From contig JBBTTD010000005.1 in assembly GCA_038064415.1 (NCBI GenBank), forward strand, positions 2,149 to 66,148: a stretch of 64,000 nt of DNA. The letters run 5' to 3'. How positions within the stretch are numbered: position 1 is the first letter of the stretch; every line of letters begins with the position of its first letter. Origin of the DNA: Patescibacteria group bacterium (lineage in GTDB: Bacteria; Patescibacteriota; Minisyncoccia; Phycocordibacterales; PALSA-1337). Shown in pieces: positions 1 to 64,000 of this stretch. The notes under the pieces are model-generated. The model had not been told where the DNA came from. It was given only the letters and a program-made list of their open reading frames with translations, and did not search any database. The translations under genes were made by a program, and so were the position numbers.

Positions 1-163
1 CTGTTTGAGCGACTAGAAATTACTTAATAAAAGGCGAATGTCGTTGGAATCACCAAAACTTTGCTTTGAGTGATTCCTGAGCCTTTTATTTAGTAATTTC
101 AGAAGCGAGTTCCGCAGGCACATCAAAACACATGTACTTTTTGTTGCTTCTTAGTCCTTATCC

Positions 164-556
164 TCACTTCAACTCCACTTTACCTCCAGCGGCCTCAACT
201 TTCTTTTTGAATTCATCAGCTTCCTCCTTCTTCATACCATCCTTGAGAAGAGCTGGGGCGCTATCAACAAGATCTTTGGCTTCTTTAAGGCCAAGTGCCA
301 AAACTTCTTTGACTACTTTGATAACAGCAATCTTCTGTTCACCAACAGCAATTAAATGAACTGCGAATGTGCTCTTTTCATCACCAGCCGCAACGGTAGC
401 GGCAGGAGTGGCAACCGTAGTCGCTTGAGCAGAAACACCAAATCTCTTTTCTAACAACTTGACCAATTCATTAAGGTCAAGGACTGACATCTTTTCAATT
501 GATTCAACAATTGACTTAAACTTTGCAGGAATTTCTACGGATGTATTTGTTTCCAT
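164..556 (-). CDS. rplL: 50S ribosomal protein L7/L12
   Basis: 130-aa ORF. N-terminal dimerisation segment, Ala-rich hinge, and C-terminal domain ending EAAGGKVELK typical of L7/L12. Confidence 0.93.
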   Translation of the reverse strand: METNTSVEIPAKFKSIVESIEKMSVLDLNELVKLLEKRFGVSAQATTVATPAATVAAGDEKSTFAVHLIAVGEQKIAVIKVVKEVLALGLKEAKDLVDSAPALLKDGMKKEEADEFKKKVEAAGGKVELK

Positions 557-626
557 ATTTTTATTTAATACTAAGTATCTTGGGTTTTTAATTTTGGATT
601 TGTCTAGGATTTAGGATCTCGTGCTT

Positions 627-1118
627 TTAGACTACCTTATTCTTTCCAACTTGATCAAGCGCGATAACTAACCCTTGAATAGGCGAATTTATAACATTGA
701 CGAACATGCCATAAAGAGTCTGAAGTGGTGGAATTGAAGCAATGGCAATCATCTCATCTTTGGTGGTAAATTTGTTTTCAAACACACCGCCAATGATAGC
801 GACCTGATCCTTGTGAGTCTTTTGGAATTCATAAACCCCGCGCGCCGGAGCGACGAGGTCGGCTCCATACGCGAAACCAAATTCGCCAACAAGCTCCACG
901 GCTGTTCCTTCATACTTTTTGTTCTTGAGCGCCAAAGAAGTCAAAGACTTCTTTGCGACAAAAAATCCCACGCCTTCTTTTTTCAAAGCGCGACGCATTT
1001 TGGTGGCCTCTTCCAATTTGAGACCATGAATATTCACGAAAACCAGGGATTTCGCGCCACCCATGATTGTCCCTAATTTCTCAATAATTTCTTTCTTTTG
1101 TGTTTTTGTGCGTGCCAT
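627..1118 (-). CDS. rplJ: 50S ribosomal protein L10
   Basis: 163-aa ORF immediately upstream of rplL. L10-like sequence (MARTKTQKKEII...); conserved rplJ-rplL gene order. Confidence 0.9.
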   Translation of the reverse strand: MARTKTQKKEIIEKLGTIMGGAKSLVFVNIHGLKLEEATKMRRALKKEGVGFFVAKKSLTSLALKNKKYEGTAVELVGEFGFAYGADLVAPARGVYEFQKTHKDQVAIIGGVFENKFTTKDEMIAIASIPPLQTLYGMFVNVINSPIQGLVIALDQVGKNKVV

Positions 1119-1312
1119 TTTTTAAGTACCAAATCTAAAATTTGGAATTTTATTCATTTTTATCGACCACGGCCTGAAGAGAGTATAACCTCGGAAGGTC
1201 TTCTGTCTGAATTAATCAGACCGCCTTCTGTCTTAAGCCTTGCGAACAAATTAGCATAATCGGACAAAAGACGCAACCTACTTGGCTAGTTGGCTAGGGT
1301 AGGCCTTGCCAC
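1119..1312 (-). promoter_or_regulatory. Putative rplJ 5' leader / promoter region (possible L10 autoregulatory leader)
   Basis: 194-bp ORF-free, GC-richer segment upstream of rplJ. By established knowledge rplJ mRNA carries an L10(L12)4-binding leader; no motif verified here. Confidence 0.25.
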
Positions 1313-4036
1313 CTATTCATATTGAGCAATGAATATATCAATTAGTTCAATTATTTGATTCTTTTGGTCAATTGATAATGATCCAGACTTTTGAATAATA
1401 ATTCTTTTCTTTAATCTTTCAGTATTATCAATCACTCTCTTGTAATCTCCATTTTTTACCAGACCCTCCAAACGATCAATCCTTCTGACTATGTCCTTGG
1501 AAAGTTTTGTCGTTCCAATAAGTTGAATAACGGTATTCTTGAGCGATTCCAAAAAAGTTATCGGATCAAGCGTTGATTCAGGATTGGCTACAATGTCCAC
1601 CGAACCATCTCCGTCCACATCTATCGTGAGCGCGGAAGTAGACGAGGCGATTTTCACTGGAATTGCCGTGCCAGAAGAATTACTCGTCACTGTACTTGAA
1701 GCGATCATCAGTGGCGTCGTCGGCAATGAACTATATTCCGCGCTATCCAATACTTCTCCGCCTTTAATCCTCTCCACTTGATAGGTAAACTCTCCAACAC
1801 CCACGCCACGAATGTTCACATTATATTTTTGGCCAGAATCATCGGGTAAAGTGACATAAGTTTCGTATTGATTTTCATCATCATAAATTCTAAAATTACT
1901 TCCAGGAATTTTCGTCTCATACATTGTATAAAGTCCCTCTTCCACATCTAATTCGAGCGAGGTCGGGGTTATGCCAGTATGATTGCCGTACTGGTCATAA
2001 ACATGAAGATCTACGGGAGAGTGTGTGCTCAAAACAAGGAAAGTGTCTTCTTTACTATAATCTGGTTCGCCGATAGTCACATTTGGTATCTTGGAAATTT
2101 CATTTTCAATTGCTTTATAGTCACGGTTTGGCGAATCAACACCGATAATATTTTGAATGGCGCTCTTAGTTGCCTGTGATTCTAAAATATTAGAGTGATT
2201 AATATTCTCGCGTTCCAAGTTGGATTCCGCCTTCAAGTCTATGGCGGTGGTAGTGCCAGAATTGAAAGTCGCGCTCGGAACAACCACCGTCCCGTCGCCA
2301 AATGAAGTCAAGCTGGAATTATATGATTTATTTGAATATATAATACCTTTGGTCGTATCTTTCCCCCATCCAACTATCGCCCATCGAGCAATATTTGTCG
2401 GCCAGACAAATGGATCAAGTATTCCATGAATAATTTCTGCGGCAGTCATCAATATAGAATTTGCCCGCGAACTTATAAATGAATTCTGCGCGACCGATGA
2501 ATCAATCGGGCTTGTGGTGGGACTAGTAGCTCCGCCCGCATAAGTGATTGTCGGGCTAAAAATTTTGGTAAAATATTTGGCTGAAGGCAGAAGCGAATAG
2601 GCACTGGCCATATTCAGACCCAATTCTTTGGCCACACTTTGTTTCAAAATAGCTCCATAACCAATGGATTGACTATCACCGTGTAACAAAGCCAATATCG
2701 CTTGCGGTGTCCCTAAATATGGAACTGCCACGGAAATTACAGAGTCAATCAGATTTTCTTTACCTAAATCTTGCAAGGTTTTAACTAAATATTTTGCAAC
2801 CAAACCACCATTGCTGTGCGCGATCAAAGTAACTTTTTTTGTTTTAGATCGCGAAGCCAGATCTTCAACGGTCTCAATCAGAGAATCAGTGGTCGTCGCT
2901 CGATTCTCACGCCCCGCAACCACCTCAACTATTGACTTACGCCAGTCATAGCCAAAGGACTTCCATTCTGAAATCGTCCCGTTTTCAGAGATACCATCCA
3001 GATAAGTCATAAATGACCTATATATGTCCACAATTCCTAGCGCCTTGTCTATTGGTCCGCCAGTATATATAGACGAATCGGTGCTGGATCCATTTGAGTC
3101 TAAAAACAATTTCCTAACATCGTCGTTTCGGTTTGGCTCCCAAAGCTGATTGATTGAAGATCCCATACCAAGCAGACCAGATTCTGGTCTATACAGACGA
3201 CTAGCCTCAAGACCTGGAATAAATAATATGCTTGAGCAACAAGCAGAGATGTCAGTTGAAAAATCCGGCTCTTTGATTAGCCAAGGATCATAGGAAATTG
3301 GACCAGACAAAATACTGGCGGTTGAGGAACTAACGCTTGAATAAATCGGACCATCTGGACTTCCCCACCAATTATTTTCGGCATTTATTGTATTTGAGCT
3401 GACATTCGCAATCGCGTATCTACCGTTATTTTTTATAATTGAATTTTTTATAAATAATGATGTCGGCGGTTTTCCCAAAGCGTCTTTCAGAATAATGACG
3501 CCATCATTGGCGTTGTTTTTTATTTGACTATCAACAATATCAACATCACTACTCCAGATATACAACCCCGCGCCGGTTGAATTTGAAAATGTTGAAGTGG
3601 CTATCTTGGCGTGTGACCAATACAAAATTAGACCCGGTCCATTAGTCGTCATGTCAGTATAAGCGACATCGGCGCTGCCATTATAAATATGAATCTTATC
3701 TATACCCCCTACTTTCACATGTTCATTAGTAGTACCGTTAATTTTAATAGTGCCATCAGTAACATAAACCGCGGTTGACATATTCAATCGTTCCGGAGCC
3801 AAACTAATCGTCACGCCCGACTCAATCGTTAGGGTATGTGGCCCATTTATAAATACATCTCCACTCAATATGTACGGACTGGCGCTCTTTGTCCAAGTTA
3901 CATCAGTATCAAATGTCCCGCTGATAATAGTCCCAGCTGGGACAGGTGTCTTCGCTTGAGCGATATTAATCATGCTTGTAAATGTCAAAAACCCAACTAC
4001 AAGACCAGAAAAAATAATATAAAATATGTTTTTCAT
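1313..4036 (-). CDS. Secreted multidomain protein: N-terminal right-handed beta-helix domain plus LCAT/PGAP1-like alpha/beta-hydrolase (putative phospholipase/lipase) domain
   Basis: 907-aa ORF with N-terminal signal peptide (MKNIFYIIFSGLVVGFLTFTSMINIAQA). Beta-helix-like repeats (GTFDTDVTWT...ILSGDVFING...IKNSIIKNNGRYAI). FGYDWR motif and nucleophile elbow LIAHSNGG of LCAT-like lipases, around nt 2600-3140. Confidence 0.7.
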   Translation of the reverse strand: MKNIFYIIFSGLVVGFLTFTSMINIAQAKTPVPAGTIISGTFDTDVTWTKSASPYILSGDVFINGPHTLTIESGVTISLAPERLNMSTAVYVTDGTIKINGTTNEHVKVGGIDKIHIYNGSADVAYTDMTTNGPGLILYWSHAKIATSTFSNSTGAGLYIWSSDVDIVDSQIKNNANDGVIILKDALGKPPTSLFIKNSIIKNNGRYAIANVSSNTINAENNWWGSPDGPIYSSVSSSTASILSGPISYDPWLIKEPDFSTDISACCSSILFIPGLEASRLYRPESGLLGMGSSINQLWEPNRNDDVRKLFLDSNGSSTDSSIYTGGPIDKALGIVDIYRSFMTYLDGISENGTISEWKSFGYDWRKSIVEVVAGRENRATTTDSLIETVEDLASRSKTKKVTLIAHSNGGLVAKYLVKTLQDLGKENLIDSVISVAVPYLGTPQAILALLHGDSQSIGYGAILKQSVAKELGLNMASAYSLLPSAKYFTKIFSPTITYAGGATSPTTSPIDSSVAQNSFISSRANSILMTAAEIIHGILDPFVWPTNIARWAIVGWGKDTTKGIIYSNKSYNSSLTSFGDGTVVVPSATFNSGTTTAIDLKAESNLERENINHSNILESQATKSAIQNIIGVDSPNRDYKAIENEISKIPNVTIGEPDYSKEDTFLVLSTHSPVDLHVYDQYGNHTGITPTSLELDVEEGLYTMYETKIPGSNFRIYDDENQYETYVTLPDDSGQKYNVNIRGVGVGEFTYQVERIKGGEVLDSAEYSSLPTTPLMIASSTVTSNSSGTAIPVKIASSTSALTIDVDGDGSVDIVANPESTLDPITFLESLKNTVIQLIGTTKLSKDIVRRIDRLEGLVKNGDYKRVIDNTERLKKRIIIQKSGSLSIDQKNQIIELIDIFIAQYE

Positions 4037-4083
4037 TGCATTAATCAGTTACGAATCTAATAATGCAATTAGCGTATCAGAGT

Positions 4084-4138
4084 GAAATCAAGAAATAATA
4101 AAGATTTGATCAAGATTTGATCAAGATTCTAAAATGTG
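4084..4138. promoter_or_regulatory. Copy 1 of repeated ~55-bp promoter/operator module (GAAATCAAGAAATRATAAAGATTTGATCAAGATTTGATCAAGATT)
   Basis: Near-identical copies at 4688-4742 and 17011-17068. Contains tandem 11-bp TTGATCAAGAT units. Minus-strand reading gives TTGATC-18nt-TATTAT pointing into the 907-aa gene; plus-strand reading gives TTGATC-18nt-TAAAAT. Confidence 0.45.
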
Positions 4139-4308
4139 TCAGAACTTGAGGTAGAGACCAGGTCTCCACCTTATACATTAAACCCAAACTTCCCAACTAA
4201 ATAAAGGAGAGTAAAACTACAAAGGAGAATGACCACAAACCCGATAAAGAACTTGAAAAAGCTTTTATCAAATGGGTTTATCATGGGGATATTATAACAC
4301 AATTTTTC

Positions 4309-4345
4309 CTTGACTTTAAGAATTATTTTGGTATTATATAACTAC
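4309..4345 (+). promoter_or_regulatory. Sigma70-like promoter (TTGACT-16/17nt-TATTAT) of a putative small RNA
   Basis: Consensus-like -35/-10 hexamers seen in the sequence. About 70 nt downstream is a strong plus-strand intrinsic terminator. Confidence 0.4.
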
Positions 4346-4412
4346 AACGAAGGTCTGTGACAAATCCACCTTATGGGGAGAGACTAGAAATAGTCTATCA
4401 GTAACCTTGACC

Positions 4413-4441
4413 ACCCACCTTATGGTGGGTGGTTTTGTCTA
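4413..4441 (+). terminator. Rho-independent terminator (CCACCCACC-TTAT-GGTGGGTGG followed by TTTTGT)
   Basis: Perfect 9-bp stem, 4-nt loop, U-tract on the plus strand only. Confidence 0.65.
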
Positions 4442-4669
4442 CGAATGAATATTTATGTTTTTCTTTATTATTAGATCAAATAATTTCGATATCAATTCTT
4501 GAGGATTGTCATTATATATTCTCACTACAGATTTCTCTATATTGATGATTTCATTTTGCACAATATTTTTATTGTGTATTTGTACATAAACAAGCGCAAA
4601 ACTGGAATGGGCGGAGGTTTTGTGTACACCCGATTCGTCTATATAGACAAAATGTTTTATTTTTTCCAT
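4439..4669 (-). CDS. Small ORF, possible DUF3800-like N-terminal fragment (FVYIDESG motif)
   Basis: 76-aa ORF in an AT-rich region directly downstream, on the minus strand, of module copy 2. YIDESG resembles the DUF3800 N-terminal motif but the ORF is far shorter than that family. Could be non-coding. Confidence 0.3.
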   Translation of the reverse strand: MEKIKHFVYIDESGVHKTSAHSSFALVYVQIHNKNIVQNEIINIEKSVVRIYNDNPQELISKLFDLIIKKNINIHS

Positions 4670-4687
4670 CTCTTTACCCTATCACCT

Positions 4688-4742
4688 CGAAATCAAGAAA
4701 TGATAAAGAAACGATCAAGATTTGATCAAGATTAAAAAATGT
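4688..4742. promoter_or_regulatory. Copy 2 of repeated promoter/operator module
   Basis: About 90% identical to copies at 4084 and 17011. Confidence 0.45.
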
Positions 4743-4796
4743 GGCGTATTCCCCCATGTCCTTAGCGAGGTCTCACATCGCTAATCAACCCAAAAC

Positions 4797-4836
4797 AAAA
4801 ACCGCTCACTTCTTAGTGAAACGGTTTTTGTTTTTA
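4797..4836. terminator. Bidirectional hairpin terminator (AACCGCTCAC...GTGAAACGGTTTTTGTTTTT)
   Basis: Imperfect stem flanked by an A-run and a T-run. Sits 3' of the minus-strand gene 4854-5921 and 3' of a possible plus-strand small RNA starting near 4750. Confidence 0.5.
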
Positions 4837-4853
4837 AATATCTTAATAATTTC

Positions 4854-5921
4854 TTAACTTCCCAACTCATTTAGTTTAGCCCGTGTCTTTGGACCAACCT
4901 GTCCATATCCTTCATCTCCAGGATTAGCGATACCATGCTTGACTTGGAATTTCTGGACTGCCTTTTCGGTAAGGGAACCGAAATATGTTCCTTCATTACC
5001 TGACGACCCAACTCCTTCTGTTGTGACTTGTGTTTCAGGATCTTTATTCAGGATTTTCTGAAGATTCAGAACATTTTCATTAACGCTACCTTTTGACAAG
5101 CGTACAGTAATAACTATGGCCGTTGCCGAAGGGGCACCCGAAACAGGAGCCACGCTTAATGCAGGGACCACTGCAGGTACAACACTACCAATGGCCGAAA
5201 CTTCAGCAATCTTTGCTCGTGTTGCTGGACCGACTCTGCCTACTTGTGATATGCCATATTTTGCTTGAAATCTCTTGACTGCGCGCTCTGTGGCTGGACC
5301 AAAGAACCCATTTGCAATACCCTCGGGATATATTTCACTGAACCGCGCAAGGAACTTCTGAAGTGTCTCTACATCAGCTCCTTCGGTACCACGAGATAGA
5401 TCTTGGGTGAAAATAACAGAAACATTACTTGAGAGTGTGCATATCACTCCTGCTGGACAACCTGAAACACTTGCAGGGATAACTGGGGGGGTAGCTACAT
5501 TGGGTGTACCTCCTCCTCCAGATGATCTACTTCCACTAGTTTGTGCTGATGACACAGTACATATTGTAGTGGAAGGAGTAACATTCACTGTTCTAGTTGA
5601 ACCTGACTTAATTGAAATAGTCAGTGTGTTATTGTCTGATGAACATTCTTGAGAATAATCATTACCTCCTATACCAGTTACTGTCATGATATTTTTTTCA
5701 GCGGATTGTACGACAAGCACTGAATCAACAGGCATTGTAACAACAAAATCACCAGAATTAACCACAAGTGTCTCTACGACAGATGTTGAACCACTCACCG
5801 TTAAGTTGTATGAGCCTACACTTATTGTGGCCCCCGATGTCAAACCCACATCATTGTACGCGGCACCAACAATCACTGGCATTATTATAATAGCTAAAGC
5901 TACATATATATATTTATACAT
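4854..5921 (-). CDS. Secreted protein with two putative peptidoglycan-binding (PG_binding_1-like) domains
   Basis: 355 aa with signal peptide. Two segments matching the PG_binding_1 pattern (LQKFL...GFFGPATERAVKRFQAKYGI...GRVGPATRAKI and LQKILNKD...GTYFGSLTEKAVQKFQVKHGI...GQVGPKTRAKL). Confidence 0.7.
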   Translation of the reverse strand: MYKYIYVALAIIIMPVIVGAAYNDVGLTSGATISVGSYNLTVSGSTSVVETLVVNSGDFVVTMPVDSVLVVQSAEKNIMTVTGIGGNDYSQECSSDNNTLTISIKSGSTRTVNVTPSTTICTVSSAQTSGSRSSGGGGTPNVATPPVIPASVSGCPAGVICTLSSNVSVIFTQDLSRGTEGADVETLQKFLARFSEIYPEGIANGFFGPATERAVKRFQAKYGISQVGRVGPATRAKIAEVSAIGSVVPAVVPALSVAPVSGAPSATAIVITVRLSKGSVNENVLNLQKILNKDPETQVTTEGVGSSGNEGTYFGSLTEKAVQKFQVKHGIANPGDEGYGQVGPKTRAKLNELGS

Positions 5922-5933
5922 AGTAGTAATAGT

Positions 5934-6461
5934 TTATCGAATGCCAAAGAAGTTGAGACTTATTGCGCCCGGAGCTCGAGTGGCAGCAGAGGCATCAGCG
6001 TTGTAGATTCTAAGATTAATGGTTGCATCAGCAGTAGTTGATGCGGCCTCTACATGAAGTCCTGCAGGCATAGAGCTTGTCGCTTGTACAAAGACACGGT
6101 ATGCGTTTGTCAAACCTGTTGCTCCAGTACAGTTGAAATATGCTGATGTGGATGCTGTGATTGCAGCTGAATTAGCAATATTACAATAACCAAAGACCAT
6201 ACTATTGACAGCAGTACCAGATGAACCTACTGTAAGCGTTCCACTCGTCGTAACCGCCGCTAAAGAACTCGCACCACCGACTGTTAGAGTTCCAGCTGTC
6301 GCTTCAATATTTCCAGCTGTTGTTGTAATATTTCCGGCCGTTGAAATAGCTGTACTGATAGTCGTTACAGCAGACGCAACTGACACTACAAAAAACACTG
6401 CTACAATAATTGACAACGAGAAAGTAAGTTTATTTTGCTTTAGACTTGAAAAAGTTTTCAT
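5934..6461 (-). CDS. Small secreted Ala/Thr/Gly-rich protein
   Basis: 175 aa. Signal peptide ending VASA, then low-complexity TAGN-repeat region. Confidence 0.55.
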   Translation of the reverse strand: MKTFSSLKQNKLTFSLSIIVAVFFVVSVASAVTTISTAISTAGNITTTAGNIEATAGTLTVGGASSLAAVTTSGTLTVGSSGTAVNSMVFGYCNIANSAAITASTSAYFNCTGATGLTNAYRVFVQATSSMPAGLHVEAASTTADATINLRIYNADASAATRAPGAISLNFFGIR

Positions 6462-6641
6462 TTTTTATAAATAAGATAGTTAACTATTAATAATAGCTGA
6501 CAAGCTACTTTTAGTTCCTATATTATACACCTAAACAAACATATTACTCTATGTCAATAAACTGTGGACAACTACAAACTGATTAATTTCAGTACTGCAC
6601 AAAGGTAGACCTGTACCAATTATTTCAACACAAAAACCGCC

Positions 6642-6676
6642 CTGAGGTTTTCTCGAGGGGCGGTTTTTGTTGCGTT
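6642..6676. terminator. Bidirectional rho-independent terminator (AACCGCCC...GGGCGGTTTTTGTT)
   Basis: 8-bp GC-rich stem flanked by an A-run and a T-run, immediately 3' of the stop of gene 6734-8644. Confidence 0.6.
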
Positions 6677-6733
6677 CATTTTACGCTAGATAAGTTGAGT
6701 TTTTAACAGAACCTATGAGATTTAATTCCTTTA

Positions 6734-8644
6734 TTAAGGGAATGTAACTCCTGATGTTCTCCAGTCTAGTTCTCCAGCCATGAATGTTACAGCATATGGA
6801 GCATTTTGCTGAATACTCTCAAGTTCAACAGCATATGAACCAGGAGTAAATGCGGCTGTAGCACTGCGACCCATAATACCGAAAGAAACAGGTATATCAA
6901 CTGTTGAACCTTCAGGTAATGTAAATGTGTTGTTAGTTACAGTATAGCCAGAAGGAGCAGAGTAATCAGTCGTAGTCGCATATGAACTCAATGTCAAATC
7001 AGCTACGGCATTTCTGTACACCTTAAATCCTAGTGTAGAAGAAGAAAACATTGTAGCTACGCCTGCTGGTGAACTTGAGGCTAGAGTACCGAGTTGGATA
7101 CTACCACCAACTGCTTTTACTCTGACTGTAAAGTTAGCAGTCAAGGTTGATGTACTAACATTTGTACTCACACCATTTAATTGTGGCGCACCAGCTGTGG
7201 AAATACTCTTAGAAACAAGAGAAACTTCCAATCCACGATTTCTCATACCAATAGAATTACCAGTAGCTGTACCACTTACAGTTACACTATCTCCAATAGA
7301 ATTAACCGCGGTAATATCTGTAGTAGCGGCAATAGCAGCCACTACATTTGCGATAGTACCATTAGCACTAGTAATATCAGCTTTTACAGTAAGAGTCTTG
7401 GTAGTTCCAGCTGGAATTGTGATAATTCCATTACTGTCTGTAATAGTGGCCTTACTAGTAGCGGCTACAGAAGCATTACCTATCTCCGTTGAACCATCAA
7501 AGAGGTAAGCAGTAGTAGAGGTTGCTCCACCTGTTCCTGAACCAGTGAGGGTTACGATAATGGTAGTAAGTGTTACATTATCTTTGTCAGCTTTAACATC
7601 AAATGTCAACACTGGTAATTTGCTTTGCTCATTATCACTAGATCCATCAGCAGCAATAATATCATGCTTTAATGGAGTTGATGAATTTAAAGAAACAGTC
7701 AGTGTGGCTGAATCTGTAAGAGTAGCATCAACATTCTGGGCTCGAGTGATATCCGTGGCGGCAGCAGGAGTATATTGGGCAATACCAGCTCCGTCTACAC
7801 CACGAATTCCATTAGCGGCAAATCTAATCGTGTATGTCTCAGTATCAATGTCAGTACTATCAATTGATGGTCTGACGTCAACTCTAATAGTAAGAACCTT
7901 TGTTGCACCCTTTGCAATTACATAATTCATTCCGCCAATTGTAACGTAGTAGTTACTTGCACTAAGTACAGCCGTGGAAGAATTCAAATCAGAAGAAGCT
8001 AAAACGGCTCCTGTATCATCTGTTACATAAATCTTTGAGTAGATCTTGTTCCAAATAGTAGTAGCTGTTCCCAAATCCAATTTGACTCTTTCTATCCTTA
8101 TATCAGATAGACTTGCTGTAACTTTTGCGGCAAGAACTGGAACATTTGTTTGTCCTTCATAAATAGCAGAGGACAGGCCTGCATTTGTCTGTACCGCTGA
8201 AATTGATCCTTCAACACCAATAGTTGTTATTCCGCCACCTGTTACTGATGTACCTCCACCAATTGGTGTACATGTGTATCCAACTGGACAGTTAACTGCA
8301 ACTGGAATGTTTGGAGTACATACTAATCCTGCTGGGCAGGCAACTGACACACCACCATTCAAAGCAGCTCTCGTTAGAGGACCTACGAAGCCAGTGTTAG
8401 GAATACCATGAGCGGCTTGGTAGAGCTTAACTGCAGCTAGAGTTTGTGAACCGAAATAACCCTTAGCAACACCGCTAACGGTGATAGCTGGAATATTGAA
8501 ACCAGCCGAGATAAGAGCCGTCTGAAGAGCGACGACATTGTCACCTGTTGAACCTACTGAAAGGTTGAAAGTGAAAGTCTGCGCGCCTACGATCGAAGTG
8601 AAAGCCAAAACGGCAACACCCGAAGCGATAAGAAACTTTTTCAT
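6734..8644 (-). CDS. Large secreted/surface protein: N-terminal PG_binding_1-like domain, Cys-rich linker, long Thr/Ser-rich beta-rich region
   Basis: 636 aa with signal peptide. N-terminal VALQTALISAGF...GYFGSQTLAAVKLYQAAHGIPNTGFVGPLTRAAL matches the peptidoglycan-binding domain pattern. CPAGLVCTPN...CPVGYTCTP Cys pairs. Remainder T/S/A/G-rich repeats. Confidence 0.75.
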   Translation of the reverse strand: MKKFLIASGVAVLAFTSIVGAQTFTFNLSVGSTGDNVVALQTALISAGFNIPAITVSGVAKGYFGSQTLAAVKLYQAAHGIPNTGFVGPLTRAALNGGVSVACPAGLVCTPNIPVAVNCPVGYTCTPIGGGTSVTGGGITTIGVEGSISAVQTNAGLSSAIYEGQTNVPVLAAKVTASLSDIRIERVKLDLGTATTIWNKIYSKIYVTDDTGAVLASSDLNSSTAVLSASNYYVTIGGMNYVIAKGATKVLTIRVDVRPSIDSTDIDTETYTIRFAANGIRGVDGAGIAQYTPAAATDITRAQNVDATLTDSATLTVSLNSSTPLKHDIIAADGSSDNEQSKLPVLTFDVKADKDNVTLTTIIVTLTGSGTGGATSTTAYLFDGSTEIGNASVAATSKATITDSNGIITIPAGTTKTLTVKADITSANGTIANVVAAIAATTDITAVNSIGDSVTVSGTATGNSIGMRNRGLEVSLVSKSISTAGAPQLNGVSTNVSTSTLTANFTVRVKAVGGSIQLGTLASSSPAGVATMFSSSTLGFKVYRNAVADLTLSSYATTTDYSAPSGYTVTNNTFTLPEGSTVDIPVSFGIMGRSATAAFTPGSYAVELESIQQNAPYAVTFMAGELDWRTSGVTFP

Positions 8645-9195
8645 TTTGATTTTTATAATTTAACGCACCTTCCCCTATTTAATAATAAAGACGAGGGAAA
8701 TTAATGCGGTTTGTAAACTAATAATACTTTCCACATTTTCCGCATACGCTATCGACACGCAAACGAAAAATTTTGTGGCAATTTAGATATTAAATAATTG
8801 AACAAGAGAACGATTTAACAATCCAACGGTTAAATTAATAAAATTGAACTACTAAACAATTCAACTGATCAATCATCTAACATGATTGAACTTTTGACTA
8901 TCTATTATGTTGTCAAAGTTCGTTACTTGTCCGTTGTCGATTCTTTAAAATCGGTACGCGACTCCCACAACACTATCGAAATGTTCTGGGTACGAATGCA
9001 TAAATAAATTTACACACTCGTTACAAAACATTATACCCTACCAGTAGATAGCATTGCAAAACACTATGTGGATAACGGATCAAACCGTAAAAACTTACGA
9101 AAAATGGCTACATTTATTAACTTATAAGTAATATGGGTATGTTAGCTGTAATACGGCTCAAAGTCAAGGAAACCTTTCATTTTCGTGATTAACTT

Positions 9196-9221
9196 GTCAT
9201 TCCCGCGAAAACGGGAATGAC
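9196..9221. repeat. Palindromic hairpin element GTCATTCCCG-CGAAAA-CGGGAATGAC (family 2; second copy at 20602-20624)
   Basis: Perfect 10-bp inverted repeat, 3' of gene 9274-10065. No U-tract. Confidence 0.6.
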
Positions 9222-9273
9222 ACAACGATACCAAAGAAATGACTAACCCCGTGAAGCCCAGAAACAATTGGTC

Positions 9274-10065
9274 TTATTTCAACGAATACCTACTCCATCT
9301 CCTCTCTCCTTCTTTCTTTACCACCCCCCTATCCATAAGTTCTATCAATTCCCGCTGAATAGTCTTCTCACTACAATCCTTTATGACCTTTGAAAAGTCT
9401 TTAATGGTAAGGTTACTTTGTCCTTTAAGGACATTGATAATTGATTCCTGTCTTTGTGTCTTTTTGACCTGATTATTCTCATGACCTTTTGAAAACCTTA
9501 ATTTATCTGAAGAAATTGGATTTTCAAAACTTGCCCTGTCCTTGATCGGGCCTTGATTATTGATCATCGGTAACTTACCACCCATCTTAAATCCCGACGC
9601 AAACATATCTCCTGTCCTAAAGAAATTCTCTGAAAGGACATAACCGGCATTTTCCGCGTTTTCGGCAAGACGATCACGGAGCATTCCAACAATGTTATCA
9701 ATTTCTTTAACTAATAGTATGTGATTCATTTCACTAATCATGTTGGAAATACGAGCCACATTGAGGAGTGAAATAGTTTCTAGCGCGGAGCTAAATAGGG
9801 ATTGAATTATTGAACTTTTATCTCCAGGAACATTGCTTGACGCTATAAAGGACGAAGAAAGCAATTCCATGCCATGATCGCGCAATTCCCATTTCATTGG
9901 TTCATCGTCCTTTAGGAGTCCTGAAACCAAATAAAGTGCCGCGGTGATTTTTTCTGTCTTTTTGAATATATATAAAAGATATTCTTCAGCAGTGAAAAAA
10001 CCAAGTGATTTCCACTTTAATGGATCATTAAAAGCTGGCTGAATATTGTTGTCTTTTTTGTCCAT
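9274..10065 (-). CDS. Hypothetical protein with C-terminal winged-helix (DeoR/HTH_11-like) DNA-binding domain
   Basis: 263 aa. C-terminus TIKDFSKVIKDCSEKTIQRELIELMDRGVVKKEGERRWSRYSL resembles wHTH recognition helices. N-terminal 200 aa unassigned. Confidence 0.55.
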   Translation of the reverse strand: MDKKDNNIQPAFNDPLKWKSLGFFTAEEYLLYIFKKTEKITAALYLVSGLLKDDEPMKWELRDHGMELLSSSFIASSNVPGDKSSIIQSLFSSALETISLLNVARISNMISEMNHILLVKEIDNIVGMLRDRLAENAENAGYVLSENFFRTGDMFASGFKMGGKLPMINNQGPIKDRASFENPISSDKLRFSKGHENNQVKKTQRQESIINVLKGQSNLTIKDFSKVIKDCSEKTIQRELIELMDRGVVKKEGERRWSRYSLK

Positions 10066-10201
10066 AATAATGATGTACTTTGTCTTTTATTGAAAATTAT
10101 GTGTCTTATATAAAAAGTCTGGATTTACTCTGTCTCTAATGTGTCCATTATAGGTCAAAACAAAAAAGGCGCAAGGGGTGTTTGGTTGATTTTGTGGATA
10201 C

Positions 10202-12532
10202 TTGGTGGATAATCTAAATCGTGCCCTACTTACCATTAAACAATGTGCTATTATTATATCCATGGCAAAAAGAAAAAAGAATCTTGGAGAAAAAATACAC
10301 TTTTGGAATGAGTTGGAGGACAAGACCGTACACACAATTTTGGCTCTATTTTCATTTCTTATTACCGTCCTATCGCTCCTTGCCGCCTTCGGTAAAGCGG
10401 GGTTTGGAAACTACGGTTATGTGTTATTTTCAAGACTTTTTGGAGTCGGTTACTATCTAATTCCGATTGTGTTCGCGATGCTTGGAATTTCCTTTTTGCA
10501 AGGACTAAAAAAACGGTTCGAAATATCCAAGGTAGTTGGAATAATTTTATTCTTTATTTCCGGACTTGGTCTGATCGGACTTATCAATATTGGTGAATTT
10601 GGAAATAGTTATGGGGGTATTGTCGGCCACTGGATAGCTTCTCCGCTTTTGAAACTCCTTGATACTTGGGCAACTATTCTCGTATTAGTGGTGATATTCG
10701 TCGTATCAATAATTATGACTTTCAATTTACACATAACATTAGAACAATTAATGCTCTGGAATCGCAAAGAAAAAAGCGGAAAAAATGGAATACTGAATAA
10801 AGATGGAAAAATGGATGAGGATGAGGAGAAGAGGGTTGATGCGGCCTTGGCGATGGCAAGTGGAGAAATCAGCAACCTGGAACGCGAAGAGATGGAGCGG
10901 GTCGTGGCAGAGCAAAAGAAAAAAGAAGAAGCGAAGAAACGCGCGAGCAAAGACGCGGGACTTTTATTCAATGATGATGAGGAATCAGCTTTTGGAGCCG
11001 CCCTTTCTATTCCCTATTTAAAAACGTTTATACCTCCGCCACTAACGCTTCTGGAAAAAGATAAAGGCAAACCTGAAACGGGAGATATCAAAGCGAACGC
11101 GAATATTATAAAACGAACTTTGCAAAATTTCGGAATTACCGTTGAAATGGACGAAATCTCAATCGGTCCATCTGTCACCAGATACGCGCTGAAACCAGCT
11201 GAAGGCGTGAAGCTATCTCGCATTGTCACATTGAACAACGATCTTTCTTTGGCCTTAGCCGCCCACCCGATTCGCATAGAAGCTCCAATTCCGGGTAAAT
11301 CATTAGTTGGTATTGAGGTCCCAAATACCGCGAAGACAACCGTCGGACTCGCCACTTTGTTGGCAAGTCCTGAATTTCAAGAATCAGAAAAACCTTTGTT
11401 AATATCCCTTGGTAAAGATATCGCCGGCAAAGCTCATTTCGCCAATCTCGGAAAAGCTCCCCACGCGCTTATCGCCGGCGCGACAGGTTCCGGTAAATCT
11501 GTGACGATTCACGCCCTTATTACTTCCCTACTCTATCGAAACTCTCCCGAAAATCTAAAATTCATAATGATAGATCCGAAGCGCGTAGAACTCACGATGT
11601 ATAACAAGATTCCCCATCTATTGACTCCAGTCATCACAGATCCAAAAAAAGCAATCTTGGCTCTAAAATGGGCGTCAAAAGAAATGAGTAGAAGATATGA
11701 TGTGCTGGAACGCAGTGGGAGTCGTGATATAGATTCATATCACAAAAATATTCTTGCTCCAGCGATATTAAAATGGAAAAAAGAGAATAAGGCAAGGTCC
11801 GACCTTGATACTCTGCCATACTTAATCATCATTATTGATGAGTTGGCGGATATTATGCAGTCATACCCGCGCGAATTGGAGTCAGCCATTGTTCGTCTCG
11901 CGCAAATGAGTCGCGCCACAGGCATACATTTAGTGATCTCCACGCAAAGGCCAAGTGTCAATGTCATTACCGGACTCATCAAGGCGAATATTCCTTCTCG
12001 TATCGCTCTCCAAGTTGCTTCGCAAATAGATTCACGAACAATCCTTGACCAACAAGGCGCGGAAAAATTGCTTGGTGCTGGAGATATGCTCTATCTCGGT
12101 GGTGAAATGTCAAAACCTGTTCGTCTACAATCCGCTTACATAACAGAGGCAGAAGTCAAAAAAGTCGTGAGATATCTGATTGATCAATACAAAGATGAAC
12201 TAATAGACGAAATCAATCTCACTACTCCCGAGGTCGGGTCAAGTGCCGCTTTTGATGCAATGAATACTATGCTTGACGAAGATTCATTAGAAGAAGAGGA
12301 TGAGCTTTATGAAACGGCCAAAGAAGAAGTTATCACTACTAATAAAGCATCAACTTCATATATTCAGAGAAGACTTGGCATTGGATATTCTCGCGCCGCG
12401 AAGATTATGGACTTATTGGAACGCAAAGGAGTTATTGGTCCTGCCAATGGCTCAAAGCCAAGAGAAATTATCGGCGCGAAAGAACAGTCTGAAAGTCAGA
12501 AAGATGAAAGTCCCGCTGATTCAATTGTTTAA
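10202..12532 (+). CDS. ftsK: DNA translocase FtsK/SpoIIIE
   Basis: N-terminal 4-TM region, acidic linker, motor domain with Walker A GATGSGKS, and C-terminal gamma (winged-helix) domain TSYIQRRLGIGYSRAAKIMDLLE. Likely true start at ATG 10262 (MAKRKKNL). Confidence 0.93.
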   Translation: MVDNLNRALLTIKQCAIIISMAKRKKNLGEKIHFWNELEDKTVHTILALFSFLITVLSLLAAFGKAGFGNYGYVLFSRLFGVGYYLIPIVFAMLGISFLQGLKKRFEISKVVGIILFFISGLGLIGLINIGEFGNSYGGIVGHWIASPLLKLLDTWATILVLVVIFVVSIIMTFNLHITLEQLMLWNRKEKSGKNGILNKDGKMDEDEEKRVDAALAMASGEISNLEREEMERVVAEQKKKEEAKKRASKDAGLLFNDDEESAFGAALSIPYLKTFIPPPLTLLEKDKGKPETGDIKANANIIKRTLQNFGITVEMDEISIGPSVTRYALKPAEGVKLSRIVTLNNDLSLALAAHPIRIEAPIPGKSLVGIEVPNTAKTTVGLATLLASPEFQESEKPLLISLGKDIAGKAHFANLGKAPHALIAGATGSGKSVTIHALITSLLYRNSPENLKFIMIDPKRVELTMYNKIPHLLTPVITDPKKAILALKWASKEMSRRYDVLERSGSRDIDSYHKNILAPAILKWKKENKARSDLDTLPYLIIIIDELADIMQSYPRELESAIVRLAQMSRATGIHLVISTQRPSVNVITGLIKANIPSRIALQVASQIDSRTILDQQGAEKLLGAGDMLYLGGEMSKPVRLQSAYITEAEVKKVVRYLIDQYKDELIDEINLTTPEVGSSAAFDAMNTMLDEDSLEEEDELYETAKEEVITTNKASTSYIQRRLGIGYSRAAKIMDLLERKGVIGPANGSKPREIIGAKEQSESQKDESPADSIV

Positions 12533-12541
12533 GAGTAAACA

Positions 12542-12919
12542 GTGAGCGCGACAAAATATAACTCAATGCCCTTCACCCGTACAACTGCACTACGATTAGT
12601 AAAAATATCGGCTGGGATTTTGGCGGTGTTTTTAATTGTCGCGTATGCGACATGGCGCTCTCTAAATTACGCACGCGGACCAAGTATTACAATTGATGAG
12701 CCCAAAAATGGCGCCACAATTTCAGCATCAACGACGATAATTAAAGGAAAAGTTGAAAGGGTCAATTCAATCACTTTAAATGACAAACCCATATTCGTGG
12801 ATGAACAAGGAAATTTTAGTGAGACATTAATCGTGTTTCCTGGCACAAATATTTTAACTCTTAAGGCACATGATCAATTTAATAGGACGGTTGAAAAGCA
12901 ATTGAGAATACAAAAATAA
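12542..12919 (+). CDS. Small membrane-anchored hypothetical protein (GTG start)
   Basis: 125 aa, one N-terminal TM helix, beta-rich ectodomain. Follows ftsK by 9 nt. Confidence 0.5.
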   Translation: MSATKYNSMPFTRTTALRLVKISAGILAVFLIVAYATWRSLNYARGPSITIDEPKNGATISASTTIIKGKVERVNSITLNDKPIFVDEQGNFSETLIVFPGTNILTLKAHDQFNRTVEKQLRIQK

Positions 12920-13018
12920 AGTAACGAGTAATGATACTCTTGATTTCATTATTCCCTTTTTAATTATGGTATGATTGTTTCTGCACCTGCGGATTATAAG
13001 ATTTAATATTGAAAGATT

Positions 13019-14134
13019 ATGCCTATACTAAAAGGAAAGGTTAGCTCTCGACATGGGTCGGGAAAAAAAGAAAACGAAAACTCTCGTGGAGTCTCCTCTG
13101 TGCTTGAAGAGATTAATGAAGCAGGTAAATTAGAATCAAAAACTGAAAACAAAAAACATTCAACTAGAATCTCTGACGCGCTTGACGCGATCCGCACAAA
13201 ATTTGGCGAGGATTCCATCATGAAGCTTGGCGACAAGCCAAAAGTAAATGTAAATGCCATCCCGACCGGATCTCTCGGACTAGATTGGGCACTTGGCATC
13301 GGTGGTATGCCTCGTGGACGAGTTATTGAGATATTTGGTCCAGAATCATCCGGAAAGACCACTTTAGCTCTACATGTAGTGGCCGAAGCTCAAAAGCGTG
13401 ACGGCGTATGTGCTTATATTGATGCCGAACATGCCATGGACCCAGAATATGCCACCAAACTTGGCGTGAAGATCAATGATTTACTCATTTCCCAGCCAGA
13501 TACGGGCGAACAAGCTCTAGAAATCGTGGACAGCCTTGTCCGCACGGGAAAAATGGATGTGATCGTCATTGACTCCGTGGCCGCTCTCACTCCCCGCGCC
13601 GAAATTGAGGGCGATATGGGCGCGCACCATGTCGGCGCTCAAGCCCGTTTAATGTCCCAAGCACTCCGAAAACTAACGGCGATCGTCGCCAAATCAAAAA
13701 CTGTCATTATCTTCATAAACCAGATTCGTATGCAAATTGGAGTGATGTTCGGCAATCCAGAAACTACTTCGGGCGGTAAAGCTCTGAAGTTTTACGCGTC
13801 TGTTCGTCTAGATATCCGCAGAATAGCTCAAATTAAAAAAGGCGAAGAAATCATGGGTGGACGCTGTCGCGTGAAAGTAGTAAAAAACAAAGTCGCCGCG
13901 CCATTCAAGCAGACGGAGTTTGACCTGATGTACAACGAAGGTATTTCCCAAGAAGGAGAAATTATCGCGCTTGGAGAAAAATACGAGATCTTGTCTAAGT
14001 CTGGATCTTCTTATTCATTCGGCGAAATAAAGCTCGGTCGTGGATATGATGCCACAAGACAATTTCTCAAAGAAAATGCGGCGGTGAAAAATGATATATT
14101 GAAAGTGATCCGCGCGAGATTGAGTCAACAGTAA
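13019..14134 (+). CDS. recA: Recombinase RecA (with unusual ~45-aa N-terminal extension)
   Basis: Walker [10 protein letters not shown], Walker [12 protein letters not shown]1/L2 loop motifs. The core RecA sequence begins around [10 protein letters not shown]. Confidence 0.95.
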
Positions 14135-14170
14135 AGTAAACAAGATCAAATATTCCCCACTCTAAAGTCG

Positions 14171-14197
14171 TAAGAGTGGGTATATTTGATATCTTGA
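14171..14197 (+). terminator. recA terminator hairpin (CCCACTCT...AGAGTGGG followed by TATATTT)
   Basis: 8-bp perfect stem with a weak U-tract after the recA stop. Confidence 0.45.
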
Positions 14198-14230
14198 CAG
14201 CGTATATACAGGATATATACTGTTATTATT

Positions 14231-14467
14231 ATGACAACTTCTAAAATACTGTTTAACATGGACACAACACTCAAGAAAGAATTGCAGAAAAAAGCCCGCA
14301 AAGAAGGCATGAATCTGAGTACCGTGCTCAATATTACTGCACGCGCTTATATTGCTAATAGAATATATATCAGTGCATCTGATAGAAATTTCGAGCAAGG
14401 AATGGCAGATATTCGTGCAGGTAGAATAAGACCAGCAGAAGAAGTGTTTAAGAGGCTAGGCATATAA
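14231..14467 (+). CDS. Type II antitoxin (RHH/RelB-DinJ-like)
   Basis: 78 aa. Directly precedes, with a 4-nt gap, a RelE/ParE-family toxin. A TTGACA-16nt-TATATA promoter with palindrome GTATATACAGGATATATAC (candidate autoregulatory operator) lies upstream. Confidence 0.65.
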   Translation: MTTSKILFNMDTTLKKELQKKARKEGMNLSTVLNITARAYIANRIYISASDRNFEQGMADIRAGRIRPAEEVFKRLGI

Positions 14468-14471
14468 ACAC

Positions 14472-14717
14472 ATGAATATTTACTTCTCTTATCAGGCTGA
14501 GAATGATCTCAGCAAGCTTCCCTTTGACATGCAAAAACGAATACGAGACAAGGTGCGATTCTTCATGAGACAAACAAATATCTTTACCTTCGCAAAGTAT
14601 ATTGCTGTTAAGAGATGTTACCGATTAAGAATTGGTAATTATCGTTTGCAATTTATCATTAAAAATCAGGAGGTTAAAATAATTTCAATCGATCCGAGAG
14701 ATAAGGCATATGACTAA
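14472..14717 (+). CDS. Type II toxin, RelE/ParE family
   Basis: 81 aa. C-terminal YRLRIGNYRLQFII...VKIISIDPRDKAY typical of RelE/ParE-superfamily mRNA interferases. Confidence 0.8.
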   Translation: MNIYFSYQAENDLSKLPFDMQKRIRDKVRFFMRQTNIFTFAKYIAVKRCYRLRIGNYRLQFIIKNQEVKIISIDPRDKAYD

Positions 14718-14770
14718 TCGCTATCTTTTTTGCTTTTTTTTATTAAACCATATAGAATGCCCCAACACTC

Positions 14771-15343
14771 ATGTCACTCCTTGAATACAGCGAAATTACC
14801 GAGAAGAAATATATCATCCTTGACGGTCAGCCATTTGAGGTGATCTCCGCGCATGTTTTTCGCAAACAACAACGCAAGCCCGTCAATGCCACTAAGCTCA
14901 AAAATCTCATGACAGGCAAAGTTACCGAGTACTCATTTCATGTCTCCGATAAAGTTGAACAAGCTGAAATTGAGTCTAGAGACGTAAAATATCTTTACAA
15001 CAGCCGTGGTGAATGGTGGTTCTGCGAAGCAGAAGACCCGTCCAAACGATTCAAGGTTACTGACGAGCAGATTGGCCCTCAAGGAAAATACATCAAGCCA
15101 AACACGGTAGTAGAACAGCTCCTCTTCCAAGATCAACCTATGGGTTTCAAGATGCCAATTACAGCTGAATTACGCGTTACAGAAGCCCCTCCGGGCATAA
15201 AAGGTGACACTGCCACTGGCGGTCAAAAAGTAATTACTTTAGAAACTGGCGTGACTATCAACGTTCCCTTATTCGTAAACGAAGGAGATATTATTAGAAT
15301 CAATACGGAAACTGGAGAATATAGAGAAAGAGTAACCAGATAG
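14771..15343 (+). CDS. efp: Elongation factor P
   Basis: 190 aa. KGDTATGGQK and ETGVTINVPLFVNEGDIIRINTETGEYRER match the EF-P OB domains. Confidence 0.92.
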   Translation: MSLLEYSEITEKKYIILDGQPFEVISAHVFRKQQRKPVNATKLKNLMTGKVTEYSFHVSDKVEQAEIESRDVKYLYNSRGEWWFCEAEDPSKRFKVTDEQIGPQGKYIKPNTVVEQLLFQDQPMGFKMPITAELRVTEAPPGIKGDTATGGQKVITLETGVTINVPLFVNEGDIIRINTETGEYRERVTR

Positions 15344-15350
15344 AGACAAA

Positions 15351-15463
15351 GAAAAGGTGGCACGCATATTTTGAGAGACCTTGCGAGCGCGACTGGCGCG
15401 AGCACGAGGAATTTTTCAGCAGAAAAATATCCGTGTCTCTCAAAATATGCGTGCCACCTTTTC
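15351..15463. repeat. Long inverted repeat (29-bp perfect arms GAAAAGGTGGCACGCATATTTTGAGAGAC / revcomp) with 55-nt GC-rich loop containing a nested hairpin
   Basis: Arms at 15351-15379 and 15435-15463 are exact reverse complements. Sits between convergent efp and rpsR, so a candidate bidirectional terminator or structured element. Confidence 0.7.
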
Positions 15464-15481
15464 TTTGGTAGATCTTGACAA

Positions 15482-15685
15482 CTAACTCGCTACATATGGA
15501 AGCAATCCCATAAATCGCGCGCGCTTCACCGCCGTCGCCAGTTGACGCTGATACTTCGCGGCAATATTCGTGCGTTTCCTAGAAAGAACACGACCATGAG
15601 GATTGAGGAATTTTTTTAAAACTTCCGTATCCTTGTAATCAATATATTTAATGTTGTGCTGACCGAAATAACACTGCTTTTTCAT
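15482..15685 (-). CDS. rpsR: 30S ribosomal protein S18
   Basis: 67 aa. YIDYKD...LKKFL...RKRT...KYQRQLATAVKRARFMGLLPY is canonical S18. Confidence 0.9.
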   Translation of the reverse strand: MKKQCYFGQHNIKYIDYKDTEVLKKFLNPHGRVLSRKRTNIAAKYQRQLATAVKRARFMGLLPYVAS

Positions 15686-15748
15686 AATATTTTAATAACT
15701 TAATTATTTTGGTTAATTTTTTTCTCTACTCTTCGCTTATTTGCTTAA

Positions 15749-16228
15749 CTAAAATGGTATGTCGTCTGGATTAATTTCCTCACTTGGATAATCTATCTTG
15801 TCCGCTGGAGCTTCAGGCGCTTGACCACCTTTTGTCTCACTTTGACTGTCGCCGGTTTTGCTTGAATTAGAAGCTGATGATGACTGTCCCGCCCCAGCGC
15901 CGCTTGGTCGATTACCAAACTGGACTGCGTCGGCGATGATCTCCGTACGATACTTCTTCTCCCCATTTGCTTCCCAAGAACGAGTCTGTAGACGACCCTC
16001 AAGATAGACCTGCGAACCCTTTTTCATGTATTGAGCGACCAATTCTCCCGTTCGACCAAATGCTGAAATATTGTGAAATTCCGTGGTTTCCTGCCTATTA
16101 CCGTCTTTATCCTTGTAAACACGATTAGTAGCGACACCAAAACTACAAACTTTCGTGCCTGACGGCAAGGCCTTGAGTTCTGGATCTCTAGTGAGATTTC
16201 CTATGATAAATACTTTATTTAGGTACAT
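15749..16228 (-). CDS. ssb: Single-stranded DNA-binding protein
   Basis: OB-fold N-terminus (NKVFIIGNLTRDPEL), Gly/Ser-rich linker, acidic C-terminal tail ending DDIPF. Confidence 0.92.
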   Translation of the reverse strand: MYLNKVFIIGNLTRDPELKALPSGTKVCSFGVATNRVYKDKDGNRQETTEFHNISAFGRTGELVAQYMKKGSQVYLEGRLQTRSWEANGEKKYRTEIIADAVQFGNRPSGAGAGQSSSASNSSKTGDSQSETKGGQAPEAPADKIDYPSEEINPDDIPF

Positions 16229-16332
16229 TTGAGTTATAAAGTCAGAAAGTCCATAAAATCTGAAAGTAAATTGTTAGAGATTTTATGGTCTATTTGACTT
16301 GTGACTTGTTACTTTTAAACTTTCGACTTTTA

Positions 16333-16830
16333 TTATACCTCTTTGACCAGATCATCAATACTCTTGTCCATTTCTTCAATGGTCGCCGGAGCGACAATCT
16401 CCTTTTTATCTTCAGGAACAGTGCCAACTCCGGGAGTCGCGACAAATTCCGAAGAAATTATCAGAGCGGGCGCACGCTTGCCAAGATAGGTATTCTCACG
16501 AACAGTAGAAATGAGAAGTGTGCGTAAAACTGAAGGATGAAGCTCAATTGCTTTTTTCACATCTTCAATTTTATCTGAACCAAGCTCAAACTTGACCCAA
16601 CCAAAATGAGCGGAGTCATATTTCTCATATCCGCCTGATACCATTTTCTTGCTGATTGTATAAGCAAGTAGTTGGCGGTGCGGTATTTCTTCCGCGATGA
16701 CGGAAGATCCCGCATCGGTGATTATTTTTTTAATTGTCTCCGCTTCGGCTGGGACTTTTTCGTCCGGAACCGAGACAATGAGATAACCTATCTCATAGAC
16801 CGATTGGTCTTTATCAGTAGTATCTTTCAT
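16333..16830 (-). CDS. rpsF: 30S ribosomal protein S6 (with C-terminal extension)
   Basis: N-terminal YEIGYLIV...RQLLAYTI...GGYEKYDSAHFGWVKFE is S6-like. Classic rpsF-ssb-rpsR order. Confidence 0.85.
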   Translation of the reverse strand: MKDTTDKDQSVYEIGYLIVSVPDEKVPAEAETIKKIITDAGSSVIAEEIPHRQLLAYTISKKMVSGGYEKYDSAHFGWVKFELGSDKIEDVKKAIELHPSVLRTLLISTVRENTYLGKRAPALIISSEFVATPGVGTVPEDKKEIVAPATIEEMDKSIDDLVKEV

Positions 16831-17010
16831 TTGTTTTGCAGTCAGCGACCCTAGTGGAATGTTCCCTTCAGGACCTCTTGATAAGAGGGCTTACTGCGAT
16901 TACTTATAATATGATACGAGACTAACATGGAATTTACCTCTACGCAAGAGTATTGTATTCCTCGCAGGTTAGGAATGATATGTGGTGGAGGTGATTTGAA
17001 TATAACATCC
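16831..17010 (-). promoter_or_regulatory. Putative rpsF 5' leader (possible S6:S18 autoregulatory element)
   Basis: 180-bp ORF-free segment between module copy 3 and the rpsF start. Established knowledge of rpsF leaders; no motif verified. Confidence 0.25.
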
Positions 17011-17068
17011 CGAAATCAAGAAATGATAAAGATTTGATCAAGATTTGATCAAGATTGGAAAATGTTGT
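17011..17068. promoter_or_regulatory. Copy 3 of repeated promoter/operator module
   Basis: GAAATCAAGAAATGATAAAGATTTGATCAAGATTTGATCAAGATTGGAAAATGT. Minus-strand -35 TTGATC / -10 TATCAT points to the rpsF-ssb-rpsR operon. Confidence 0.45.
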
Positions 17069-17144
17069 GGGATAGCAAGGAGAGACCTCGCCGGGTCACT
17101 GGGTAGACCCATGGAAATTCCTTTGTCAGGTGAGGATCAAGCCT

Positions 17145-17956
17145 TCACATGATAAAGAAGTTTCGTGTATTTTTTAATAATTGCGTAGATACCACCTCTT
17201 CCTTCTCGCCACGAATTTCAGCGATTTTTTTGACTACTTCAATGACATATAATGGTTCATTTCTTTTTCCGCGATATGGAATAGGAGCGACAAATGGGCA
17301 ATCGGTTTCTGACATAATATTAATCAGTGGCACGTTTTTTATTATTTCGTCATAATTTCGCGCGAAAGTTATTACACCACCAAATGACATGGAATTCCCC
17401 ATTTCTACGATATTTTTGGCATTTTCAATGGTTCCAGCGAAAAAGTGAAAATTAGCACGAACTTTGGCGCGCCTCTTTAAGATATCAATCACCTCTTGAT
17501 ATGCGTCTTGAGCGAGGTGAGACCTCGCTCATTCCTAACATGCAACATCAACGGTTTCCCGACTTTATTAGCCAAATCAATATGTTTTTCAAAAATTTCT
17601 CTTTGTTTTGGTATTTCCTCTGGTCTTGAATGAAAGTAATCAAGACCACATTCGCCAATTGCCACTACTTTTGGATTATTAGCTAATTGGTCCAGGACGG
17701 AAAAATCTCCTGAAATATCAACGACTTTCGCGTCTGTCGGATGAAAACCAACAATTGCCCAAACATTTCCGTGAGTTTCGGCCAATTCAACAACTTTTTT
17801 TGATGACTCAATATCCGTACCTACCGCAATAATTCCCACACCCGCTTCTTGGGCGCGTTTAATCACACCTTCACGATCTTTGTCGTAATCGGAAAAATTA
17901 ACATGGCCATGAATATCTATATATTTCAGTTGCTTTGACATGAAAAAATTGACCAT
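17145..17956 (-). pseudogene. tatD: TatD-family hydrolase, split into two frames by a 26-nt palindromic insertion
   Basis: ORF 17489-17956 ends ...LMLHVRNERGLTSLKTHIKR*. ORF 17145-17492 (GTG start, -1 frame) resumes IDILKRRAKVRANFHFFAGT...ETDCPFVAPIPYRGKRNEP. Deleting nt 17508-17533 (contains perfect palindrome TGAGCGAGGTGAGACCTCGCTCA) restores HVRDAYQEVIDILK, matching the TatD HxRDA consensus. Confidence 0.75.
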
Positions 17957-17964
17957 CGGATAAT

Positions 17965-19470
17965 CTACTTCCTCGCGAACAATGGCTGTACCGGGGTCTT
18001 TTTATCAATAATCAGTTTTTTAATAGTCTCTGAAGTATTTGGGAGAATCGGCGTCAAAAGATTCGCAATCAGCCACAACTCTTCCAATAAATACTTAACC
18101 GCTTTCTCCCCCTTTACTCTATTTTCTTTGATAAGTTTAAATGGGGCATTTTCAGCGATATATTTATCCGATTTCATAATTCTTTCCCAAATCTCATCAC
18201 AGACTTTATTGATTTCAAACCCAGCTAACTTTTTGTCAAATTCTACCCAATCAACTGGTCCTTTTGTATTTTTTTCTTGAATCTTAGATCTTGAATCTTG
18301 AATCTTTCCCGTATCAATCCACACCTCATTTGTTTCCGCCATCTTCAAAATACGACTGGTTAAATTTCCGATACCATTCGCAAGATGAGCGTTGTACCCT
18401 TCTTTGAATTTCTCCATTGTGAATGGACTATCTCCAAATGGACTCAGTCCACGCGCCACATAGTAACGCAAAGCATCTGTGCCATATTCTTTGACAATTT
18501 CCACAGGATCAACAGTATTACCTAGTGATTTAGACATTTTCAAACCGCCTTCACCTGTAATAAAGCCATTGATTACAATGGTATGAGATGGCGGTAATCC
18601 TGCGGCCATCAACATCGCTTGCCACATCGCCGACTGCTGGCGAAGGTTATCTTTGCCACAATATTGAACTACCCCACCAGTTTCCACCCACCATTTCTTA
18701 AAAGCGCCCGCAGACTTTTTGCCAGCAATTTCATCATCAGGCCAACCAACAGTAGAAACATAATTAATTAATGCGTCAAACCAAACATACATGACATGCG
18801 CAGAATCATTTGGCACAGGTATTCCCCACGGCATCTTGGTTGCCAAACGAGAAATGCTAAAATCTTCCAGACCTCGTCCCACGAAAACTTTAATTTCATT
18901 GAGTCGAAAGTCTGGAATCACAAATAACGGATTTTCCAGATACAAATCAAGTAACTGTTTTTGAAAAGCGCTGAATCTGAAGAAATAATTTTCTTCATCA
19001 ATCAAAATCAATTCAGTGGTCGGATGAATAAAACAATGCCCATTCTCTAGTTCAGTATCAGTTATTTCAAGTTCACATCCAGGGCAATATTTGGTTTTAT
19101 ATAATTTTTTATAAATAAACCCGTTTGCATCGCACCGACGCCAAAATTCTTGCGCCGCTTTAGTATGATGTCTATCGGTAGTTCGAATGAAATGAATATC
19201 ATCACTCAATCCGAGAACATCTTTGAGCTCTCTGAATTTGATAACATATCGATCAACAAATGCTTGGGTATCTTCATTAAAATGGAAAGCTTTCTGATAT
19301 ATTTTAACACCATGTTCATCCGTGCCAGTATTGAAAAATACCTCATGTCCCGCAAGTTTTTTGACCCGCGCGATAATGTCGGCGCGAATAATTTCCATGG
19401 CAAAACCAATGTGCGGTTCAGCGTTCACATATGGCAGAGTCGTCGTGATGTAAAAAGGTTTTTTGTTCAT
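17965..19470 (-). CDS. metG: Methionyl-tRNA synthetase
   Basis: 501 aa. HIGH-type motif (PHIGFAMEII), KMSKSLGN, CXXC zinc knuckle (CPGCELE). Confidence 0.92.
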   Translation of the reverse strand: MNKKPFYITTTLPYVNAEPHIGFAMEIIRADIIARVKKLAGHEVFFNTGTDEHGVKIYQKAFHFNEDTQAFVDRYVIKFRELKDVLGLSDDIHFIRTTDRHHTKAAQEFWRRCDANGFIYKKLYKTKYCPGCELEITDTELENGHCFIHPTTELILIDEENYFFRFSAFQKQLLDLYLENPLFVIPDFRLNEIKVFVGRGLEDFSISRLATKMPWGIPVPNDSAHVMYVWFDALINYVSTVGWPDDEIAGKKSAGAFKKWWVETGGVVQYCGKDNLRQQSAMWQAMLMAAGLPPSHTIVINGFITGEGGLKMSKSLGNTVDPVEIVKEYGTDALRYYVARGLSPFGDSPFTMEKFKEGYNAHLANGIGNLTSRILKMAETNEVWIDTGKIQDSRSKIQEKNTKGPVDWVEFDKKLAGFEINKVCDEIWERIMKSDKYIAENAPFKLIKENRVKGEKAVKYLLEELWLIANLLTPILPNTSETIKKLIIDKKTPVQPLFARK

Positions 19471-19480
19471 GCGGAATGGG

Positions 19481-20599
19481 CTAATTTTGAACAGAATTTT
19501 TAACCGCTTCCCTCTCGGCTATTTCAACTTTTTTATATTTCTCAATATCATGAATATATTCCATGAAAGCGGCCGAAAGGGGCACCGCGATCAACGCGCC
19601 AAGCACTCCGGCTAATTTTGCGCCGATTACCAGAGCCAAAATAACCACAATCGGCGATATGCCAACCACTTTTTTGACCACAAGCGGATAAAATAATTGG
19701 CTCTCAAATTGGTAAATAATAAGATAAAGACCAATTAAAAGAAAACCTGTGCCAATGCCATTTTCGGTGAATGCCACGAGAATCGCCGGAACTGACGCGA
19801 TCATTGGGCCAAAGACTGGGATAATTTCCAAAATTGCGGCGAATAAAGCGAGCAGTAACGCGTGTTTAATTCCGACTACCATAAGCACAAGGTATACGAG
19901 TACACCGACGACGATGCCGAGCAAAATCTGACCCTGAAGCCATAGGGCGATCTTACGCTGTGAGCGTTTCCATAAATCTATAATGTAGTTGTGATGTTTT
20001 ACCGGGGTGACTATTCGCAAGAAATCATCAACCCCATCTTCTTTAACTGCCAAATAAAATGACAAAACGATTATTAAAATCAATGACAAAAATCCTCCGA
20101 AAATAACACCCGCGGTCTTAAAGACTCCCCCGCCAGTACCCAAAATTAAATTCTGAAAACCTTTAACATATTCCGCGACCGAAATTGTTTGTCCGACCAC
20201 TGGTGGTGAATTTGAACTAAGACTAATACCAATATCACGAATCGGACTCCAAATGTCATCTAAAGATATAGTACTCGGTAGACCATTCAAAAAATCACTG
20301 GCTTCATTGAGCACTAGAGGCATAAAGAATACAACTATTCCAGCCAAGACCGTGGCAATGATAACATAGATTAAAATCACGCTGATGATTCGGTGTACTT
20401 TATGTCTCTTGAGACGACGAATTACTGGTTCAATAGCTGAAGCTAGGATGATCGCGGCCAAAACCACTAAAAGTACATCGGAAATATAGTAAGCGGCAAC
20501 CAATAATATGGCAAAAAGGAAAAATCTGACAATCGTTCCTGTATTGAGATTTATGTGAATATCTCGGGATAAGTCGGACATGGAATTATTGTAACGCAT
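19481..20599 (-). CDS. AI-2E family transporter (PerM/YhhT-like permease)
   Basis: 372 aa, 8 predicted TM helices, sequence pattern of UPF0118/AI-2E permeases. Confidence 0.8.
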   Translation of the reverse strand: MRYNNSMSDLSRDIHINLNTGTIVRFFLFAILLVAAYYISDVLLVVLAAIILASAIEPVIRRLKRHKVHRIISVILIYVIIATVLAGIVVFFMPLVLNEASDFLNGLPSTISLDDIWSPIRDIGISLSSNSPPVVGQTISVAEYVKGFQNLILGTGGGVFKTAGVIFGGFLSLILIIVLSFYLAVKEDGVDDFLRIVTPVKHHNYIIDLWKRSQRKIALWLQGQILLGIVVGVLVYLVLMVVGIKHALLLALFAAILEIIPVFGPMIASVPAILVAFTENGIGTGFLLIGLYLIIYQFESQLFYPLVVKKVVGISPIVVILALVIGAKLAGVLGALIAVPLSAAFMEYIHDIEKYKKVEIAEREAVKNSVQN

Positions 20600-20601
20600 T
20601 T

Positions 20602-20624
20602 GTCATTCCCGCGAAAGCGGGAAT
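20602..20624. repeat. Palindromic hairpin GTCATTCCCGC-GAAA-GCGGGAAT (family 2, GNRA-type loop)
   Basis: Same stem sequence as 9196-9221. Lies in the 45-bp gap between two minus-strand genes. Confidence 0.6.
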
Positions 20625-20644
20625 CTACGGTGTCAGAATTTTCA

Positions 20645-21913
20645 TCAAAATGAAAAATAACTCTTAAATCCTTCCCCGTCCTTAAACTTCCCCACCACCG
20701 CCATATTCAATCCTCCATTAATAAAAATTTCTCTGGCCAATTTTCGCACATCTTTTACCGTGACTTTTTCCACCTTTTTAATAATTTCTTCCGGCAACTC
20801 AATTTTCTTTTTCAAAATCTCCTGACCACCGCAAAATTCAGCGCGCGCTTCGGAAGTCTCAAGTTCCAGCATTGTGGTGCCAGCAATATAATCCTTGGCT
20901 TTTTTAAGCTCCGCCGCCGAAACCAGTTCATCTCTAAACTTTCTGCATTGCGCCAAAATTTCCTTGACGGCTTCTTCAACACGACTATTATCCACGCCCG
21001 CGGAAATAGTTAGAACTCCATGATCAGTAAATGGATCATGATTGGTTTTGACATAATAGCAAAGACCGAGCTCATCACGCATTCTGGTAAAGAGACGCGA
21101 GCTCATGCCTTTTCCTAGAATCGTGGACAAAACATGCATGACTGGTATCCTCTTATCTAAAATCGGAAAAGTCCTGACGCCGATAACTAGATGGGTCTGA
21201 TCTGTTTCTTTGAATTCAGTCTGAATTTTTGGCGCCTCTTGAGATTCTGTGACTTTGATCTTGTCACTCTTTTTGCCTGAATACATCTTTGCGTAAGCTC
21301 TTTTTATTTTCGCGATACAGTCTTTTTCATCAAATGAACCGGAAACTACAACTGTGGTGGCGCTACTGACATAATGTTGGTCGCGATAATCTACTAAAAC
21401 ATCACGAGTAAATGCTTTGACGTTTTTTTCCGTACCGGCAATAGACCACCCAGCGGGCTGATTTTCGTAGAGGACTTCCATGAATATTTCCTGAACTCTA
21501 GATTGCGGCATATCATTGTACATTCTGATTTCCTCAACAATCACTCCTTTTTCTTTTTCCATTTCTTTCGCCGGAAAAAGTGGGTTTAGATACATATCAG
21601 AAACAATATCTAAAATGGTATCCATATGGCGCGAATCGGCTTTAGCATAGTAGCCGGTATATTCATGGCCGGTAAAAGCGTTGTATTGGGCGCCGATGCT
21701 ATCTAACTCGCGGGAAATATCACCACTTTTAGGTCGTCTAGGAGTCCCCTTGAAAACCATGTGTTCCAAAAAATGTGAAATGCCATTGTTTTTTTTATTT
21801 TCATACTTTGATCCCGCTTCAACCATGACTAAAACAGTGACAGATGGGTTGTCTGTCATAGGAATCGTGATAATACGCAGACCATTCTTGAGAGTAGTTT
21901 TATTGAATCTCAT
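20645..21913 (-). CDS. M16-family zinc peptidase (insulinase-like)
   Basis: 422 aa. Inverted zinc motif HFLEH near the N-terminus; two-domain M16 architecture. Confidence 0.88.
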   Translation of the reverse strand: MRFNKTTLKNGLRIITIPMTDNPSVTVLVMVEAGSKYENKKNNGISHFLEHMVFKGTPRRPKSGDISRELDSIGAQYNAFTGHEYTGYYAKADSRHMDTILDIVSDMYLNPLFPAKEMEKEKGVIVEEIRMYNDMPQSRVQEIFMEVLYENQPAGWSIAGTEKNVKAFTRDVLVDYRDQHYVSSATTVVVSGSFDEKDCIAKIKRAYAKMYSGKKSDKIKVTESQEAPKIQTEFKETDQTHLVIGVRTFPILDKRIPVMHVLSTILGKGMSSRLFTRMRDELGLCYYVKTNHDPFTDHGVLTISAGVDNSRVEEAVKEILAQCRKFRDELVSAAELKKAKDYIAGTTMLELETSEARAEFCGGQEILKKKIELPEEIIKKVEKVTVKDVRKLAREIFINGGLNMAVVGKFKDGEGFKSYFSF

Positions 21914-22083
21914 AGGGTAAATGTAACAGAAAACTTATAAATAGACTAACTTTTCTATATATTCTCGTAAAATAATATACCACACCCCAATTAAAAATGT
22001 CCCGCGCTTTTGGAAAAGCGCGGGACAAGAGCAAAAGTCAAAGTACAAAGCGCAGAAAGTGCACAGTGACCCAGTCTTGAGAA

Positions 22084-22740
22084 CTAACTTGCGGACACCA
22101 CGGCCGGACAGTCGTCGCCCCAGTCACCGTCAAGCCAACTGCAGCCCCAGCCCCACCTGCCGCCGCCCCAAGAGAGGTAACGGACATAGAGGCGGCCATC
22201 GGAGCTGCGGTAGATTGTACCCCAGAAAAAGATGTAGTGAGTGTTTTCCTTTTCATCTTTTTTCCACATCTCGGGAATGAGGTGCGGATTCTTGAGTAAA
22301 TAGTCCAGAACATTGGCGTTCAAGACCGGTTGTTTGGCGAGGTCTTTACGGAGCTCGTCACCTACGATGACATTTCTTTTCTTTTGTGGCTTAGACAGAT
22401 AGAAGTCAATTTTCTTACCGTCTAGGTAAAGATCATCACCTTTCCGTTCTAGCTTCGCCACCTTACCTTTCCGGTGCTCTTCCACCTTCCAACCATCGGG
22501 TAGGAACGGATCCGTACCAAGGTCTATGGCGTGTTCAATCGGTTTGATTTCGGCGTGGCCTAGTTGAACATTCCTCACATTGGCGAGAAAATCTCCCTTT
22601 GTAAGTCCTTTGACTTCGTCCAACGACTGAAAGCCGTTGCGATTGAGTGCATGCTCAATTTCTTGAGCCAAACCGACACTAAGACTGATTAACTTGTCAC
22701 TCATATGACTTGTCTTTCTAATAGTTGTGGACATGTTCAA
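22084..22740 (-). CDS. Hypothetical protein with Trp/Gly-rich C-terminal tail
   Basis: 218 aa. Last ~45 codons lie in a locally GC-rich segment (21914-22200) and encode ...YLSWGGGRWGWGCSWLDGDWGDDCPAVV. No recognised domain. Confidence 0.45.
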   Translation of the reverse strand: MNMSTTIRKTSHMSDKLISLSVGLAQEIEHALNRNGFQSLDEVKGLTKGDFLANVRNVQLGHAEIKPIEHAIDLGTDPFLPDGWKVEEHRKGKVAKLERKGDDLYLDGKKIDFYLSKPQKKRNVIVGDELRKDLAKQPVLNANVLDYLLKNPHLIPEMWKKDEKENTHYIFFWGTIYRSSDGRLYVRYLSWGGGRWGWGCSWLDGDWGDDCPAVVSAS

Positions 22741-22862
22741 ATTATAAACTCGTCCAACTGTTGGGCTTGCAGTGTAGCTTCGCCACAGCAGATAATGGCC
22801 TAAAATAAGCCACTTTCTGCCATGGCGAATGCAAGTTAGAATATCAAAGAACTATTGGGGTA

Positions 22863-24236
22863 TTATAGCATATCTGACTTGATTTTGTCAAGTAATTCCC
22901 CTTCACCAACCCTCTCCTGCTTACCAGTATCTCTATCTCTCATTGTCACCCCGTTGCCTTTTTCAATAGTCTCAAAATCAATCGTAATGCAATACGGCGT
23001 GCCGATCTCATCTTGTCGGCGATAGCGTTTGCCAATGTTGCCATTGTCGTCAAAAGTCACGGCTGGAATTACTTTTTTAATTGTTTTGTAAATTTCTTCG
23101 GCCTTCTTGACTAATTCTGGTTTATTTCGCAAAAGTGGAAATACCGCGACCTTATAAGGCGCGACCGATGGAGTAAGTCTCAAAAATACGCGCTTTTCTT
23201 GCTTAGTCAACTTGGCTTCAGCTGAAGTAGATTGATTTTCATCTGACGCGCCAGCACTTCCCATTTCATCTTCCGTATACGCATCCGCCAATATTGCTAA
23301 TACGGTGCGATCCAATCCAAATGACGGCTCAATGCAATGTGGAAAAAATCTTTCTTTGGTCTCATCATCATAATATGACAAATCAACCTTGCTGAATTCT
23401 GAATGTTGTTTCAAATCAAAATCAGCGCGATACGCGAGACCATACAATTCTTTTCTGCCAAAAGGAAAATCAAACTCAAAATCAATCGTCCGTTTTGAGT
23501 AATGGGCGCGTTCGCCATCAGGTACTTCTAGTTCGTGAACTTTTTTTGAATCCAACCCAAGTTCTGAAATAAAAGCTTTCATTTCGTCGCGGAAATGTTC
23601 AAAGGTTTTCTCCCAATCTTTTGGATTGACGAAATATTCTATCTCCATCTGCTCAAATTCACGCGCACGGAACAGAAAATCCCGCGGAGCAATCTCATTC
23701 CGAAAGGCCTTCCCTATTTGCGCCATACCGAATGGAAGTTTTGGATGAAATGTATCTAAAATGTTTTTGAAATTCACGAACATTCCTTGAGCAGTCTCCG
23801 GACGAAGATATGAAATTGAAGCGGTGTTTTCGCCGGCGCCGACATGCGTCTTGAACATCATGTTGAATTGTTTAACTTCACCAAGTTGTCCTCCACAATC
23901 GGAACATTTCTCAGCATCAGAAATCTGATCAGCGCGAAAACGATGTTTGCATTTTTTGCACTCAACCAAAGGATCCGCAAATCCGTCTACATGACCGCTT
24001 GCCTCCCAAGTTTTTTGATTCATGAGAATGGCGGCATCGGTAGCATACATATCATCACGATTTTCAACGAAACGATTCCACCAGACTTTTTTGATGTTAT
24101 TCTTCAAAGCTACACCCAGTGGCCCATAATCCCACATGCCAGCCAATCCACCATAAATATCAGAACCAGGAAAAATAAAACCTCGGCGCTTGCACAGGGC
24201 GACTAACAAATCCATGACATTTTCTTTTTTTACCAT
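22863..24236 (-). CDS. glyQS: Glycyl-tRNA synthetase (class II, alpha2 type)
   Basis: 457 aa. N-terminal RRGFIFPGSDIYGGLAGMWDYGPLG and class II motifs typical of dimeric GlyRS. Confidence 0.92.
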   Translation of the reverse strand: MVKKENVMDLLVALCKRRGFIFPGSDIYGGLAGMWDYGPLGVALKNNIKKVWWNRFVENRDDMYATDAAILMNQKTWEASGHVDGFADPLVECKKCKHRFRADQISDAEKCSDCGGQLGEVKQFNMMFKTHVGAGENTASISYLRPETAQGMFVNFKNILDTFHPKLPFGMAQIGKAFRNEIAPRDFLFRAREFEQMEIEYFVNPKDWEKTFEHFRDEMKAFISELGLDSKKVHELEVPDGERAHYSKRTIDFEFDFPFGRKELYGLAYRADFDLKQHSEFSKVDLSYYDDETKERFFPHCIEPSFGLDRTVLAILADAYTEDEMGSAGASDENQSTSAEAKLTKQEKRVFLRLTPSVAPYKVAVFPLLRNKPELVKKAEEIYKTIKKVIPAVTFDDNGNIGKRYRRQDEIGTPYCITIDFETIEKGNGVTMRDRDTGKQERVGEGELLDKIKSDML

Positions 24237-24293
24237 GGAGACATTCTATAACAAAAAAGAAGAATTACCAACGAAGGATATATTTTACTGCCA

Positions 24294-26240
24294 TCACTTA
24301 ACAACCACCCCCTGTCCATCCTTATAGTTCGGATCTGTACTAAAACGCGTGGAAAGATAATCTTGTTTGCTCTGAAGTTGCGCTCCCGTGAAGCTATCGG
24401 TAGCCGTAAGTATGGATTGATTAACCAAAGTCGGATTGTCTCCTTCTTGAATAACACTTGGCAAGAATGAGATTTGGAAATTGACTTCTCTCCTTCTAGA
24501 TGAATCAATCGTGTAGGTACTGACATTGCCGATATTCCAAGTCACTGTTCCACTATTTTCATCATAAGTAACCGACTCACTTGAAGGACTGACGACATTC
24601 AGCCATTTAACATATGGCGGCAAGGTGGCGATAACTTTGGCACCACCAACCGCGCTTGAAGTATTATCAACTGTCCAAACTACCGTATAAGTCGTCGGTT
24701 GTTCAACTTTTGGAGGAACTGGTCCTGTATTCGTAAATGGTCCGATAGTGCGCACAACGCGACCTGTTAGAGAAACATTGGAAGATACTCGGGTCGTTCT
24801 AGAAACCGAAGAAGAGAGCACGCTTGGTACATTTGATTCTTGAGTGCGATTGCCGGCAACACCGGCGGTAAAAGTAATGATTGGGTTAACGATTGGATTG
24901 GTAACGGTACTTTTGTCAGTGGGTATTATTGAGAAAGATACTGTACCGCTTTTCCCGGCGTCCACGGAAGCAAAATCACTATTAGTTTGTTGACTCCAAA
25001 TAATCTCATCTGTGGCGGAATTGTAGTAACCAACATCTGGCGCGACGGATGTTTTTTCATAAGCAGATCCAGAAAGTTTAACGGTGATTACCATGTTTGA
25101 AACCGTAGTCGTCAAATTATTGAACCAACCGACGCTGATACGCTCACTCCGACCAAACTGACTGACAAAATCACTTGAAGCGTCATTACCATCAATCAAT
25201 ATGCCCAAAGAAATAAACGGTTTCTGAATAGTCATGATTTGATCGGTGGACATGTATTGCGTGCCGATTGATTTTGGATCAGTTGAACTCTGCGCGCCCG
25301 CGATGAAACGAAATACTCGTGTATCATTATCTTCACCCTGAATCTTTCCGCGAATAGTCACTATTCGTTCTCCACCAGGTGGAATATCGCCAATTTTCCA
25401 AGTAGCATTGTCAGAAAGTGATTTGATGTCGGCTGATATAAAACTGAAACCAAAAGGATAACTGGCCTTCAGTAAAACATTTTTAAGGACATCCTGGGAA
25501 TTTGATCTGAGACTGACCTTCATGTCAAATTCTTGACCAGAAGTGATTTCATTAAACGAAGAAGCCGTCAAAAGTATTGGCGAGGAATTGATCAAAACAT
25601 CGTAGGAAGTCTTTTTGGTAAATAAAGAGCTTGATCCTTTTATTTTATAAGTAACGCTGACTTCAATAGATTTTTGGAGATTTTCTTCACCAAACATTAT
25701 GGCACTAACTGTTTTGCGCGCGGAACCGCCCGCAGGAATGTCACCGAACAATTCGCGAAATGTTTTCAATTCTTGAGTGGAATCTTTGGAATCGGTCGTA
25801 CCAGCGGGAAAATCAATCGCCAAGTCAGCGCCCTGCAAATCAACATTGTTTTTATTCAAAACAGTTATATCAAATGAAACGATCGCTCCGCCCGGAATGG
25901 AAACAGGGCCACTGATGGAAATATCTATATTATTCGCGGAAATGAGATTGGAACCATTATAAAAAATGTAAGCCCCAATGCCGACGGCGACAATACAAAA
26001 TATCAGTGAGCCAATCAATAGTTTTGTAAAAAATGACATGGAATGATCTTCATAATGCGTGTTTAAAATAGGTTTGAGATCTTCATCTTTGGGGTGTTCC
26101 CAATCGGTTCTAACTTGACTATCACTGGGCGTGAAGCGAAGTTTGCGGCGAGTCCGTACATCAGGAGTATTGCGCGAATACAGCGATTTTTTCAACTCCT
26201 CTATACGATTTTTCTCTTCACTTGGGGGCATATCAATCAA
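24294..26240 (-). CDS. Large membrane-anchored hypothetical protein (cytoplasmic N-terminus, one TM, beta-rich extracellular region)
   Basis: 648 aa. TM segment FFTKLLIGSLIFCIVAVGIGAYIF after a ~70-aa charged N-terminus. No recognised catalytic motif. Confidence 0.65.
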   Translation of the reverse strand: MIDMPPSEEKNRIEELKKSLYSRNTPDVRTRRKLRFTPSDSQVRTDWEHPKDEDLKPILNTHYEDHSMSFFTKLLIGSLIFCIVAVGIGAYIFYNGSNLISANNIDISISGPVSIPGGAIVSFDITVLNKNNVDLQGADLAIDFPAGTTDSKDSTQELKTFRELFGDIPAGGSARKTVSAIMFGEENLQKSIEVSVTYKIKGSSSLFTKKTSYDVLINSSPILLTASSFNEITSGQEFDMKVSLRSNSQDVLKNVLLKASYPFGFSFISADIKSLSDNATWKIGDIPPGGERIVTIRGKIQGEDNDTRVFRFIAGAQSSTDPKSIGTQYMSTDQIMTIQKPFISLGILIDGNDASSDFVSQFGRSERISVGWFNNLTTTVSNMVITVKLSGSAYEKTSVAPDVGYYNSATDEIIWSQQTNSDFASVDAGKSGTVSFSIIPTDKSTVTNPIVNPIITFTAGVAGNRTQESNVPSVLSSSVSRTTRVSSNVSLTGRVVRTIGPFTNTGPVPPKVEQPTTYTVVWTVDNTSSAVGGAKVIATLPPYVKWLNVVSPSSESVTYDENSGTVTWNIGNVSTYTIDSSRRREVNFQISFLPSVIQEGDNPTLVNQSILTATDSFTGAQLQSKQDYLSTRFSTDPNYKDGQGVVVK

Positions 26241-26301
26241 TTATACAATGATCAATAACCAATGACCAATGGTTTATACGCGCGAAAATACGATGACGAT
26301 T

Positions 26302-26961
26302 TCAGAGGTGTGACTCTTTCAAGGCCTTATTTATATGTGCGTTGATATTCATTCTTTGCGAACCAACTTCATCTAATAGTTGAACACCTAAATTGTCGGC
26401 CGTAATTTTTGGATTTAATTTTTTATCTGCGCCAATGTATCCAAGCAGATGTAAAATCCTAAAAACAATAACTGATTCAGTAGTTTTCAATCGTATGTCC
26501 GACAAATCCTCTGAACTCTCAATAAAAGCGAAAGATTTTTCAATATGGTCAAACAATTCCGGATGCGCCTCTTCGCCATGGAGCAATCGACGCAGAAGCA
26601 GAACTATTCTGCCAATAATCTCTTTTAATTCACTGCTATTTTTAGCTTTCTCATTTTTTTGTTTTCCTGTCGCCCTTATCGCATTTCGCCCGTCCCAATT
26701 TGTTTCTTGCGACTTTCTACTCTCATCTCGCAACTGATTCGCATTCGTCAATCGCCAATACTCTTTTCCTCTAACAAAAGAAAATTCACCAAAAGAATAC
26801 TCTTGGGAATGAAAGCGTAATTTTGACTTTTCTAATCGTATTCCTTGCGCACTGACCATTATCAGACCTAGATCTCTGGTAAAAATAGAGAAAACTTTTC
26901 CAGACTCACCTCTTGGTCTAGATTCAATGATGAAGCCGGGGGTTGTAGTTACCAAATACAT
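26302..26961 (-). CDS. recO: DNA repair protein RecO
   Basis: 219 aa. N-terminal OB fold GFIIESRPRGESGKVFSIFTRDLGLIMVSAQGIR matching RecO. Confidence 0.75.
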   Translation of the reverse strand: MYLVTTTPGFIIESRPRGESGKVFSIFTRDLGLIMVSAQGIRLEKSKLRFHSQEYSFGEFSFVRGKEYWRLTNANQLRDESRKSQETNWDGRNAIRATGKQKNEKAKNSSELKEIIGRIVLLLRRLLHGEEAHPELFDHIEKSFAFIESSEDLSDIRLKTTESVIVFRILHLLGYIGADKKLNPKITADNLGVQLLDEVGSQRMNINAHINKALKESHL

Positions 26962-26963
26962 GA

Positions 26964-29900
26964 CTAAATATCTAACTTAAAAGTTGATCCACCAACGATT
27001 ATTCCCTCTTTTTGTATAGGTTTGAATGTAATGTCACCAAGCAAGCTCACTGATGAAATTTTCGTACTATTTTTCTCAATAAATTTTCTACCCGCATCAT
27101 CAGTTTCAATCAAAAGAATCACTTTATCATTTACGCTTAAACCTTTCTCCTTGCGCAAGTCTTGAATAGCACGAATAAGCTCGCGAACCATGCCCTCTTC
27201 TTTCAATTCTGGAGTAATATTCACATCAAGCTGTACATCTGTTTCAATCTTTGCTCCAAAGGCAATCTCTTTGACATTAACTTCATCTTTTATTAGATCA
27301 ACGAGTTGACTATTGACCATTGAACCTTGGTCATTCTTAATCCTCAAAGATTGAAGTGGTTGTCTGACATTGATCTTTGTCATCATTCGCGCCTCAAGAC
27401 CTTTGGAAGCCAGATCTCTAACCAGTTTCATACTTTTAATCAGTTCCGAGTCAACAGCACCAGCCGTCGGCCATAATTCCAAATGGACGCTTTGAATGGA
27501 GTCGCTATTTGAACCATTTATGTCATCCCTGATTTGTAATTCTTGGTTTTTGATTTTTCTGTATATTTCCTCCGCGATAAACGGCGTAAACGGCGCGAGC
27601 AACTTTGAAACCTGAAGTAAAATAAATCTGGTCGTCTCAAGCGCTGAATTTTTATCTGATTCATTATCGCCCTTGAATCGCTCACGCGACCTCCTCAAAT
27701 ACCAAGTAGAAATATCGTCGGTAAGATCCATTAGTGGCCAAGAAGCGCGATCAAGTTCACCGGATTCAAGTCCGACGGTCACGGCTGTGATAGTTTCATT
27801 CAGTCGCGCGATAATCCATTGATCTAGTACATTTTGTGATTCTACTTTTGACTTTTGACTTTTGACTTTTGACTGATCTTTATACATCTCATAAAACGAC
27901 ACGACATTTAACAATCGGTTGATCAATTTTTTTGTTATTTCATCAACCCCCTTTTCACTGAATCGCAAATCCTGCCCACGAACAACTGGTGAAGACAATA
28001 AATAGTAACGCAATGAATCCGCGCCATATTTATCAACAAGAGACATCGGATTAGGATAATTATTTTTCCTTTTTGCCATCTTCTGCCCATCTTCTGCCAA
28101 GACTAAACCATTAACAATAACTTTTTTGTATGGGGCCTTGCCAAATAAAGCCACCCCTAAAACGAGCATTGAGTAGAACCAGCCACGAGTCTGGTCTACC
28201 CCTTCCGCGATGAAATCAGCCGGATAGCCCTGCGATTTTTTGAACCAACTGGATTCTGGTTCAAATATCCGTGCGAATCTACCTTGTGTGTCCTGCGCAC
28301 TCTCAAACGGATAATGATTTTCTCCATAAGGCATAGATCCCGACTCAAGCCAGCAATCAAAGACATCTGGTACTCTAACTAATTTATTTCCTTCGGAAGT
28401 TTTTAATCCCAAATCGTCAATAAATGGTCTATGTAGATCAAGTTCATATTCGGAATTGTGTGGCAGTGGCGTGAAATCAAGTTTTTTTACTTCGGCATTC
28501 AAAAGAAATTCTTCGTGTCCACGAAATATTAGACTTTGTTCACGATTCATCCCTTGCGCCACGGTCATTAAAAGAAATCCCGGGGTCTCGTGAGTTATTA
28601 TTAGAATATTTTTGTCCTGATATTTTCGCTCCAAATCATAAAGAAAATCACCCATGCGTTTTTTGATCTCAACATAAGTCTCGCCGCCTTCTGGACTAAC
28701 TACAAAACGATCCTTGTCCGCGAATTGCTTAAAAAATAATTCAATACTTTTGCCATCCATAACGCCACTTTCCATCTCACGGATTCTATCGTCGGTACGA
28801 ATAATATTTTTGTTCCAACCAAGTCTATCGCGTAAAATTTCCATAGTATCTTGCGTACGCACAAATGGAGAAACAAAAACCAAGTCAAATTTGATGTTAC
28901 TCAATGATTTGGCGGCTTTTTCTACCTGTTGTCTACCGTTCAGTGTCAAATGATTTGGCGCCTTAGAATCTCCACTCAAAATACCTTCAACATTACTATC
29001 CGCCTCGCCATGGCGCATTATCCAATAATTATTTTTGGCCTTACTGAATTTCTTCAAATCTCCAACAGAACCCATAACATGATATCTTTCGCGTGATTCT
29101 TGAGTGTCATTTCGCGCTTTTGACTTTTCATCTTTTTCTTCCTTCCACACCGGTATCGGAGCACCCCAAAACCTAGAACGCGAAATCGCCCAATCACGCG
29201 CCCCTTCCAGCCAATTGCCAAATCGCGCCGAACCAACCTCGGGTGGCACCCAAGTAATTTTTTTGTTTTCCGCGACCAGTTTGTCTCTGATATCCGTGAC
29301 TTTCACAAACCAAGACGAGGTGGCGTAATTTAAAAGAGGCGTATCACAGCGCCAACAATGCGGATATGGGTGAACTAGTTTTTCCTTGGCAAAAAGTAAA
29401 TCTTTGCGCGCCAAAAATTTAATTATTTCAATATCTGTTTTTTGATGAGCATCTTTTTCATTTTCTGTATCTATCGGTTTGACACGCAATCCCGCGAAAT
29501 CAGTAACCTCTTTTTTGAATGTTCCGTCAATTGAAACATGTTGGACAAATGGTAAATTGTTCTTTAATGATAGGTCATAATCATCAGCGCCAAATGCTGG
29601 AGCAATATGAACAATGCCCGTACCATCTTCTGTTGTGACAAAATCCGCGCCGTAAATCTTCCAGCCATGTTCGCGATTTTTTAGATTCGGATCTCTTGAA
29701 TAATAATCAAAAAGTGGTTTGTAGGATTTGCCAATTAATGATAAACCTTTGAAAGATTCAACAACTTCGTATTTTTTGTCCTTCAGCACAGAAAGTTGAT
29801 TTCTTGCGAGAATGAAAAACTTGGATAAATTAGTTATGTCGTCAATAATTCTAATCTTCACATAATCAATATTGGTACTGATTGCCAAAGCCACATTCCC

Positions 29901-30620
29901 TGGTAGAGTCCAAGGTGTAGTTGTCCAAGCAAGGATATATGTGCCCGGTTCATTTATAAGTTCAAACTTGGCAGTAACTGAAATGTCCGTAATATCCTTA
30001 TATCCCTGCGCAACCTCAAAGTTTGACAATGTCGTTTCGCATCGCGGACACAAATTCATTAACTTGAATCCCTCATAAATCAAACCTCTGTCATGCAACC
30101 GCTTGAAAATCCACCAGACTGTTTCAGTGTAACTTGCGTCCATGGTGCGATAATCATGATCCATGTCAACCCAACGCCCCAAGCGAGGCACGATTTTACG
30201 CCATTCATCAGCATAACGCATTACACTTTCGCGAGCCGCCTGGTTAAATTTCTCAATGCCATAATCAACTATCTCTTTCTTACTTTTCAGACCAAGCTCT
30301 TTTTCAACCAGATTTTCCACCGGTAAACCATGGCAATCCCAACCCCATCGTCTTTCAACATGATACCCTTGCATTGTTTTCCAGCGTGGAATTGTATCTT
30401 TGATTATTCCAGCCAAAATATGACCGTAATGTGGCAGACCGTTGGCAAAAGGCGGACCATCATAAAAAGTGAATTTACCATTAGTTGATTTTTTCTCTAG
30501 AGACTTCTCAAAAATACCCCTCTCTTTCCAAAAGGCTAATATTCGTTCTTCGCGCTCGGCATGAGTTGATTTTTTGTTATTTTCTTCTGGATTAACCATG
30601 AAATGTATGGGTTGAATCAT
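26964..30620 (-). CDS. ileS: Isoleucyl-tRNA synthetase carrying an inserted histidine-phosphatase (PGAM-like) domain
   Basis: 1218 aa. HIGH (PHYGH), WTTTPWTLP, WAISRSRFWGAPIP, KMAKR (KMSKS-like). After the PIPVW motif, residues ~493-725 (nt ~28446-29144) form an extra domain with RHG signature IMRHGEADSN, FVSPFVRTQDT and ITHETPG. Confidence 0.93.
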   Translation of the reverse strand: MIQPIHFMVNPEENNKKSTHAEREERILAFWKERGIFEKSLEKKSTNGKFTFYDGPPFANGLPHYGHILAGIIKDTIPRWKTMQGYHVERRWGWDCHGLPVENLVEKELGLKSKKEIVDYGIEKFNQAARESVMRYADEWRKIVPRLGRWVDMDHDYRTMDASYTETVWWIFKRLHDRGLIYEGFKLMNLCPRCETTLSNFEVAQGYKDITDISVTAKFELINEPGTYILAWTTTPWTLPGNVALAISTNIDYVKIRIIDDITNLSKFFILARNQLSVLKDKKYEVVESFKGLSLIGKSYKPLFDYYSRDPNLKNREHGWKIYGADFVTTEDGTGIVHIAPAFGADDYDLSLKNNLPFVQHVSIDGTFKKEVTDFAGLRVKPIDTENEKDAHQKTDIEIIKFLARKDLLFAKEKLVHPYPHCWRCDTPLLNYATSSWFVKVTDIRDKLVAENKKITWVPPEVGSARFGNWLEGARDWAISRSRFWGAPIPVWKEEKDEKSKARNDTQESRERYHVMGSVGDLKKFSKAKNNYWIMRHGEADSNVEGILSGDSKAPNHLTLNGRQQVEKAAKSLSNIKFDLVFVSPFVRTQDTMEILRDRLGWNKNIIRTDDRIREMESGVMDGKSIELFFKQFADKDRFVVSPEGGETYVEIKKRMGDFLYDLERKYQDKNILIITHETPGFLLMTVAQGMNREQSLIFRGHEEFLLNAEVKKLDFTPLPHNSEYELDLHRPFIDDLGLKTSEGNKLVRVPDVFDCWLESGSMPYGENHYPFESAQDTQGRFARIFEPESSWFKKSQGYPADFIAEGVDQTRGWFYSMLVLGVALFGKAPYKKVIVNGLVLAEDGQKMAKRKNNYPNPMSLVDKYGADSLRYYLLSSPVVRGQDLRFSEKGVDEITKKLINRLLNVVSFYEMYKDQSKVKSQKSKVESQNVLDQWIIARLNETITAVTVGLESGELDRASWPLMDLTDDISTWYLRRSRERFKGDNESDKNSALETTRFILLQVSKLLAPFTPFIAEEIYRKIKNQELQIRDDINGSNSDSIQSVHLELWPTAGAVDSELIKSMKLVRDLASKGLEARMMTKINVRQPLQSLRIKNDQGSMVNSQLVDLIKDEVNVKEIAFGAKIETDVQLDVNITPELKEEGMVRELIRAIQDLRKEKGLSVNDKVILLIETDDAGRKFIEKNSTKISSVSLLGDITFKPIQKEGIIVGGSTFKLDI

Positions 30621-30629
30621 TCTAGCATT

Positions 30630-30664
30630 TTTTTAATAGCGAGGTCGGACCTCGCTATTAAAAA
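30630..30664. repeat. 35-bp perfect palindrome TTTTTAATAGCGAGGTC-G-GACCTCGCTATTAAAAA (family 1 core AGGTCSGACCT); probable bidirectional terminator
   Basis: 17+1+17 inverted repeat between the ileS start and the stop of gene 30674-31093. Confidence 0.7.
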
Positions 30665-30673
30665 GACCGACGG

Positions 30674-31093
30674 TTACCCATCGGCGTGAAGACTTAAGTT
30701 GTTATGACGAATATTGGTAACTATTGTCCTACAGATTTCGATTTTAGCTAAATCATCGCCAAAATCAGGTATGCGCAGAAACAATTGTATACCGTTCGGT
30801 AGATTCTGGTCGTCTGAATCAAAAGCTTGAAGTTCAAGATACATTCGCCCACTATGGCTACTAAATTGGCCTGAAGGATCGTAAACCCGTAAAGAAGCAG
30901 AGCGAGTAAATTTACCAATCGGATTGTGAATATTTGGCATGATTATTACCCATAACGTTCCGGTCGGATCGACGGATTTCTTTATTGGGGAACAATACCC
31001 TTGCTGTAGCAATGTCTTTGTCTCAAAAAATTTGAAACACGCCGTCAGTTCTTCATACCAATTGCAAAGGGCTCGAACATAATCAATCTTCAT
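30674..31093 (-). CDS. Hypothetical protein
   Basis: 139-aa ORF, no recognisable motif. Confidence 0.45.
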   Translation of the reverse strand: MKIDYVRALCNWYEELTACFKFFETKTLLQQGYCSPIKKSVDPTGTLWVIIMPNIHNPIGKFTRSASLRVYDPSGQFSSHSGRMYLELQAFDSDDQNLPNGIQLFLRIPDFGDDLAKIEICRTIVTNIRHNNLSLHADG

Positions 31094-31175
31094 ATCTCGT
31101 TCTATTTTATGTTGTTTTCTATGTCAAATCTAGCACCAAACAAAATAATTGCAACCGCTAGATGATTGCGCCTAA

Positions 31176-32963
31176 CTACATCTTCTTCGGGACTTTTATC
31201 CCCAAAATCCACAACCCATTTGTCATCGTGGTCAAAAATGCTTGCGTCAAAGCCAATCTATACGAAGATTGAGGATCTTTCTCGTCAATAATAGTTTGAA
31301 CTGCATAATAATTATTGAAAGCTCCAGCCAGATTGACCAGATAGTTTGCCACCTGTTGAGGTGAATATTCTTCTCTGGCACGCTCTACAATATCTGGAAA
31401 TCTGAAAATCAATTTTTCCAATAATGTAACTTCGCTTGGTATGCTTTCATTTTGAATCTTGAATCTTGAATCTTGAATCCTTGCCTTTTCTAACACTGCC
31501 GCCGCCCTGACCGCCGAATATTGCAGATACGGTCCCGAATCTCCTTCAAATGAAATAGATTTAGTTGAATCAAAAATAACATCACCGCCGATTGATTGAC
31601 GGAGAATTGTGTATTTGATCGCGCCGATTGCCACAATGTCAGATATTTCATTTTTGTCCGTCAGACTCAATTCGCGAACGGCGATTTTTTTAGCCACCAA
31701 TTCGCGAATATCCTCAAGTAATGACTCTGCCGAAACAATATTACCTTTTCTGGACGACATCTTTCCTGAAGAAAAACGAAGAAGACCATGTGAAATGTGT
31801 TTGGTTTTCGTGAAAATGTTTTGATCAATTAATGAAAACGCTTTCAATAATACTTTGAAATAATCACCTTGTTCATTCGCCGTAACAATAATTGACCCGT
31901 CTAAATCCGGATATTTCTTGAACTTCTCAATATTGAGACCAATTTCTTTGGCTTCATAAGTTGGCAATCCTTGAGAGGTGATGAAAACACGCGTATGTAG
32001 ATCATAATCTTCACCTTTGAAAATTATAGCACCCTCGCTTTCGGTAAATACTCCCTTTTTAATAAATTCACGCACAACCTTTACACCATCGGTGGCGACT
32101 TCACTCTCAAAGAAAAACTGATCAAATTTCGTGCCAAGTCGCTCGTAAATCAAATCGAAATATTCCAAGCTCCATTTTCGACCCTGTTCATATATTTCAT
32201 TGATTTTGGGATCGGATTTCCCAAATATCTCCTTGTTAATCATGGCAATTTCCTTCTGCGCGGTAGCATCATCATCAAATTTTGCCCCATAAACATACAT
32301 TTCACCCAACCATTTTACTTTTTCGGTTACTGTCTTCTCTCCAATCCCTAGTCTCCAATTTTCAAATCCTTGTTTCTTCAGTATCGCCCAAATAGTTTTC
32401 GCCACATGCAATCCGACATCGCCTTGATAACAAGCACGAATGACATTACCGCCAGAAGATTGGATTAATCGTGAAATTGATTCACCAACCGCATTAGACA
32501 TCAAATGACCGATATGAAAAACCTTGAAAGGATTCGGGTCAGTATACTCAACCATTATTTTTTTACCAGAATCGGAATTATTCCAACCATACTCTTTCCC
32601 ATTTTTTGCAATCGTCACAACATTTTCTGCAAAAATTTTATCTTTGATTTTGAAATTTATGAATCCGGGACCGGCAATGGTGATTGATTGAACAAAATCC
32701 GGTTGTCCTTTTTTTAGTTCAACAATAATCAACTCCGCCATTTCTTTTGGATTTTTAGGAATTTTCGATTTTTCAATTACCCAAGAAATTTTCCCGATAT
32801 GAGAATCGACTAAACCTGCAAATTTTTTAAAGGTAACCATAGCCACATTACTGGAAAAATCTCCATGATCTGGATTTTCCGGATACTCTAAAGTAAAAGA
32901 TGTCTCGGTTATGCCGAGTCTATTTAGAGATTTGATTATTTGACCCTGAAGCTTTTCCTTCAT
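31176..32963 (-). CDS. argS: Arginyl-tRNA synthetase
   Basis: 595 aa. HIGH motif (FHIGHLMS) and C-terminal DALR anticodon-binding domain. Contains an in-frame (GATTCAA)x4 microsatellite at 31447-31478. Confidence 0.92.
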   Translation of the reverse strand: MKEKLQGQIIKSLNRLGITETSFTLEYPENPDHGDFSSNVAMVTFKKFAGLVDSHIGKISWVIEKSKIPKNPKEMAELIIVELKKGQPDFVQSITIAGPGFINFKIKDKIFAENVVTIAKNGKEYGWNNSDSGKKIMVEYTDPNPFKVFHIGHLMSNAVGESISRLIQSSGGNVIRACYQGDVGLHVAKTIWAILKKQGFENWRLGIGEKTVTEKVKWLGEMYVYGAKFDDDATAQKEIAMINKEIFGKSDPKINEIYEQGRKWSLEYFDLIYERLGTKFDQFFFESEVATDGVKVVREFIKKGVFTESEGAIIFKGEDYDLHTRVFITSQGLPTYEAKEIGLNIEKFKKYPDLDGSIIVTANEQGDYFKVLLKAFSLIDQNIFTKTKHISHGLLRFSSGKMSSRKGNIVSAESLLEDIRELVAKKIAVRELSLTDKNEISDIVAIGAIKYTILRQSIGGDVIFDSTKSISFEGDSGPYLQYSAVRAAAVLEKARIQDSRFKIQNESIPSEVTLLEKLIFRFPDIVERAREEYSPQQVANYLVNLAGAFNNYYAVQTIIDEKDPQSSYRLALTQAFLTTMTNGLWILGIKVPKKM

Positions 32964-33045
32964 GTATGCATTCTAGCAAATAAGCCATCTTTTTCACAGA
33001 AAATTTGACAGTTTTTAGAATTTATTTATTAAACAAAAAAACTAT

Positions 33046-33401
33046 TGACAAATAAGGCAATATCGGTTATATTCGTTCTAGACATGTGGAGCTTTGTTTG
33101 GGTCAGCTTCACTGCGTGAACTCGCGCGACAAGTGCTCCCTCTCCGGAGCCTCTAGCGCGACCATGCTAAGGAAAGAACTCCGACAAGAAGTTCACTTCT
33201 AATTCAGACGATGAATCGGTTCCTCGAGACATCTGGAGGTCCATGACTATCCTCCATCGCCGTCGCCGACGGCATCTTGCATGTCAATTGTCTGAAAGAA
33301 GACCTCAAATACTCCCTTGCGTCCGCGGTGCTTGTGCTACACCATCGCGAGGGAGTACCCACTTTTTAGCGCGGTTTGTTTAACCGCGCTTTTTTAATTT
33401 T
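33046..33401 (+). ncRNA. Candidate structured non-coding RNA (~320 nt) with own promoter and terminator; identity unknown
   Basis: Consensus promoter TTGACA-17nt-TATATT at 33046-33076. GC-rich ORF-free body with many local hairpins. Intrinsic terminator GCGCGGTT-TGTT-AACCGCGC plus T-run at 33369-33401. Confidence 0.4.
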
Positions 33402-34626
33402 TAACACCCTTCAAAATCCGATCAATTCTCTTTGCGATGATCATAAAGTCTTTTTCTTTTTTACCCCTAGTCGTTTCAGCGGCAGTACCTAGACGAATAC
33501 CCGATGGATCAGTGGGTGGTCGGGCATCAAAAGGGATAGCGTTCTTATTTACGATAACTCCCTCTTTTTCTAGCGCGTCACTTGCGATCTTTCCGGCAAC
33601 AGCTCCAGCACCTTTTTCATTCTTTTTGCCACTCATCCAAGTATCAATCAAGATCAAATGTGAATCTGTCCCGCCAGAAATTATTTTCCAGCCATATTTT
33701 TTTAATTCTTCAGCTAGAATCTTCGCGTTTAATTTGACCTGTTTTGCATATTTTTTGAATGCTGGACTATTGGCTTCTTTCAGAGTGACTGCCACAGCCG
33801 CGATTTGATTGGCGTGTGGGCCTCCCTGCAAACCCGGAAATACCGCTTTGTCTATTTTCTTATCTAAATCCAAAGGTTTTCCAGTAGAATCATTTTTATT
33901 TTTCTTGGAAAAAATCAAAGCCGAGCGTGGTCCACGCAATGTTTTATGGGTTGTGGTTGTGACAATGTCAGCATACTGAAAAGGCGTCGGGTATTCCCCG
34001 CCCGCGACCAAACCGGCAAAATGCGACATATCTACCATTAGTAAAGCGCCACTTGCATCAGCTATTTCGTGAAATTTCTTAAAATCAACAAATCTTGGAT
34101 AAGCAGTAAAACCAGCCACAATAATATTCGGCTTTTCTCTCAAAGCTATTATTTTAAGGTCATCATAATTTAAGATTTCAGTATTTTTATCAACGCCATA
34201 TGGAATTTGAGTCCAAAACTTTCCAGTGGCTGAAACTTTGTGGCCATGAGTCAAATGTCCGCCTTGATCTAGAGACATACCCATAATTTTTTCTTTAAAT
34301 GGGACAAGCGCTAGATATACCGCCAAATTTGCTGGCGAACCGGAAAGTGGTTGGACATTGACATGCCAATCATTTGAATCTAGTTTGAAAAGTTTGAGGG
34401 CGCGTTGTTTGCACAATTCTTCAAGCTTATCAATATTCTCATTACCGCCATAATATCTAAGCTCAGAATACCCTTCGGCATACTTATTGGTCAGTTCTGA
34501 ACCAAGCGCTGTAAGCACATCTCTGGAGACATAGTTTTCCGAGGCAATTAGATTTATCGCCTTCTTTTGGCGCTTTTTCTCCGCTTGAATTAGTTTTTTT
34601 ATTTGTATGTCTTTCATGTGAATCAA
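33394..34626 (-). CDS. glyA: Serine hydroxymethyltransferase
   Basis: 410 aa. PLP-lysine region THKTLRGPR and conserved SHMT N-terminus. Confidence 0.93.
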   Translation of the reverse strand: MIHMKDIQIKKLIQAEKKRQKKAINLIASENYVSRDVLTALGSELTNKYAEGYSELRYYGGNENIDKLEELCKQRALKLFKLDSNDWHVNVQPLSGSPANLAVYLALVPFKEKIMGMSLDQGGHLTHGHKVSATGKFWTQIPYGVDKNTEILNYDDLKIIALREKPNIIVAGFTAYPRFVDFKKFHEIADASGALLMVDMSHFAGLVAGGEYPTPFQYADIVTTTTHKTLRGPRSALIFSKKNKNDSTGKPLDLDKKIDKAVFPGLQGGPHANQIAAVAVTLKEANSPAFKKYAKQVKLNAKILAEELKKYGWKIISGGTDSHLILIDTWMSGKKNEKGAGAVAGKIASDALEKEGVIVNKNAIPFDARPPTDPSGIRLGTAAETTRGKKEKDFMIIAKRIDRILKGVKN

Positions 34627-34755
34627 ATACTAATGAATATTGTTATTGTATCACGACCATAAACAGAAAAACGCGTTTCTATCTTATGAATCTAACTCAA
34701 AAAGTAAAATGAATCAAATCATCGTGATCTTTCCATTAGTAAAAGAAAAAAGGCC

Positions 34756-34786
34756 TGTTGCAATTGGATGTCGCAACAGGCCCCCT
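34756..34786 (-). terminator. Minus-strand intrinsic terminator (GGCCTGTTGC...GCAACAGGCC followed by TTTTTT on the minus strand)
   Basis: 10-bp perfect stem. The U-tract is present only in minus orientation. Ends a ~600-nt ORF-free transcribed region 3' of tmk. Confidence 0.55.
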
Positions 34787-35368
34787 CGCATTATGCACAC
34801 TACCTCAAACACCGAACGGTACCGCAAACAAAGAACGAACTACGAAATTCAACTGGCAGAGCTATTTTGAATCAGATCTTGAAATAACCGGCGGAAAAAT
34901 ACAAGCTCCATTTATTCCACCAACTACCAAGTTCCTCCGAGTCATCTTAAGGATACCAGTTTACTTTTTTGTTTCGATTAGTAAGACAACTTATTATCCA
35001 TAACCTCTTTCCGCGGAGACATATTAACAGACCAGAGTTAAGGACTTTGTGTCCAAGGTCCGTATTCATAGCCGTTTGTTTGATTTTACGGCGAAGTCTT
35101 CGACAGTTAAAGCCAGGCTAAGAAACCTGCGTTTGACATCTTACGAATCAGAGAATCGTAAAGACTCTCGTTTGATCCCTGCACTTTCTTAAGGAGCAGG
35201 AAGCCTTTAGGAGATTCGGCTGATCAAAGTGATCAGACCGGAGCGTCTCGTACTAGGCCCATATTTCAACGTGCTTTCAACGTTTCGGAACCCAACAACT
35301 GTTCCGATATTGAGACTACTCCTATCACTTTTACTTGTCAACAGGATGTCAAGAAGTTATCCACAGTG

Positions 35369-35387
35369 GTGAAGGCCTGACCTTCAC
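35369..35387. repeat. Hairpin GTGAAGG-CCTGA-CCTTCAC (family 3), directly 3' of tmk
   Basis: Identical 19-nt sequence, in inverted orientation, recurs at 40002-40020. Confidence 0.6.
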
Positions 35388-35390
35388 TGA

Positions 35391-36044
35391 TCATAATCGT
35401 TTTTTTATCTCCGAAATGAAGTCTGTTTTTACTTTTTCAAACGAACGGTTGGCATTAATGACAACATGATCTACTCTGATAAGAAATTTCATGTAACCAT
35501 CGCGCACTTTTTTATGAAACTCAACTTCTCTATTATCAAAATGATCATATTGACCAACCACCGGCAAAAACTGATTGCGTGATTGGGCTCGCCGTACTCC
35601 CTCCTCTGGATCAACATCAACAAAAATATACAAATCCGGTAAAATCGCCAGACGCTTGCGCAAGTTCCAAAAAACTTCTTCCAATTCGCCATTAGACTGC
35701 GCCCAAACATTATACGCGTAAGATGAGGCGTCAAACCGATCCGCAATCACTGGTTTCCCTGAATTTAAAGCCGGAACGATCAGATTTGTCGTGTTATCAA
35801 AACGAGCCGCAAACATTAAACATAAAGTTGCCGCCGTGGGAGTATTTTTTGCCAACGGATTTTTAATTGCCGCAGTACGAATCACTTCGGCATACGGAGA
35901 TCCGCCTGGTTCGCGAGTAGTCAAAATCGCGTCACCCAAAACATCTTTAAGAGCAATCATCAGGGATGATTTACCTGATCCCTCACCTCCTTCTATGGCT
36001 ATAAATAAGGGTTTTTTCTTCATTATCATAAATGGTGAAATCAT
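35391..36044 (-). CDS. tmk: Thymidylate kinase
   Basis: P-loop IEGGEGSGKSS, DRF/DRY-like motif; 217 aa. Confidence 0.9.
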   Translation of the reverse strand: MISPFMIMKKKPLFIAIEGGEGSGKSSLMIALKDVLGDAILTTREPGGSPYAEVIRTAAIKNPLAKNTPTAATLCLMFAARFDNTTNLIVPALNSGKPVIADRFDASSYAYNVWAQSNGELEEVFWNLRKRLAILPDLYIFVDVDPEEGVRRAQSRNQFLPVVGQYDHFDNREVEFHKKVRDGYMKFLIRVDHVVINANRSFEKVKTDFISEIKKRL

Positions 36045-36053
36045 AAAAAATTA

Positions 36054-36530
36054 TCAGCGTCTAAATAATTCAGTGGCGTTCTCAACCAAATAAACATTCT
36101 TAATACCGGCTTTGATCATGGCATCCCAACATGGTTTACAGCACCACCAATGACCGTACAAGTACAAATCCGCGCCAATTATTGATTTTTCGTTCAACAA
36201 AGCATCCCTAATCGCGCGCACTTCACAATGATGACGAAATTGGGCACACCCTGGGCAAAGCCAGTACCTCTGACCTGAAGGAACCCCCAGAATCCTCCTA
36301 AAACACAGACCTTTTTTATGTAATTCCTGCGTTTTTTTACCTTTTAAGGCCGCCTGATTAGCGGCTTTACCAATAATTTTACCATCCATAACCACAACAG
36401 CTCCAGTTGGATGATTTAATTCTGTGGAAAATTGATTTCTCATTTTCATCGCTTCAATCATAAATAAATCTGAAGCTGGCACATATTTGATTGTCCTTCC
36501 TTCTGGAAGATATGGGTAGTCGGGTTGCAT
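36054..36530 (-). CDS. dCMP deaminase (CMP/dCMP deaminase zinc-binding family)
   Basis: HCEVRAI zinc-ligand motif and PCWDAMIKAGI (PCxxC); 158 aa. Confidence 0.85.
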   Translation of the reverse strand: MQPDYPYLPEGRTIKYVPASDLFMIEAMKMRNQFSTELNHPTGAVVVMDGKIIGKAANQAALKGKKTQELHKKGLCFRRILGVPSGQRYWLCPGCAQFRHHCEVRAIRDALLNEKSIIGADLYLYGHWWCCKPCWDAMIKAGIKNVYLVENATELFRR

Positions 36531-36598
36531 ATTAATATCAAAATGAAAAATTACTGTAATTGTTCAATTGTCTTGTGATTATATATAATTAAGCGATT

Positions 36599-37435
36599 AT
36601 GACCAAGTTTGACGAAATCTACCAAAACCTTGTGAAAGAAATAATGACAAATGGAATCGTTGAATTTAGCGAACGAACTGGTTATGAAACAAAAGCAATT
36701 CCCGGATTACATTTCAGCATAGATATTGAAAAAGATGGTTTTCCACTTCTCACCCTTCGAAAAATTCCTATAAAAATGTTTGTAGCGGAACAAATCTGGT
36801 TTATCTCCGGCACACGCAAGCCCGAAATATTTCTGCGAGACTATACGAAGATTTGGGACTTATTTACCAATCCCGGCGATGTTGTAACCGTGGCCTATGG
36901 ATACCGCTGGAGAAAGCATTTTGGACGCGATCAATTGGCTCTACTTATAGATTTATTGCAAAAAGAGTCCAGCTCACGCCACGGCGTAATAGTCACCTGG
37001 GATCCCGCCCAAGACGGACTTTCGTTGGTCAAAAAGAAGAATGTGCCATGTCCATATACATTTACCGTAAATATCATCGGCGGACGACTTCATTTACACA
37101 ATATTATTCGCTCAAATGATGTCATACTTGGAACTCCCGGCGATGTGGCTGGATTCGCGTTACTTCAATGTATCTTGGCGCAAAAACTCGGAGTAAAACC
37201 GGGGATATATTCTCATTCAATATCAAACGCGCATATTTATAGCAACCACTATCATGGCGCCGAAGAAATAATTAAAAGAAAAAATGATCACCCGACAATT
37301 AGACTGGAATTGCCACCCAAAGCTTTTGAGAAATCAGAAAAAATGGATAAAGGATTAACTGATGCTATAATAGATAATCTGGCAAAACAGTACAATCCGA
37401 TGGAAGCAATTACTGGATTAAAAATCGCTCTGTAA
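36599..37435 (+). CDS. thyA: Thymidylate synthase ThyA family (divergent)
   Basis: 278 aa. ThyA-like fold with catalytic Cys in VPCPYTFTV, conserved RSND and dUMP-binding residues. Divergence leaves open a dUMP/dCMP hydroxymethylase-like activity. Confidence 0.75.
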   Translation: MTKFDEIYQNLVKEIMTNGIVEFSERTGYETKAIPGLHFSIDIEKDGFPLLTLRKIPIKMFVAEQIWFISGTRKPEIFLRDYTKIWDLFTNPGDVVTVAYGYRWRKHFGRDQLALLIDLLQKESSSRHGVIVTWDPAQDGLSLVKKKNVPCPYTFTVNIIGGRLHLHNIIRSNDVILGTPGDVAGFALLQCILAQKLGVKPGIYSHSISNAHIYSNHYHGAEEIIKRKNDHPTIRLELPPKAFEKSEKMDKGLTDAIIDNLAKQYNPMEAITGLKIAL

Positions 37436-37456
37436 TTATTTTCTAACGATTCATTT

Positions 37457-38101
37457 TTGAATCTTAACTCAATGGCAATCATTACTAAACAGCAAATCAT
37501 AGAGAAAATAAATTCTGGGTCACTTTTGTTTAAACCAAATCTTGATCAGTTCCAACTTCAAGAACACTCTGTTGATTTGCGACTTGGTTTTACTTTCATG
37601 ATTCCAAAAATGTGGCATATGACCCCGAAAGGGCGCGAATCTCTTGATGTTACTCATTTTGACAAGCGTAATCACGAGTATTTTGAGGTTATAGAGCTTG
37701 AACAAGGACAGTATTTTGACCTCTTACCGCAAGAATATATCTTAGTCTCAACTTTAGAATCAATAAAAATGCCTGTTGATTTGATGGGGGTTTTATATCC
37801 ACGATCTTCAACCAATCGTAAAGGGTTGTCATTGGATTTGACTGGAATCATAGACGCGGGATACGAGGGTCAGCTTGTCTTGCCTATACGAAACAACACC
37901 CGCTCGCAAGCAGTCCGGCTTTATCCAGGCGAACGGCTTTGCCAAGTTGTTTTTGAAGAATTGAAAAACGCGGTTACGCCAAGACCGAGTAAGTATCACC
38001 AAAAAGACATCATTGAGGGAGTTCAGACTGAAAAAAAGACCGAGGTTGAATTGATCACTTCTGGAGATATTAAAAAACTCAAAGAAGATTACAAAATATG
38101 A
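37457..38101 (+). CDS. dcd: dCTP deaminase
   Basis: IDAGYEGQLVLPIRN...GERLCQVVF matches the Dcd/dUTPase-like signature. Confidence 0.85.
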   Translation: MNLNSMAIITKQQIIEKINSGSLLFKPNLDQFQLQEHSVDLRLGFTFMIPKMWHMTPKGRESLDVTHFDKRNHEYFEVIELEQGQYFDLLPQEYILVSTLESIKMPVDLMGVLYPRSSTNRKGLSLDLTGIIDAGYEGQLVLPIRNNTRSQAVRLYPGERLCQVVFEELKNAVTPRPSKYHQKDIIEGVQTEKKTEVELITSGDIKKLKEDYKI

Positions 38102-38610
38102 TCAAGTGTTTTATCATTGCCGCGATGACCGCCGACGGCTATATCGCCAAAGAGGTTAAACATGCCGCTTTTTGGACCAGCAAGGAAGACAAAAAACGGT
38201 TTATTGAACTAACCAAACGCGCTGGAGTAGTAATTATGGGATTGAATACTTTTCAAACACTCCCTCGTCCACTCAACGAACGCAGAAATATCGTATACTC
38301 TCCGGAAAAAATAGAAGGTATTGAAACAACCGCAAAAGAACCGAAAGAATTGTTTAAAGAACTTGAAAATCAAGGCGTCAAAGAGGTCGCGATCTGCGGC
38401 GGATCGCAAATCTACACGATGTTCATGAAAGCGGGAGTTGTTGATAGATTATATTTGACTATTGAACCGTTAGTTTTCGGAAATGGTCTTCGTCTTTTTA
38501 AAGAAGAGCTACACTACCACTTAGAATTAAAAAGTGCCGTACAAGCTGAAAGTGGCGCTTTGCTGCTGGAGTACAAAGTTGATTATTCTGGAAAACCAAA
38601 ACTGAATTAA
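38098..38610 (+). CDS. Dihydrofolate reductase-like protein (FolA/RibD-C family)
   Basis: 170 aa. IAAMTADGYIA...VVIMGLNTFQTLPRPLNERRNIVYS pattern of the DHFR fold. Overlaps the dcd stop by 4 nt. Confidence 0.65.
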   Translation: MIKCFIIAAMTADGYIAKEVKHAAFWTSKEDKKRFIELTKRAGVVIMGLNTFQTLPRPLNERRNIVYSPEKIEGIETTAKEPKELFKELENQGVKEVAICGGSQIYTMFMKAGVVDRLYLTIEPLVFGNGLRLFKEELHYHLELKSAVQAESGALLLEYKVDYSGKPKLN

Positions 38611-38694
38611 GATACAATCAAAGTAATTAAAAGTTTGATGTAACCAAAAAGAGGCCTCCGTCTCATTTTTTCTATATTCTAAAATCTAATTGCC

Positions 38695-39117
38695 TTATTT
38701 AACTTCAACACCCATCTGTCTGGCGGTACCGGCGATAATCTTCATGGCCGCGTCAATATCGTTCGCGTTGAGATCTTGCATCTTCTTTGCGGCAATTTCT
38801 TTGATTTGGGCTTTGGTGATAGTACCGACTTTGCTGGTATTTGGTTTGCCAGAACCTTTTTCTTTGCCAATTGCTTTCAAAATTAAACTAGACGCTGGAG
38901 GGGTCTTTAAAACAAAACTGTATGTTCGGTCTTCGTAGACGCTAATAACCACTGGGATCATATCACCCATCATGCCTTTGGTGGCTTCATTGAACTTCTT
39001 GGTAAAATCACCAATATTAACACCTGCTTGACCCAAAGTCGGACCAAGTGGGGGTGCTGGAGTAGCTTTGCCCGCGGGAGCGATGACTTTTACTTTTTTT
39101 ACGACCTTTTTTGCCAT
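38695..39117 (-). CDS. rplK: 50S ribosomal protein L11
   Basis: 140 aa. [14 protein letters not shown] and the L11 C-terminal domain. Confidence 0.93.
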
Positions 39118-39162
39118 AGTGATGTGGATACTACATTAATAAACTAATTATCACAAGCCCTA

Positions 39163-39708
39163 TTAAACCTTCTTTACTTGCAAAAAATCTAGCTCCACAG
39201 GCGTCTCGCGTCCAAACATTGAAACCAAAACTTTGACCTTGCCTCGCTGGGTATCAACTTCTGAAACTTTTCCTTCAAAATCTTTGAACGGACCGTCAGC
39301 GACCTTGATCAAATCTCCCGTGGATAAATCAATAGAATGTTGAGTATTACTCTGTTGCATTCGTGAAAATAGAGTCTCAACTTCCTTGGGATCAAGAGGC
39401 ACGGGTGAAACTCCCGCGCCGACAAATCCCGTTACGCGTGGAGTATTTCTAACCACATACCAAGAATCATCAGTTACAATCATGTCCACTAAAACATAAC
39501 CAGGGTAAATCTTCTCCTCTTCTTCAACGCGTTTTCCACCTTTGACTTTAATCTTCTTTTCTGTCGGAACAATCACGGCAAAAATCTTGTCCTCCATGCC
39601 GAGAGATTCAATACGCTGTTTTAGGTTACGGGCAACGGCATTTTCATATCCCGCATAGGTATGAATAGCATACCAAGCGCGTTCCCCTGTTGTGTGTTGT
39701 TTTGACAT
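39163..39708 (-). CDS. nusG: Transcription termination/antitermination factor NusG
   Basis: NGN domain WYAIHTYAGYENAV and KOW domain (GDLIKVADGPFKDFEGKV). Confidence 0.92.
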   Translation of the reverse strand: MSKQHTTGERAWYAIHTYAGYENAVARNLKQRIESLGMEDKIFAVIVPTEKKIKVKGGKRVEEEEKIYPGYVLVDMIVTDDSWYVVRNTPRVTGFVGAGVSPVPLDPKEVETLFSRMQQSNTQHSIDLSTGDLIKVADGPFKDFEGKVSEVDTQRGKVKVLVSMFGRETPVELDFLQVKKV

Positions 39709-39746
39709 ATGGTTAATCGTGAATCTGAATTATTTATTGGAATTAT

Positions 39747-39923
39747 TTAAAACAATAATGTAAGTAGTTTAGAAAAAACAAAATCTGACAAACCGAGTAA
39801 AGCCGCGACAAAAACTGAAACTAAAATAACTAAAAGTGTAAACCTCGTAGTCTGGGCGCGAGTCGGCCAGTTCACATGATTCATTTCCGCCTTTGTTTCT
39901 TTGACATATTCAGTGATTTTCAT
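39747..39923 (-). CDS. secE: Preprotein translocase subunit SecE
   Basis: 58-aa ORF, below the ORF-track cutoff: MKITEYVKETKAEMNHVNWPTRAQTTRFTLLVILVSVFVAALLGLSDFVFSKLLTLLF. Single TM; conserved position upstream of nusG. Confidence 0.7.
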   Translation of the reverse strand: MKITEYVKETKAEMNHVNWPTRAQTTRFTLLVILVSVFVAALLGLSDFVFSKLLTLLF

Positions 39924-39994
39924 AGTGTTGGTATTAAAAAACCCCTCTGGGGATTACCTGTGTATAGTATAGGATCGGGAATGTAAAGTCAAGA

Positions 39995-40025
39995 CAAAAA
40001 AGTGAAGGTCAGGCCTTCACTTTTT
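39995..40025. terminator. Bidirectional terminator AAAAAA-GTGAAGG-TCAGG-CCTTCAC-TTTTT (family 3 hairpin)
   Basis: 7-bp stem flanked by an A-run and a T-run, directly 3' of gene 40033-40827. Confidence 0.65.
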
Positions 40026-40032
40026 ATCTACT

Positions 40033-40827
40033 TTACCTTATCTCATAAGTAATTGAGACATTTGAAGTAATCTTTTGCTCACCTGTTGGAATTTCTGGAG
40101 CAACTGCTGGCGTTGTGGCAGAAGACTTCAGAAACATTGCATCTCCTCCCATCATCTCGCGACCATAGATTGGGTTATCACTAGAATCATAGAAACTGGT
40201 AATCCTAACAATTCTGACTCCAAGTTGTTTTGCTAATGCTTTAGCTTTTGATTGAGCATCGGTAATAGCTTTGGCGCGCGCGTCGGCCTTGACTTTTTCT
40301 ATGTCGTCAATAGAAAACGAAAGTCCATTTACATTTTGAACATCAAGAGAACCAATGGTACTGAAGATCGCTCCAGCTTTTGCCAAATCACGGACCTTAA
40401 CTTCAATTGATTGAGAGACATCATAACCTGTCAAAACGGATTTTCCTGGTGGACAATAATTCGTACTGCACACACTATCTTGATAGTCATAATGTGGATT
40501 TATTGAATAGGAAGTAGTTTTGATATCCTTATCGGCAACGCCAGAATCACGCACCGCCTTTAGAGCCGCGTTAATTTTGTCAGTTGATTTTGATTGTGCT
40601 TCAGCTACAGTCTTGGCAATTTCGGTAATACTGAATGAAAAAGTCGCCACATCTGGAATAGAAATCGCTTCACCCTTCCCATTAACTGAAATTGTATTGT
40701 AAATGGGATTGTCTTTGCCGACATATCCGATAGATTTTATTTCTTTGACGGAAATAACGGCTAGAAATATGGCTAAAATCACCCCAACCCACATACCAGT
40801 TTTCCACACTTTTTCTTGAATTGTCAT
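40033..40827 (-). CDS. SIMPL/DUF541-domain periplasmic protein (YggE-like)
   Basis: 264 aa. N-terminal TM/signal, sequence pattern of DUF541. Confidence 0.75.
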   Translation of the reverse strand: MTIQEKVWKTGMWVGVILAIFLAVISVKEIKSIGYVGKDNPIYNTISVNGKGEAISIPDVATFSFSITEIAKTVAEAQSKSTDKINAALKAVRDSGVADKDIKTTSYSINPHYDYQDSVCSTNYCPPGKSVLTGYDVSQSIEVKVRDLAKAGAIFSTIGSLDVQNVNGLSFSIDDIEKVKADARAKAITDAQSKAKALAKQLGVRIVRITSFYDSSDNPIYGREMMGGDAMFLKSSATTPAVAPEIPTGEQKITSNVSITYEIR

Positions 40828-40922
40828 GTTGTTAAAAAATAGTTAATAAAAATATATGTACATAATATCGCCTTTTACATATATGACGCAAGAGAAGTCC
40901 ACTACTTACATTTTCCGCAGGT

Positions 40923-41840
40923 CTACCCTGCGGAAGAAACATCAATTAAGTTCTCAAACAACGCAAAAACTGTCATTGGCCCTACTCCGCCGGGTACAGG
41001 TGTGATTGCGAAAACTATTTCTTTGACACCTTCAAAATCAACATCACCAACCAACTTCTTATTTTCTATTTCATCTTCTAGTTTTTCTCCATAAACGGTG
41101 TTGAGGCCTACATCAATAATAATTTGTCCAGCTTTTACATGATCAGCGCCTATCAATTTTGGTTTGCCAACGGCGACAATGATAATGTCTACCTTTTTTG
41201 TCTCTTTTGCCAGGGCTACAGTCTTACTATGACAAACAGTGACAACTGCTCCAGAATCTTTACACATAACTGCAATTGGTCTTCCAACCATATCAGACCG
41301 ACCAATGACTACAACTTTTTTACCAGACAGATTAATATCGTAATATTTGAGAAGCTCTTTCACGCCCCTAGCGGTTGCGGGTAAAATTGCGCCAGCTTTA
41401 TGATTACTCCACGCTTCAATCTGAAAAGCAGTCAGGCCATCCACATCTTTCTTTGGATCAATTGCGTCAATAATTGTTATCTTGTCTAAATGCTCTGAAA
41501 TTGGTAATTGAACAATTATTCCATTGACATTATTGTCATCATTGAATCCCTTTATAAGTTCAACCAATTTTTCTTGAGTGACATCTGATTGAACTTGAGT
41601 ATGCAAAACATCAACACCGATTTTTTCCGCAAAATTCTTTTTGGCACGAATATAAGAGGCAGAATCTTCACGGTCGCCAACTTGAATAATGGCTAAATTC
41701 GGTTTATTAGAGAGACTTTGAACTTTACTTATAAGTTCCTTTACTAGAGCTTCCCGAGCGATTTTTCCTGAAAGGAGTTTGGCGGACATAAAGAAAGCAT
41801 AACATATTTCTATTTTTGGCAAATTGTTATAAGTCATCAA
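40923..41840 (-). CDS. folD: Bifunctional methylenetetrahydrofolate dehydrogenase/cyclohydrolase
   Basis: FolD motifs (KxxxxxGxD, PGGVGPMTV). Probable true start at the internal Met near nt 41789 (MSAKLLSGK). Confidence 0.9.
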   Translation of the reverse strand: MMTYNNLPKIEICYAFFMSAKLLSGKIAREALVKELISKVQSLSNKPNLAIIQVGDREDSASYIRAKKNFAEKIGVDVLHTQVQSDVTQEKLVELIKGFNDDNNVNGIIVQLPISEHLDKITIIDAIDPKKDVDGLTAFQIEAWSNHKAGAILPATARGVKELLKYYDINLSGKKVVVIGRSDMVGRPIAVMCKDSGAVVTVCHSKTVALAKETKKVDIIIVAVGKPKLIGADHVKAGQIIIDVGLNTVYGEKLEDEIENKKLVGDVDFEGVKEIVFAITPVPGGVGPMTVFALFENLIDVSSAG

Positions 41841-41925
41841 TGTGACCTATCAATTTAACAGCCACCTCAATTGTATATGAAAATAGCGCAGAGACAAGCT
41901 CTGCGCTAAGTGAAGGGAACAAGGT

Positions 41926-42723
41926 TTAAGCTTTAGGCTTAACGGACATTGCCAGACGAGCAGCCATGAGCGAATGCGAATGAGCATGCTTGAGCCAGTA
42001 GAACCTGACCTCGCGGAAACCCGGATACGGACTCCAGCGGCCGCTGGCAACCCCGCCACCCGGAAGGCGGTTCTTGGGGAACCATGTCCATGTTTCCAGA
42101 TCAAGATAATCCTTGAAAGCGAAGTAGCGAAGGCCGAAAGCCAGTGCATACCCACGCAATTCCAAGTACGGCTTGCCGTCAGCATTGAGTTGGTTCGAAG
42201 ACTGACCATAAGTGCCTTCAGTCGGACGAATTGAGTTTTCAATGATCTGGAGCGTCGGTTGGCTGAATGCTTCAGACCGCTTATACTCCATAACATTGCT
42301 TTCTTCGTACACTGAAAGTCTTTGACTCTTGAGTGCCTTCTCAACCACTTGATGGTTGTCGAGGCCTGGGTCAAATGCCAACAGTACATCCTTCCACGGG
42401 AGTTCGGCGGGAAAATCAAACATCTCCCGCAAATTGGCCGTGACGCCGAGGAATTTTTTGGCGAAACGTTCTGTGACTGGAATTATTTCATCCAGATTGG
42501 TCTGCTTCGCTTTGAATGTTCGAGGAAACTCGAACACTGGAACTGGAGATGTTACGACTTGCGGCGTTGACTGTTCCACGAAAACGCTTTCAATCGCCTT
42601 CCAGTATGGATGGTCAGAGTTTCCGATGATGTTCTGCACATCACCATGTTCGGGGTTAAATGATTGGATCTTGGTGGCCGTACGACCAGCCAAAGCCATG
42701 ATAGTTTCAGGACTTGCTTTCAT
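41926..42723 (-). CDS. Hypothetical protein in a locally GC-rich segment (possible horizontally acquired gene)
   Basis: 265-aa ORF. The 41850-42850 segment is visibly GC-richer than its flanks and both strands carry long overlapping ORFs, so frame choice is uncertain. No recognised motif. Confidence 0.45.
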   Translation of the reverse strand: MKASPETIMALAGRTATKIQSFNPEHGDVQNIIGNSDHPYWKAIESVFVEQSTPQVVTSPVPVFEFPRTFKAKQTNLDEIIPVTERFAKKFLGVTANLREMFDFPAELPWKDVLLAFDPGLDNHQVVEKALKSQRLSVYEESNVMEYKRSEAFSQPTLQIIENSIRPTEGTYGQSSNQLNADGKPYLELRGYALAFGLRYFAFKDYLDLETWTWFPKNRLPGGGVASGRWSPYPGFREVRFYWLKHAHSHSLMAARLAMSVKPKA

Positions 42724-42857
42724 AGTTATAATCGCACATAGAGTGACCGTGTCATCCCGACAAGGGAGCTTATCAGTGTGTCAGAGAGCGATTCTGTGTG
42801 TATCCTATCATAATTACATATATAAGTCAATACCATGAAAAACCCCTATGCTATGGC

Positions 42858-43865
42858 TTATTTTGTAGACCACCTAGCAAAAATGCCCGCCGGCAACAGT
42901 CGCGCCTGCGTTCCTTCTTTATTTGTCTCTTTATCTTGTGATTCTTGACCCTTAGTTCCTGATTCCTGTATAACCAACTCCCCCATTTCAATCTCGCCGC
43001 CATATTTATTTTTCAATTCAAGTAAATTGTTTGCATAGGCGATCGCTGAATAGCCCGCTGAATATCCATTAACCAAGAAAAATGACGGTTTGTTTTTCAA
43101 TAATTTTTTACAATCTTCCATGAGTGACAGAAAATGTTCTTCAACCTTCCAAAGTTCATTCGTCGGACCATGGCCAAAAGCTGGTGGATCCATGATAATG
43201 CCGTCATATTTTCGTTCACGTTTGATTTCTCTTTCAACAAACACGCGCGCGTCTTCAACAATCCAACGGATCGGCGCGTCTTTGAGTCCTGAAATTTCCG
43301 CGTTTTCACGAGCCCAAGCAACCGCGGATTTTGAACTGTCTATGTGAACAACTTTAGCTCCAGCTTGCGCGCAAGCTAGCGTAGCGCCTCCCGTGTAGCC
43401 AAAGAGATTTAATACTTCGATGTCGCCATGTTGCGCACTCTCTCGGCGCGAAGAGTTCTCCCTTCGTTTCGCTTCGCTCAAGTCGGGAGAATCTGTCGCA
43501 CCTACGAGTGCGACTGACGATATGAGTTTCCTAAGCCACTCCCAATTTGGCAACTGTTCCGGAAACAAGCCAGTATGTTTAAATGCTGTGGGTTTGATCC
43601 AGAATTTTAAATCGCCAAAAGAGATCTGCCACTTAGCTAGCACATTCTTTTTGAGCGACCAGCTCCCCTCTTTTTCTCCACGAGTAAAATTACCATCAGA
43701 TTTTTTCCACTCTGAAGTTGACAATTTCTTCTCCCACAAAGCTTGAGGATCTGGTCGTGATAAAACTATCTTGCCAAATCGCTCCAATTTTTCCCCATCA
43801 CCAGAATCTAGAAGTTCATAGTCGGAAGAAGCGGCGGTTATGAGGATTTGAGAAATGTTAGACAT
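42858..43865 (-). CDS. Class I SAM-dependent rRNA methyltransferase, RlmI/RlmK-like (COG1092 family), with an in-frame GC-rich hairpin-element insertion
   Basis: VLNLFGYTGGATLACAQAGAKVVHIDSS...DGIIMDPPAFGHG...FFLVNGYS matches the YccW/RlmI MTase core. Nt ~43430-43516 form an ~87-nt GC-rich palindromic element encoding ...SPDLSEAKRRENSSRRESAQHGD... Confidence 0.78.
   Translation of the reverse strand: MSNISQILITAASSDYELLDSGDGEKLERFGKIVLSRPDPQALWEKKLSTSEWKKSDGNFTRGEKEGSWSLKKNVLAKWQISFGDLKFWIKPTAFKHTGLFPEQLPNWEWLRKLISSVALVGATDSPDLSEAKRRENSSRRESAQHGDIEVLNLFGYTGGATLACAQAGAKVVHIDSSKSAVAWARENAEISGLKDAPIRWIVEDARVFVEREIKRERKYDGIIMDPPAFGHGPTNELWKVEEHFLSLMEDCKKLLKNKPSFFLVNGYSAGYSAIAYANNLLELKNKYGGEIEMGELVIQESGTKGQESQDKETNKEGTQARLLPAGIFARWSTK
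43430..43516. repeat. GC-rich ~85-nt hairpin repeat element (family 4), copy A, inside the methyltransferase ORF
   Basis: Reverse complement aligns at roughly 85% with 50836-50915 (shared GCGACAG-TTCTCCC...GGGAGAA...CGCCGAGAG core). Confidence 0.6.
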
Positions 43866-43870
43866 ATTTT

Positions 43871-44134
43871 TTATTTTTTTCTATATACATCTTTGCGGTG
43901 ACCTATAGTGATAAAAATTGCTTTTGATTCAGCCTCAAAATAAAATAAGGCTCTATATGAGCTTGTTATACGCAATGAAAAAGTTCCAGAATCTCCCGCT
44001 AATTTTTTTAAATGTAATCTTGAATCTTTTTGATGCTTCCTAAATCTGATTTCTTGTTTCCGAAACAGATTTTGAATCTTGGTCGGAAGTCTCTTGAACT
44101 CACGATAAAATTCATCAGTAAATTTTATAGTCAT
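43871..44134 (-). CDS. Type II toxin, RelE/ParE (YafQ/RelE-like) family
   Basis: 87 aa. LHLKKLAGDSGTFSLRITSSYRALFYF...IGHRKDVY signature. 4-nt overlap with the upstream antitoxin ORF. Confidence 0.8.
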   Translation of the reverse strand: MTIKFTDEFYREFKRLPTKIQNLFRKQEIRFRKHQKDSRLHLKKLAGDSGTFSLRITSSYRALFYFEAESKAIFITIGHRKDVYRKK

Positions 44135-44361
44135 AGAGTATCATGAACTCGTCCGACCTTCATGTCTCTATAACCTCGACGAATAGACTGTTTTAAAGAA
44201 ATAGGATTCTCATATTCATTTATATATTCAAGAGGTATTGTATCTGAAAGTGTGGTTAACACATGTCTAGAAAGTTCAACCAACGAAAGCCCGTATCGAC
44301 TTGCAATATGTGCCAGACGAGTTTTCTCTTTTTTAGGAAGTGTAATCGTAAGTGTAGTCAT
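44131..44361 (-). CDS. Type II antitoxin (RHH-like)
   Basis: 76 aa. Overlaps the toxin start (ATGA overlap). Confidence 0.6.
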   Translation of the reverse strand: MTTLTITLPKKEKTRLAHIASRYGLSLVELSRHVLTTLSDTIPLEYINEYENPISLKQSIRRGYRDMKVGRVHDTL

Positions 44362-44430
44362 GTGAACATACTACCACTAAAAAAGGCAAAATCAAGTTAG
44401 TATTCAATGATCAAAAAGTATTTGCATTGA

Positions 44431-44916
44431 TCATTGTATCATTGATATTTGATCATTAACTTTATATTTCTTAAACACCACACACGCCGTCACAAACAAA
44501 ATCGTAGAAGTCATTACTGATCCAAGACAATACACGCAATATGATTTGATAATAAAAACTTGAAGAAAGACAAACCAAAGAGACGCTAGAATTCCAAAAA
44601 CAGTAAATAACATAGCCCATTTTAGAATTTCTGTTTTCTTGGTATCCAGATATGCAAAAGCTCCGACTAGAATAATAAAATAGTAGATCGCTCCTAAAAG
44701 TGAAACGGGGATGCCAATTATTGAAGCATAAACACTTGTCAGAACCAGTTCACATCCACCAATAATTGAACAGGGAGGAATAACTCCTTGATAATGTTCA
44801 ATCACAAGATAGGTAGAATCGGCAAAGCCAATCAATGCAATAATAAGTACGAATATTACTAGACTATTTGGCACCGCCCGAAGCGGTCGCGTCAATAAGT
44901 GCTTTAAATTGTTCAT
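44431..44916 (-). CDS. Vitamin K epoxide reductase (VKOR) family protein
   Basis: 161 aa, 4 TM, CxxC active site PPCSIIGGCEL and C-terminal CVYC. Overlaps the DsbA ORF by 53 nt. Confidence 0.8.
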   Translation of the reverse strand: MNNLKHLLTRPLRAVPNSLVIFVLIIALIGFADSTYLVIEHYQGVIPPCSIIGGCELVLTSVYASIIGIPVSLLGAIYYFIILVGAFAYLDTKKTEILKWAMLFTVFGILASLWFVFLQVFIIKSYCVYCLGSVMTSTILFVTACVVFKKYKVNDQISMIQ

Positions 44917-45523
44917 ATCCTTGAGGATTAACTATCACTTTACCATTCACGAAAAATGTGGGGGTTGAATTGACACCTAGCGTGTCTCCTTCATCACGAT
45001 CTCTCTGGATCCGAGCTTTTATTTCAGCGGAACCAAAATCTTTTTTGTATGCCGTCATATCTAAATTCAGACTTTCCGCGTATCCTTCAAAAATAGCCGA
45101 AGCGGTATTGGAATCTTGCCAGACAGTCTGATTTTCAAAAAGAAGTTTGTACATGTCCCAAAATTTACCTTGTTTGCTGGCGGCTTCCGAGGCCTGGGCG
45201 GCAAAAATTGAATTTTTGTGTGGCAGTGGAAACAGTGGGAAGTGGCGATAGACAAAACGAACCGTAGTTGATGCTTCTTTGGTTAGGCGTTCAATTATCG
45301 GATAATAGAGAGCACATGCTGGACACTGAAAATCACTATATTCAATAATAGTGACTGGAACATTGGCTGGACCAAGAATGTGGTCTGTGGAAGTTGCCTC
45401 TGAAGGAGTACCGATCCCAGGTCCGACCTTGGGTGCTTTGTTCATGGCAACAGCAAGACCCCAGACAATTAGGGCTAGAATCAATAGAAAAAATATCCAA
45501 AAAATGATGTGTTTTGTGTTCAT
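44864..45523 (-). CDS. DsbA-like thiol:disulfide oxidoreductase
   Basis: 219 aa. N-terminal TM anchor, thioredoxin-fold CPAC motif (FQCPACALY). Confidence 0.85.
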   Translation of the reverse strand: MNTKHIIFWIFFLLILALIVWGLAVAMNKAPKVGPGIGTPSEATSTDHILGPANVPVTIIEYSDFQCPACALYYPIIERLTKEASTTVRFVYRHFPLFPLPHKNSIFAAQASEAASKQGKFWDMYKLLFENQTVWQDSNTASAIFEGYAESLNLDMTAYKKDFGSAEIKARIQRDRDEGDTLGVNSTPTFFVNGKVIVNPQGYEQFKALIDATASGGAK

Positions 45524-45561
45524 GAGAGATATTGTTGCATAGAATCGCGTTATTTTCTAGG

Positions 45562-45588
45562 GCAAATCAAGGTCGGACCTTGATTTGC
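45562..45588. repeat. 27-bp perfect palindrome GCAAATCAAGGTC-G-GACCTTGATTTGC (family 1)
   Basis: 13+1+13 inverted repeat in the gap between the DsbA start and the stop of gene 45590-46144. Confidence 0.65.
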
Positions 45589-45589
45589 A

Positions 45590-46144
45590 CTAGAATAAAT
45601 TAGCAAACCAAACTAGCGCGCAAATCCCTAAAAAGTTCATGACAAATGAAATAGGGATAAGTAATGACAGGCGGGTCTTTGAAATTCCTAAAAGAGTCAA
45701 GCCCAATTCATCCGGTAATGGTGAAGCGATGATAAACGCGCCGATAATCGGAGAAAGCCATTTCATAAAACCAAGATGGAAAGAACTCAAAATATGTTTG
45801 ACAATTGAGGGCTTCAGAGAATTTTTCAAATCATCGGTAAATTTGTCACGAATAAACAAAAACAAAATTAAATCACCGCATAAAGCTCCGAGAGCTCCCC
45901 AAAAAGCAACTGTTTGCAGGGGCACACTTTCAATAATCCTAGCCAAAGCAAGAGACGACGGCGCGATCGTAAACGCGGAAGTAAAAAATATCCCAGCCAC
46001 AAAACTGGCAAACGCACCGCTTCCTAAAATATATATGAAACTATCTAAAAGCCCGCCTTGAGAAAGTAGTACGGCAATCACGATACCAGATAAAATAAAC
46101 AGTAAATCTTTTAGTAATTCGTGTCTGGCTTTAATGCGACGCAT
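45590..46144 (-). CDS. Hypothetical integral membrane protein
   Basis: 184 aa, ~5 TM helices. Confidence 0.55.
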   Translation of the reverse strand: MRRIKARHELLKDLLFILSGIVIAVLLSQGGLLDSFIYILGSGAFASFVAGIFFTSAFTIAPSSLALARIIESVPLQTVAFWGALGALCGDLILFLFIRDKFTDDLKNSLKPSIVKHILSSFHLGFMKWLSPIIGAFIIASPLPDELGLTLLGISKTRLSLLIPISFVMNFLGICALVWFANLF

Positions 46145-46171
46145 GGTTGTTAAATTATAGCAATCAACACT

Positions 46172-46561
46172 TTAATCCTGAAACTCAATTTCAAAAGGAT
46201 ACATGCCCATTCCGCAACTACCCCGAAGTATTCCAGATGTACTTGTACCAAGATTTATGTCAAAACTTCCCGATGATTGTAATAATTTACTAATACCCAT
46301 ACTTGGAATACGCACAGACGCCGAACAATCAAAAGTCCCATTGGTACTGAATCGCAAAATCGTGGGTAATCCGGATTTGGCGACGCTTTTTCGTGGTTGA
46401 TACCCTCCGCGCGCCCGAATCTCAATAATTTGTTTTCCATCTACAACGCTAACACTGTTGATCGGTGCGCCAGATTTGTCAGAAAAATTGGTCTGCGCGA
46501 GTAAAAATGCCCCACCGACAAGCGCTATCGCAATAATAATAGAGATGACTGTTGATTTCAT
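46172..46561 (-). CDS. Cupredoxin-like small copper-binding protein
   Basis: 129 aa. Signal/TM anchor; C-terminal FDCSASVRIP...GSCGMGMY resembles the cupredoxin_1 family common in copper-resistance loci. Confidence 0.6.
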   Translation of the reverse strand: MKSTVISIIIAIALVGGAFLLAQTNFSDKSGAPINSVSVVDGKQIIEIRARGGYQPRKSVAKSGLPTILRFSTNGTFDCSASVRIPSMGISKLLQSSGSFDINLGTSTSGILRGSCGMGMYPFEIEFQD

Positions 46562-46570
46562 AAGTAGTTT

Positions 46571-47599
46571 TTAGAAATTAAATATCGGAGGAATGATACC
46601 GATTATAACCAAACTATTGATAATATTGAAGATGGCGAACATAATGACCACGAGACCGGCGGTCTTGAAGAAAATCCCCGATTTTGAACTATTCTTTATG
46701 CTAAAAGAACTAAAACTAACTAAAGCCAGAACCGGTAGCGTGCCGAGCGCGAACGCCAGCATAGTTAGTCCTCCTTCAAGAAAATTTCCCGTGCCAAGAG
46801 TATAAAGTTGCATTGATTGGGTAAAACCACATGGCAAGAAAAATGTGGCGATACCCACAAGTAACGGCGTGATCGTATGGTTGAGCTTTGAAACACCATG
46901 AGCGTATTTGGCGATAAATTTTGGCATAGACGGCTGAAGTCTTTTGGCCCAATGAAATGTATCAAGAAGATTTATGCCAAGAATAAACATCACGATACCG
47001 ATTATCAAACTCAAAATAAACGTGGCGGAAGTATTGAGAGAAAACGCGGATCCAAGCGCGCCAATTATTCCACCAAAAACAAAAAACGAAACGATGCGTC
47101 CACCATGAAACATCAGTTGTGGCTTGAATTTATCTCCTTCTTTGGCGAATGTAGCGGACATGGAAAGAAGCAATCCACCGACGACAGCCATACATGTAGA
47201 CAAAGAAGCAATTATTCCAATAATAAACGCTGCTCCGTAAGTCACATTTCCCGCATCAACCAGATTTACAATGCCAAGTTTTTGCAAAAGTACAAATAGA
47301 ATCGCAAAACCCAGAGCAATTGGCACAGCAATTTTAAAATCACTCCACTTAACAATCTTTTGATGTCTTTCAATTGAAATGGTATATCCGTGAGGTTTTA
47401 AAGGTACGGTTAATCCTTTTGCAATTTGTTCCAATGTTTTAGCACCAAAATCACCCACGACTTCCACTGAATGATTCACGAAACTTGATTTAACATAGGT
47501 AATTCCCGGAAAATCTTTTAATTCACTTTCAATCATGAGCACGCAGGCATTGCAGTGCATTCCGTGAACATGGAATGTATGTGTTTTTTGTTGTGACAT
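46571..47599 (-). CDS. HMA (heavy-metal-associated) domain fused to a DsbD/CcdA-like membrane domain
   Basis: 342 aa. N-terminal GMHCNAC metal-binding motif. Membrane part with two TM cysteines (LSTCMAVVGG, FFLPCGFTQ). Confidence 0.7.
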   Translation of the reverse strand: MSQQKTHTFHVHGMHCNACVLMIESELKDFPGITYVKSSFVNHSVEVVGDFGAKTLEQIAKGLTVPLKPHGYTISIERHQKIVKWSDFKIAVPIALGFAILFVLLQKLGIVNLVDAGNVTYGAAFIIGIIASLSTCMAVVGGLLLSMSATFAKEGDKFKPQLMFHGGRIVSFFVFGGIIGALGSAFSLNTSATFILSLIIGIVMFILGINLLDTFHWAKRLQPSMPKFIAKYAHGVSKLNHTITPLLVGIATFFLPCGFTQSMQLYTLGTGNFLEGGLTMLAFALGTLPVLALVSFSSFSIKNSSKSGIFFKTAGLVVIMFAIFNIINSLVIIGIIPPIFNF

Positions 47600-47608
47600 G
47601 AGTCGTGA

Positions 47609-47857
47609 TTAACTAAGATCTTTTTTCTTAGACTCAAATTCTTCTTTGTTAATTTCTCCTTTAGCATAACGTTCCTTTAAAATATCAAGCGCGTTGGATG
47701 AATTTAGGCGTAAATGTTTGCCGCTGATCTCGCGTACAATCCAGACAATAAAAGCAATAAGTAAAATCCAGAAAGCGATCATCATAATCCCGCCCCCAAA
47801 CCAGCCCATTATATTCCCAGTATCCCATCCACCATAATTAGTATATCCGTACATCAT
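47609..47857 (-). CDS. SHOCT-domain membrane protein
   Basis: 82 aa. One TM plus C-terminal LDILKERYAKGEINKEEFESKKKDL (SHOCT pattern). Confidence 0.65.
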   Translation of the reverse strand: MMYGYTNYGGWDTGNIMGWFGGGIMMIAFWILLIAFIVWIVREISGKHLRLNSSNALDILKERYAKGEINKEEFESKKKDLS

Positions 47858-47904
47858 AGTATCTTAATCAATTGTTAATAATTATATTAGTCAATATTTA
47901 GCTA

Positions 47905-48885
47905 TTATATCGCACATCCACTCTGTTGTCGTGTTGGAGCGGGTGCTGATTGTACACCTTCTACACCACATCCACTACCACTTGTTGTTGAACTGCTCGG
48001 AGTGCTGACTTGTGATGCAATGCGAGCATAACCAGATGCGCTTGAATAGTTTACCCCGAGCATTTCCCGCAGGTTTACATCTTTCCATCCAACTCCATTG
48101 TTTTTCATATACATAGCAATCGTCATATAGGTATCTGGAAACCAGTAGGAATTCACCGCCAGAGCCGTCTTCCACATATCCTGCTCGCCCACTCCTTGCG
48201 AAGCCATTAGTTCAAGAAGTCCCAGCATAGCCATACCATGATTACAATCGGGAAAATGAACAGAGTTTCCACAACATGGTCGATATATGCCATGGGATAC
48301 TTTTTCCACTAATGCCTGCTGATCCTCGGTCAGAGTGAAGAATGTGTGGTAACTGTAATGATCCATAGCATTACCTTGTGCCAGTGTCCAGCCACCTGTT
48401 GAAGCAAAGTTTTGTGCCCCGCCGTATTTTGGATCCATCATTTCCCCTTTTTCAAGAATAGGACTTTTTTGCGAGAGACCCAGCGCCCAAAAGAGGTTAA
48501 GTAAAACGCCAGCATTATCACGAGTGATGATGAGCTTTCCAGTCGTAGTGCCGAATAATAATCTCTGGTATTCGTCAGTGAATGCGCCACGATTGGCATA
48601 CAGCGCCTTGAAATCAGCACCCCGAATGGCCCCGGCTTTTATAAGATTTTGCCCCATAATGTCCCATGATACGGGCAAAATTACGCCGCCGGATGGGATT
48701 ATTGATTCTTCAAGTGCCAAAATACGAGCGTCCTGAGTCACAGAATCTTTTGTAATATCAACCGATGATTTTTGAAACTGACGGTTTGAAAAATTGTTGT
48801 AGACCAATGCAATAGCGACAATTGCGCCAGCAATGATAATCGCTAGAGGCAATGGAGATTTGAGTCCTTGAATTTGTTGTTCCAT
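47905..48885 (-). CDS. Membrane-anchored Cys-rich hypothetical protein
   Basis: 326 aa. N-terminal TM. RPCCGNSVHFPDCNHGMAM cysteine cluster. Thr/Ser-rich C-terminal tail. Confidence 0.55.
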   Translation of the reverse strand: MEQQIQGLKSPLPLAIIIAGAIVAIALVYNNFSNRQFQKSSVDITKDSVTQDARILALEESIIPSGGVILPVSWDIMGQNLIKAGAIRGADFKALYANRGAFTDEYQRLLFGTTTGKLIITRDNAGVLLNLFWALGLSQKSPILEKGEMMDPKYGGAQNFASTGGWTLAQGNAMDHYSYHTFFTLTEDQQALVEKVSHGIYRPCCGNSVHFPDCNHGMAMLGLLELMASQGVGEQDMWKTALAVNSYWFPDTYMTIAMYMKNNGVGWKDVNLREMLGVNYSSASGYARIASQVSTPSSSTTSGSGCGVEGVQSAPAPTRQQSGCAI

Positions 48886-48892
48886 ATATTTT

Positions 48893-49453
48893 TTATTCTT
48901 TACAACAGTCTGCTAACTTCTTCATGATTTCTTCCAAGCTATCACTTTGCTTGTTGACACTGCTGACCCCCATCGAATTGCCAGTCGCCTTCTGAATGTC
49001 CACTTCTTCTGTTACCTTCTTCACGCCAATAAGCTTCAATTTGAGCGCCCAGAAAATAGTATAGGTCTTGTAGGCTTTCTCAAATGTCTGACGAGCAAGT
49101 TTTTTCTTATTTTCTGATTGTAGTTTATTTCCCACTTCAATCAATCGCATGGTAACAGCCAAAAGGTGTTTGGACGCGCACCATGTCTCCCCTTCATGGT
49201 TGGGCATAAGCTGCGCGAGCAATTCTTTACGCAGATTGCGCACCTCTTGTGCCGTGTCAAAGTATTCTTCTTTTTTTGTCTTGACGCCAGTAAAGAAGAA
49301 GTGCTCCTCAAGTGAGATCAGGTTCATGACGGCAATGCTTAAGTCTTCGGTAGTTGAAAGATCAACACCGCCTTCTTTTCTGGCTAATTCTATTTTTGTC
49401 ATAAATTCTTCAAGTGACTCGAGGTCCGACCTTGGAATGTTTTGTGATTTCAT
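48893..49453 (-). CDS. Hypothetical cytoplasmic protein (N-terminus encoded by a family-1 palindrome)
   Basis: 186 aa. Codons 6-12 (IPRSDLE) are encoded by CCAAGGTCGGACCTCGAG at 49419-49436. Confidence 0.5.
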   Translation of the reverse strand: MKSQNIPRSDLESLEEFMTKIELARKEGGVDLSTTEDLSIAVMNLISLEEHFFFTGVKTKKEEYFDTAQEVRNLRKELLAQLMPNHEGETWCASKHLLAVTMRLIEVGNKLQSENKKKLARQTFEKAYKTYTIFWALKLKLIGVKKVTEEVDIQKATGNSMGVSSVNKQSDSLEEIMKKLADCCKE

Positions 49454-49463
49454 GTTTATTAAG

Positions 49464-50243
49464 CTAGATGAATAATACTAAGATCCCAATAATGACCATA
49501 ACGACACCGGCATAGAGATGAACATTCTTCATGTTCGTCTGTTTCCATTCTGTGACTTTGCCGATGAGTGCGGGATTGGCGGCAATCCAGAGAGTTGCCA
49601 CGAGCGGAACTATCAGAATAACATTGTACAGAATAAGGTAACCAAATCCTCTGAAATAAGTCACCTGATCATGCAGAAGTCCGATTACCATGAGGTATGG
49701 ACCGCCCATGCACGGGAACTGACAGAGACCGACGAGAAGACCAAGCACGAAGGCGGCTGGCAGTGATACGGTATTGATGAGCTTACCCATCGATCGATGC
49801 GCCGCATCGGGAATTTTGAGTTTGATCGGGAATCTTGGAAAGATCGCACCGAGAAGATTGAGTAGTCCGAAGATGATGAGTAGTGCCGCGCCGAGTTTGC
49901 CCATGAAGTGCGGAACATTGAAGATGTGGATGACCTGCAATAGACCGATACCGATGGTGAAGTACGCGACGAATATACCGGCAATGTAGAGTCCACCGAT
50001 CTGCAAAATTTTTCCTCTGGTCATTTGCAAACCAAACAAGAATGCGATGGTGATGAGAAGAATGGAGAACGAGCATGGATGAACACTGTCCAGTACGGAC
50101 GAAAATAGGACCAGTGGTAAGAGCCAGGAGCCACCTTGCGAGATAGCCCAAATCATCTCAGCTGTGCCGGGTGCGTATTTGAGTACCACGATAGCGAGGA
50201 TGGTTAGAACAGCTATGGTGGCTATAATAATAAGTTTTTTCAT
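49464..50243 (-). CDS. ccdA: Cytochrome c biogenesis protein CcdA / DsbD transmembrane-domain family
   Basis: 259 aa, 6 TM, two TM cysteines in VHPCSFSIL and FPCMGGP. Confidence 0.8.
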   Translation of the reverse strand: MKKLIIIATIAVLTILAIVVLKYAPGTAEMIWAISQGGSWLLPLVLFSSVLDSVHPCSFSILLITIAFLFGLQMTRGKILQIGGLYIAGIFVAYFTIGIGLLQVIHIFNVPHFMGKLGAALLIIFGLLNLLGAIFPRFPIKLKIPDAAHRSMGKLINTVSLPAAFVLGLLVGLCQFPCMGGPYLMVIGLLHDQVTYFRGFGYLILYNVILIVPLVATLWIAANPALIGKVTEWKQTNMKNVHLYAGVVMVIIGILVLFI

Positions 50244-50247
50244 GTGG

Positions 50248-50760
50248 TTATGGAGTTACAAGTGCTTTAATCTCCAACTGAATCGTGCCACCAGCCGTAT
50301 CGGTAAGCGTGACAAAGCGATCAATAGCCCCTACTCCAGCTGGACCATGAGCATTGGGATCATAGACAACGCGGATAATACGACTTTCTTTAGATTTGAT
50401 GATTTCATTTGCCGGAGGAACATATCCCATGCCCGGCATCTTAAACGGACCCTTGGTAGTGCCGTCTGGTTCAACGATGAATGCAGAAGTACACATGCAA
50501 GAAGTCAGCACGGTTGCAACGGTAATATCTTTATCCGTAAGATTGGTCACGGTGAATTCCTTGGTGACATCATTGTTCTTCATAGAGATAGTACCAAAAT
50601 CATAGAATATTTCTGGAGCCGTAAGCAGACTTTTGGTGCCATTTTGTTCTATACCTTGAACAGACGCGGTAGTACTGGCGCTTTTTTTGTAACTCAAAAC
50701 AAGAAGGTAGCTGATAACAGTAAATACAAGTAGAGTAATGATAATTGTTTTTGGTTTCAT
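50248..50760 (-). CDS. DUF1573-domain membrane-anchored protein
   Basis: 170 aa. N-terminal TM. VLTSCMCTSAFIVEP resembles the DUF1573 (PapD-like) TSCGCT motif. Confidence 0.65.
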   Translation of the reverse strand: MKPKTIIITLLVFTVISYLLVLSYKKSASTTASVQGIEQNGTKSLLTAPEIFYDFGTISMKNNDVTKEFTVTNLTDKDITVATVLTSCMCTSAFIVEPDGTTKGPFKMPGMGYVPPANEIIKSKESRIIRVVYDPNAHGPAGVGAIDRFVTLTDTAGGTIQLEIKALVTP

Positions 50761-50835
50761 TTTAGTAAGAATTAAAGATTGTGAATAATAGAACTAGGAA
50801 TAAACACAAAAACTTACGATTAAACGTAAGCGTTA

Positions 50836-50915
50836 GCCGCGCTCGCAGGCGGCGACAGTTCTCCCGACTTGAGCAAAGCGAAGGGAGAATCCTGTCGCGC
50901 CGAGAGGGCGCGGTT
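50836..50915. repeat. GC-rich hairpin repeat element (family 4), copy B
   Basis: GCCGCGCTCGCAGGCGGCGACAGTTCTCCC-loop-GGGAGAATCCTGTCGCGCCGAGAGGGCGCGG; imperfect long palindrome, about 85% identical to the reverse complement of 43430-43516. Confidence 0.6.
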
Positions 50916-51349
50916 TAATTCATCGACGGACTGTTTTCAAAAAGAGAAAGCCAACGAGTTAATTTTCTGCTCCGTAAACCAATAGACGGAGAATCGTATA
51001 GAATACGAGCAACCGCTGGTGGTCCGAGTAACGGCGAACTTATCAAAATAAATAACGCGGCGCAAACTGCAAAAAGTAAAGAAACGATTAACGCTGTTAA
51101 ACCTGAACCAACGGGCATATTAAGAAATGATTGATAGGCGGAAATATGGTGGATCGCCACGGCAACTGTATCTTGTGGACAGATTGATTGACCAACTACT
51201 GAAAAAGGACAATCACCCTCCATTCGTCCATCTGGTCCCCGCGTCATCACCGCAAAACTAAAAATCGCGACCGTAAGGAACGATGTGAGGACAAGCACGG
51301 TGATGATTTTTTTGGATAAAAAAGATGACATGTAGATTAATGACAACAA
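50915..51349 (-). CDS. Hypothetical membrane protein
   Basis: 144 aa, 2-3 TM, CPFS...CPQD cysteine pair. Confidence 0.5.
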   Translation of the reverse strand: MLSLIYMSSFLSKKIITVLVLTSFLTVAIFSFAVMTRGPDGRMEGDCPFSVVGQSICPQDTVAVAIHHISAYQSFLNMPVGSGLTALIVSLLFAVCAALFILISSPLLGPPAVARILYDSPSIGLRSRKLTRWLSLFENSPSMN

Positions 51350-51723
51350 TTATTGTGATTCTCTTTATTTTTTTGATTATCTATGTTTTGATTATCTGAA
51401 TTATGATCATGTCTTGTTCGCAACATCCTGAAAAGATACACAAGGAGAAAGACGCCAACCAACCCGACACCAATCCAACTATAACCCATAGATTTAAAAA
51501 ACTCAATGCCACCAAACAGAACAACAACCGGTAATAAACAACAAATAACCATCATCCACATCGTGCCTTTGTGTCCGCTGTCTTTATTATTACTGTCATT
51601 ATTATGATCGTGCATGTGATTTTGATTATTGATTATAGAATCTCTCCCTTCTTTTCTAGAATCATGTGATGAATCGTCCCGATACCAGCCCAAATCGCAA
51701 TGAGAATAAGAATCCCGGCGCAA
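51337..51723 (-). CDS. Small His-rich membrane protein (DUF2933-like, MVICCLLP motif); start probably internal
   Basis: His/Asn/Asp-rich termini flanking a 2-TM core with CC motif. Overlaps ORF 51633-51854 unless translation starts at Met 37 or Met 55. Confidence 0.45.
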   Translation of the reverse strand: MRRDSYSHCDLGWYRDDSSHDSRKEGRDSIINNQNHMHDHNNDSNNKDSGHKGTMWMMVICCLLPVVVLFGGIEFFKSMGYSWIGVGLVGVFLLVYLFRMLRTRHDHNSDNQNIDNQKNKENHNNCCH

Positions 51724-51854
51724 AGCAAAGCATCTAATTTTGTGACCCCGAATACAAGGTTATCAGCACCGCCGACGATCGTCGCCACAAATGTAACCAC
51801 TCCAGCAAAACCCACAACAACGCTTATGATATGTAATATTTTTGATATTTTCAT
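51633..51854 (-). CDS. Small 2-TM membrane protein
   Basis: 73-aa hydrophobic ORF directly downstream of copA. Confidence 0.4.
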   Translation of the reverse strand: MKISKILHIISVVVGFAGVVTFVATIVGGADNLVFGVTKLDALLCAGILILIAIWAGIGTIHHMILEKKGEIL

Positions 51855-51894
51855 AAAATTGTTAGTTATTTTTGTTAATAAATGCGTGACTTAT

Positions 51895-54267
51895 TTATAA
51901 TTTCTTACTTTTAATTCGAAGGGAATTCCCGACAACCGACACCGATGACATAGCCATTGCAAACCCGGCGATTACTGGACTGAGTAGCCAGCCGAAGAAT
52001 GGGAAAAACACTCCGGTCGCAAGCGGAATACCGACAATATTATAAATAAACGCCCAGAATAAATTCTGTTTAATTCCTCGCATAGTCATCTTTGAAAGCT
52101 TGATTGCCTTCACAAGCTTTGAAATGTCACCGCCAAGCAAAGTGATTCCAGCTGATTCAATTGCCACATCCGTACCAGTCCCCATTGCGACACCGACATC
52201 GGCTTGCGCGAGCGCCGGTGCGTCATTCACCCCATCACCAGCCATAGCTACGATATGACCTCGCGATTGAAGCATTTTTATTTTCGCCAATTTATCTTGC
52301 GGAAGGACATGGGCAACGACATCATCAATACCAACAAGCGCGGCCATGTGTTTCGCGGCTTTTTCGTCATCGCCAGTAAGCATAACCACTTTAATACCGA
52401 GCTTGTGAAGATTGGCAACAGCCTGTTTAGATTCAACCTTTATTTCATCGGCGACCATAACAAAACCGAGCACTTTCTCTTTAGTCGCAAGAATAACCGG
52501 AGTTTTACCTTGCGCGGTAAATTGCTCAATCTTCGTGGAATCAAATGATAGCCCGAGATCTTTTATAAGCTTGGTATTACCAACATAATATTCAATGTTT
52601 TTAATTGACCCTTTCAGCCCTTTTCCTTGAATGGCTTCAAAACTTGAAACATCTTCCGCGACGATGCTCTTTTCTTGCGCATAATTAACAACCGCGTGAG
52701 CAATTGGATGTTCCGACATTTTTTCAAGTGAGGCCAGAATAGATATGAATTCTGATTCCCCAAGTCCAAGGTCCGACCTTGGACTGATTTCAATATTAAC
52801 GAGAGTCGGTCGTCCAATCGTAATCGTCCCAGTTTTATCAACAATAACCGTATCAACTTTATGAAGTTTCTCTAAAGTCGCCGCGTCCTTGATTAAAATT
52901 CCTTCTTTGGCGCCTTTACCAACTCCAACAATGATCGCGGTTGGCGTGGCAAGTCCTAGCGCGCATGGGCAAGCGATAACCAAAACACCCACAAATGAGA
53001 CTAGCCCAAAAGATAGTGCTTGCGAAAATCCAAGTGAACCGATACCAATAAGTAACCACAAACCCAGAGTAAGAAACGCGATGACTAAAACAATTGGCAC
53101 AAAAACACTTGAAATTTTATCCGCCAGAGCTTGAATTGGAGCTTTGCTTCCCTGCGCCTCTTCTACCATTTTTATTATTTGAGCAAGCAAGGTCTCTGAT
53201 CCGATTTTGGTAGCCCTAAATTTGAAATACCCACTCGTATTTATCGTACCGGCAACTATATTGTCTCCAATTTTCTTTTTAGCTGGCATCGGTTCGCCCG
53301 TCACCATTGACTCATCTACAAAAGATGAACCATCAGTAATTATTCCATCAACGGGAATTTTTGCGCCCGGCTTTATGACGATAATATCGCCATGTTTAAC
53401 ATCATTTACGGAAATCTCCATTTCTTTACCATCACGAATAACTAATGCTGTCTTTGCCTGTAAATTTAGCAACTTTTCTATAGCATCACCGGTCCTAAGT
53501 TTAGATCGTGCTTCCAAATATTTCCCAAGTGCGATAAAAGTAATGACAATGATCGTCACGTCATAGTAAGTATTTTCAATATTTATGAATGATTTAAGCG
53601 TATCTCCAAACGCGCTTATTGAAAGACTGTAAAGATATGCGGAAACAGTACCGATACCAATCAGAGTATCCATGTTTGCTTTACCATATCGCAAAAAACG
53701 GTAGAATCCGAGAAGGTACGGTTTGCCAACGACAAATAGCACATAAGTTGCCATCAGAGGCATCGCAAAATCAAAAAACTCTTTGACCACGCCACCCATT
53801 TCCAAAATAATGTCGTATCCCGCTAAGATGCTCCACCCCATGACAAAAACACTGATCACCGCTAACGGAATCGCGGAGATTACTTTTGCTTTCATGTCTT
53901 TAATTTCAGCGAGTTTTTCTTGCTTTGATTGACTAAGGCCTAAATGGGTCGCGTGTTCATCCGCGGACATGCCCATTTGTTCAGCTGACATCTGCATTTT
54001 ATTGGCATTGGCGGTTGTAGATCTAGATAAAGTCTTAACTATTGAATCATTCGTGTTTGGAATAATAAGTGAGTACCCAAACTTCTCAATTTTCCGCGAG
54101 AGATCGGTCGGATTTGTTTTTGACTCATCAAATGCCACCTTTGCCGTCTCGGTCCCATAATTGACTTCAATGGAATGAACGCCATCAATTTTTTTGAAAG
54201 TCTTTTCAATGATACTGGCGCATGAAGCGCAGTGCATTCCTTTTATTCTGTAAGTTTTGGTATTCAT
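51895..54267 (-). CDS. copA: Copper-translocating P1B-type ATPase
   Basis: 790 aa. N-terminal HMA (GMHCASC), CPC in TM6 (IACPCALGLATP), DKTGTIT, HP, GDGVNDAPAL. Confidence 0.93.
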   Translation of the reverse strand: MNTKTYRIKGMHCASCASIIEKTFKKIDGVHSIEVNYGTETAKVAFDESKTNPTDLSRKIEKFGYSLIIPNTNDSIVKTLSRSTTANANKMQMSAEQMGMSADEHATHLGLSQSKQEKLAEIKDMKAKVISAIPLAVISVFVMGWSILAGYDIILEMGGVVKEFFDFAMPLMATYVLFVVGKPYLLGFYRFLRYGKANMDTLIGIGTVSAYLYSLSISAFGDTLKSFINIENTYYDVTIIVITFIALGKYLEARSKLRTGDAIEKLLNLQAKTALVIRDGKEMEISVNDVKHGDIIVIKPGAKIPVDGIITDGSSFVDESMVTGEPMPAKKKIGDNIVAGTINTSGYFKFRATKIGSETLLAQIIKMVEEAQGSKAPIQALADKISSVFVPIVLVIAFLTLGLWLLIGIGSLGFSQALSFGLVSFVGVLVIACPCALGLATPTAIIVGVGKGAKEGILIKDAATLEKLHKVDTVIVDKTGTITIGRPTLVNIEISPRSDLGLGESEFISILASLEKMSEHPIAHAVVNYAQEKSIVAEDVSSFEAIQGKGLKGSIKNIEYYVGNTKLIKDLGLSFDSTKIEQFTAQGKTPVILATKEKVLGFVMVADEIKVESKQAVANLHKLGIKVVMLTGDDEKAAKHMAALVGIDDVVAHVLPQDKLAKIKMLQSRGHIVAMAGDGVNDAPALAQADVGVAMGTGTDVAIESAGITLLGGDISKLVKAIKLSKMTMRGIKQNLFWAFIYNIVGIPLATGVFFPFFGWLLSPVIAGFAMAMSSVSVVGNSLRIKSKKL
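52763..52785. repeat. 23-bp perfect palindrome AGTCCAAGGTC-C-GACCTTGGACT (family 1) inside copA, translated as SPRSDLGLG
   Basis: 11+1+11 inverted repeat within the copA ORF, between the DKTGT and HP motifs. Confidence 0.7.
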
Positions 54268-54272
54268 ATATT

Positions 54273-54542
54273 TTATTTTCGCTTCAGCCGATAGACTTTA
54301 AGAATCTCCCCGACGGCAGTTTTGTGTCTGCCTTTTTTTATCTGGTGAACGACACAAGTATCCAAATGATTTTCCATGAGAGAATCTTCAATTCCGGAAA
54401 GGGCCTGCTTCACTGCTGATGTCTGCGTAATGACATCTATGCAATAAGTGCCTTCCGCGATCATTTTTTGTAATCCACGAACTTGTCCTTCCACGAGCTT
54501 GAGTCTGCGAACTAGTTGTCTTTTATTTTTGTTCATACACAC
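54273..54542 (-). CDS. csoR: CsoR/RcnR-family metal-sensing transcriptional repressor
   Basis: 89 aa. Helical DUF156 pattern with conserved Cys/His (GTYCIDV...HLDTCVVH). Immediately upstream of copA. Confidence 0.82.
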   Translation of the reverse strand: MCMNKNKRQLVRRLKLVEGQVRGLQKMIAEGTYCIDVITQTSAVKQALSGIEDSLMENHLDTCVVHQIKKGRHKTAVGEILKVYRLKRK

Positions 54543-54547
54543 ATCAT

Positions 54548-54563
54548 ATACCCCCTAGGGGTA
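54548..54563. promoter_or_regulatory. Candidate CsoR operator: GC-rich palindrome ATACCCCTAGGGGTAT
   Basis: Perfect 16-bp palindrome 6 nt upstream of the csoR start. Resembles known CsoR operators (ATACCC...GGGTAT-type). Confidence 0.65.
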
Positions 54564-54817
54564 TTAGTCAAGTCAGGGCTGTGAACAAGCAAAAAACTAT
54601 TCCATGGTTTGAAACTGTAATTTATATCCTGATATACTATTTTTTAGACTTATGGAAGAAATAAAGAGCTAGAGGTGCCGCCCAGTTTGCGAATCTTTCA
54701 ATAAAGTCAAACCAGGATTGTTCGACCAACGGCTTAATAACCACTCTATTTTTTTATCATTTGTCATATCATTTGTTAAATACTATTAGCAATCAATATC
54801 ACATCAAATCTGAAATA

Positions 54818-54855
54818 AAAAACCGAACTCCCTAAAAAGGCAGTCCGGTTGTTGT
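54818..54855 (-). terminator. Terminator hairpin for gene 54874-55692 (AACCGGACTGCC...GGGAGTTCGGTT followed by a T-run on the minus strand)
   Basis: Imperfect 10-12-bp stem followed by TTTTT in minus orientation. Confidence 0.5.
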
Positions 54856-54873
54856 GTGTTTCCTTGATACGGC

Positions 54874-55692
54874 TTATTCAGCCGACACCCTGAAGAACTT
54901 TTGAGGAACCGTGTCCAATGAGATGAGATTCAACGGAAACGAATACGAATTTGTATTAGCCCCTGGGTTACTTAAGCTCCAGTTCGTTGCGATCGGCACT
55001 CCGTTCGTATACCACACTTGCAATATACTAGCCGAACTTATCCATCCAGTTATCGAACACTCCTTCTGCCAGGTAACAGGATCGGCCAGGTTTGTGGTTG
55101 ACATTATGGTTGAAGCCATAAGAACAGTGTATGGCACTCCTAGCGGGTCATTGAACGCGCTGTTTGTCCTGGAGTATTCATAGATATTCCACATGTTTAC
55201 TCCAGTGGAAGCAGAATTCCACGATCCTCCATTTGTATCACCTGGGTTGCCGAGATAAAACATGATGCCAGGGAAGTCACCGCTCCCTGTCTGGGCTTCG
55301 TTAAGCTGGATCATCGCGCTTGCGCTGTGGTTTGTGTTCGTCCCCGGGTTAGGCGGAGGCGGGGGAGGGCTGGGTGGAGGAGGAAGAAGCTTGTCACAGA
55401 GCTTTTTCAAACCCCTGATGAGAATATACCCCACAACGATGATGACGGCAGCAATGGCAACGGCGTCACCGTATCCGCAAGAAGGTATTACATACGTCGG
55501 TGATATCGTTGAATTCAGACCGACATCTGTTCCAACAACATCAGTTGCCTCCGAGGATGGGGACGACCTTTCGATGATGGTCGCGTTTGTCGTTCCTTGA
55601 GCATGCATGGGCGACAGTGTCGCCATAATGCCCACAAGAAAAACGGTCACGACCTGACATTTCAGCGTCTTGGTGAACTTGAGCGTTTTCAC
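54874..55692 (-). CDS. Secreted/membrane hypothetical protein with polyproline linker (PPPPSPPPPPPNP)
   Basis: 272 aa. Signal peptide, TM segment, Pro-rich linker, Asn/Ser/Thr-rich C-terminal domain. Locally elevated GC. Confidence 0.55.
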   Translation of the reverse strand: MKTLKFTKTLKCQVVTVFLVGIMATLSPMHAQGTTNATIIERSSPSSEATDVVGTDVGLNSTISPTYVIPSCGYGDAVAIAAVIIVVGYILIRGLKKLCDKLLPPPPSPPPPPPNPGTNTNHSASAMIQLNEAQTGSGDFPGIMFYLGNPGDTNGGSWNSASTGVNMWNIYEYSRTNSAFNDPLGVPYTVLMASTIMSTTNLADPVTWQKECSITGWISSASILQVWYTNGVPIATNWSLSNPGANTNSYSFPLNLISLDTVPQKFFRVSAE

Positions 55693-56033
55693 TTGGTCAC
55701 CTCTTTCCGTTTACTGTCTGCGGTGGCACTAGAACCACCGAAAACAAGGGCCGCCCACGCCACCATAAAAGTAACGGCGTTTAGCATCACGTAGCCGCGA
55801 AGTATGCGGAATGGTTCATTCACAAAATAGGCGAGGTAAAAAATCGCCACTGTGTAGAGAATAAACCCTAAGAGAAACAATATGGCTCTTGTTCTCCCGC
55901 CATCCTTCCACCACCGGTTGAATTTAGACTCCTCTGACGAAGAGCCGTCTGTTTTCGTTTTCATATTTACCAACCTTTCGTTCAGTTTTTCCGTATTAGA
56001 CCTAGACGAAACCGCCACATGGCAGTAACACAT
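55689..56033 (-). CDS. Small membrane hypothetical protein
   Basis: 114 aa, 2 TM. 4-nt overlap with the downstream gene. Confidence 0.45.
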   Translation of the reverse strand: MCYCHVAVSSRSNTEKLNERLVNMKTKTDGSSSEESKFNRWWKDGGRTRAILFLLGFILYTVAIFYLAYFVNEPFRILRGYVMLNAVTFMVAWAALVFGGSSATADSKRKEVTK

Positions 56034-56223
56034 GTCAAAGATCTATTCCCCACCTCCGTTATACCTTAAGCGCAAGAAAAGTCAATAGTGTGAAAGTGAA
56101 TTCTAATCTGAAACGCAACACTTCTGCAGTAATGTAGTTGTATACCATGTTCCTAGTCTATTGGAAACTTCCATAAATTGGGTCGTATGGTGGATAGATT
56201 TAAAACTTGCTTGATATATAAAA

Positions 56224-56643
56224 TTATGACAAATCAATAATATATAAACTAATAAATTTCTCGACAGCATCGACTGTTGAGTCTTTAAGTTTTGCATTAC
56301 TTTCCGCTACCCATTTTGCAAAATTATATAATTCTTGATTACTTATTTTTAACCATTTAGCATTATCAACCAGAAAAAATAACATAGTAGAAACGGCGAT
56401 CCTTTTGTTACCATTTTGAAAAGGATGATTTTTTATCATCAAATAAAAAAGTATAGCGGTCTTTTTTACTAAACCTCGGTACAAATCCTTACCTCCAAAT
56501 CGTTGAAATGGTTGCACGAGACATCGCTCTAGTGCATTTGGATAACGAGTGACGAAATCAGGAATTGGCTCATCATATGCCATGAGCTTCTTTGCTAAAT
56601 CATAAGCAATATATTCAACATCAACGACTGATAATATTTTCAT
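56224..56643 (-). CDS. doc: Doc (death-on-curing) / Fic-family toxin
   Basis: 139 aa. Fic/Doc motif HPFQNGNKRIAV (HxFx[D/N]GNKR). Confidence 0.85.
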   Translation of the reverse strand: MKILSVVDVEYIAYDLAKKLMAYDEPIPDFVTRYPNALERCLVQPFQRFGGKDLYRGLVKKTAILFYLMIKNHPFQNGNKRIAVSTMLFFLVDNAKWLKISNQELYNFAKWVAESNAKLKDSTVDAVEKFISLYIIDLS

Positions 56644-56648
56644 GAAAA

Positions 56649-56906
56649 TTATTCTTTGCCCAACATTTTCAGAGCTTCTCCGTATTCTTTTACGGTCTTA
56701 TCTATAGATATCTCAATTTCCTTCTTTCTATTCGGAGACAAAATAACACCTAAAACTTCACTTAAATCTGATTGTTCAATAACATAATTACGACCAACTT
56801 TTTGGGCCTTAATTTCGCCACTTTTAATCTTCTTGAATACAGCAATACGACTAATACCAAGAACCTTGGCAACTCTGGCTGTTGAGAGCAATTCCTTATT
56901 TTTCAT
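56649..56906 (-). CDS. HTH (excisionase/MerR-like HTH_17) DNA-binding protein, probable antitoxin partner of Doc
   Basis: Start taken at internal MKNKELLSTARVAKVLGISRIAVFKKIKSGEIKAQKVGRNYVIE. The longer track ORF would run over the tRNA-His gene. Confidence 0.55.
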   Translation of the reverse strand: MKNKELLSTARVAKVLGISRIAVFKKIKSGEIKAQKVGRNYVIEQSDLSEVLGVILSPNRKKEIEISIDKTVKEYGEALKMLGKE

Positions 56907-56960
56907 GAGTAAAGTATATATTATGTTAACCAAGATTGCAATGGTTAACATAGAAAGCAT

Positions 56961-57036
56961 TGGGGGTGCCCAGCGGGAATCGGACCCGCAACGCCAGTTC
57001 CACAAACTGGGGTTTTACCACTAAACTATGGGCACC
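56961..57036 (-). tRNA. tRNA-His (anticodon GTG), CCA encoded
   Basis: Cloverleaf: acceptor GGTGCCC/GGGCACC, anticodon loop TTGTGGA, T-stem GCGGG/CCCGC, 3' CCCCA. Confidence 0.8.
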
Positions 57037-57210
57037 ATATAACAAACTGTTGTGCTAAACTAAATTACTAATATGTCGGCGCTTGCTCATTTATACCAGA
57101 TTTATGGTTACTTAGTCGAGCTAACGCATAGAACGACGACGATCTATTGAGAAACGCGATCGTCATGACCGGTACCCTATTTCGTGTCCACTTTATGGGG
57201 TCCAGATCAG

Positions 57211-57294
57211 TGCGCAGGAGAGGAATCGAACCTCCATACCCGAATGGGCGCTACCACCTCAAGGTAGTGCGTCTACCAGTTTCGCCACCTGCGC
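57211..57294 (-). tRNA. tRNA-Leu (anticodon GAG), long variable arm
   Basis: Acceptor GCGCAGG/CCTGCGC, anticodon stem-loop CTACC-TTGAGGT-GGTAG, T-loop GGTTCGATTCC, 84 nt. Confidence 0.8.
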
Positions 57295-57393
57295 ATTTTT
57301 GCTTAAAAATAAATCTACTAACTCTAGTAGATCTTCATCATATCGGAAGATTGATTTATTTTCTAGTATGGCTAGGGTTTTAAGCCCTAAATT

Positions 57394-57816
57394 TTAAACC
57401 TTAACGGGCTCCTCAACCTTTGGGGCTTCAGGGCTTTCAACAATTACTTCTTTATCTTTAACACTCAAGATGCGTCTCATTTGGTGACGAATTTCTTTTG
57501 CGGCCTTGCGACGAATGAAATAAAGCTTGGCGCGACGAACTTTTGAGCGACGAACGAGTTCAACTTCATCAATCATTGGAGAATAAAGCGGAAATGTGCG
57601 CTCAACTCCAATGCCACCGACAACTTTGCGAACAGTGAATGTCGCGCCAGCTTCACGACCGTGTTTATGAGACAAAACTAGTCCTTCAAAAGCTTGAAGG
57701 CGAAATTTGCCTTTATCTTCTTCAATCTTCTGCCAGACACGAACCAAATCGCCTGAACGAATATCAAGATTTTTACGCTCTTTCAGATCTACGGGAGTTA
57801 TTACCTTGGTTGCCAT
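57394..57816 (-). CDS. rplS: 50S ribosomal protein L19
   Basis: 140 aa. L19 signature (RSGDLVRV...[18 protein letters not shown]...RRAKLYF). Confidence 0.92.
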
Positions 57817-57876
57817 AGTGGGAGTACATTATCATAGCAAAAGAAAATACTCAAGGAATAAATTACTAAGACTTGA

Positions 57877-58758
57877 TTATTCATGCTTAATTTTAATCCC
57901 AAACTTCTTACGGGCCTTCTCAAAATCTTTCGGCAAAGGTGCCTCAACTTTGACATGTTTCCCCCCTAAACTCTCAAATTCTATAGATTGAGCATGGAGT
58001 GCGGTACGCTTGAAACCAAGTGCCATTGGCCTTTTGGGAGCATAGAGGGTATCTCCTACAACGGGATGGTTAATTGCCATAAAATGAACTCTGATCTGAT
58101 GTGTCCTGCCTGTTTTTGGTTCAACTTCAACTAATGAAAACTTCTCCATTTCTCCATTCAATTCATTGTGAGTTTCCGCTGGGGCCCGCTCTTTACTCCA
58201 ATCGGGGGCAGGAATGACAAAAGAGGCTAATCTAGTCCAATATGTTTCCGCCTCACGCATCTCACCACGAGCCCCTCTCTGTGCCGACCATTTGCGAAAA
58301 TCAGAATTACTTCTGCCGATCGGCCGACTGATGGTTCCAAACTCTTCATCAAGTTTGCCCCAAACAAAAGCTAGGTATTTTTTTATCATTGCCCGATCTC
58401 GAAATTGTTTCTTTAAATTAGCATGTCCTTCAACTGTTTTAGCAATCACCAAAACCCCAGAAGTTTCTCGATCAAGTCTATGAACTATTCCTGGACGAAG
58501 TATCGGTGTGCCATCAGGTGTGCGTGTGTGTTCCCCAACATTTGCAGTATCAGGAAATTTTTTAATGATCCAATCGGTCAGAAATGGTCCGGAGTCACGA
58601 CCATCTGGATGAATGATCAGTCCAGCGGGTTTGTTGATTACTACGCAATCATCATCCTCATAGAGAATTTCAATTTTGGGTATTTTTAGCAATTTATTGC
58701 TCATTACATGAATATACGCTAATCTAAGATAGTTCACAAGAAATTTATCCATGCGCAA
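57877..58758 (-). CDS. RluA-family pseudouridine synthase
   Basis: 293 aa. Catalytic HRLDRETSGVLV motif and KPAGLIIHP. Confidence 0.88.
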   Translation of the reverse strand: MRMDKFLVNYLRLAYIHVMSNKLLKIPKIEILYEDDDCVVINKPAGLIIHPDGRDSGPFLTDWIIKKFPDTANVGEHTRTPDGTPILRPGIVHRLDRETSGVLVIAKTVEGHANLKKQFRDRAMIKKYLAFVWGKLDEEFGTISRPIGRSNSDFRKWSAQRGARGEMREAETYWTRLASFVIPAPDWSKERAPAETHNELNGEMEKFSLVEVEPKTGRTHQIRVHFMAINHPVVGDTLYAPKRPMALGFKRTALHAQSIEFESLGGKHVKVEAPLPKDFEKARKKFGIKIKHE

Positions 58759-58803
58759 TTAGCTGTTTTGGTAGGTATCAAATGGAATTGACAATACATA
58801 CAT

Positions 58804-58879
58804 GCGCCCTTAGCTCAGTTGGTAGAGCAACCCATTTACACTGGGAAGGTCAGGAGTTCGAATCTCTTAGGGCGCACCA
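58804..58879 (+). tRNA. tRNA-Val (anticodon TAC), CCA encoded
   Basis: Acceptor GCGCCCT/AGGGCGC, D-arm TAGCTCAGTTGGTAGAGCA, anticodon loop TTTACAC, T-loop GGTTCGAATC. Confidence 0.88.
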
Positions 58880-58881
58880 AA

Positions 58882-58916
58882 ACCAAAAATCTTCCTCTCG
58901 TGGGAAGATTTTTGGT
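58882..58916 (+). terminator. Intrinsic terminator after tRNA-Val (ACCAAAAATCTTCC...GGAAGATTTTTGGT)
   Basis: 14-bp perfect stem with an embedded U-tract. Confidence 0.6.
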
Positions 58917-58946
58917 TACTCAATTTTGTGAATTTGTAACTTACAC

Positions 58947-59315
58947 CTACATCTGCGGTGCAGATGAGGAAACAGAACTTCCCTTTGAACTAAATCCGAC
59001 AATTGCGACGACAACACCTACAATGAGGTAGACCCAGTTTGTCGCGGAATCAGTGACAAAAGCTCCAAACAAAACTGAACTTCCTTGGACCAAACCAAGA
59101 ATCGCGATTACCACATAGATAATTCCAACCGTCTTCAGGGCGGTTGCTACTGAAGGTTTTGAAGCTAGAAGTAGTAATACTATACCCACAATGATATGAA
59201 CAATGCTACTCAAAGCATCCGCGACAATAAAGCCGAGAACTGGAGTAGCAAAAAAGCCCCAGATACCGACAATCACAAAGATGACACCCAAGACAAAAGA
59301 TAATGTTTTTGCCAT
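58947..59315 (-). CDS. Small 4-TM membrane protein (DUF4383-like)
   Basis: 122-aa highly hydrophobic ORF. Confidence 0.55.
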   Translation of the reverse strand: MAKTLSFVLGVIFVIVGIWGFFATPVLGFIVADALSSIVHIIVGIVLLLLASKPSVATALKTVGIIYVVIAILGLVQGSSVLFGAFVTDSATNWVYLIVGVVVAIVGFSSKGSSVSSSAPQM

Positions 59316-59420
59316 ATTATTTTACTATTAATTTATAATGCCATTGACCAACTATATTATATGCTGTATTGAGATATTAGAAAACAGGACAATCCACAGG
59401 TCGTTTTGTTCACTTAACTT

Positions 59421-59470
59421 GTCCCCTCGGTTGGAATCGATCAACATTCACGGCTTTTATGTTCCTGTGG
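59421..59470 (-). pseudogene. Degenerate partial copy of the tRNA-Arg 3' half
   Basis: GTCCCCTCGGTTGGAATCGA identical to the 3' acceptor/T-arm of tRNA-Arg at 59496-59567, then diverges. Confidence 0.5.
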
Positions 59471-59495
59471 AGTATCAAGTGCTTACAAATTCTTG

Positions 59496-59567
59496 TCCCC
59501 TCGGTTGGAATCGAACCAACATCGACGGCTTAGAAGTCCGCAGTTCTATCCATTGAACTACGAGGGG
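59496..59567 (-). tRNA. tRNA-Arg (anticodon TCT)
   Basis: Acceptor CCCCTCG/CGAGGGG, D-stem GTTC/GAAC, anticodon loop CTTCTAA, T-arm GTTGG-TTCGATT-CCAAC. 72 nt, no CCA encoded. Confidence 0.75.
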
Positions 59568-59603
59568 AAATATTCAAAATACTAACACAAATTGCTTAAA
59601 ACC

Positions 59604-59637
59604 GGCTTCATGTCCGCAGTTCTATCCATTGAACTAC
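59604..59637 (-). pseudogene. Exact duplicate of the 5' 32 nt of tRNA-Arg (acceptor 5' strand through anticodon stem)
   Basis: GTCCGCAGTTCTATCCATTGAACTACGAGGGG repeated 36 nt upstream of the intact gene. Confidence 0.55.
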
Positions 59638-59712
59638 GAGGGGTCATCATATTGATAACTAAGACACAATAACCGACAACCAAACAACACACAAGTCCAT
59701 TGTTTGATTATT

Positions 59713-60057
59713 TCACAAAGACGGATCAGACATACGCGCGCTTCCTTGAATTATATTCGTTCTTTCCGTACCGCGATTATTAAATTCCTTTAATATTTTA
59801 GAAAGAGAATTAGAGTTAAATATCGTATTGGACTTGAACTCCGAACTTGATTCTGGTCGCGACAATCTATCACTAATTTTACTATAAGCGATATACCCAA
59901 GAACTACGAAAACCCCAGATACGATTGAAGAGATGACGATCAATAACAACCAACCAAGATAAGGGTCAGTCAATACCCGACGAATGAATGGGTCGCGATG
60001 ATCCCTGGAAGAGGTGTGTCGGCGAGAATGATGTCGCGTAAAAGAAAATATAGGCAT
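59713..60057 (-). CDS. Hypothetical single-TM protein (possible pilus-assembly accessory)
   Basis: 114 aa. Basic His/Arg-rich N-terminus, one TM. Directly downstream of a PilO-like gene. Confidence 0.4.
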   Translation of the reverse strand: MPIFSFTRHHSRRHTSSRDHRDPFIRRVLTDPYLGWLLLIVISSIVSGVFVVLGYIAYSKISDRLSRPESSSEFKSNTIFNSNSLSKILKEFNNRGTERTNIIQGSARMSDPSL

Positions 60058-60071
60058 GATTTTATTATATG

Positions 60072-60629
60072 TTAATTCGCGTCATGGATAGTTGTGGCTT
60101 TGAGGACAAAAGACAGATTCCACTCTCTAGAAAGATTTTTTGGATCTGACGAACCTGAAGAGTTGAGACGAACATTACTTATAGAAATTTTGTAAGGAAG
60201 CACCTCGGCTAACATCAAAGTTCTTATAACCGCCGACCAAGATCCTTGGACTTGCACACCCGCATTGATAAAGCCAAATTTGCCATTTTGGCCACTAGGA
60301 TCAATGCTATCAATAGACGAGAGCACGACTCTACTACCAGTACGACCACCGAGAGATTCAATGGTCTCTATAAAAGAAACCGTATCTGAATCTTTTACAA
60401 AAAATGAAAAAACACTAGCACGGTCTGTGGCTGTTTTTTCATATAAAGATGTTAACTCTTTTTGTTCTTGTTTGTATGATTCATTTTTTGCTAATGTACT
60501 TCTAACAGTCAGTGCGTCTGCAAGTGAGACATTGACGCGATAATTCATATATCCGTAAAGCGTATAGACAAAAAGCGTGACGGAGAACGCGATAATTAGC
60601 AAAGCTATGTGATTATGATGCCTCTTCAT
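60072..60629 (-). CDS. PilO-like type IV pilus assembly protein
   Basis: 185 aa. N-terminal TM then periplasmic domain. Position after PilM- and PilN-like genes; 4-nt overlap with the upstream ORF. Confidence 0.5.
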   Translation of the reverse strand: MKRHHNHIALLIIAFSVTLFVYTLYGYMNYRVNVSLADALTVRSTLAKNESYKQEQKELTSLYEKTATDRASVFSFFVKDSDTVSFIETIESLGGRTGSRVVLSSIDSIDPSGQNGKFGFINAGVQVQGSWSAVIRTLMLAEVLPYKISISNVRLNSSGSSDPKNLSREWNLSFVLKATTIHDAN

Positions 60630-61168
60630 TGTAAAGATTTAATTACTTTTAACGAAAATGAGATATCTTTGTTTTTAGCCAATCCAGAGATAGGCAGATC
60701 GACTTTATTGCCTTTGTTCAGAGTCTCCAACCTAGTCTTAAATGAAATCAACGATTCGCGAGTCGGGGCAGTGCCTGACAAAAAAATCGTGGCCGTGGAA
60801 GTTGAAATACTTTCAAACCTGATGGAATCAATTGAGATTGGTCCGCGAGCACTGGTGATTTGTTCTATCAGATCAGAATAACGTATTGATGAAAAACTCT
60901 CTGAAAGAGAATTAATCAATAACATATCGGAACGCAATTCTTTTTCAATCCCTAAAATTTCGCTTATGTTTTTATCTTTTCCCGACGAAACAATGGTATC
61001 GTTTATTGAACTCCCCTCAATGTAGACATAAATATAAGCTGGAAAAAGAGAGCAGACACCGACCAGTCCAGTGGCCGCCAACAAAAATAAAGCAACAACG
61101 GCAATATGATAGAGATACTCTTTTTTGAATATTTTCTGCTCTTGAATTGGTAGGAAACTATGTCGCAT
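60626..61168 (-). CDS. PilN-like type IV pilus assembly protein
   Basis: 180 aa. Short cytoplasmic N-terminus, one TM, periplasmic domain. Follows the PilM-like gene. Confidence 0.55.
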   Translation of the reverse strand: MRHSFLPIQEQKIFKKEYLYHIAVVALFLLAATGLVGVCSLFPAYIYVYIEGSSINDTIVSSGKDKNISEILGIEKELRSDMLLINSLSESFSSIRYSDLIEQITSARGPISIDSIRFESISTSTATIFLSGTAPTRESLISFKTRLETLNKGNKVDLPISGLAKNKDISFSLKVIKSLQ

Positions 61169-61180
61169 AAAAGTACTTAA

Positions 61181-62149
61181 TTATAAAGCCAATCCCGCGG
61201 CGATGGCATACTCAAGTGATTGCGCTTTGGTAATCGCGGGAATATATTTATTGATATTAAAAGCGTTGTGCCAGACATCAGGAAGAGCGCTCCGTGGAAT
61301 TATTTCACTATTTTGATTACGAATCAGAGATTCGCATTCCTTGGCGCGAGAACCGACGACAATCACTTCTGATATATCGGAATGCACATCGCTACGCGTG
61401 GTCCAATATGAATAGACTTTGTTGATCTCATTCATTATGGTATTTATTGAAAAATCGGAGATTTTTGTCAAAGGAATCTCGTCACTACCCCATGAAATCG
61501 TAGACGTAAAACAGACTACTCCTTCAGAAACAATATAAAAGCCGGTTTTCTTTTTCATAATATGTACGACAAGCTGGGTACTGTTGGAATTGTGAGAGAC
61601 ATATGAAAGTACAATTGACTTTGGTACTACCTCAAAAGCAACGGGAAACGCGCCGGTGGCGCGAATAAGGGCGACATAATGCTCAATATATGTTCTTGGC
61701 ACAACCGAAACGCTGGCACGAAGTAAATTACCGACTACGGTTTGCGGCATAAGATCAAATTGGAATAACGCGTCTGGAGCGGAAAGTGGAACATTTTGAT
61801 CCAATTTGAATTCAATGTTTTGAGCAATTGATTTAAAATCTAAACTCTGAACATCAGTCTGAAATAAATAGGCCTTTTCTTCTGGAATAGAAACCTTCAC
61901 ATACAAAAGATTATTTTTTGCGATAAAATCCGACAGGATAGTAGAAAATTCTTTTTCATCCTTGATTTCTCCGTTTTCCACAAGACCAACGGGAAATTCT
62001 TGGCTGGCGAACTTGGAAATGGTCAATCCATGATAATTTCTGCGATATTCAATACACCTGATTCCATCATCGGATATGTCCAGACCTGCGTGTTGCATGA
62101 CCAGAAACGCTGGGGGCGGAAAGAGTTTGAAAAATAACGAGCTTTGCAT
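61181..62149 (-). CDS. pilM: PilM-like type IV pilus assembly protein (actin-like ATPase fold)
   Basis: 322 aa. N-terminal AGLDISDDGIRCIEYRR resembles the PilM/FtsA phosphate-1 motif. Confidence 0.65.
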   Translation of the reverse strand: MQSSLFFKLFPPPAFLVMQHAGLDISDDGIRCIEYRRNYHGLTISKFASQEFPVGLVENGEIKDEKEFSTILSDFIAKNNLLYVKVSIPEEKAYLFQTDVQSLDFKSIAQNIEFKLDQNVPLSAPDALFQFDLMPQTVVGNLLRASVSVVPRTYIEHYVALIRATGAFPVAFEVVPKSIVLSYVSHNSNSTQLVVHIMKKKTGFYIVSEGVVCFTSTISWGSDEIPLTKISDFSINTIMNEINKVYSYWTTRSDVHSDISEVIVVGSRAKECESLIRNQNSEIIPRSALPDVWHNAFNINKYIPAITKAQSLEYAIAAGLAL

Positions 62150-62269
62150 GCTCTAATTGTAACGCAAAAATTGAGAAATATGAAATCTATACCCACATCG
62201 CTCGGCAAATATCTTGATTTTTCAAGCCCGCGGAAACTCAGTGGACGATTTGGCAAAATATTTGCCAAG

Positions 62270-62890
62270 CTATTTAAGTCTCTTTAGACCCTCCTTAAAT
62301 ATCTCCTTCAAGGCCGGGGCGGCGGAAGTCAAAATAATTATTATAACTATTGGAATAACATAGCAATCTGGATTTGGAATAAGTGCTCCAAGTCCATATC
62401 CAAGCCATAGCATGAGCCACGTCCAAAGGAAACCACCGATAATATTAAAAGCAAGAAATGTTTGATATTTCATTGTGCCAATCCCAGCCACGATCGGCGC
62501 AAATGTCCTTATGATGGGAATAAAGCGTGATAAAATAATCGTTTTTTTGCCGTACTTTTCGTAAAAATGTTGAGCACGAACTATATACTTTTTGTTAAAT
62601 AACAATGAATCTTCGCGAGTAGAGAGCGCGGGGCCAATTTTCTTTCCAAAAGCATATCCGAGTGAGTCCCCGATCACTGCGGCTAGAAAAGTCCCAATCA
62701 ATAGCCAAGAAAATGACACATAACCTTGTGAAGCCAGGAATCCGGCGGTAAATAAAAGTGAGTCTCCGGGAAAAAAGAAGCCAAAAAATAATCCCGTTTC
62801 AATAAAAATTATCAAAATCACACCTAGAGTACCGAGGGTGGTGATTAAAATTTTTGGTTCAAGTAGAATTTGAAAGAATTCGGTAGTCAT
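62270..62890 (-). CDS. DedA-family (VTT/SNARE-associated) membrane protein
   Basis: 206 aa. DedA signature region FIETGLFFGFFFPGDSLLF...RFIPIIRTFAPIVAG. Confidence 0.85.
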   Translation of the reverse strand: MTTEFFQILLEPKILITTLGTLGVILIIFIETGLFFGFFFPGDSLLFTAGFLASQGYVSFSWLLIGTFLAAVIGDSLGYAFGKKIGPALSTREDSLLFNKKYIVRAQHFYEKYGKKTIILSRFIPIIRTFAPIVAGIGTMKYQTFLAFNIIGGFLWTWLMLWLGYGLGALIPNPDCYVIPIVIIIILTSAAPALKEIFKEGLKRLK

Positions 62891-63271
62891 TTAATTTTTT
62901 TGTCTATCCAGATAGCTCTGTAATATCAACGCCGCCGCTGACGCATCACTCATATTATTCTTACCTTGAAATCTTTCAGCTTGAACACTGGTCATAAATT
63001 CTAATTCCAAATAAACAATAAATCCGACCTTCTCTAATTCTTTTTTGAATTCATCGGCTTCTTCAAAAATAGCATTTGGTTGCTGTCTATAATTGCGCGA
63101 CTCTCCTATCACAATTTCTTTGACCTCGTGTTGTTTCGCGATCTCTATTATTTCTTTCACCGCCACATCACTATTTTGCACAACTACCAAAGGTAAAGCG
63201 AACTTGCGTGATTCGTCAGAGACCGCGACTCCGATTCGCTTTGTGCCGTAGTCTATTCCGAGAATTTTCAT
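62891..63271 (-). CDS. ruvX: Holliday-junction resolvase-like RuvX/YqgF
   Basis: 126 aa. MKILGIDYGTKRIGVAVSD N-terminus typical of YqgF/RuvX. Confidence 0.88.
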   Translation of the reverse strand: MKILGIDYGTKRIGVAVSDESRKFALPLVVVQNSDVAVKEIIEIAKQHEVKEIVIGESRNYRQQPNAIFEEADEFKKELEKVGFIVYLELEFMTSVQAERFQGKNNMSDASAAALILQSYLDRQKN

Positions 63272-63378
63272 AACTTAACAATATCATACAATTATCATAA
63301 ATGTGTTGCGAAACAACGGTTTTTCCTTTATGATTGGGAAACTGATTTGCCTAAGCTAAATTGAGTAAGGCTAAACAG

Positions 63379-63468
63379 GGATGGGTGCCGGAGTGGTCTA
63401 ACGGAACAGTCTTGAAAACTGTCGTCCTCGAAAGGGGACCGTGAGTTCAAATCTCACCCCATCCGCCA
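63379..63468 (+). tRNA. tRNA-Ser (anticodon TGA), long variable arm, CCA encoded
   Basis: Acceptor GGATGGG/CCCATCC, anticodon stem-loop ACAGT-CTTGAAA-ACTGT, T-arm GTGAG-TTCAAAT-CTCAC. Confidence 0.85.
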
Positions 63469-63518
63469 TTGATCTATACTATTCACACCATAAAAATAAT
63501 TAATGCTATAATTGTCCT

Positions 63519-63983
63519 ATGGCAAGTCAACCTCTGATTATTTGGAGCGCGCCGGAACATTTATATGTTGAAAAAAAGCCCGACTGGTATTGGGCTGTTG
63601 GAATTATCACGCTGGCATTAGCGGCAGTAGCTTTTATTTTTGGCAACATAATAACTGGAATATTCGTAGTCGTCGCCGCGATTGCGTTGGTTCTGCACGC
63701 CTCCAAACCACCACGAACAGTCAGCTACGAAATAAACGATCGTGGAATCGTGGCTGGTGATATTCTCTACCCTTTTCTTAGTCTAGAATCATTCTGGATA
63801 CCGCACGATGAGTTTCCGCCAAAACTAATCATCAAATCAAGAAAACTTTTCATGCCTTTTATTGTCATTTACATTGACGAGATAGATCCTGAACAAGTCA
63901 GAGAAGTCATGCTCACTTATATTGCCGAAACCGAACATCGCGAACCGCTTTTGAAACATGTTCTGGAAATGTTAGGATTTTAA
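63519..63983 (+). CDS. Hypothetical 2-TM membrane protein
   Basis: 154-aa ORF downstream of tRNA-Ser. Confidence 0.5.
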   Translation: MASQPLIIWSAPEHLYVEKKPDWYWAVGIITLALAAVAFIFGNIITGIFVVVAAIALVLHASKPPRTVSYEINDRGIVAGDILYPFLSLESFWIPHDEFPPKLIIKSRKLFMPFIVIYIDEIDPEQVREVMLTYIAETEHREPLLKHVLEMLGF

Positions 63984-64000
63984 AATAGAACAAAAAATAA

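What the first reader, a model, noticed from the sequence alone, without database searches (positions are those of the whole stretch)
28446..29144. Histidine-phosphatase (PGAM-like) domain inserted inside isoleucyl-tRNA synthetase
Seen in the sequence: between the conserved WAISRSRFWGAPIPVW motif and the DLHRPFIDD/CWLESG region of IleRS lies a ~230-aa insertion. Its core (aa ~531-715) carries the branch-1 histidine-phosphatase catalytic signature.
- RHG motif: IMRHGEADSN.
- SPLxRA-like motif: FVSPFVRTQDT.
- Second catalytic His: LIITHETPGF.
The domain looks intact and is in frame within an essential gene. Established knowledge: bacterial IleRS has a variable, often zinc-binding, insertion at this position. 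An enzymatically plausible phosphatase there is not an architecture I recognise. It could be a moonlighting or regulatory phosphatase, for example acting on a nucleotide or alarmone. The 1218-aa length fits a full extra domain.
Basis: partly seen in the sequence, partly recalled or inferred. Interest (0 to 1): 0.8.

Follow-up and report, generated by a model that had tools for sequence, protein, structure and literature searches.

The report
Active phosphatase domain nested inside IleRS
The isoleucyl-tRNA synthetase of this groundwater Parcubacteria (candidate phyla radiation) genome carries a complete, apparently active histidine-phosphatase domain in a surface loop of its catalytic body; hundreds of related species share this arrangement, and I found no paper describing it.

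Summary
ORF 26964-30620 (minus strand, 1218 aa) is a type-2, eukaryote-like IleRS (TIGR00392, 866 bits). Residues 533-699 match Pfam His_Phos_1 at E 2.8e-29.

- **Position.** The roughly 190-aa domain sits in a loop of the CP3 subdomain. Deleting aa 530-722 in silico gives a sequence that aligns without a break to human, yeast and Candida IleRS.
- **Catalytic residues.** R536/H537 (RHG), R588, E615 and H677 align with those of CobC and TIGAR. They are 94-100% conserved in 181 domain copies from 167 proteins that are otherwise only 30-60% identical.
- **Fold.** The AlphaFold model (pLDDT 92) is closest to small-molecule phosphatases: PspA, Rv2419c, the riboflavin-pathway histidine-family phosphatase 9mmh, TIGAR, CobC and PhoE.
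- **Distribution.** The fusion is not an artefact. It occurs in at least 579 stretches of species-representative genomes, all of the best 80 from Patescibacteria/Parcubacteria. It also accounts for 139 protein clusters at 50% identity.
- **Variants.** Some relatives carry 2-4 tandem copies, a copy at a second site, or an added P-loop kinase-like domain.

Best reading: a bifunctional enzyme in which an autonomous phosphomonoesterase, most likely acting on a small metabolite or nucleotide, uses IleRS as scaffold. The substrate and any coupling to aminoacylation are unknown. No paper describing it was found.

The parts
26964..30620 (-). Complete gene for a 1218-aa type-2 isoleucyl-tRNA synthetase with a nested histidine-phosphatase domain
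   Evidence: ORF listing. TIGR00392 ileS scores 866 bits against a cut-off of 621. The exact protein is on at least 3 contigs and in NCBI as 'class I tRNA ligase family protein [Patescibacteria group bacterium]'.
30420..30431 (-). HIGH signature (HYGH, aa 64-67) of the aminoacylation site
   Evidence: Read from the sequence. H46/Y47/G48/H49 in model numbering are nearly invariant in 120 fused homologues.
29580..29924 (-). CP1 editing-domain motifs TTTPWTLPGN (aa 233-242) and GTGIVHIAPAFGADD (aa 333-347)
   Evidence: Read from the sequence. The corresponding columns are invariant or nearly invariant in alignment A4.
29163..29201 (-). CP2-CP3 linker ARDWAISRSRFWG (aa 474-486). The equivalent yeast segment lines the reveromycin A pocket, which is the tRNA(Ile) binding site.
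   Evidence: Read from the sequence. Homologous to ScIleRS 453-ARDWNVSRNRYWG-465 as described in PMC7955072.
29034..29144 (-). N-terminal part of native CP3 (aa 493-529), including a 13-aa lineage-specific extension and the helix GSVGDLKKFSKAK
   Evidence: Aligns to human IleRS GSVAELEELSGAK. The model has a short strand and helix here.
28470..29033 (-). Nested histidine-phosphatase domain (about aa 530-717; boundaries good to a few residues)
   Evidence: Pfam PF00300 matches aa 533-699 at E 2.8e-29. The family HMM envelope is 528-705. AlphaFold domain model has pLDDT 92.3. Foldseek finds PspA, Rv2419c, TIGAR, CobC and PhoE with TM-score (target-normalised) 0.63-0.78.
29007..29015 (-). RHG motif: R536 and the nucleophilic H537
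   Evidence: Aligns to RHGE of TIGAR and CobC. R and H are present in 173 of 173 domain copies.
28857..28859 (-). R588 (in SPFVRT), the second phosphate-binding arginine
   Evidence: 172 of 172 conserved; S584 is 173 of 173. Aligned.
28776..28778 (-). E615 (in REMESG), the presumed general acid/base
   Evidence: E in 162 of 172 copies and D in 7 more. Aligns to the LRE / LNE motif of TIGAR and CobC.
28590..28592 (-). H677 (in ITHE), the second catalytic histidine
   Evidence: 164 of 166 conserved. Aligns to the SHQG histidine of CobC.
28386..28469 (-). Return into native CP3: PLPHNSEYELDLHRPFIDD...
   Evidence: Insert-free type-2 IleRS carry LPRNxxGEVDLHRP(F/Y)IDD at this place. The segment aligns contiguously to eukaryotic IleRS once the insert is deleted.
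28068..28082 (-). KMSKS-loop signature, here KMAKR (aa 847-851)
   Evidence: Read from the sequence. K, M and the second K are invariant in the family, whose consensus is KMSKS.
27351..27824 (-). Anticodon-binding domain (Pfam Anticodon_1, aa 933-1090)
   Evidence: PF08264, E 1.1e-25.
26979..27239 (-). C-terminal DUF5915 domain (aa 1128-1214); it recurs in every fused homologue listed
   Evidence: PF19302, E 9.8e-19. Present in all 120 best full-length homologues.

Best explanation
The gene encodes a bifunctional protein.

**Shown.**
- It is a full, type-2 IleRS whose aminoacylation and editing motifs are under purifying selection.
- One surface loop of its CP3 subdomain hosts a complete branch-1 histidine-phosphatase domain.
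- The domain folds autonomously and keeps every catalytic residue.
- The fusion is inherited together with the IleRS core across a large Parcubacteria (Patescibacteria/CPR) clade.

**Inferred mechanism.** The domain works like its relatives PhoE, PspA, CobC and TIGAR.
- H537 attacks a phosphomonoester and forms a phosphohistidine intermediate.
- R536, R588 and H677 hold the phosphate.
- E615 acts as general acid/base, and water then releases phosphate.

**Inferred substrate and role (least certain).** The substrate is most likely a small phosphorylated metabolite or mononucleotide, not tRNA or protein. IleRS mainly serves as a permissive, constitutively expressed scaffold, so in these tiny genomes the phosphatase dose is tied to the translation machinery. 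It probably does not take part in the chemistry of aminoacylation.
For: **Identity of the two parts.**
- IleRS: TIGR00392 866 bits. Best PDB sequence matches are human, yeast and P. megaterium IleRS2 at E 1e-207 to 1e-215, against 1e-77 for type 1.
- The full-length model (pLDDT 85.7, pTM 0.78) superposes on IleRS2, ScIleRS and TtIleRS with TM-score (target-normalised) 0.80-0.86.
- Phosphatase: PF00300 at E 2.8e-29. Residue-level alignment to TIGAR and CobC.
- Catalytic R/H/R/E/H are 94-100% conserved in 181 copies from 167 proteins.

**Clean nested insertion.** The deletion construct aligns contiguously to eukaryotic IleRS. The insert is 192-201 aa in all 120 close homologues.

**A real, inherited feature.**
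- At least 579 stretches in species-representative genomes, and the best 80 loci all carry an IleRS-like ORF.
- 66 of the 80 best loci match the strict IleRS-phosphatase-IleRS motif chain in one uninterrupted frame.
- 139 clusters at 50% identity with E <= 1e-30.
- Insert and core pairwise identities correlate, r = 0.64.

**Small-molecule class.**
- All top-50 fold matches are small-molecule enzymes (PspA, Rv2419c, the riboflavin-pathway histidine-family phosphatase 9mmh, TIGAR, CobC, PhoE, dPGMs). No protein phosphatase of the superfamily is among them.
- SixA matches only the first 70 residues.
- Net charge of the domain is about zero (mean -0.3; -3 in the window), so it is not consistently basic as an RNA binder might be.

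**Dose or diversification rather than precise geometry.**
- Relatives carry 2-4 tandem copies, all with intact R/H.
- In the two-copy proteins P0237, P0243 and P0256 the first copies group together and the second copies group together, which points to an old duplication.
- Copies also occur at a second site before the anticodon-binding domain.
Against: - No substrate was identified. The domain scores far below the curated cut-offs of every functionally named NCBIfam equivalog.
- The family is essentially exclusive to IleRS: 141 of 148 representatives have IleRS flanks and the rest are short fragments. Copies occupy at least two sites of the same enzyme. A purely opportunistic scaffold does not explain why it is always IleRS, which hints at a functional link to isoleucine, tRNA(Ile) or IleRS itself.
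- The base of the insertion adjoins the CP2-CP3 linker, which in yeast lines the tRNA binding pocket (PMC7955072).
- Other aaRS in the window (MetRS, ArgRS, a class II enzyme) have normal sizes.
Confidence: 0.5

Rival explanations
1. tRNA-end repair. [quoted passage not shown] Such damage could follow nuclease action or toxin-mediated modification of the 3' end.
For: - The insertion is rooted in CP3, next to the CP2-CP3 linker that lines the tRNA binding pocket in yeast IleRS.
- The domain is exclusively associated with IleRS.
- One relative adds a P-loop kinase-like domain with a weak Pnkp1 resemblance, E 0.056.
Against: - The closest sequence and fold relatives all act on small molecules.
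- The domain is not basic.
- A repair activity tied to one of twenty synthetases would not protect the other tRNAs.
- Copies at a second, sequence-distant site and in tandem arrays argue against a precise geometry.
- No PADLOC defence-system match.
Confidence: 0.13
2. In-cis protein phosphatase. The domain dephosphorylates IleRS itself, for example Ser/Thr in or near the KMSKS loop, or a partner protein. This would counter a kinase, by analogy with HipA/HipT toxins that phosphorylate GluRS and TrpRS (analogy from my own knowledge).
For: - Exclusive association with IleRS at more than one tether point.
- The superfamily contains protein phosphatases (SixA, PGAM5, Sts; from my own knowledge).
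- The best fold match hydrolyses phosphoserine.
Against: - The KMSKS serine is not conserved. The window has KMAKR yet keeps an intact phosphatase.
- No kinase is conserved in the neighbourhood of the 80 loci.
- Protein-phosphatase members of the superfamily are not among the top matches.
- Four tandem active copies are hard to rationalise for self-repair.
Confidence: 0.1
3. Metabolic sensor or regulator. The domain binds, or is histidine-phosphorylated by, a phosphorylated metabolite. Through CP3 it then tunes IleRS activity, coupling translation to energy or carbon status.
For: - The domain sits inside the catalytic body next to the active-site entrance.
- TIGAR and FBPase-2 relatives have regulatory roles (established knowledge).
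- In vertebrates CP3 is used as a regulatory protein-protein interface (PMC13439101).
Against: - Near-invariance of the full catalytic set, including the acid/base E615, suggests turnover rather than binding only.
- Multiple tandem copies and a second insertion site do not fit a single allosteric path.
Confidence: 0.1
4. It is the cell's cofactor-dependent phosphoglycerate mutase, or another named pathway enzyme such as CobC or PspA, merely fused to IleRS.
For: - The best NCBIfam phosphatase-type hit is archaeal dPGM, 79-83 bits.
- The top fold hit is the phosphoserine phosphatase PspA.
- SHMT lies three genes away, at 33394-34626.
Against: - All scores are far below the curated cut-offs: dPGM_arch 79-83 vs 225; TIGR01258 17.8 vs 81.7; CobC 69-74 vs 162.9; PspA 50-54 vs 350.
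- The motif after the acid/base Glu is EMESG, not the ERHYG of dPGM as I recall it, so the residues that bind the second phosphate or carboxylate are missing.
- Against: no such activity.
Confidence: 0.07
5. Artefact or dead remnant: an assembly chimera, an intein-like mobile insertion, or a decaying pseudo-enzyme.
For: None beyond the unusual architecture.
Against: - The identical protein is on at least 3 contigs.
- Hundreds of species have an uninterrupted ORF.
- Catalytic residues are invariant.
- There is no HINT domain, and the residue after the conserved 'HN' varies (S/A/G/R/K/E), so there is no intein splice junction.
Confidence: 0.02

Closest known systems
Small-molecule branch-1 histidine phosphatases: PhoE/YhfR (1H2E), metal-independent phosphoserine phosphatase PspA (4IJ5), CobC alpha-ribazole phosphatase (6NRU/6E4B), glucosyl-3-phosphoglycerate phosphatase Rv2419c (4PZ9), TIGAR (3DCY)
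   Same: Same fold (Foldseek probability 1.00, TM-score (target-normalised) 0.63-0.78). Same RHG...R...E...H catalytic set, aligned residue by residue. Similar size of about 190-210 aa, with a short cap region.
   Different: Only 19-26% identical. Below every curated equivalog cut-off. Never free-standing here, but nested in a loop of an aminoacyl-tRNA synthetase. Substrate unknown.
Type-2 (eukaryote-like) IleRS: P. megaterium IleRS2 (8C8U/8C8V), S. cerevisiae (7D5C, 8WND), C. albicans (6LDK), human IARS1 (9W01), T. thermophilus (1ILE)
   Same: Same domain order: Rossmann fold, CP core, CP1 editing domain, CP2, CP3, anticodon-binding domain and C-terminal domains. HIGH and KMSKS-type motifs are present. 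About 30% identity and TM-score (target-normalised) 0.80-0.86.
   Different: In those enzymes CP3 is a 60-70-aa subdomain, with a zinc motif in T. thermophilus (PMC7191050). Here one of its loops hosts a roughly 190-aa enzyme domain. The window protein also has two further short loop extensions.
NCBIfam NF040702 'isoleucine--tRNA ligase, N-acetyltransferase domain-containing' (ileS_w_GNAT)
   Same: A curated precedent for an IleRS that carries an extra catalytic domain unrelated to aminoacylation (listed).
   Different: The extra domain is a GNAT, not a histidine phosphatase. The window protein scores 317 bits against a cut-off of 1999. I did not determine where the GNAT sits. No NCBIfam model reaching its cut-off names the phosphatase fusion; in NCBI the window protein is called only 'class I tRNA ligase family protein'.
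Bifunctional RNase H/acid phosphatase of mycobacteria (NCBIfam NF005567, PRK07238) and PFK-2/FBPase-2
   Same: Examples of a branch-1 histidine phosphatase fused to a nucleic-acid enzyme or to a P-loop kinase. The relative P0210 likewise combines the phosphatase with a P-loop kinase-like domain.
   Different: Those are end-to-end fusions, not nested insertions. Scores of 74-78 bits against a cut-off of 326 mean it is not a member. In P0210 the kinase-like domain is generic (APS or shikimate kinase-like, E about 0.02-0.03) and follows the phosphatase rather than preceding it.

Membership tests
Histidine phosphatase superfamily, branch 1 (Pfam PF00300) | Significant match to the family profile above the curated threshold | tested here: met
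   102.6 bits, E 2.8e-29, cut-off 21.7; profile positions 2-169 of 194.
Histidine phosphatase superfamily, branch 1 (Pfam PF00300) | RHG motif with the nucleophilic His, a second Arg, a second His and an acidic proton donor, aligned with those of characterised members | tested here: met
   R536/H537, R588, E615 and H677 align to TIGAR and CobC. They are 94-100% conserved in 181 family copies.
Histidine phosphatase superfamily, branch 1 (Pfam PF00300) | PGAM-like alpha/beta fold | tested here: met
   AlphaFold model pLDDT 92.3, pTM 0.86. Foldseek probability 1.00 and TM-score (target-normalised) up to 0.78 to PspA, Rv2419c and PhoE.
Histidine phosphatase superfamily, branch 1 (Pfam PF00300) | Phosphomonoesterase or mutase activity through a phosphohistidine intermediate | not testable with these tools
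   Requires enzymology.
Cofactor-dependent phosphoglycerate mutase (TIGR01258, NF038349 dPGM_arch) | Score above the equivalog or subfamily cut-off | tested here: not met
   NF038349 79-83 bits vs 225; TIGR01258 17.8 vs 81.7.
Named small-molecule phosphatases: CobC (TIGR03162), PspA (NF045917), GpmB (NF002901); and the protein phosphatase SixA (TIGR00249) | Score above the equivalog cut-off | tested here: not met
   CobC 69-74 vs 162.9; PspA 50-54 vs 350; GpmB 39-43 vs 261; SixA 39-43 vs 74.5, and SixA matches only the first 70 residues.
Isoleucyl-tRNA synthetase (TIGR00392) | Score above the equivalog cut-off; HIGH and KMSKS-type motifs; CP1 editing motifs | tested here: met
   866 bits vs 621. 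HYGH at aa 64-67, KMAKR at 847-851, TTTPWTLPGN and GTGIVHIAPAFGADD present and conserved in the family.
Type-2 (eukaryote-like) IleRS | Closer in sequence and fold to eukaryotic cytosolic IleRS and bacterial IleRS2 than to type-1 IleRS | tested here: met
   E 1e-207 to 1e-215 vs 1e-77. TM-score (target-normalised) 0.80-0.86 vs 0.66-0.74. The C-terminal DUF5915 domain is present.
Mupirocin-resistance IleRS MupA/MupB (NF000257, NF000258) | Score above the exception-model cut-off | tested here: not met
   716 and 744 bits vs 1900.
IleRS with GNAT domain (NF040702) | Score above the cut-off; presence of a GNAT domain | tested here: not met
   317 bits vs 1999; no acetyltransferase Pfam hit.
Intein or mobile protein insertion | HINT domain; conserved Cys/Ser at the N-junction; HN followed by Cys/Ser/Thr at the C-junction | tested here: not met
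   No HINT hit. The residue after the conserved HN varies (S, A, G, R, K, E) and the N-junction has no conserved nucleophile. The HN belongs to the native IleRS LPRN/LPHN motif.

The most novel reading that the evidence does not exclude
The phosphatase is functionally coupled to IleRS rather than merely carried by it. It would act in cis on the 3' end of tRNA(Ile) or on IleRS itself, reversing phosphorylation or pyrophosphorylation by a toxin or phage factor. Alternatively it would gate aminoacylation in response to a phosphometabolite. Either way it would be a built-in repair, immunity or sensing module inside an aminoacyl-tRNA synthetase.
Probability: 0.25. Interest if true: 0.85.

Novelty: new variant of a known kind. 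Interest (0 to 1): 0.62.

Why it matters
- **An unusual kind of aaRS elaboration.** Aminoacyl-tRNA synthetases are among the most conserved enzymes. Extra domains are known mainly as terminal appendages in eukaryotes. A second, catalytically intact enzyme nested inside the catalytic body of an essential bacterial synthetase, kept across hundreds of species, is unusual and is directly testable by biochemistry.
- **A clue to CPR physiology.** If the phosphatase is coupled to tRNA(Ile) or to IleRS regulation, it would reveal a new layer of translational control or repair in CPR bacteria, whose physiology is largely unknown.
- **Protein engineering.** Even if it is only a passenger, it marks CP3 and two other loops as permissive insertion sites in class Ia synthetases.
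- **An annotation hazard.** Pathway reconstructions that count PF00300 or 'phosphoglycerate mutase family' hits could credit Parcubacteria with a metabolic enzyme that is really part of IleRS. Fragments of the gene are being named 'histidine phosphatase family protein'.

Tried and rejected
- **Inter-domain geometry.** The full-length AlphaFold model was obtained, but its coordinates and PAE are not exposed. I could not measure the distance or orientation of H537 relative to the synthetic site, the editing site or the tRNA path.
- **AFDB fold search.** The afdb50 library was unavailable, so UniProt-named neighbours could not be retrieved.
- **Free-standing relatives.**
  - A domain-only search of the 5.8-billion protein set returned a single hit, a limit of the word index.
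  - The short proteins among the representatives carry IleRS flanks and so are fragments of fusions.
- **Alignment for the genome scan.** A diverse 16-sequence alignment was too divergent to seed the scan. A closer 5-sequence alignment worked.
- **Literature.** Five searches combining IleRS or aaRS terms with histidine phosphatase, phosphoglycerate mutase, Parcubacteria, Patescibacteria, acetyltransferase or fused found nothing relevant. A sixth, on candidate phyla radiation, aaRS, insertion and domain, listed 12 papers whose titles and abstracts did not concern this.
- **Anti-phage defence link.** No PADLOC hit for the insert.
- **Neighbourhood clue.** The conserved neighbours are ArgRS, a RecO-like protein and a ~640-aa predicted surface protein with no confident family match. 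There is no kinase, toxin or phosphate-metabolism gene.
- **Intein or mobile insertion, and assembly artefact.** Both rejected.
- **dN/dS.** Not attempted, because synonymous sites are saturated at 45-60% amino-acid identity.
- **Second ileS.** Whether these genomes carry a second, insert-free ileS could not be checked, because only 8-12-kb loci can be read.
Full report
**1. Observation.**
The window carries a single uninterrupted ORF at 26964-30620 on the minus strand, 1218 aa. The finding's coordinates (28446-29144) are aa 493-725.

- Pfam His_Phos_1 matches aa 533-699 with E 2.8e-29, 102.6 bits against a cut-off of 21.7.
- The excised 233 aa alone give E 1.2e-30.
- The same 1218-aa protein is found on at least three contigs. 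One is from a 0.1-um fraction of a groundwater metagenome (ENA ERZ1292619, 'Hain_H41_01um').
- It is in NCBI as 'class I tRNA ligase family protein [Patescibacteria group bacterium]'.

**2. The host protein.**
It is an isoleucyl-tRNA synthetase (TIGR00392, 866 bits against a cut-off of 621). It belongs to the type-2, eukaryote-like kind.

- PDB sequence matches to human, yeast, Candida and P. megaterium IleRS2 have E 1e-207 to 1e-215. Type-1 enzymes reach only about 1e-77.
- The full-length AlphaFold model (pLDDT 85.7, pTM 0.78) superposes on IleRS2, ScIleRS and TtIleRS with TM-score (target-normalised) 0.80-0.86. For type 1 the range is 0.66-0.74.
- HIGH (HYGH 64-67), the KMSKS-type loop (KMAKR 847-851) and the CP1 editing motifs are present.
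- The corresponding columns are invariant or nearly so in 120 homologues.

The synthetase part therefore looks fully functional.

**3. Exact position of the insert.**
I removed aa 530-722 in silico. The remaining sequence then aligns as one continuous stretch with human, C. albicans and S. cerevisiae IleRS across the junction: GSVGDLKKFSKAK|SEYELDLHRP against human GSVAELEELSGAKI--SDLHRE.

- In 58 insert-free type-2 IleRS fragments, the distance from WGxPIP to DxWFxSG is 52-83 aa.
- Those fragments read ...GSxxELxx...LPRNxxGEVDLHRP....
- The 'PLPHN...DLHRP' that follows the phosphatase is therefore native IleRS sequence, and the inserted piece is about 190 aa (aa ~530-717).

According to the Candida and yeast structures this region is the CP3 subdomain (Ca 473-534, Sc 459-526).

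- CP3 is a small peripheral module whose topology differs between IleRSs. It carries a zinc motif in T. thermophilus (PMC7191050).
- The preceding CP2-CP3 linker (here ARDWAISRSRFWG) lines the reveromycin A pocket, which is the tRNA(Ile) binding site, in yeast IleRS (PMC7955072).
- In vertebrates CP3 is a protein-protein interface (PMC13439101).

**4. The inserted domain.**
HMMER alignments to TIGAR (3DCY, E 2.7e-13) and CobC (6NRU, 6E4B) place the catalytic residues on their counterparts: R536/H537 on the RHG motif, R588 on the second arginine, E615 on the acid/base glutamate and H677 on the second histidine.

- Modelled alone with 132 sequences, the domain is confident (pLDDT 92.3, pTM 0.86).
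- Its best Foldseek matches in the PDB all act on small molecules. They are the metal-independent phosphoserine phosphatase PspA (E 2e-14, TM 0.78), glucosyl-3-phosphoglycerate phosphatase Rv2419c, the riboflavin-pathway histidine-family phosphatase 9mmh, TIGAR, CobC, PhoE and then the dPGMs.
- It reaches no curated cut-off of any functionally named NCBIfam model: dPGM_arch 79-83 vs 225, CobC 69-74 vs 162.9, PspA 50-54 vs 350, SixA 39-43 vs 74.5.

It is a member of the superfamily, but it cannot be filed under any named enzyme.

**5. Distribution and evolution.**
An exhaustive HMMER search of 1.84 billion cluster representatives, using the insert plus flanks, found 139 clusters at E <= 1e-30. 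Most match the whole 293-aa query as one stretch at about position 440-740 of 1150-1200-aa proteins.

- 141 of the 148 representatives new to that search have IleRS flanks. The other seven are 159-289-aa fragments. I saw no free-standing member.
- A full-length search returned 120 of 120 fused IleRS at 54-70% identity.
- The 80 best are all from Patescibacteria and are labelled Parcubacteria, Paceibacterota, Taylor-, Nomura-, Zambryski-, Campbellbacteria or Minisyncoccia. All 80 loci carry an IleRS-like ORF.
- 66 of the 80 match my strict IleRS-phosphatase-IleRS motif chain in one uninterrupted frame.
- The synteny ArgRS-IleRS-RecO-like-surface protein is shared by 58-63 of them.

Across 181 domain copies the conservation is as follows.

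| Residue | Conserved |
|---|---|
| R536 | 173 of 173 |
| H537 | 173 of 173 |
| S584 | 173 of 173 |
| R588 | 172 of 172 |
| E615 | 162 of 172, plus 7 Asp |
| E647 | 166 of 167 |
| H677 | 164 of 166 |

Overall identity among these copies is only 30-60%. Within the 120 close homologues:

- The insert is always 192-201 aa long.
- It evolves faster than the core (51.5% against 69.1% mean pairwise identity).
- The two identity measures correlate (r = 0.64).

This points to one old insertion, vertical inheritance, and purifying selection on catalysis.

**6. Variants.**
About 6% of the representative clusters carry more than one copy.

- P0230 has four tandem copies.
- P0237, P0243 and P0256 have two each. 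Their first copies group together and their second copies group together in the NJ tree, so that duplication is old.
- P0196 and P0254/P0392 carry a second copy at a different site. It is the loop between the end of the catalytic domain and the first helix of the anticodon-binding domain. P0392 is on a 1.06-Mb contig.
- P0261 (GCA_021733565.1) has only that site-2 copy, and its CP3 contains a CQSCGKYTC motif instead.
- P0210 has the site-1 phosphatase plus a P-loop kinase-like domain in a third loop. That domain weakly resembles APS kinase, shikimate kinase and Pnkp1.

All copies keep the RH dyad. Sites 2 and 3 correspond to low-confidence loops of the window model.

**7. How it most likely works.**
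Shown:
- an intact IleRS;
- an intact, autonomously folding histidine-phosphatase module;
- long-term co-inheritance of the two.

Inferred from the family mechanism (established knowledge of the branch-1 superfamily):
- H537 forms a phosphohistidine intermediate;
- R536, R588 and H677 bind the phosphate;
- E615 acts as acid/base.

The substrate class is an inference from three things.
- The nearest neighbours by sequence and fold are all small-molecule phosphomonoesterases, and no protein phosphatase of the superfamily is among the top 50.
- The domain has neutral net charge.
- Multiplication and diversification of active copies at several tether points fits enzyme dose or new specificities better than one precise in-cis reaction.

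I therefore favour an autonomous metabolite or nucleotide phosphatase riding on IleRS (confidence about 0.5).

The main weakness is the strict exclusivity for IleRS. Together with the position next to the tRNA pocket, it keeps coupled functions alive:
- tRNA(Ile) 3'-end repair (0.13);
- an in-cis protein phosphatase (0.10);
- a metabolite sensor (0.10).

A true dPGM, CobC or PspA is unlikely given the scores (0.07). An artefact or dead remnant is excluded for practical purposes (0.02).

**8. Novelty.**
Both parts are well-known families. The nested combination is abundant in sequence databases and is auto-annotated by Pfam.

- Five targeted literature searches found nothing relevant, and a sixth listed 12 papers whose titles and abstracts did not concern it.
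- NCBIfam has a dedicated model for an IleRS with a GNAT domain, but none reaching its cut-off names this fusion.
- Database names range from 'isoleucyl-tRNA synthetase' and 'class I tRNA ligase family protein' to 'histidine phosphatase family protein, partial' and 'hypothetical protein'.

I rate it a new variant of a known kind. It is of real interest to aaRS and CPR biologists, but no mechanism linking the two activities has been demonstrated.

**9. Limits.**
- The AFDB fold library was unavailable.
- Whole genomes could not be read, so I could not check for a second ileS or for complementary gene loss.
- The substrate is unknown.

Noticed in passing
L083 4001-8188 (protein P0210, ENA ERZ27262687 k141_147860): A related IleRS carries the CP3 phosphatase plus a P-loop kinase-like domain (AAA_18/AAA_33, Walker A GACGAGKT). 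The second domain sits in a third loop, between CWFESGSMPYA and PADFIAEG. It resembles APS kinase, shikimate kinase and Pnkp1 only weakly. It is a singleton cluster on an 11.6-kb contig.
   Followed up: partly
L084 4001-8260 (P0392, on a 1.06-Mb contig); also P0196 and P0254: These IleRS have two phosphatase domains at two different sites: the CP3 loop, and the loop just before the anticodon-binding domain. The window has a low-complexity loop, KDQSKVKSQKSKVESQN, at the second site.
   Followed up: partly
L082 3001-6822 (P0261, GCA_021733565.1 JAKFZD010000009.1): This IleRS has the phosphatase only at the second site, and its CP3 contains a CQSCGKYTC motif. Either the domain was captured independently or IleRS genes recombined. 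The organism was not identified.
   Followed up: partly
protein P0230 (ENA, contigs up to 3.9 kb): Four tandem histidine-phosphatase copies lie in one IleRS fragment, all with the RH dyad. The three full-length copies cluster together in the NJ tree, indicating recent duplication.
   Followed up: partly
window 28068-28082 (-): The KMSKS signature reads KMAKR in this protein, with both serines replaced. The consensus of 120 close homologues is KMSKS; only K, M and the second K are invariant.
   Followed up: partly
window 22863-32963 (-); loci L002-L081: The gene order ArgRS, IleRS, RecO_N-like protein, ~640-aa predicted surface protein is conserved in 58-63 of the 80 related genomes. In the window, a class II aaRS (22863-24236) and MetRS (17965-19470) follow, both of normal length. 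The RecO-like ORF starts two bases after the IleRS stop codon.
   Followed up: yes
window 30674-31093 (-): A 139-aa ORF between ArgRS and IleRS has no Pfam match and is not among the conserved neighbour families.
   Followed up: partly
window 28284-28361 (-) and 29091-29132 (-), approximate: Two further short extensions relative to eukaryotic IleRS: about 13 aa (EKSKARNDTQESR) at the start of CP3, and about 17-20 aa (TQGRFARIFEPESSWFKKSQ) after CWLESG. The second is predicted disordered (pLDDT below 50) and coincides with the loop that hosts the kinase-like domain in P0210.
   Followed up: partly
loci L004, L009, L011, L012 and others (TPA_asm records): Many of the closest loci are titled 'uncultured Candidatus Saccharibacteria bacterium'. 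They share 50-56% identity with loci labelled Parcubacteria or Taylorbacteria. The label may be generic rather than taxonomically accurate.
   Followed up: no
window 1313-4036 (-): A 907-aa protein with a lecithin:cholesterol acyltransferase-like (LCAT, PF02450) domain, which I would not have expected in a small CPR genome.
   Followed up: no

Follow-up and report, generated by a model that had tools for sequence, protein, structure and literature searches.

A structured non-coding RNA gene between glyA and argS of a Parcubacteria-group bacterium, probably representing a new RNA family

Several described bacterial RNAs come close, each in some respects, to the RNA reported here. 6S RNA forms one long hairpin with a central bubble, and in some bacteria it is linked to a folate-metabolism gene (ssrS-ygfA in E. 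coli). Aminoacyl-tRNA synthetase genes often have structured leaders, among which the thrS operator of E. coli and the T-box leaders mimic tRNA. RsaE/RoxS, LhrC, and RNAIII (UCCC loops) pair with Shine-Dalgarno (SD) sequences; with the RNA described below they share a pyrimidine-rich, invariant, unpaired loop element, a seed far more conserved than its scaffold, and a 3' terminator hairpin. The raiA motif RNA, OLE, ROOL, and GOLLD, orphan structured RNAs of the Breaker/Weinberg type that came to light through comparative genomics, share other features with it: their own promoter and intrinsic terminator, a GC-rich sequence in an AT-rich genome, multiple helices with compensatory changes, a lineage-restricted distribution, and a function that cannot be deduced from sequence. 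No regulatory or structured RNA specific to the CPR bacteria (Patescibacteria) was found described in the literature.

The window, meaning the whole 64-kb stretch of DNA that was analysed, derives from a groundwater CPR bacterium of the Parcubacteria group. Between its glyA and argS genes lies an ORF-free gene, on the + strand, for a folded non-coding RNA of about 318 nt (Table 1). The promoter, TTGACA-17-TATATT, is near consensus (11 of 12 positions) and was the top score in a 2.5-kb scan; a preliminary description of this DNA had recognized it, with coordinates 1–3 nt off. The intrinsic terminator noted in the same description was also found, at 33368-33390 (AGCGCGGTT-TGTTT-AACCGCGCT) followed by TTTTTT; its stem, a perfect 9 bp and GC-rich, adjoins the stop codon of the convergent glyA. 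The start site and 3' end given for the transcript are inferred positions, and a 5' start of AGAC or AGAU is common to most homologues. At 0.52, the GC content of 33080-33397 exceeds that of the flanks (0.385) and of the window (0.406), in agreement with the earlier remark that a GC-rich region stands here in an AT-rich genome. The region had also been described as having no ORF; the only ones inside the gene encode 38 and 46 amino acids, and no ORF is conserved among the homologues. The divergent argS appears to be leaderless, with a TAGAAT -10 box 7 nt before its ATG. Judging from these sequence signals, the RNA is probably transcribed in vivo, and the earlier proposal of an independent gene for a structured non-coding RNA, transcribed from the + strand and divergently from argS, is supported.

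Table 1. Features of the glyA-argS locus and helices predicted for the RNA (positions are those of the window).
Feature	Position	Strand	Description
argS (arginyl-tRNA synthetase), divergent neighbour	31176..32963	-	Pfam Arg_tRNA_synt_N, tRNA-synt_1d, DALR_1
Sigma-70-type promoter	33045..33073	+	-35 TTGACA 33045-33050, 17-nt spacer, -10 TATATT 33068-33073
Predicted transcript	33080..33397	+	about 318 nt, 52% GC; AGAC start 6 nt past the -10 box; ends in the terminator U-run
P1 hairpin	33086..33112	+	GUGGAGCU 33086-33093 pairs with AGCUUCAC 33105-33112; G-rich loop UUGUUUGGGUC
P2 composite hairpin	33114..33167	+	GCGUG/CAUGC, UCGCGC/GCGCGA, GCUCC/GGAGC
P3 hairpin	33176..33194	+	core GAACU/AGUUC; purine-rich 5' flank GGAAAGAAC, 3' flank CUUCUAA
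Core domain closed by P4	33203..33296	+	UUCAGACGAU 33203-33212 pairs with AUUGUCUGAA 33287-33296
Invariant element	33216..33225	+	UCGGUUCCUC, in the P4 domain between P4 and P6
P6, enclosing P7 and P8	33228..33285	+	GACAU 33228-33232 / AUGUC 33281-33285
P7	33234-33239 / 33251-33256	+	UGGAGG pairs with CCUCCA
P8	33259-33264 / 33268-33273	+	GCCGUC pairs with GACGGC
Linker	33297..33309	+	AGAAGACCUCAAA; second conserved CU-rich element, (A/G)ACCUC
P9 long hairpin	33310..33357	+	UACUCCCUUGCG 33310-33321 pairs with CGCGAGGGAGUA 33346-33357; apical GGUG/CACC
Intrinsic terminator	33368..33396	+	9-bp stem AGCGCGGUU/AACCGCGCU, loop UGUUU, then U6
glyA (serine hydroxymethyltransferase), convergent neighbour	33394..34626	-	Pfam SHMT
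Candidate target site in glyA mRNA	33661..33672	-	GGGACAGAUUCA; G-T-D-S codons of the SGGTD motif

The size and apparent strength of the gene had at first been taken to point to a universal housekeeping RNA, while the motifs of RNase P RNA, tmRNA, and SRP RNA had been reported as absent. Their absence was correct. No family of Rfam 15 matched, whether the whole window was searched at the gathering threshold, positions 32950-33450 at E<=10, or four homologous loci (L004-L007) at E<=5; the only sub-threshold alignments were terminator-driven, and ARAGORN found five tRNAs and no tmRNA. The size argument did not hold, given that the length of the RNA varies among homologues from 88 to 335 nt and that the RNA is missing from the same site in close relatives. 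A divergent RNase P RNA, tmRNA, SRP RNA, or 6S RNA, overlooked by the Rfam models in CPR bacteria, would suit the strong promoter, the high GC content, and a size near that of RNase P RNA or tmRNA; moreover, none of these four universal RNAs was found elsewhere in the 64-kb window, so the window alone cannot exclude such a reading. It has to contend, however, with the negative Rfam searches of the window and four homologous loci, even with permissive filters, with a sole conserved sequence (GGUUCCUC) that is the signature of none of the four, and with an architecture that is a string of hairpins having no P4-pseudoknot core, tRNA-like domain with tag ORF, domain IV hairpin, or long bulged hairpin. 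Each candidate was also rejected in its own right: RNase P RNA had no match to RNaseP_bact_a/b, and its P4 strands (GGAAAGUCCGG / ACAGAAnCCGGCUUA) were not among the conserved k-mers; tmRNA, with its T-arm, CCA end, and tag-peptide frame, failed both in ARAGORN and in Rfam and would need a conserved ORF; SRP RNA, whether 4.5S (Bacteria_small_SRP) or large, is marked by symmetric and asymmetric loops and a GNRA tetraloop in its domain IV hairpin and had no Rfam match, GGUUCCUC being the only conserved motif. 6S RNA resembles the present RNA, which adjoins glyA, in that both stand alone, look abundant, and have a strong promoter of the sigma-70 type, but it likewise had no Rfam match; the window RNA is not one long hairpin but a hairpin series with a closed multi-helix core, its size is wrong and variable compared with the approximately 180 nt of 6S RNA, and close relatives lack it. 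A divergent member of these four classes is scarcely credible, and of the alternatives posed at the outset, a divergent version or a novel RNA, we favour the novel RNA. The raiA motif RNA, OLE, ROOL, and GOLLD gave no sequence or structure match either (Rfam 15), and the RNA differs from them in its CPR host of the Parcubacteria group, its highly variable length (88–335 nt), its single short invariant element, and its fixed position between glyA and argS.

A nhmmer search with the single window sequence returned identical copies only. Homologues were collected by synteny, because sequence-only homology search was insufficient. This yielded 16 distinct motif-bearing RNAs, from genomes of the Parcubacteria group and from metagenome contigs, each located in the gap between glyA and argS; the ArgRS of these genomes is 50–71% identical to that of the window. 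All 17 syntenic RNAs have TTGAC(A/T) and a -10 box scoring 9–11 of 12, in the common context TTGACAAA...GGTTATAnT, and a GC-rich hairpin with a U-run forms the 3' end of every homologue. The smallest member, L014, consists of the motif-loop hairpin plus terminator and nothing else. The window RNA has the features that define the proposed family: a position between glyA, which converges on it, and argS, which diverges from it, with a TTGAC(A/T)/TAnnnT promoter and an intrinsic terminator of its own, and an unpaired (G)GUUCCUC inside a P4-type stem; the compensatory substitutions that also define it were found in the pair L010 and L091. A covariance model (R1) built from this pair reached the window and L004 only, with a single match in the window (33195-33310, E=0.012) and an imperfect alignment of both. 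MAFFT alignments of the full RNA or of its core misplaced hairpins, and the alignment of distant members is unreliable. Outside synteny, a scan of viral_contigs gave 119 pattern matches, a number estimated to lie within the chance range; among the 80 loci listed of these 119, the covariance model confirmed none.

Close relatives differ at this site. L090 has an RNA without the motif, L096 has no gap between glyA and argS, and L093 and L094 have a protein gene in place of the RNA. The ORF of L093 and L094 was considered as a decayed RNA gene and rejected: it encodes a genuine protein, 56% identical between L093 and L094, that does not resemble the RNAs, and no Pfam family was found for it. Varying length and absence in close relatives fit a lineage-specific, fast-evolving RNA, and these relatives without motif or RNA mean that its role is dispensable or replaceable.

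The secondary structure of the RNA is under selection, and on the + strand only. The fold was more stable than those of shuffled sequences (z=-5.1 for the whole RNA, -4.0 without the terminator), and the + strand fold beat that of the - strand in 14 of 17 RNAs; by raw fold energies the strands were not distinguishable. Between L010 and L091 (88.8% identity), 13 base pairs have changed; pairing is kept in 12 of these, five times through a double compensatory change, and none of 5000 random substitution sets did as well. This test, made on one pair of relatives, takes its structure from a single sequence and is non-circular; it replaced an RNAalifold count (12 of 12 changed pairs kept) that was circular, its null also giving 100%. 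Applied to the - strand, the same substitution test failed (P=0.11 and 0.95). The comparison with relatives that had been suggested as a check has shown both a conserved gene and compensatory changes.

The strand of the selected structure also bears on the possibility of a cis element, either a minus-strand leader or T-box-like regulator of argS, or a riboswitch from which read-through would generate antisense RNA to glyA. In all genomes the RNA is found between glyA and argS, as a structured synthetase leader might be, and transcripts that ran on beyond the terminator would be antisense to glyA. But the structure is selected on the strand opposite to argS, promoter and U-run face away from argS on the + strand in 17 of 17 RNAs, the -10 box of argS leaves no room for a leader, the Rfam scan of both strands showed no T-box or riboswitch (T-box none at E<=10), and the terminator has a perfect GC-rich stem and U6; a cis element is very unlikely. 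A T-box leader, which lies in the 5' UTR of its synthetase gene and has a stem I specifier loop, a T-box sequence, and an antiterminator, was rejected for argS because of the wrong strand, the want of an Rfam T-box match, and the leaderless argS, and a riboswitch or other cis leader because no gene lies downstream on the same strand, glyA being convergent. As to tRNA-mimic operators, the RNA resembles them in always adjoining a synthetase gene and in a loop, UUCCUCA, that looks superficially like an anticodon loop bearing CCU, an Arg anticodon. It differs in its opposite, divergent strand; by inspection, moreover, no conserved closing stem yields a loop of 7 nt, and a pyrimidine would occupy position 37.

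The RNA is predicted to fold into the hairpins P1–P3, a closed core in which P4 surrounds P6, P7, and P8, the long hairpin P9, and the terminator; the homology-guided fold lies only 2 kcal/mol above the minimum free energy. By inspection, the arms of P1 are ACGGAGC/GCUUCGU in L010 and L091 and GUGGAGC/GCUUCAC in the window and L004. Between L010 and L091, pairing is preserved by two double compensatory changes each in P4 and in the homologous P2, by one double and one wobble change in P6, and by three changes in P9. A P3-like sequence (..AAGAAG..CGACAGAAG..CUUCUAA) recurs in L004, L010, L091, L006, and L016. Seven members have P4-type stems of 8–12 bp that differ in sequence, span 82–104 nt, and end 0–5 nt before the motif; the occurrence of P4 at the level of the family is significant (Fisher p=2.3e-3). 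By inspection, P9 is a hairpin of the same position and different sequences in the homologues, and the CU-rich element of the linker reappears as AAACCUCUA, AAACCUCA, and AGCCUCAA. A pseudoknot between the P1 loop and this linker was attractive by eye (GGGUC/GACCU, AGGUU/AACCU, UGGGUAUU/AAUAUCCA; 10 bp in L005 and L007) and was rejected (Fisher p=0.39). Of three hairpins quoted in the preliminary description, GCCGTC-GCC-GACGGC (33259-33273) is P8, conserved in position, and the other two are not conserved pairings: TTCAC-TGC-GTGAA (33108-33120) is present as text, its arms being split between P1 (GCUUCAC/GUGGAGC) and P2 (GCGUG/CAUGC), and the segments of a supposed long-range pairing, GUGCUCCCUC (33133-33142) and GAGGGAGUAC (33349-33358), pair locally, in P2 and P9.

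Within this variable scaffold one short sequence is constant. GUUCCUC is present in 16 of 16 RNAs, GGUUCCUC in 14, and CGGUUCC in 12; apart from the terminator, no other k-mer is common to all 16. GUUCCUC always lies in an unpaired loop or junction, the context of which differs among members, and in the window RNA it is displayed by a weak 4-bp stem (UCGG/UCGA) with the loop UUCC. The motif is probably the functional element, and the RNA probably acts in trans rather than in cis, since its own strand has no downstream gene and glyA converges on it. One exact complement of the motif exists in the window (54902-54911); it was rejected as a target, being antisense inside an ORF (54874-55692) and consistent with chance. 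Among tRNAs no convincing pairing was found: tRNA-Leu(GAG) offers 4 bp only, and an 8-bp match to tRNA-His was discarded because it falls in the anticodon-stem strand.

Both UUCCUC of the motif and ACCUC of the linker are similar to the anti-SD sequence of 16S rRNA (CCUCC), and the window RNA has several CU-rich tracts. It might thus be an sRNA of the RsaE/RoxS, LhrC, or RNAIII type, whose exposed CCUC elements mask GGAG/GAGG ribosome-binding sites and block initiation; cmscan also aligned the RNA weakly to LhrC, below threshold (18.8 bits, gathering score 110, E=2.7), which points the same way. That alignment, however, rests on the terminator and the P9 stem, and SD pairing would make no use of GGUU, a part of the invariant element. 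Those sRNAs pair with SD sequences, whereas the host genome is essentially without them, and the model was rejected on this ground: GGAGG or AGGAG stands upstream of 0 of 51 ORFs of at least 150 amino acids, GAGG, AGGA, and GGAG occur at background frequency, and in many genes, which thus look leaderless, the -10 box lies 6–8 nt before the ATG. The element is also longer than theirs and includes GGUU, and the scaffold, which structural selection maintains, far exceeds theirs in size. We regard an anti-SD function as highly improbable.

A genome that offers no ribosome-binding sites to target could still have an sRNA aimed at immutable coding sequence, and the invariant loop may pair with glyA mRNA at the catalytic-site S-G-G-T-D codons (GGN GGN ACN GAY), blocking elongation or triggering decay. 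The reverse complement of GA-GGA-ACC-GA is UCGGUUCCUC, in which the invariant bases lie opposite codon positions 1–2 and three wobble-capable bases, G, U, and U, lie opposite third positions. The candidate site is complementary to UGAAUCGGUUCC of the window RNA in 11 of 12 pairs, including one G.U, and in L010 the pairing is perfect over 11 nt. No other complementary site in glyA and argS is as well conserved (mean 8.64/10), the candidate ranks in the top 0.03–5% of windows in 14 of 15 genomes, and the RNA gene always adjoins glyA. Against this, the site was noticed post hoc, and random or shuffled invariant 10-mers reach an equally conserved site in 10–13% of trials (P=0.10–0.13). Third-position mismatches reduce the pairing to about 8 of 12 in several genomes, and the duplexes, at -6 to -14 kcal/mol, are no better than the best chance sites in argS. 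The glyA site is a candidate and a lead only, and regulation of the adjacent glyA is a possibility that we hold with considerable doubt.

Our preferred explanation, which we consider probable, is a new family of stand-alone structured sRNAs confined to a subgroup of the Parcubacteria group (CPR), with the invariant loop as a recognition element that acts in trans. Such an RNA would be constitutively well promoted and Rho-independently terminated. Its working part would be the invariant, single-stranded (U)CGGUUCCUC in the large core loop or junction; the remainder would be a fast-evolving scaffold that presents and stabilises this element. Action in trans would most likely mean that the element pairs with a transcript containing GAGGAACC(G) or that a protein binds it. 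The covarying scaffold is larger than a simple seed-pairing sRNA needs, and we lean for that reason towards a role with a protein or in a ribonucleoprotein. Bolder forms of this explanation are speculative and rather unlikely: a riboregulator adapted to an SD-less, leaderless genome, its loop aimed at the S-G-G-T-D codons of glyA, or a component of a hitherto undescribed ribonucleoprotein of CPR bacteria. In the first, the wobble-capable G and U opposite synonymous third positions would let the seed tolerate codon drift; in the second, the covarying scaffold of about 300 nt would itself be the ribonucleoprotein's RNA subunit.

The RNA provides a well-defined entry point to RNA-based regulation or ribonucleoprotein biology in CPR bacteria. 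Because the host genome is apparently without SD sites and widely leaderless, the standard sRNA mechanism of masking a ribosome-binding site cannot apply, and the role of this RNA, whatever its nature, would be informative about post-transcriptional control in SD-less, leaderless genomes. The link to glyA, if true, would connect one-carbon metabolism with an sRNA in organisms whose biosynthesis is minimal.

The region between glyA and argS carries the signals expected of a free-standing gene for a structured, non-coding RNA (predicted transcript 33080-33397, about 318 nt). Its promoter scored 11/12, the top of a 2.5-kb scan. GC content across the RNA was 52%, as compared to 38.5% in the flanks and 40.6% in the window; the only ORFs inside encode 38 and 46 aa, and the predicted fold was far more stable than dinucleotide shuffles (z = -5.1 for the whole RNA, -4.0 without the terminator). 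Based on these features and on the neighbouring genes, with ileS and tmk next outward from argS and glyA, the structured RNA gene proposed in the preliminary description is upheld, with coordinates shifted by 1-3 nt.

Features of the RNA gene and its neighbours in the window
Feature	Position	Strand	Remark
argS	31176-32963	-	divergent neighbour of the RNA
Promoter, sigma-70-type, TTGACA-17-TATATT	33045-33073	+	near-consensus
P1	33086-33093 / 33105-33112	+	homology-guided fold
P2	33114-33167	+	homology-guided fold
P3	33176-33194	+	homology-guided fold
P4	33203-33212 / 33287-33296	+	homology-guided fold
Motif UCGGUUCCUC	33216-33225	+	
P6	33228-33232 / 33281-33285	+	homology-guided fold
P7	33234-33239 / 33251-33256	+	homology-guided fold
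P8	33259-33264 / 33268-33273	+	homology-guided fold
CU-rich linker	33297-33309	+	
P9	33310-33321 / 33346-33357	+	homology-guided fold
Intrinsic terminator, 9-bp stem AGCGCGGUU/AACCGCGCU then U6	33368-33390 (stem-loop)	+	
glyA	33394-34626	-	convergent neighbour of the RNA

Nearby, two tRNA-synt_1 segments of the isoleucyl-tRNA synthetase (26964-30620, minus strand, 1218 aa) are separated by an inserted histidine-phosphatase domain (Pfam His_Phos_1), and this insertion is conserved across related Parcubacteria loci (L089, L093, L094, L096 and others). A 139-aa ORF without a Pfam match lies between argS and ileS (30674-31093, minus strand); several related loci have a small ORF of variable size in this slot.

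The closest genomes were Patescibacteria/Parcubacteria-group MAGs, one of them a Taylorbacteria MAG, and an identical ArgRS protein was present on Hainich groundwater metagenome contigs. An nhmmer search with the single RNA sequence returned identical copies only. Loci were therefore compared by position, using a genome scan, a metagenome scan with ArgRS alignment, and contigs of ArgRS homologues. The order tmk-glyA-gap-argS-ileS was conserved among relatives, and in the initial loci compared the gap was never empty. Sixteen distinct RNAs shared position and orientation (the window RNA, L004, L005, L006, L007, L008, L010, L012, L014, L016, L021, L025, L038, L089, L091, and L092). All 16 had a -35 TTGAC(A/T) and a -10 box at 9-11/12, in the common context TTGACAAA...GGTTATAnT, and a GC-rich hairpin plus U-run at the 3′ end; most would start at AGAC or AGAU about 6 nt past the -10 box. 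The shortest were L014 (88 nt) and L012 (169 nt), and the longest reached 335 nt. No conserved ORF was found among them, and L012 and L014 lacked any ATG-started ORF of at least 20 aa.

Other loci differed at this site. In L096 glyA directly abuts argS; L090 has a 221-nt promoter-to-terminator RNA without the motif described below; in more distant relatives (L013, L015, L018-L020) the RNAs are small and their CU-rich motifs degenerate. In two loci (L093:857-1375 and L094:833-1342, both minus strand) a conserved protein of about 170 aa (169-172 aa; 56% identity between the two) fills the gap instead, with no Pfam family and no residual similarity to the RNAs; its promoter is oriented as the RNA promoter. 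L013 and L015 carry, 560 nt upstream of argS on the minus strand of the loci, two successive small promoter-plus-terminator units and not one large RNA, which suggests that the RNA locus has turned over or split. In some relatives the RNA gene is flanked by short GC-rich repeats, inverted or direct (L091:1-60 and 400-460, for example CCTAGGCGAGGCCTAGGCCTCGCCTAGG; L005:5900-5960, for example GGAGGTGCCACCTCCGGAGGTGGCACCTCC; L020), possibly small mobile elements or palindromic repeat elements. As far as sampled, the family is confined to a subgroup of Parcubacteria-group bacteria.

The preliminary description had suggested RNase P RNA, tmRNA, SRP or 6S RNA, and had proposed a search of Rfam. At gathering thresholds, cmscan with all 4227 Rfam 15 families found five tRNAs in the window and nothing else. 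These form a cluster (56961-63468: His-GTG, Leu-GAG, Val-TAC, Arg-TCT, Ser-TGA), with the 3′ CCA encoded in His, Val, and Ser and not in Leu and Arg. With permissive filters (E <= 10, 32950-33450), all alignments were weak and owed to the terminator and the P9 stem; the best reached 19.9 bits where the gathering score is 46, and LhrC reached 18.8 (gathering score 110). The glyA-argS gaps of L004-L007, which hold homologous RNAs, were likewise empty of Rfam matches, ARAGORN found no tmRNA, and a literature search found no description of the RNA. The family is not represented in Rfam 15. Its patchy presence and fourfold length range argue against a housekeeping RNA in disguise and point to a lineage-specific, fast-evolving RNA.

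Selection on the structure was assessed with L010 and L091, two homologues of 88.8% identity. In their RNAalifold consensus 12 of 12 changed pairs were still paired, a circular count, since a simulated null also gave 100%; the number of double compensatory changes alone is informative (5 observed; the null averaged 0.83 and peaked at 4 in 200 replicates). In a non-circular test, one sequence alone supplied the predicted structure, onto which the substitutions of the other were scored: of 13 pairs touched, 12 were kept (5 by two-sided change) and 1 was broken. Substitutions drawn at random from the same transition/transversion spectrum broke 8.6 pairs on average and gave 0.37 doubles; none of 5000 replicates matched either observed value, and the outcome was unchanged when the two sequences were swapped. 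On the reverse complement the signal was lost (7/13 and 3/15 kept; P = 0.11 and 0.95), which fixes the strand independently of promoter and terminator. The RNA structure is under selection on the plus strand. This result contradicts a cis-acting leader or riboswitch, as do the predicted leaderless start of argS and the absence of a same-strand downstream gene; antisense read-through of the RNA into glyA is formally possible.

Compensated pairs were distributed over P2, P3, P4, P6, P9, and the terminator. P4, the stem around the motif, is an 8-12-bp helix in seven members, different in sequence each time, ending 0-5 nt before the motif and spanning 82-104 nt (Fisher p = 2.3e-3 over 13 sequences). 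Plus-strand folds had z of about -2 to -4.4 against shuffles in most members, and in 14 of 17 they scored better than the minus-strand folds. A covariance model from the L010/L091 core alone matched the window once (33195-33310, E = 0.012) and also hit the corresponding site in L004. The tabulated layout comes from forcing the window RNA to form the homologous P1, P4, and P6, which costs only 2 kcal/mol (-117.8, compared with -119.8 for the MFE). The hairpin GCCGTC/GACGGC noticed earlier is P8 in this fold; the arms of TTCAC/GTGAA fall separately in P1 and P2, and local P2 and P9 pairings replace the proposed long-range GUGCUCCCUC/GAGGGAGUAC pairing. Judged from sequence comparison, the RNA gene is genuine: it is non-coding, structured, and conserved.

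Terminator sequence aside, the only family-wide k-mers were GUUCCUC (16/16), GGUUCCUC (14/16), and CGGUUCC (12/16). By inspection, every member places this motif in either a large hairpin loop or one strand of a junction, in contexts as varied as UCGG-UUCCU-CCGA (L010), GUUG-GUUCCUCACCA-CAAC (L089), and a 13-nt loop (L014). The window showed no excess of it (10 matches at no more than one mismatch; 10.5 expected). The motif's exact 10-nt complement occurs once there, at 54902-54911, antisense within an ORF (54874-55692) near the ORF's 3′ end, and was judged to be chance; the 272-aa product of this minus-strand ORF has a signal-like segment at its N terminus, along with a PPPPSPPPPPPNP tract. 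Pairing of the motif with tRNA was tested and was not convincing. Visual inspection hinted at an intramolecular pseudoknot between the P1 loop and the CU-rich linker, for which L005 and L007 each have a 10-bp duplex in the same topological position; overall, the pairing was not significant.

Motif and linker resemble an anti-Shine-Dalgarno (SD) sequence, as a small RNA masking ribosome-binding sites would. However, among the 51 window ORFs of at least 150 aa, GGAGG/AGGAG lay upstream of none, and GAGG, AGGA, and GGAG occurred at background frequency. A TAnAAT box sits 6-8 nt ahead of the ATG in many window genes, among them argS (leaderless-type examples: 32964-32990 for argS, 24237-24258, 46145-46166, 63497-63518), which suggests that mRNAs are widely leaderless in a genome that appears to be without SD sites. 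Masking is accordingly disfavoured.

Pairing with glyA mRNA is an unlikely proposal. A second GAGGAAC site recurs in glyA at the S-G-G-T-D codons of SHMT, where the reverse complement of GA-GGA-ACC-GA is the conserved UCGGUUCCUC; invariant motif bases fall opposite codon positions 1-2, and G, U, and U opposite third positions. The pairing is perfect over 11 nt in L010 and 11/12 in the window (UGAAUCGGUUCC with GGGACAGAUUCA, glyA site 33661-33672), and no other complementary site across glyA and argS together is as well conserved (mean 8.64/10). Yet 10-13% of trials with random or shuffled invariant 10-mers did equally well, so we keep it as a hypothesis and not a result. As to mechanism, the evidence best supports a variable scaffold whose structure is under selection and which presents an invariant, unpaired (U)CGGUUCCUC as a putative recognition site for an RNA or protein partner. 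With the window RNA, the broad group of orphan structured sRNAs in bacteria gains a new member, made more interesting by its host lineage and SD-less, leaderless context.

Follow-up and report, generated by a model that had tools for sequence, protein, structure and literature searches.

A hairpin-forming DNA element carried in frame within protein-coding genes of Paceibacteria-like Patescibacteria

Two inverted copies of the element in the window

The DNA analysed here (the window, meaning the whole stretch of 64,000 nucleotides) belonged to a MAG of Paceibacteria-like Patescibacteria recovered from groundwater at Hainich, and its GC content was 40.6% (0.406). One copy of the element lay inside a gene for a predicted RNA methyltransferase and the other between genes. 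The features at the two sites are given below, with the basis of each in brackets where it applies.

43431-43516, minus strand: copy A of the hairpin element (core defined by the covariance model; blastn, folding)
43463-43484, minus strand: apical loop of copy A, GACTTGAGCGAAGCGAAACGAA (alignments)
42858-43865, minus strand: host gene of copy A, predicted RlmI-related methyltransferase of 335 aa (Pfam, PDB, AlphaFold)
50834-50915, plus strand: copy B of the hairpin element, intergenic, in the orientation opposite to A
50866-50882, plus strand: apical loop of copy B, GACTTGAGCAAAGCGAA (alignment)
50915-51349, minus strand: upstream neighbour of copy B, an ORF of 144 aa with no Pfam match, the stop of which touches the element
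50812-50831, minus strand: small hairpin resembling a terminator, with a T-run, immediately following copy B as read on the minus strand

A preliminary description of this DNA, made from its letters alone, had reported two GC-rich segments, and both were found where it placed them, with the ends refined from 43430 to 43431 for copy A and from 50836 to 50834 for copy B. The two copies were reverse complements as claimed, at an identity lower than the ~85% originally given (79.5% over 88 columns, E 2.7e-14, by blastn within the window; 74% in the structure-guided alignment). Their GC contents of 0.58 (A) and 0.66 (B) against 0.406 for the window agreed with a GC-rich element in an AT-rich background. 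The covariance model scored A at 102.9 and 100.8 bits and B at 79.8 and 76.4 bits. Neither blastn of A nor the covariance model detected a third copy in the window above chance. The GC-rich patches at 21914-22200 and 33100-33360, which had been put forward as places for further copies, were not matched by blastn or by the model, and by the same two means the patches delimited at 21900-22240, 33081-33360, 41950-42120, 52142-52274, 55266-55424, and 13522-13691 were non-members. Several of these patches were located inside ordinary genes, such as those for RecA and a P-type ATPase, and 22000-22030 was a simple perfect hairpin.

The methyltransferase matched, at 100% identity, a protein with the annotation 'MAG: Patescibacteria group bacterium', and was present on a contig of 71,391 nt (well H41) as well as in an independent assembly of 26 kb. 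L087 and L088, two Hainich assemblies independent of each other, both contained copies A and B. Judged by the methyltransferase gene, the nearest named relatives were Candidatus Taylorbacteria, Nomurabacteria, and Adlerbacteria. The called genes, which covered most of the window, included none with a transposase, reverse transcriptase, or integrase domain.

Other repeats and gene fragments were observed in and next to the window. The longest inverted repeat was a perfect one of 33 nt (15347-15379 and 15435-15467) with a spacer of 55 nt. A family of 70-nt direct repeats, 81-83% identical and containing GATCAAGATTTGATCAAGATT, occurred at 4069-4138, 4674-4743, and 16997-17066, and repeats of the related motif TTGAATCT were located at 18270-18315 and 31445-31490. 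An exact 32-nt part of the tRNA-Arg gene (59495-59567) was duplicated, at 59536-59567 and 59612-59643, 76 nt apart. Either a partial duplication of the tRNA or a scar left by integration could account for it. On L097, a 92-kb contig from well H51 that belongs to the same organism as the window, an ORF for a LAGLIDADG homing endonuclease was found at 20452-20946, a few kb past the left end of the window. Introns in rRNA genes are common in CPR bacteria, and this ORF may sit in one.

Copy A in the methyltransferase gene and copy B at a stop codon

The host gene of copy A matched PF10672, PF03602, and PF09445 in Pfam, and 2igt (8e-63) and RlmI (3c0k, 8e-9) in the PDB. By these similarities its product is classed as a class I SAM-dependent RNA methyltransferase related to RlmI. 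Copy A was in frame in ORF 42858-43865, where it coded for about residues 117-146, and its peptide ...SSVALVGATDSPDLSEAKRRENSSRRESAQHGD was directly followed by IEVLNLFGYTGG, so that the reported position immediately before SAM motif I held. The palindrome of A may extend to 43424-43519 (CGTCAG...TGGCG; 96 nt, 32 codons). The linker occupied by the copy was typically ~20 aa long across 84 orthologous loci, versus 47 aa in the enzyme of the window. On this comparison copy A is an insertion relative to most orthologues, as had been suspected of its 29-aa segment. Moreover, those orthologues that did bear the element differed in codon phase and in peptide and did not share the segment as a conserved protein sequence.

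In the AlphaFold model (mean pLDDT 84.9), residues 125-149 formed a coil with pLDDT values of 53-66, bounded by a confident helix (102-124) and by the strand 150-154, which is the first Rossmann strand and carries motif I. The closest solved homologue, 2igt, matched in two stretches, the better of which began just after the insert, at residue 148. In the predicted structure, the position of the insert is compatible with the fold of the protein. A second hypervariable loop of low pLDDT was observed in the same enzyme at residues 301-322 (window 42900-42960; GTKGQESQDKETNKEGTQA), and its length ranged from 0 to ~40 residues among orthologues.

Copy B did abut the stop of ORF 50915-51349, as had been noted, since its last base was the last base of the TAA. 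Because the terminator-like hairpin at 50812-50831 followed on the minus strand, B appeared to be placed between the stop codon and the likely original terminator of that gene. B was antisense to both flanking genes, and its loops would therefore be complementary to the conserved ones in any read-through RNA. The element itself was rejected as an intrinsic terminator, given that no T-run followed A and that the minus strand at B had its separate terminator at 50812-50831.

Both copies were predicted to form stable hairpins, in agreement with the long imperfect palindromes described earlier. The minimum free energy was -43.6 kcal/mol for the minus strand of A (z -4.3) and -48.5 kcal/mol for the plus strand of B (z -4.1), and in each case 0 of 200 shuffled sequences was as stable. 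The opposite strands folded somewhat less well (A, -34.9 kcal/mol; B, -42.1 kcal/mol). Per nucleotide, A and B were more stable than every other GC-rich patch folded.

Related copies in other genomes

The exact pattern of the loop core was scanned in 185,579 species genomes and in metagenomes. It had no match in the species genomes and two in the metagenomes, both of them inside intact ORFs. One was located in a gene for a 367-aa tRNA-dihydrouridine synthase (Dus) from Hainich well H51, on a contig whose tetranucleotide composition was the closest to that of the window (r = 0.95), and the other in a 768-aa PNPase gene (L002). A relaxed core pattern found no match in viral contigs, and the core had no match among the INPHARED phages. 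At the protein level, a five-frame chimeric peptide query gave no scored match, and a phmmer search of 1.84 billion representatives returned nothing at E<=0.001 with a 33-aa query that was too short to be informative.

The covariance model was then applied to ~1.4 Mb, comprising the surroundings of 80 methyltransferase orthologues and extra loci. Copies in the methyltransferase linker were recovered from L003 (P0002), L041 (Taylorbacteria), L092 (P0058), and L095 (P0051). The methyltransferases of the lineages sharing the element were only 62-76% identical to that of the window, and the stems were fully compensated. In L041 the element had decayed, and in L006 (P0003) it had been deleted down to a 13-nt remnant of the 3' end, CGCCGAGAGGGCG; both derivatives were still in frame. 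No further copies away from the methyltransferase site in related genomes were found within the ~1.4 Mb, and the copy number was low. Altogether, the family consisted of nine distinct copies from six genomes at five kinds of locus (five in the methyltransferase linker, one in Dus, one in PNPase, and two intergenic) plus the 13-nt remnant, with related copies recovered from five samples other than that of the window. The expectation that more copies exist in related organisms was thus borne out, and in the Dus and PNPase genes these were in frame.

All seven genic copies were in frame and free of stops, although stops occurred in one to two of the three sense frames. All three codon phases were in use, and the encoded peptides were unrelated. 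That every genic copy was open favours translation over removal. Identity to copy A was 80-87% for the copies in Dus and PNPase, higher than the 74% of B. A PNPase orthologue of 92% identity had no element and carried an ordinary 9-aa loop instead, so the insertion into PNPase was recent.

L095 carried a second copy, intergenic and 9 nt past the stop of a gene for a SPOUT methyltransferase. The two copies of this genome (8676-8759 and 10401-10484) were 1.6 kb apart, one after the SPOUT gene and one in the RlmI-like gene. They were 81% alike, versus at most 74% to any other copy, and had lineage-specific stems and an AT-rich loop in common, a pattern pointing to gene conversion or copying inside this genome.

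The conserved structure of the element

The element was 78-87 nt long, and its whole length formed an imperfect inverted repeat that folds as a hairpin with three helices. An outer helix of 7 bp was followed by an asymmetric internal loop of 3x4 nt (GCA on the 5' side, GAGA on the 3' side), an inner helix of 17 bp with one bulge, and an apical loop of 17-22 nt that began with GACT and finished with ACGAAG. A GCGAAGC mini-hairpin was usual in the apical loop and was present in that of A. In several copies the palindrome extended outward to CGTCAG...TGACG. Copy A had 25 Watson-Crick pairs and one G-U among its 26 pairs.

Across the nine copies 94.8% of the cells were paired, and changes on both sides were found in 22 of the 26 pairs. 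When partners were slid the pairing fell to 33-56%, and 0 of 500 shuffles reached the observed values. A sequence-only alignment of five copies (MAFFT) still gave 10 of the 26 pairs with compensatory changes, so the covariation was not merely an artefact of fitting to the model. Conservation of the unpaired columns (0.83) was slightly above that of the paired ones (0.76), and the loop motifs GACT...ACGAAG and GCA/GAGA were constant even between copies of only 38-60% identity. Since the genic copies used three codon phases and encoded unrelated peptides, the alignment indicates that the hairpin is conserved and the peptide is not. Folding specific to one strand, as would be expected of RNA only, was considered and set aside: one strand folded better in eight of the nine copies, yet 9 G-U against 5 A-C cells gave no clear strand preference.

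The preliminary description had further taken the inverted loop as what would be expected of an element that is flipped when its arms recombine. The inversion of the loop, as read on the plus strand, was real, but an inversion of the loop only, within fixed arms, was not seen. Arms, GCA/GAGA internal loops, and apical loop were all inverted together, and A and B thus differ by inversion of the whole element.

Other inserts in the same loops

Two loops were observed to be hot spots of insertion across Paceibacteria, namely the linker that precedes motif I in the methyltransferase and the GLMM..EYKVLTD loop of PNPase. They held dozens of unrelated inserts (linkers of L007-L092; PNPase loops of P0121-P0240), several of which recurred in groups of orthologues, and some of which occurred elsewhere in the same loci. 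Many were long, near-perfect hairpins, including those of L034 (130 nt, z -11.8), L018 (25-bp stem), L091 (160 nt, -91.7 kcal/mol), and L072.

A short palindrome with the core AGGTCCGACCT was present in the window at 45419-45440, 45568-45582, 49422-49443, and 52767-52790, partly within ORFs, with PKVGP and PRSDL as its translations. In Candidatus Nomurabacteria (L018, 10340-10420), the methyltransferase insert has a 25-bp stem formed by this core, and to judge from these matches the palindrome may represent another hairpin family. The hairpin GTCATTCCCGCGAAAGCGGGAAT occurred twice between genes, at window positions 9195-9218 and 20601-20624, and translated forms of it (VIPAKAGIQ, SFPRKRESS, RFRGNDK) were seen in the methyltransferase linkers of P0020, P0074, and P0081. 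The preliminary description had called the element of copies A and B a second, distinct family tolerated inside a protein. A distinct repeat family tolerated in frame in a protein loop is what we found, and the GTCATTCCCGCGAAAGCGGGAAT hairpin is presumably the 'first' family which that wording implied.

Discussion

By analogy with known repeats, the element is probably a low-copy, duplicative palindromic element of Paceibacteria that is translated when intragenic, and so a functional Patescibacteria counterpart of the Rickettsia palindromic elements (RPEs) and of intragenic REPs and MITEs. It would be copied to new chromosomal sites by some mechanism at the DNA level, although we infer the transposition itself. 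The related copies at five unrelated loci, with one recent insertion, support such a spread. Copies would survive only where they are harmless, either in spacers beside stop codons or as stop-free, in-frame segments of surface loops. A genic copy would then pass into the transcript and add 25-30 hydrophilic residues to the protein, as the intact ORFs imply. The hairpin may be conserved because specific loop bases serve copying or some interaction with the host.

As an alternative means of upkeep, the quasi-palindrome may correct itself by intrastrand template switching. Such correction of quasi-palindromes is established and can yield covariation in DNA palindromes. It would, however, leave the conserved loops unexplained.

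Against a duplicative element stand the low copy number, the failure to define a target-site duplication or a clean empty site, and the lack of transposase, reverse transcriptase, and integrase domains among the called genes over most of the window. In addition, stems compensated and shared between lineages, with unpaired motifs kept slightly better than paired ones, look more like a constrained functional structure than like a selfish insert in decay. The label 'selfish' given to the element earlier is at most plausible. A methyltransferase copy shared by several lineages, with compensated stems and conserved loop motifs, is not what free decay of an insert would be expected to leave. The main alternative is that the element is a functional stem-loop of RNA or single-stranded DNA under purifying selection, putatively bound by a protein, with its spread to other genes secondary. 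We regard it as possible but doubtful. The covariation of 22 of 26 pairs, the constancy of GACT...ACGAAG and GCA/GAGA, the higher conservation of unpaired than of paired columns, and the persistence of the methyltransferase-linker copy across lineages all favour it. So do the different codon phases of the orthologous methyltransferase copies, which place the constraint elsewhere than on the peptide, and the fact that all three host genes encode enzymes acting on RNA (RNA methyltransferase, Dus, and PNPase). However, most orthologues of the host genes have no element, and L041 and L006 show its decay and its deletion, respectively. The antisense position of B relative to both neighbours, the lack of a clear strand bias (9 G-U versus 5 A-C), and the lack of an Rfam match also argue against it, and covariation within a DNA palindrome can also arise from template-switch correction.

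We also offer two linked ideas as a tentative proposal that is unlikely to hold: Paceibacteria would possess a large undescribed repertoire of hairpins that settle again and again in a small set of permissive loops of housekeeping enzymes, among them the methyltransferase linker and the GLMM..EYK loop of PNPase, and the present family, far from being junk, would be a constrained stem-loop recognised by a protein. The motifs GACT...ACGAAG and GCA/GAGA and the GCGAAGC tip would be read by a dedicated protein such as an HUH-type nuclease or an RNA-binding factor, and compensatory evolution would keep the hairpin inside the ORF across lineages with methyltransferases only 62-76% identical to that of the window.

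It is improbable, in our estimation, that the element is an oversized or dimeric CGTC-tagged REP moved as a single-stranded hairpin by a RAYT or by an HUH transposase of the IS200/IS605 type. The 5' end read CGTCAG in A, L092, and both copies of L095, with the complementary TGACG end in L092, and CGTTAG, TGTTAG, and TGCTAG were among the other forms. In terms of the tag, CGTC was present in the same four copies, CGTT, TGTT, or TGCT replaced it in B, L001, and L002, and it was absent from L003 and L041. The literature on REPs describes a CGTC tag that decays to TGTC or CCTC, places RPE-4 and RPE-6 among the CGTC REPs, and reports that dimers fold into larger hairpins, that units inside genes code for 20-30 aa, and that REPs are frequently located directly 3' of stop codons (PMC3733652). 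REPs are only 20-40 nt long, however, and those of the CGTC type have an 8-9 bp stem and a 4-5 nt loop (PMC3733652), against the 78-87 nt and three helices found here. No visible target-site duplication accompanied the copies, as HUH transposition predicts; none could be defined at the compared copies or at the empty PNPase site. TA/CA dinucleotides did flank some copies, implying an insertion of 86 nt, but they were not accepted as proof of a target-site duplication, for 86 is not divisible by 3 and would break the frame, and in the nearest PNPase gene free of the element the loop differs, which obscures the junctions and leaves no clean empty site. The CCA tail is absent, the tag occurs in only four of the nine copies, the copy number is far under that of REP families, and no gene for a RAYT or Y1 transposase was seen among the called genes at any locus.

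Proteins devoid of the extra residues, through excision of the intragenic copies from the message or bypass by the ribosome, seem very improbable. With its very stable, GC-rich hairpin in an otherwise AT-rich genome, the element does resemble the bypass elements of mitochondria. Against this, each genic copy detected by DNA pattern or by the model was in frame and free of stops, despite stops in one to two sense frames and although nothing else constrains the length; the derivatives in L041 and L006 were still in frame, and the element resembled no family of introns or ribozymes. The idea that the copies are alike by chance, or are artefacts of assembly or chimerism, has in its favour only the small copy number and may be dismissed given the E value of 2.7e-14, the identical copies in two independent assemblies, and the relatives in five other samples.

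Rickettsia supplies the best-known cases of palindromic repeats in frame within genes, and in the literature no paper on such repeats in Candidate Phyla Radiation bacteria was found. Should a translated, duplicative element be confirmed, Patescibacteria, too, would tolerate hairpin DNA in the essential genes of their streamlined genomes and perhaps make use of it, and much of the length variation in the surface loops of their proteins would be explained. Caution would be due in annotation and phylogenetics, since the residues encoded by hairpin inserts lack homology as protein. The covarying stems together with the constant loop bases offer a direct test of recognition by a specific factor.

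Comparison with known elements

Several known classes were considered and rejected. In a search of Rfam 15 the element belonged to no family, with the best weak matches at 11-17 bits versus thresholds of 34-51.5, and only tRNAs passed in the window. As an integron attC site it failed because the termini of B (GTTAGCC...GGTTTAA) are in the reverse arrangement with mismatches to both core sites, 5' RYYYAAC and GTTRRRY 3', and most copies are in housekeeping genes. A template/variable-repeat pair of a DGR was discarded, there being no reverse transcriptase among the called genes within 10 kb.

Fungal mitochondria contain GC clusters, double-hairpin elements, and bypass elements, which are GC-rich palindromes in AT-rich genomes and are thought to be mobile. 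These inserts are found in protein-coding and rRNA genes, and some are bypassed by the ribosome. The element shares with them the character of a GC-rich palindromic insert in genes of an AT-rich genome. They are organellar and eukaryotic and some of them are bypassed, whereas the Patescibacteria element always preserves the frame.

Bacterial MITEs (Correia/NEMIS, ERIC, RUP, QMITE) are likewise small, with inverted repeats and no coding capacity of their own. They may be co-transcribed and may make in-frame fusions (PMC10969869). In the present element, by contrast, the inverted repeat spans the whole length and not the termini only, and neither a target-site duplication nor a parental IS was identified at the loci compared, where the called genes around the copies contained no transposase domain. 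REPs of the GTAG and CGTC types are also palindromic and sometimes intragenic, and a CGTC-like end motif is shared by four of the nine copies. REPs, however, are single hairpins in tens to thousands of copies, whereas the Patescibacteria element is ~85 nt long with three helices and conserved internal and apical loops, is of low copy number, and has no RAYT among the called genes at its loci.

A close parallel was found in the RPEs (RPE-1 to RPE-10), which are hairpin-forming repeats inserted in frame into unrelated housekeeping genes that remain intact (PMC10969869; PMC3733652). RPEs add a hydrophilic peptide at sites compatible with the fold, also have intergenic copies, and reside in a small, reduced genome (PMC10969869; PMC3733652). 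The Patescibacteria element resembles them in its stable hairpin, in its in-frame insertion into the genes for the RlmI-like methyltransferase, Dus, and PNPase, in a position that appears compatible with the fold, and in having intergenic copies as well. It differs in being 78-87 nt long, against about 100-150 nt for RPEs, and in having far fewer copies. Furthermore, an RPE family conserves its peptide in one phase, whereas the Patescibacteria element uses three phases and conserves its structure. With a host phylum that is Patescibacteria and not Rickettsiales, the likeness is functional and no sequence relationship would be expected, and on this comparison we regard the element as an analogue of the RPEs and not a member.
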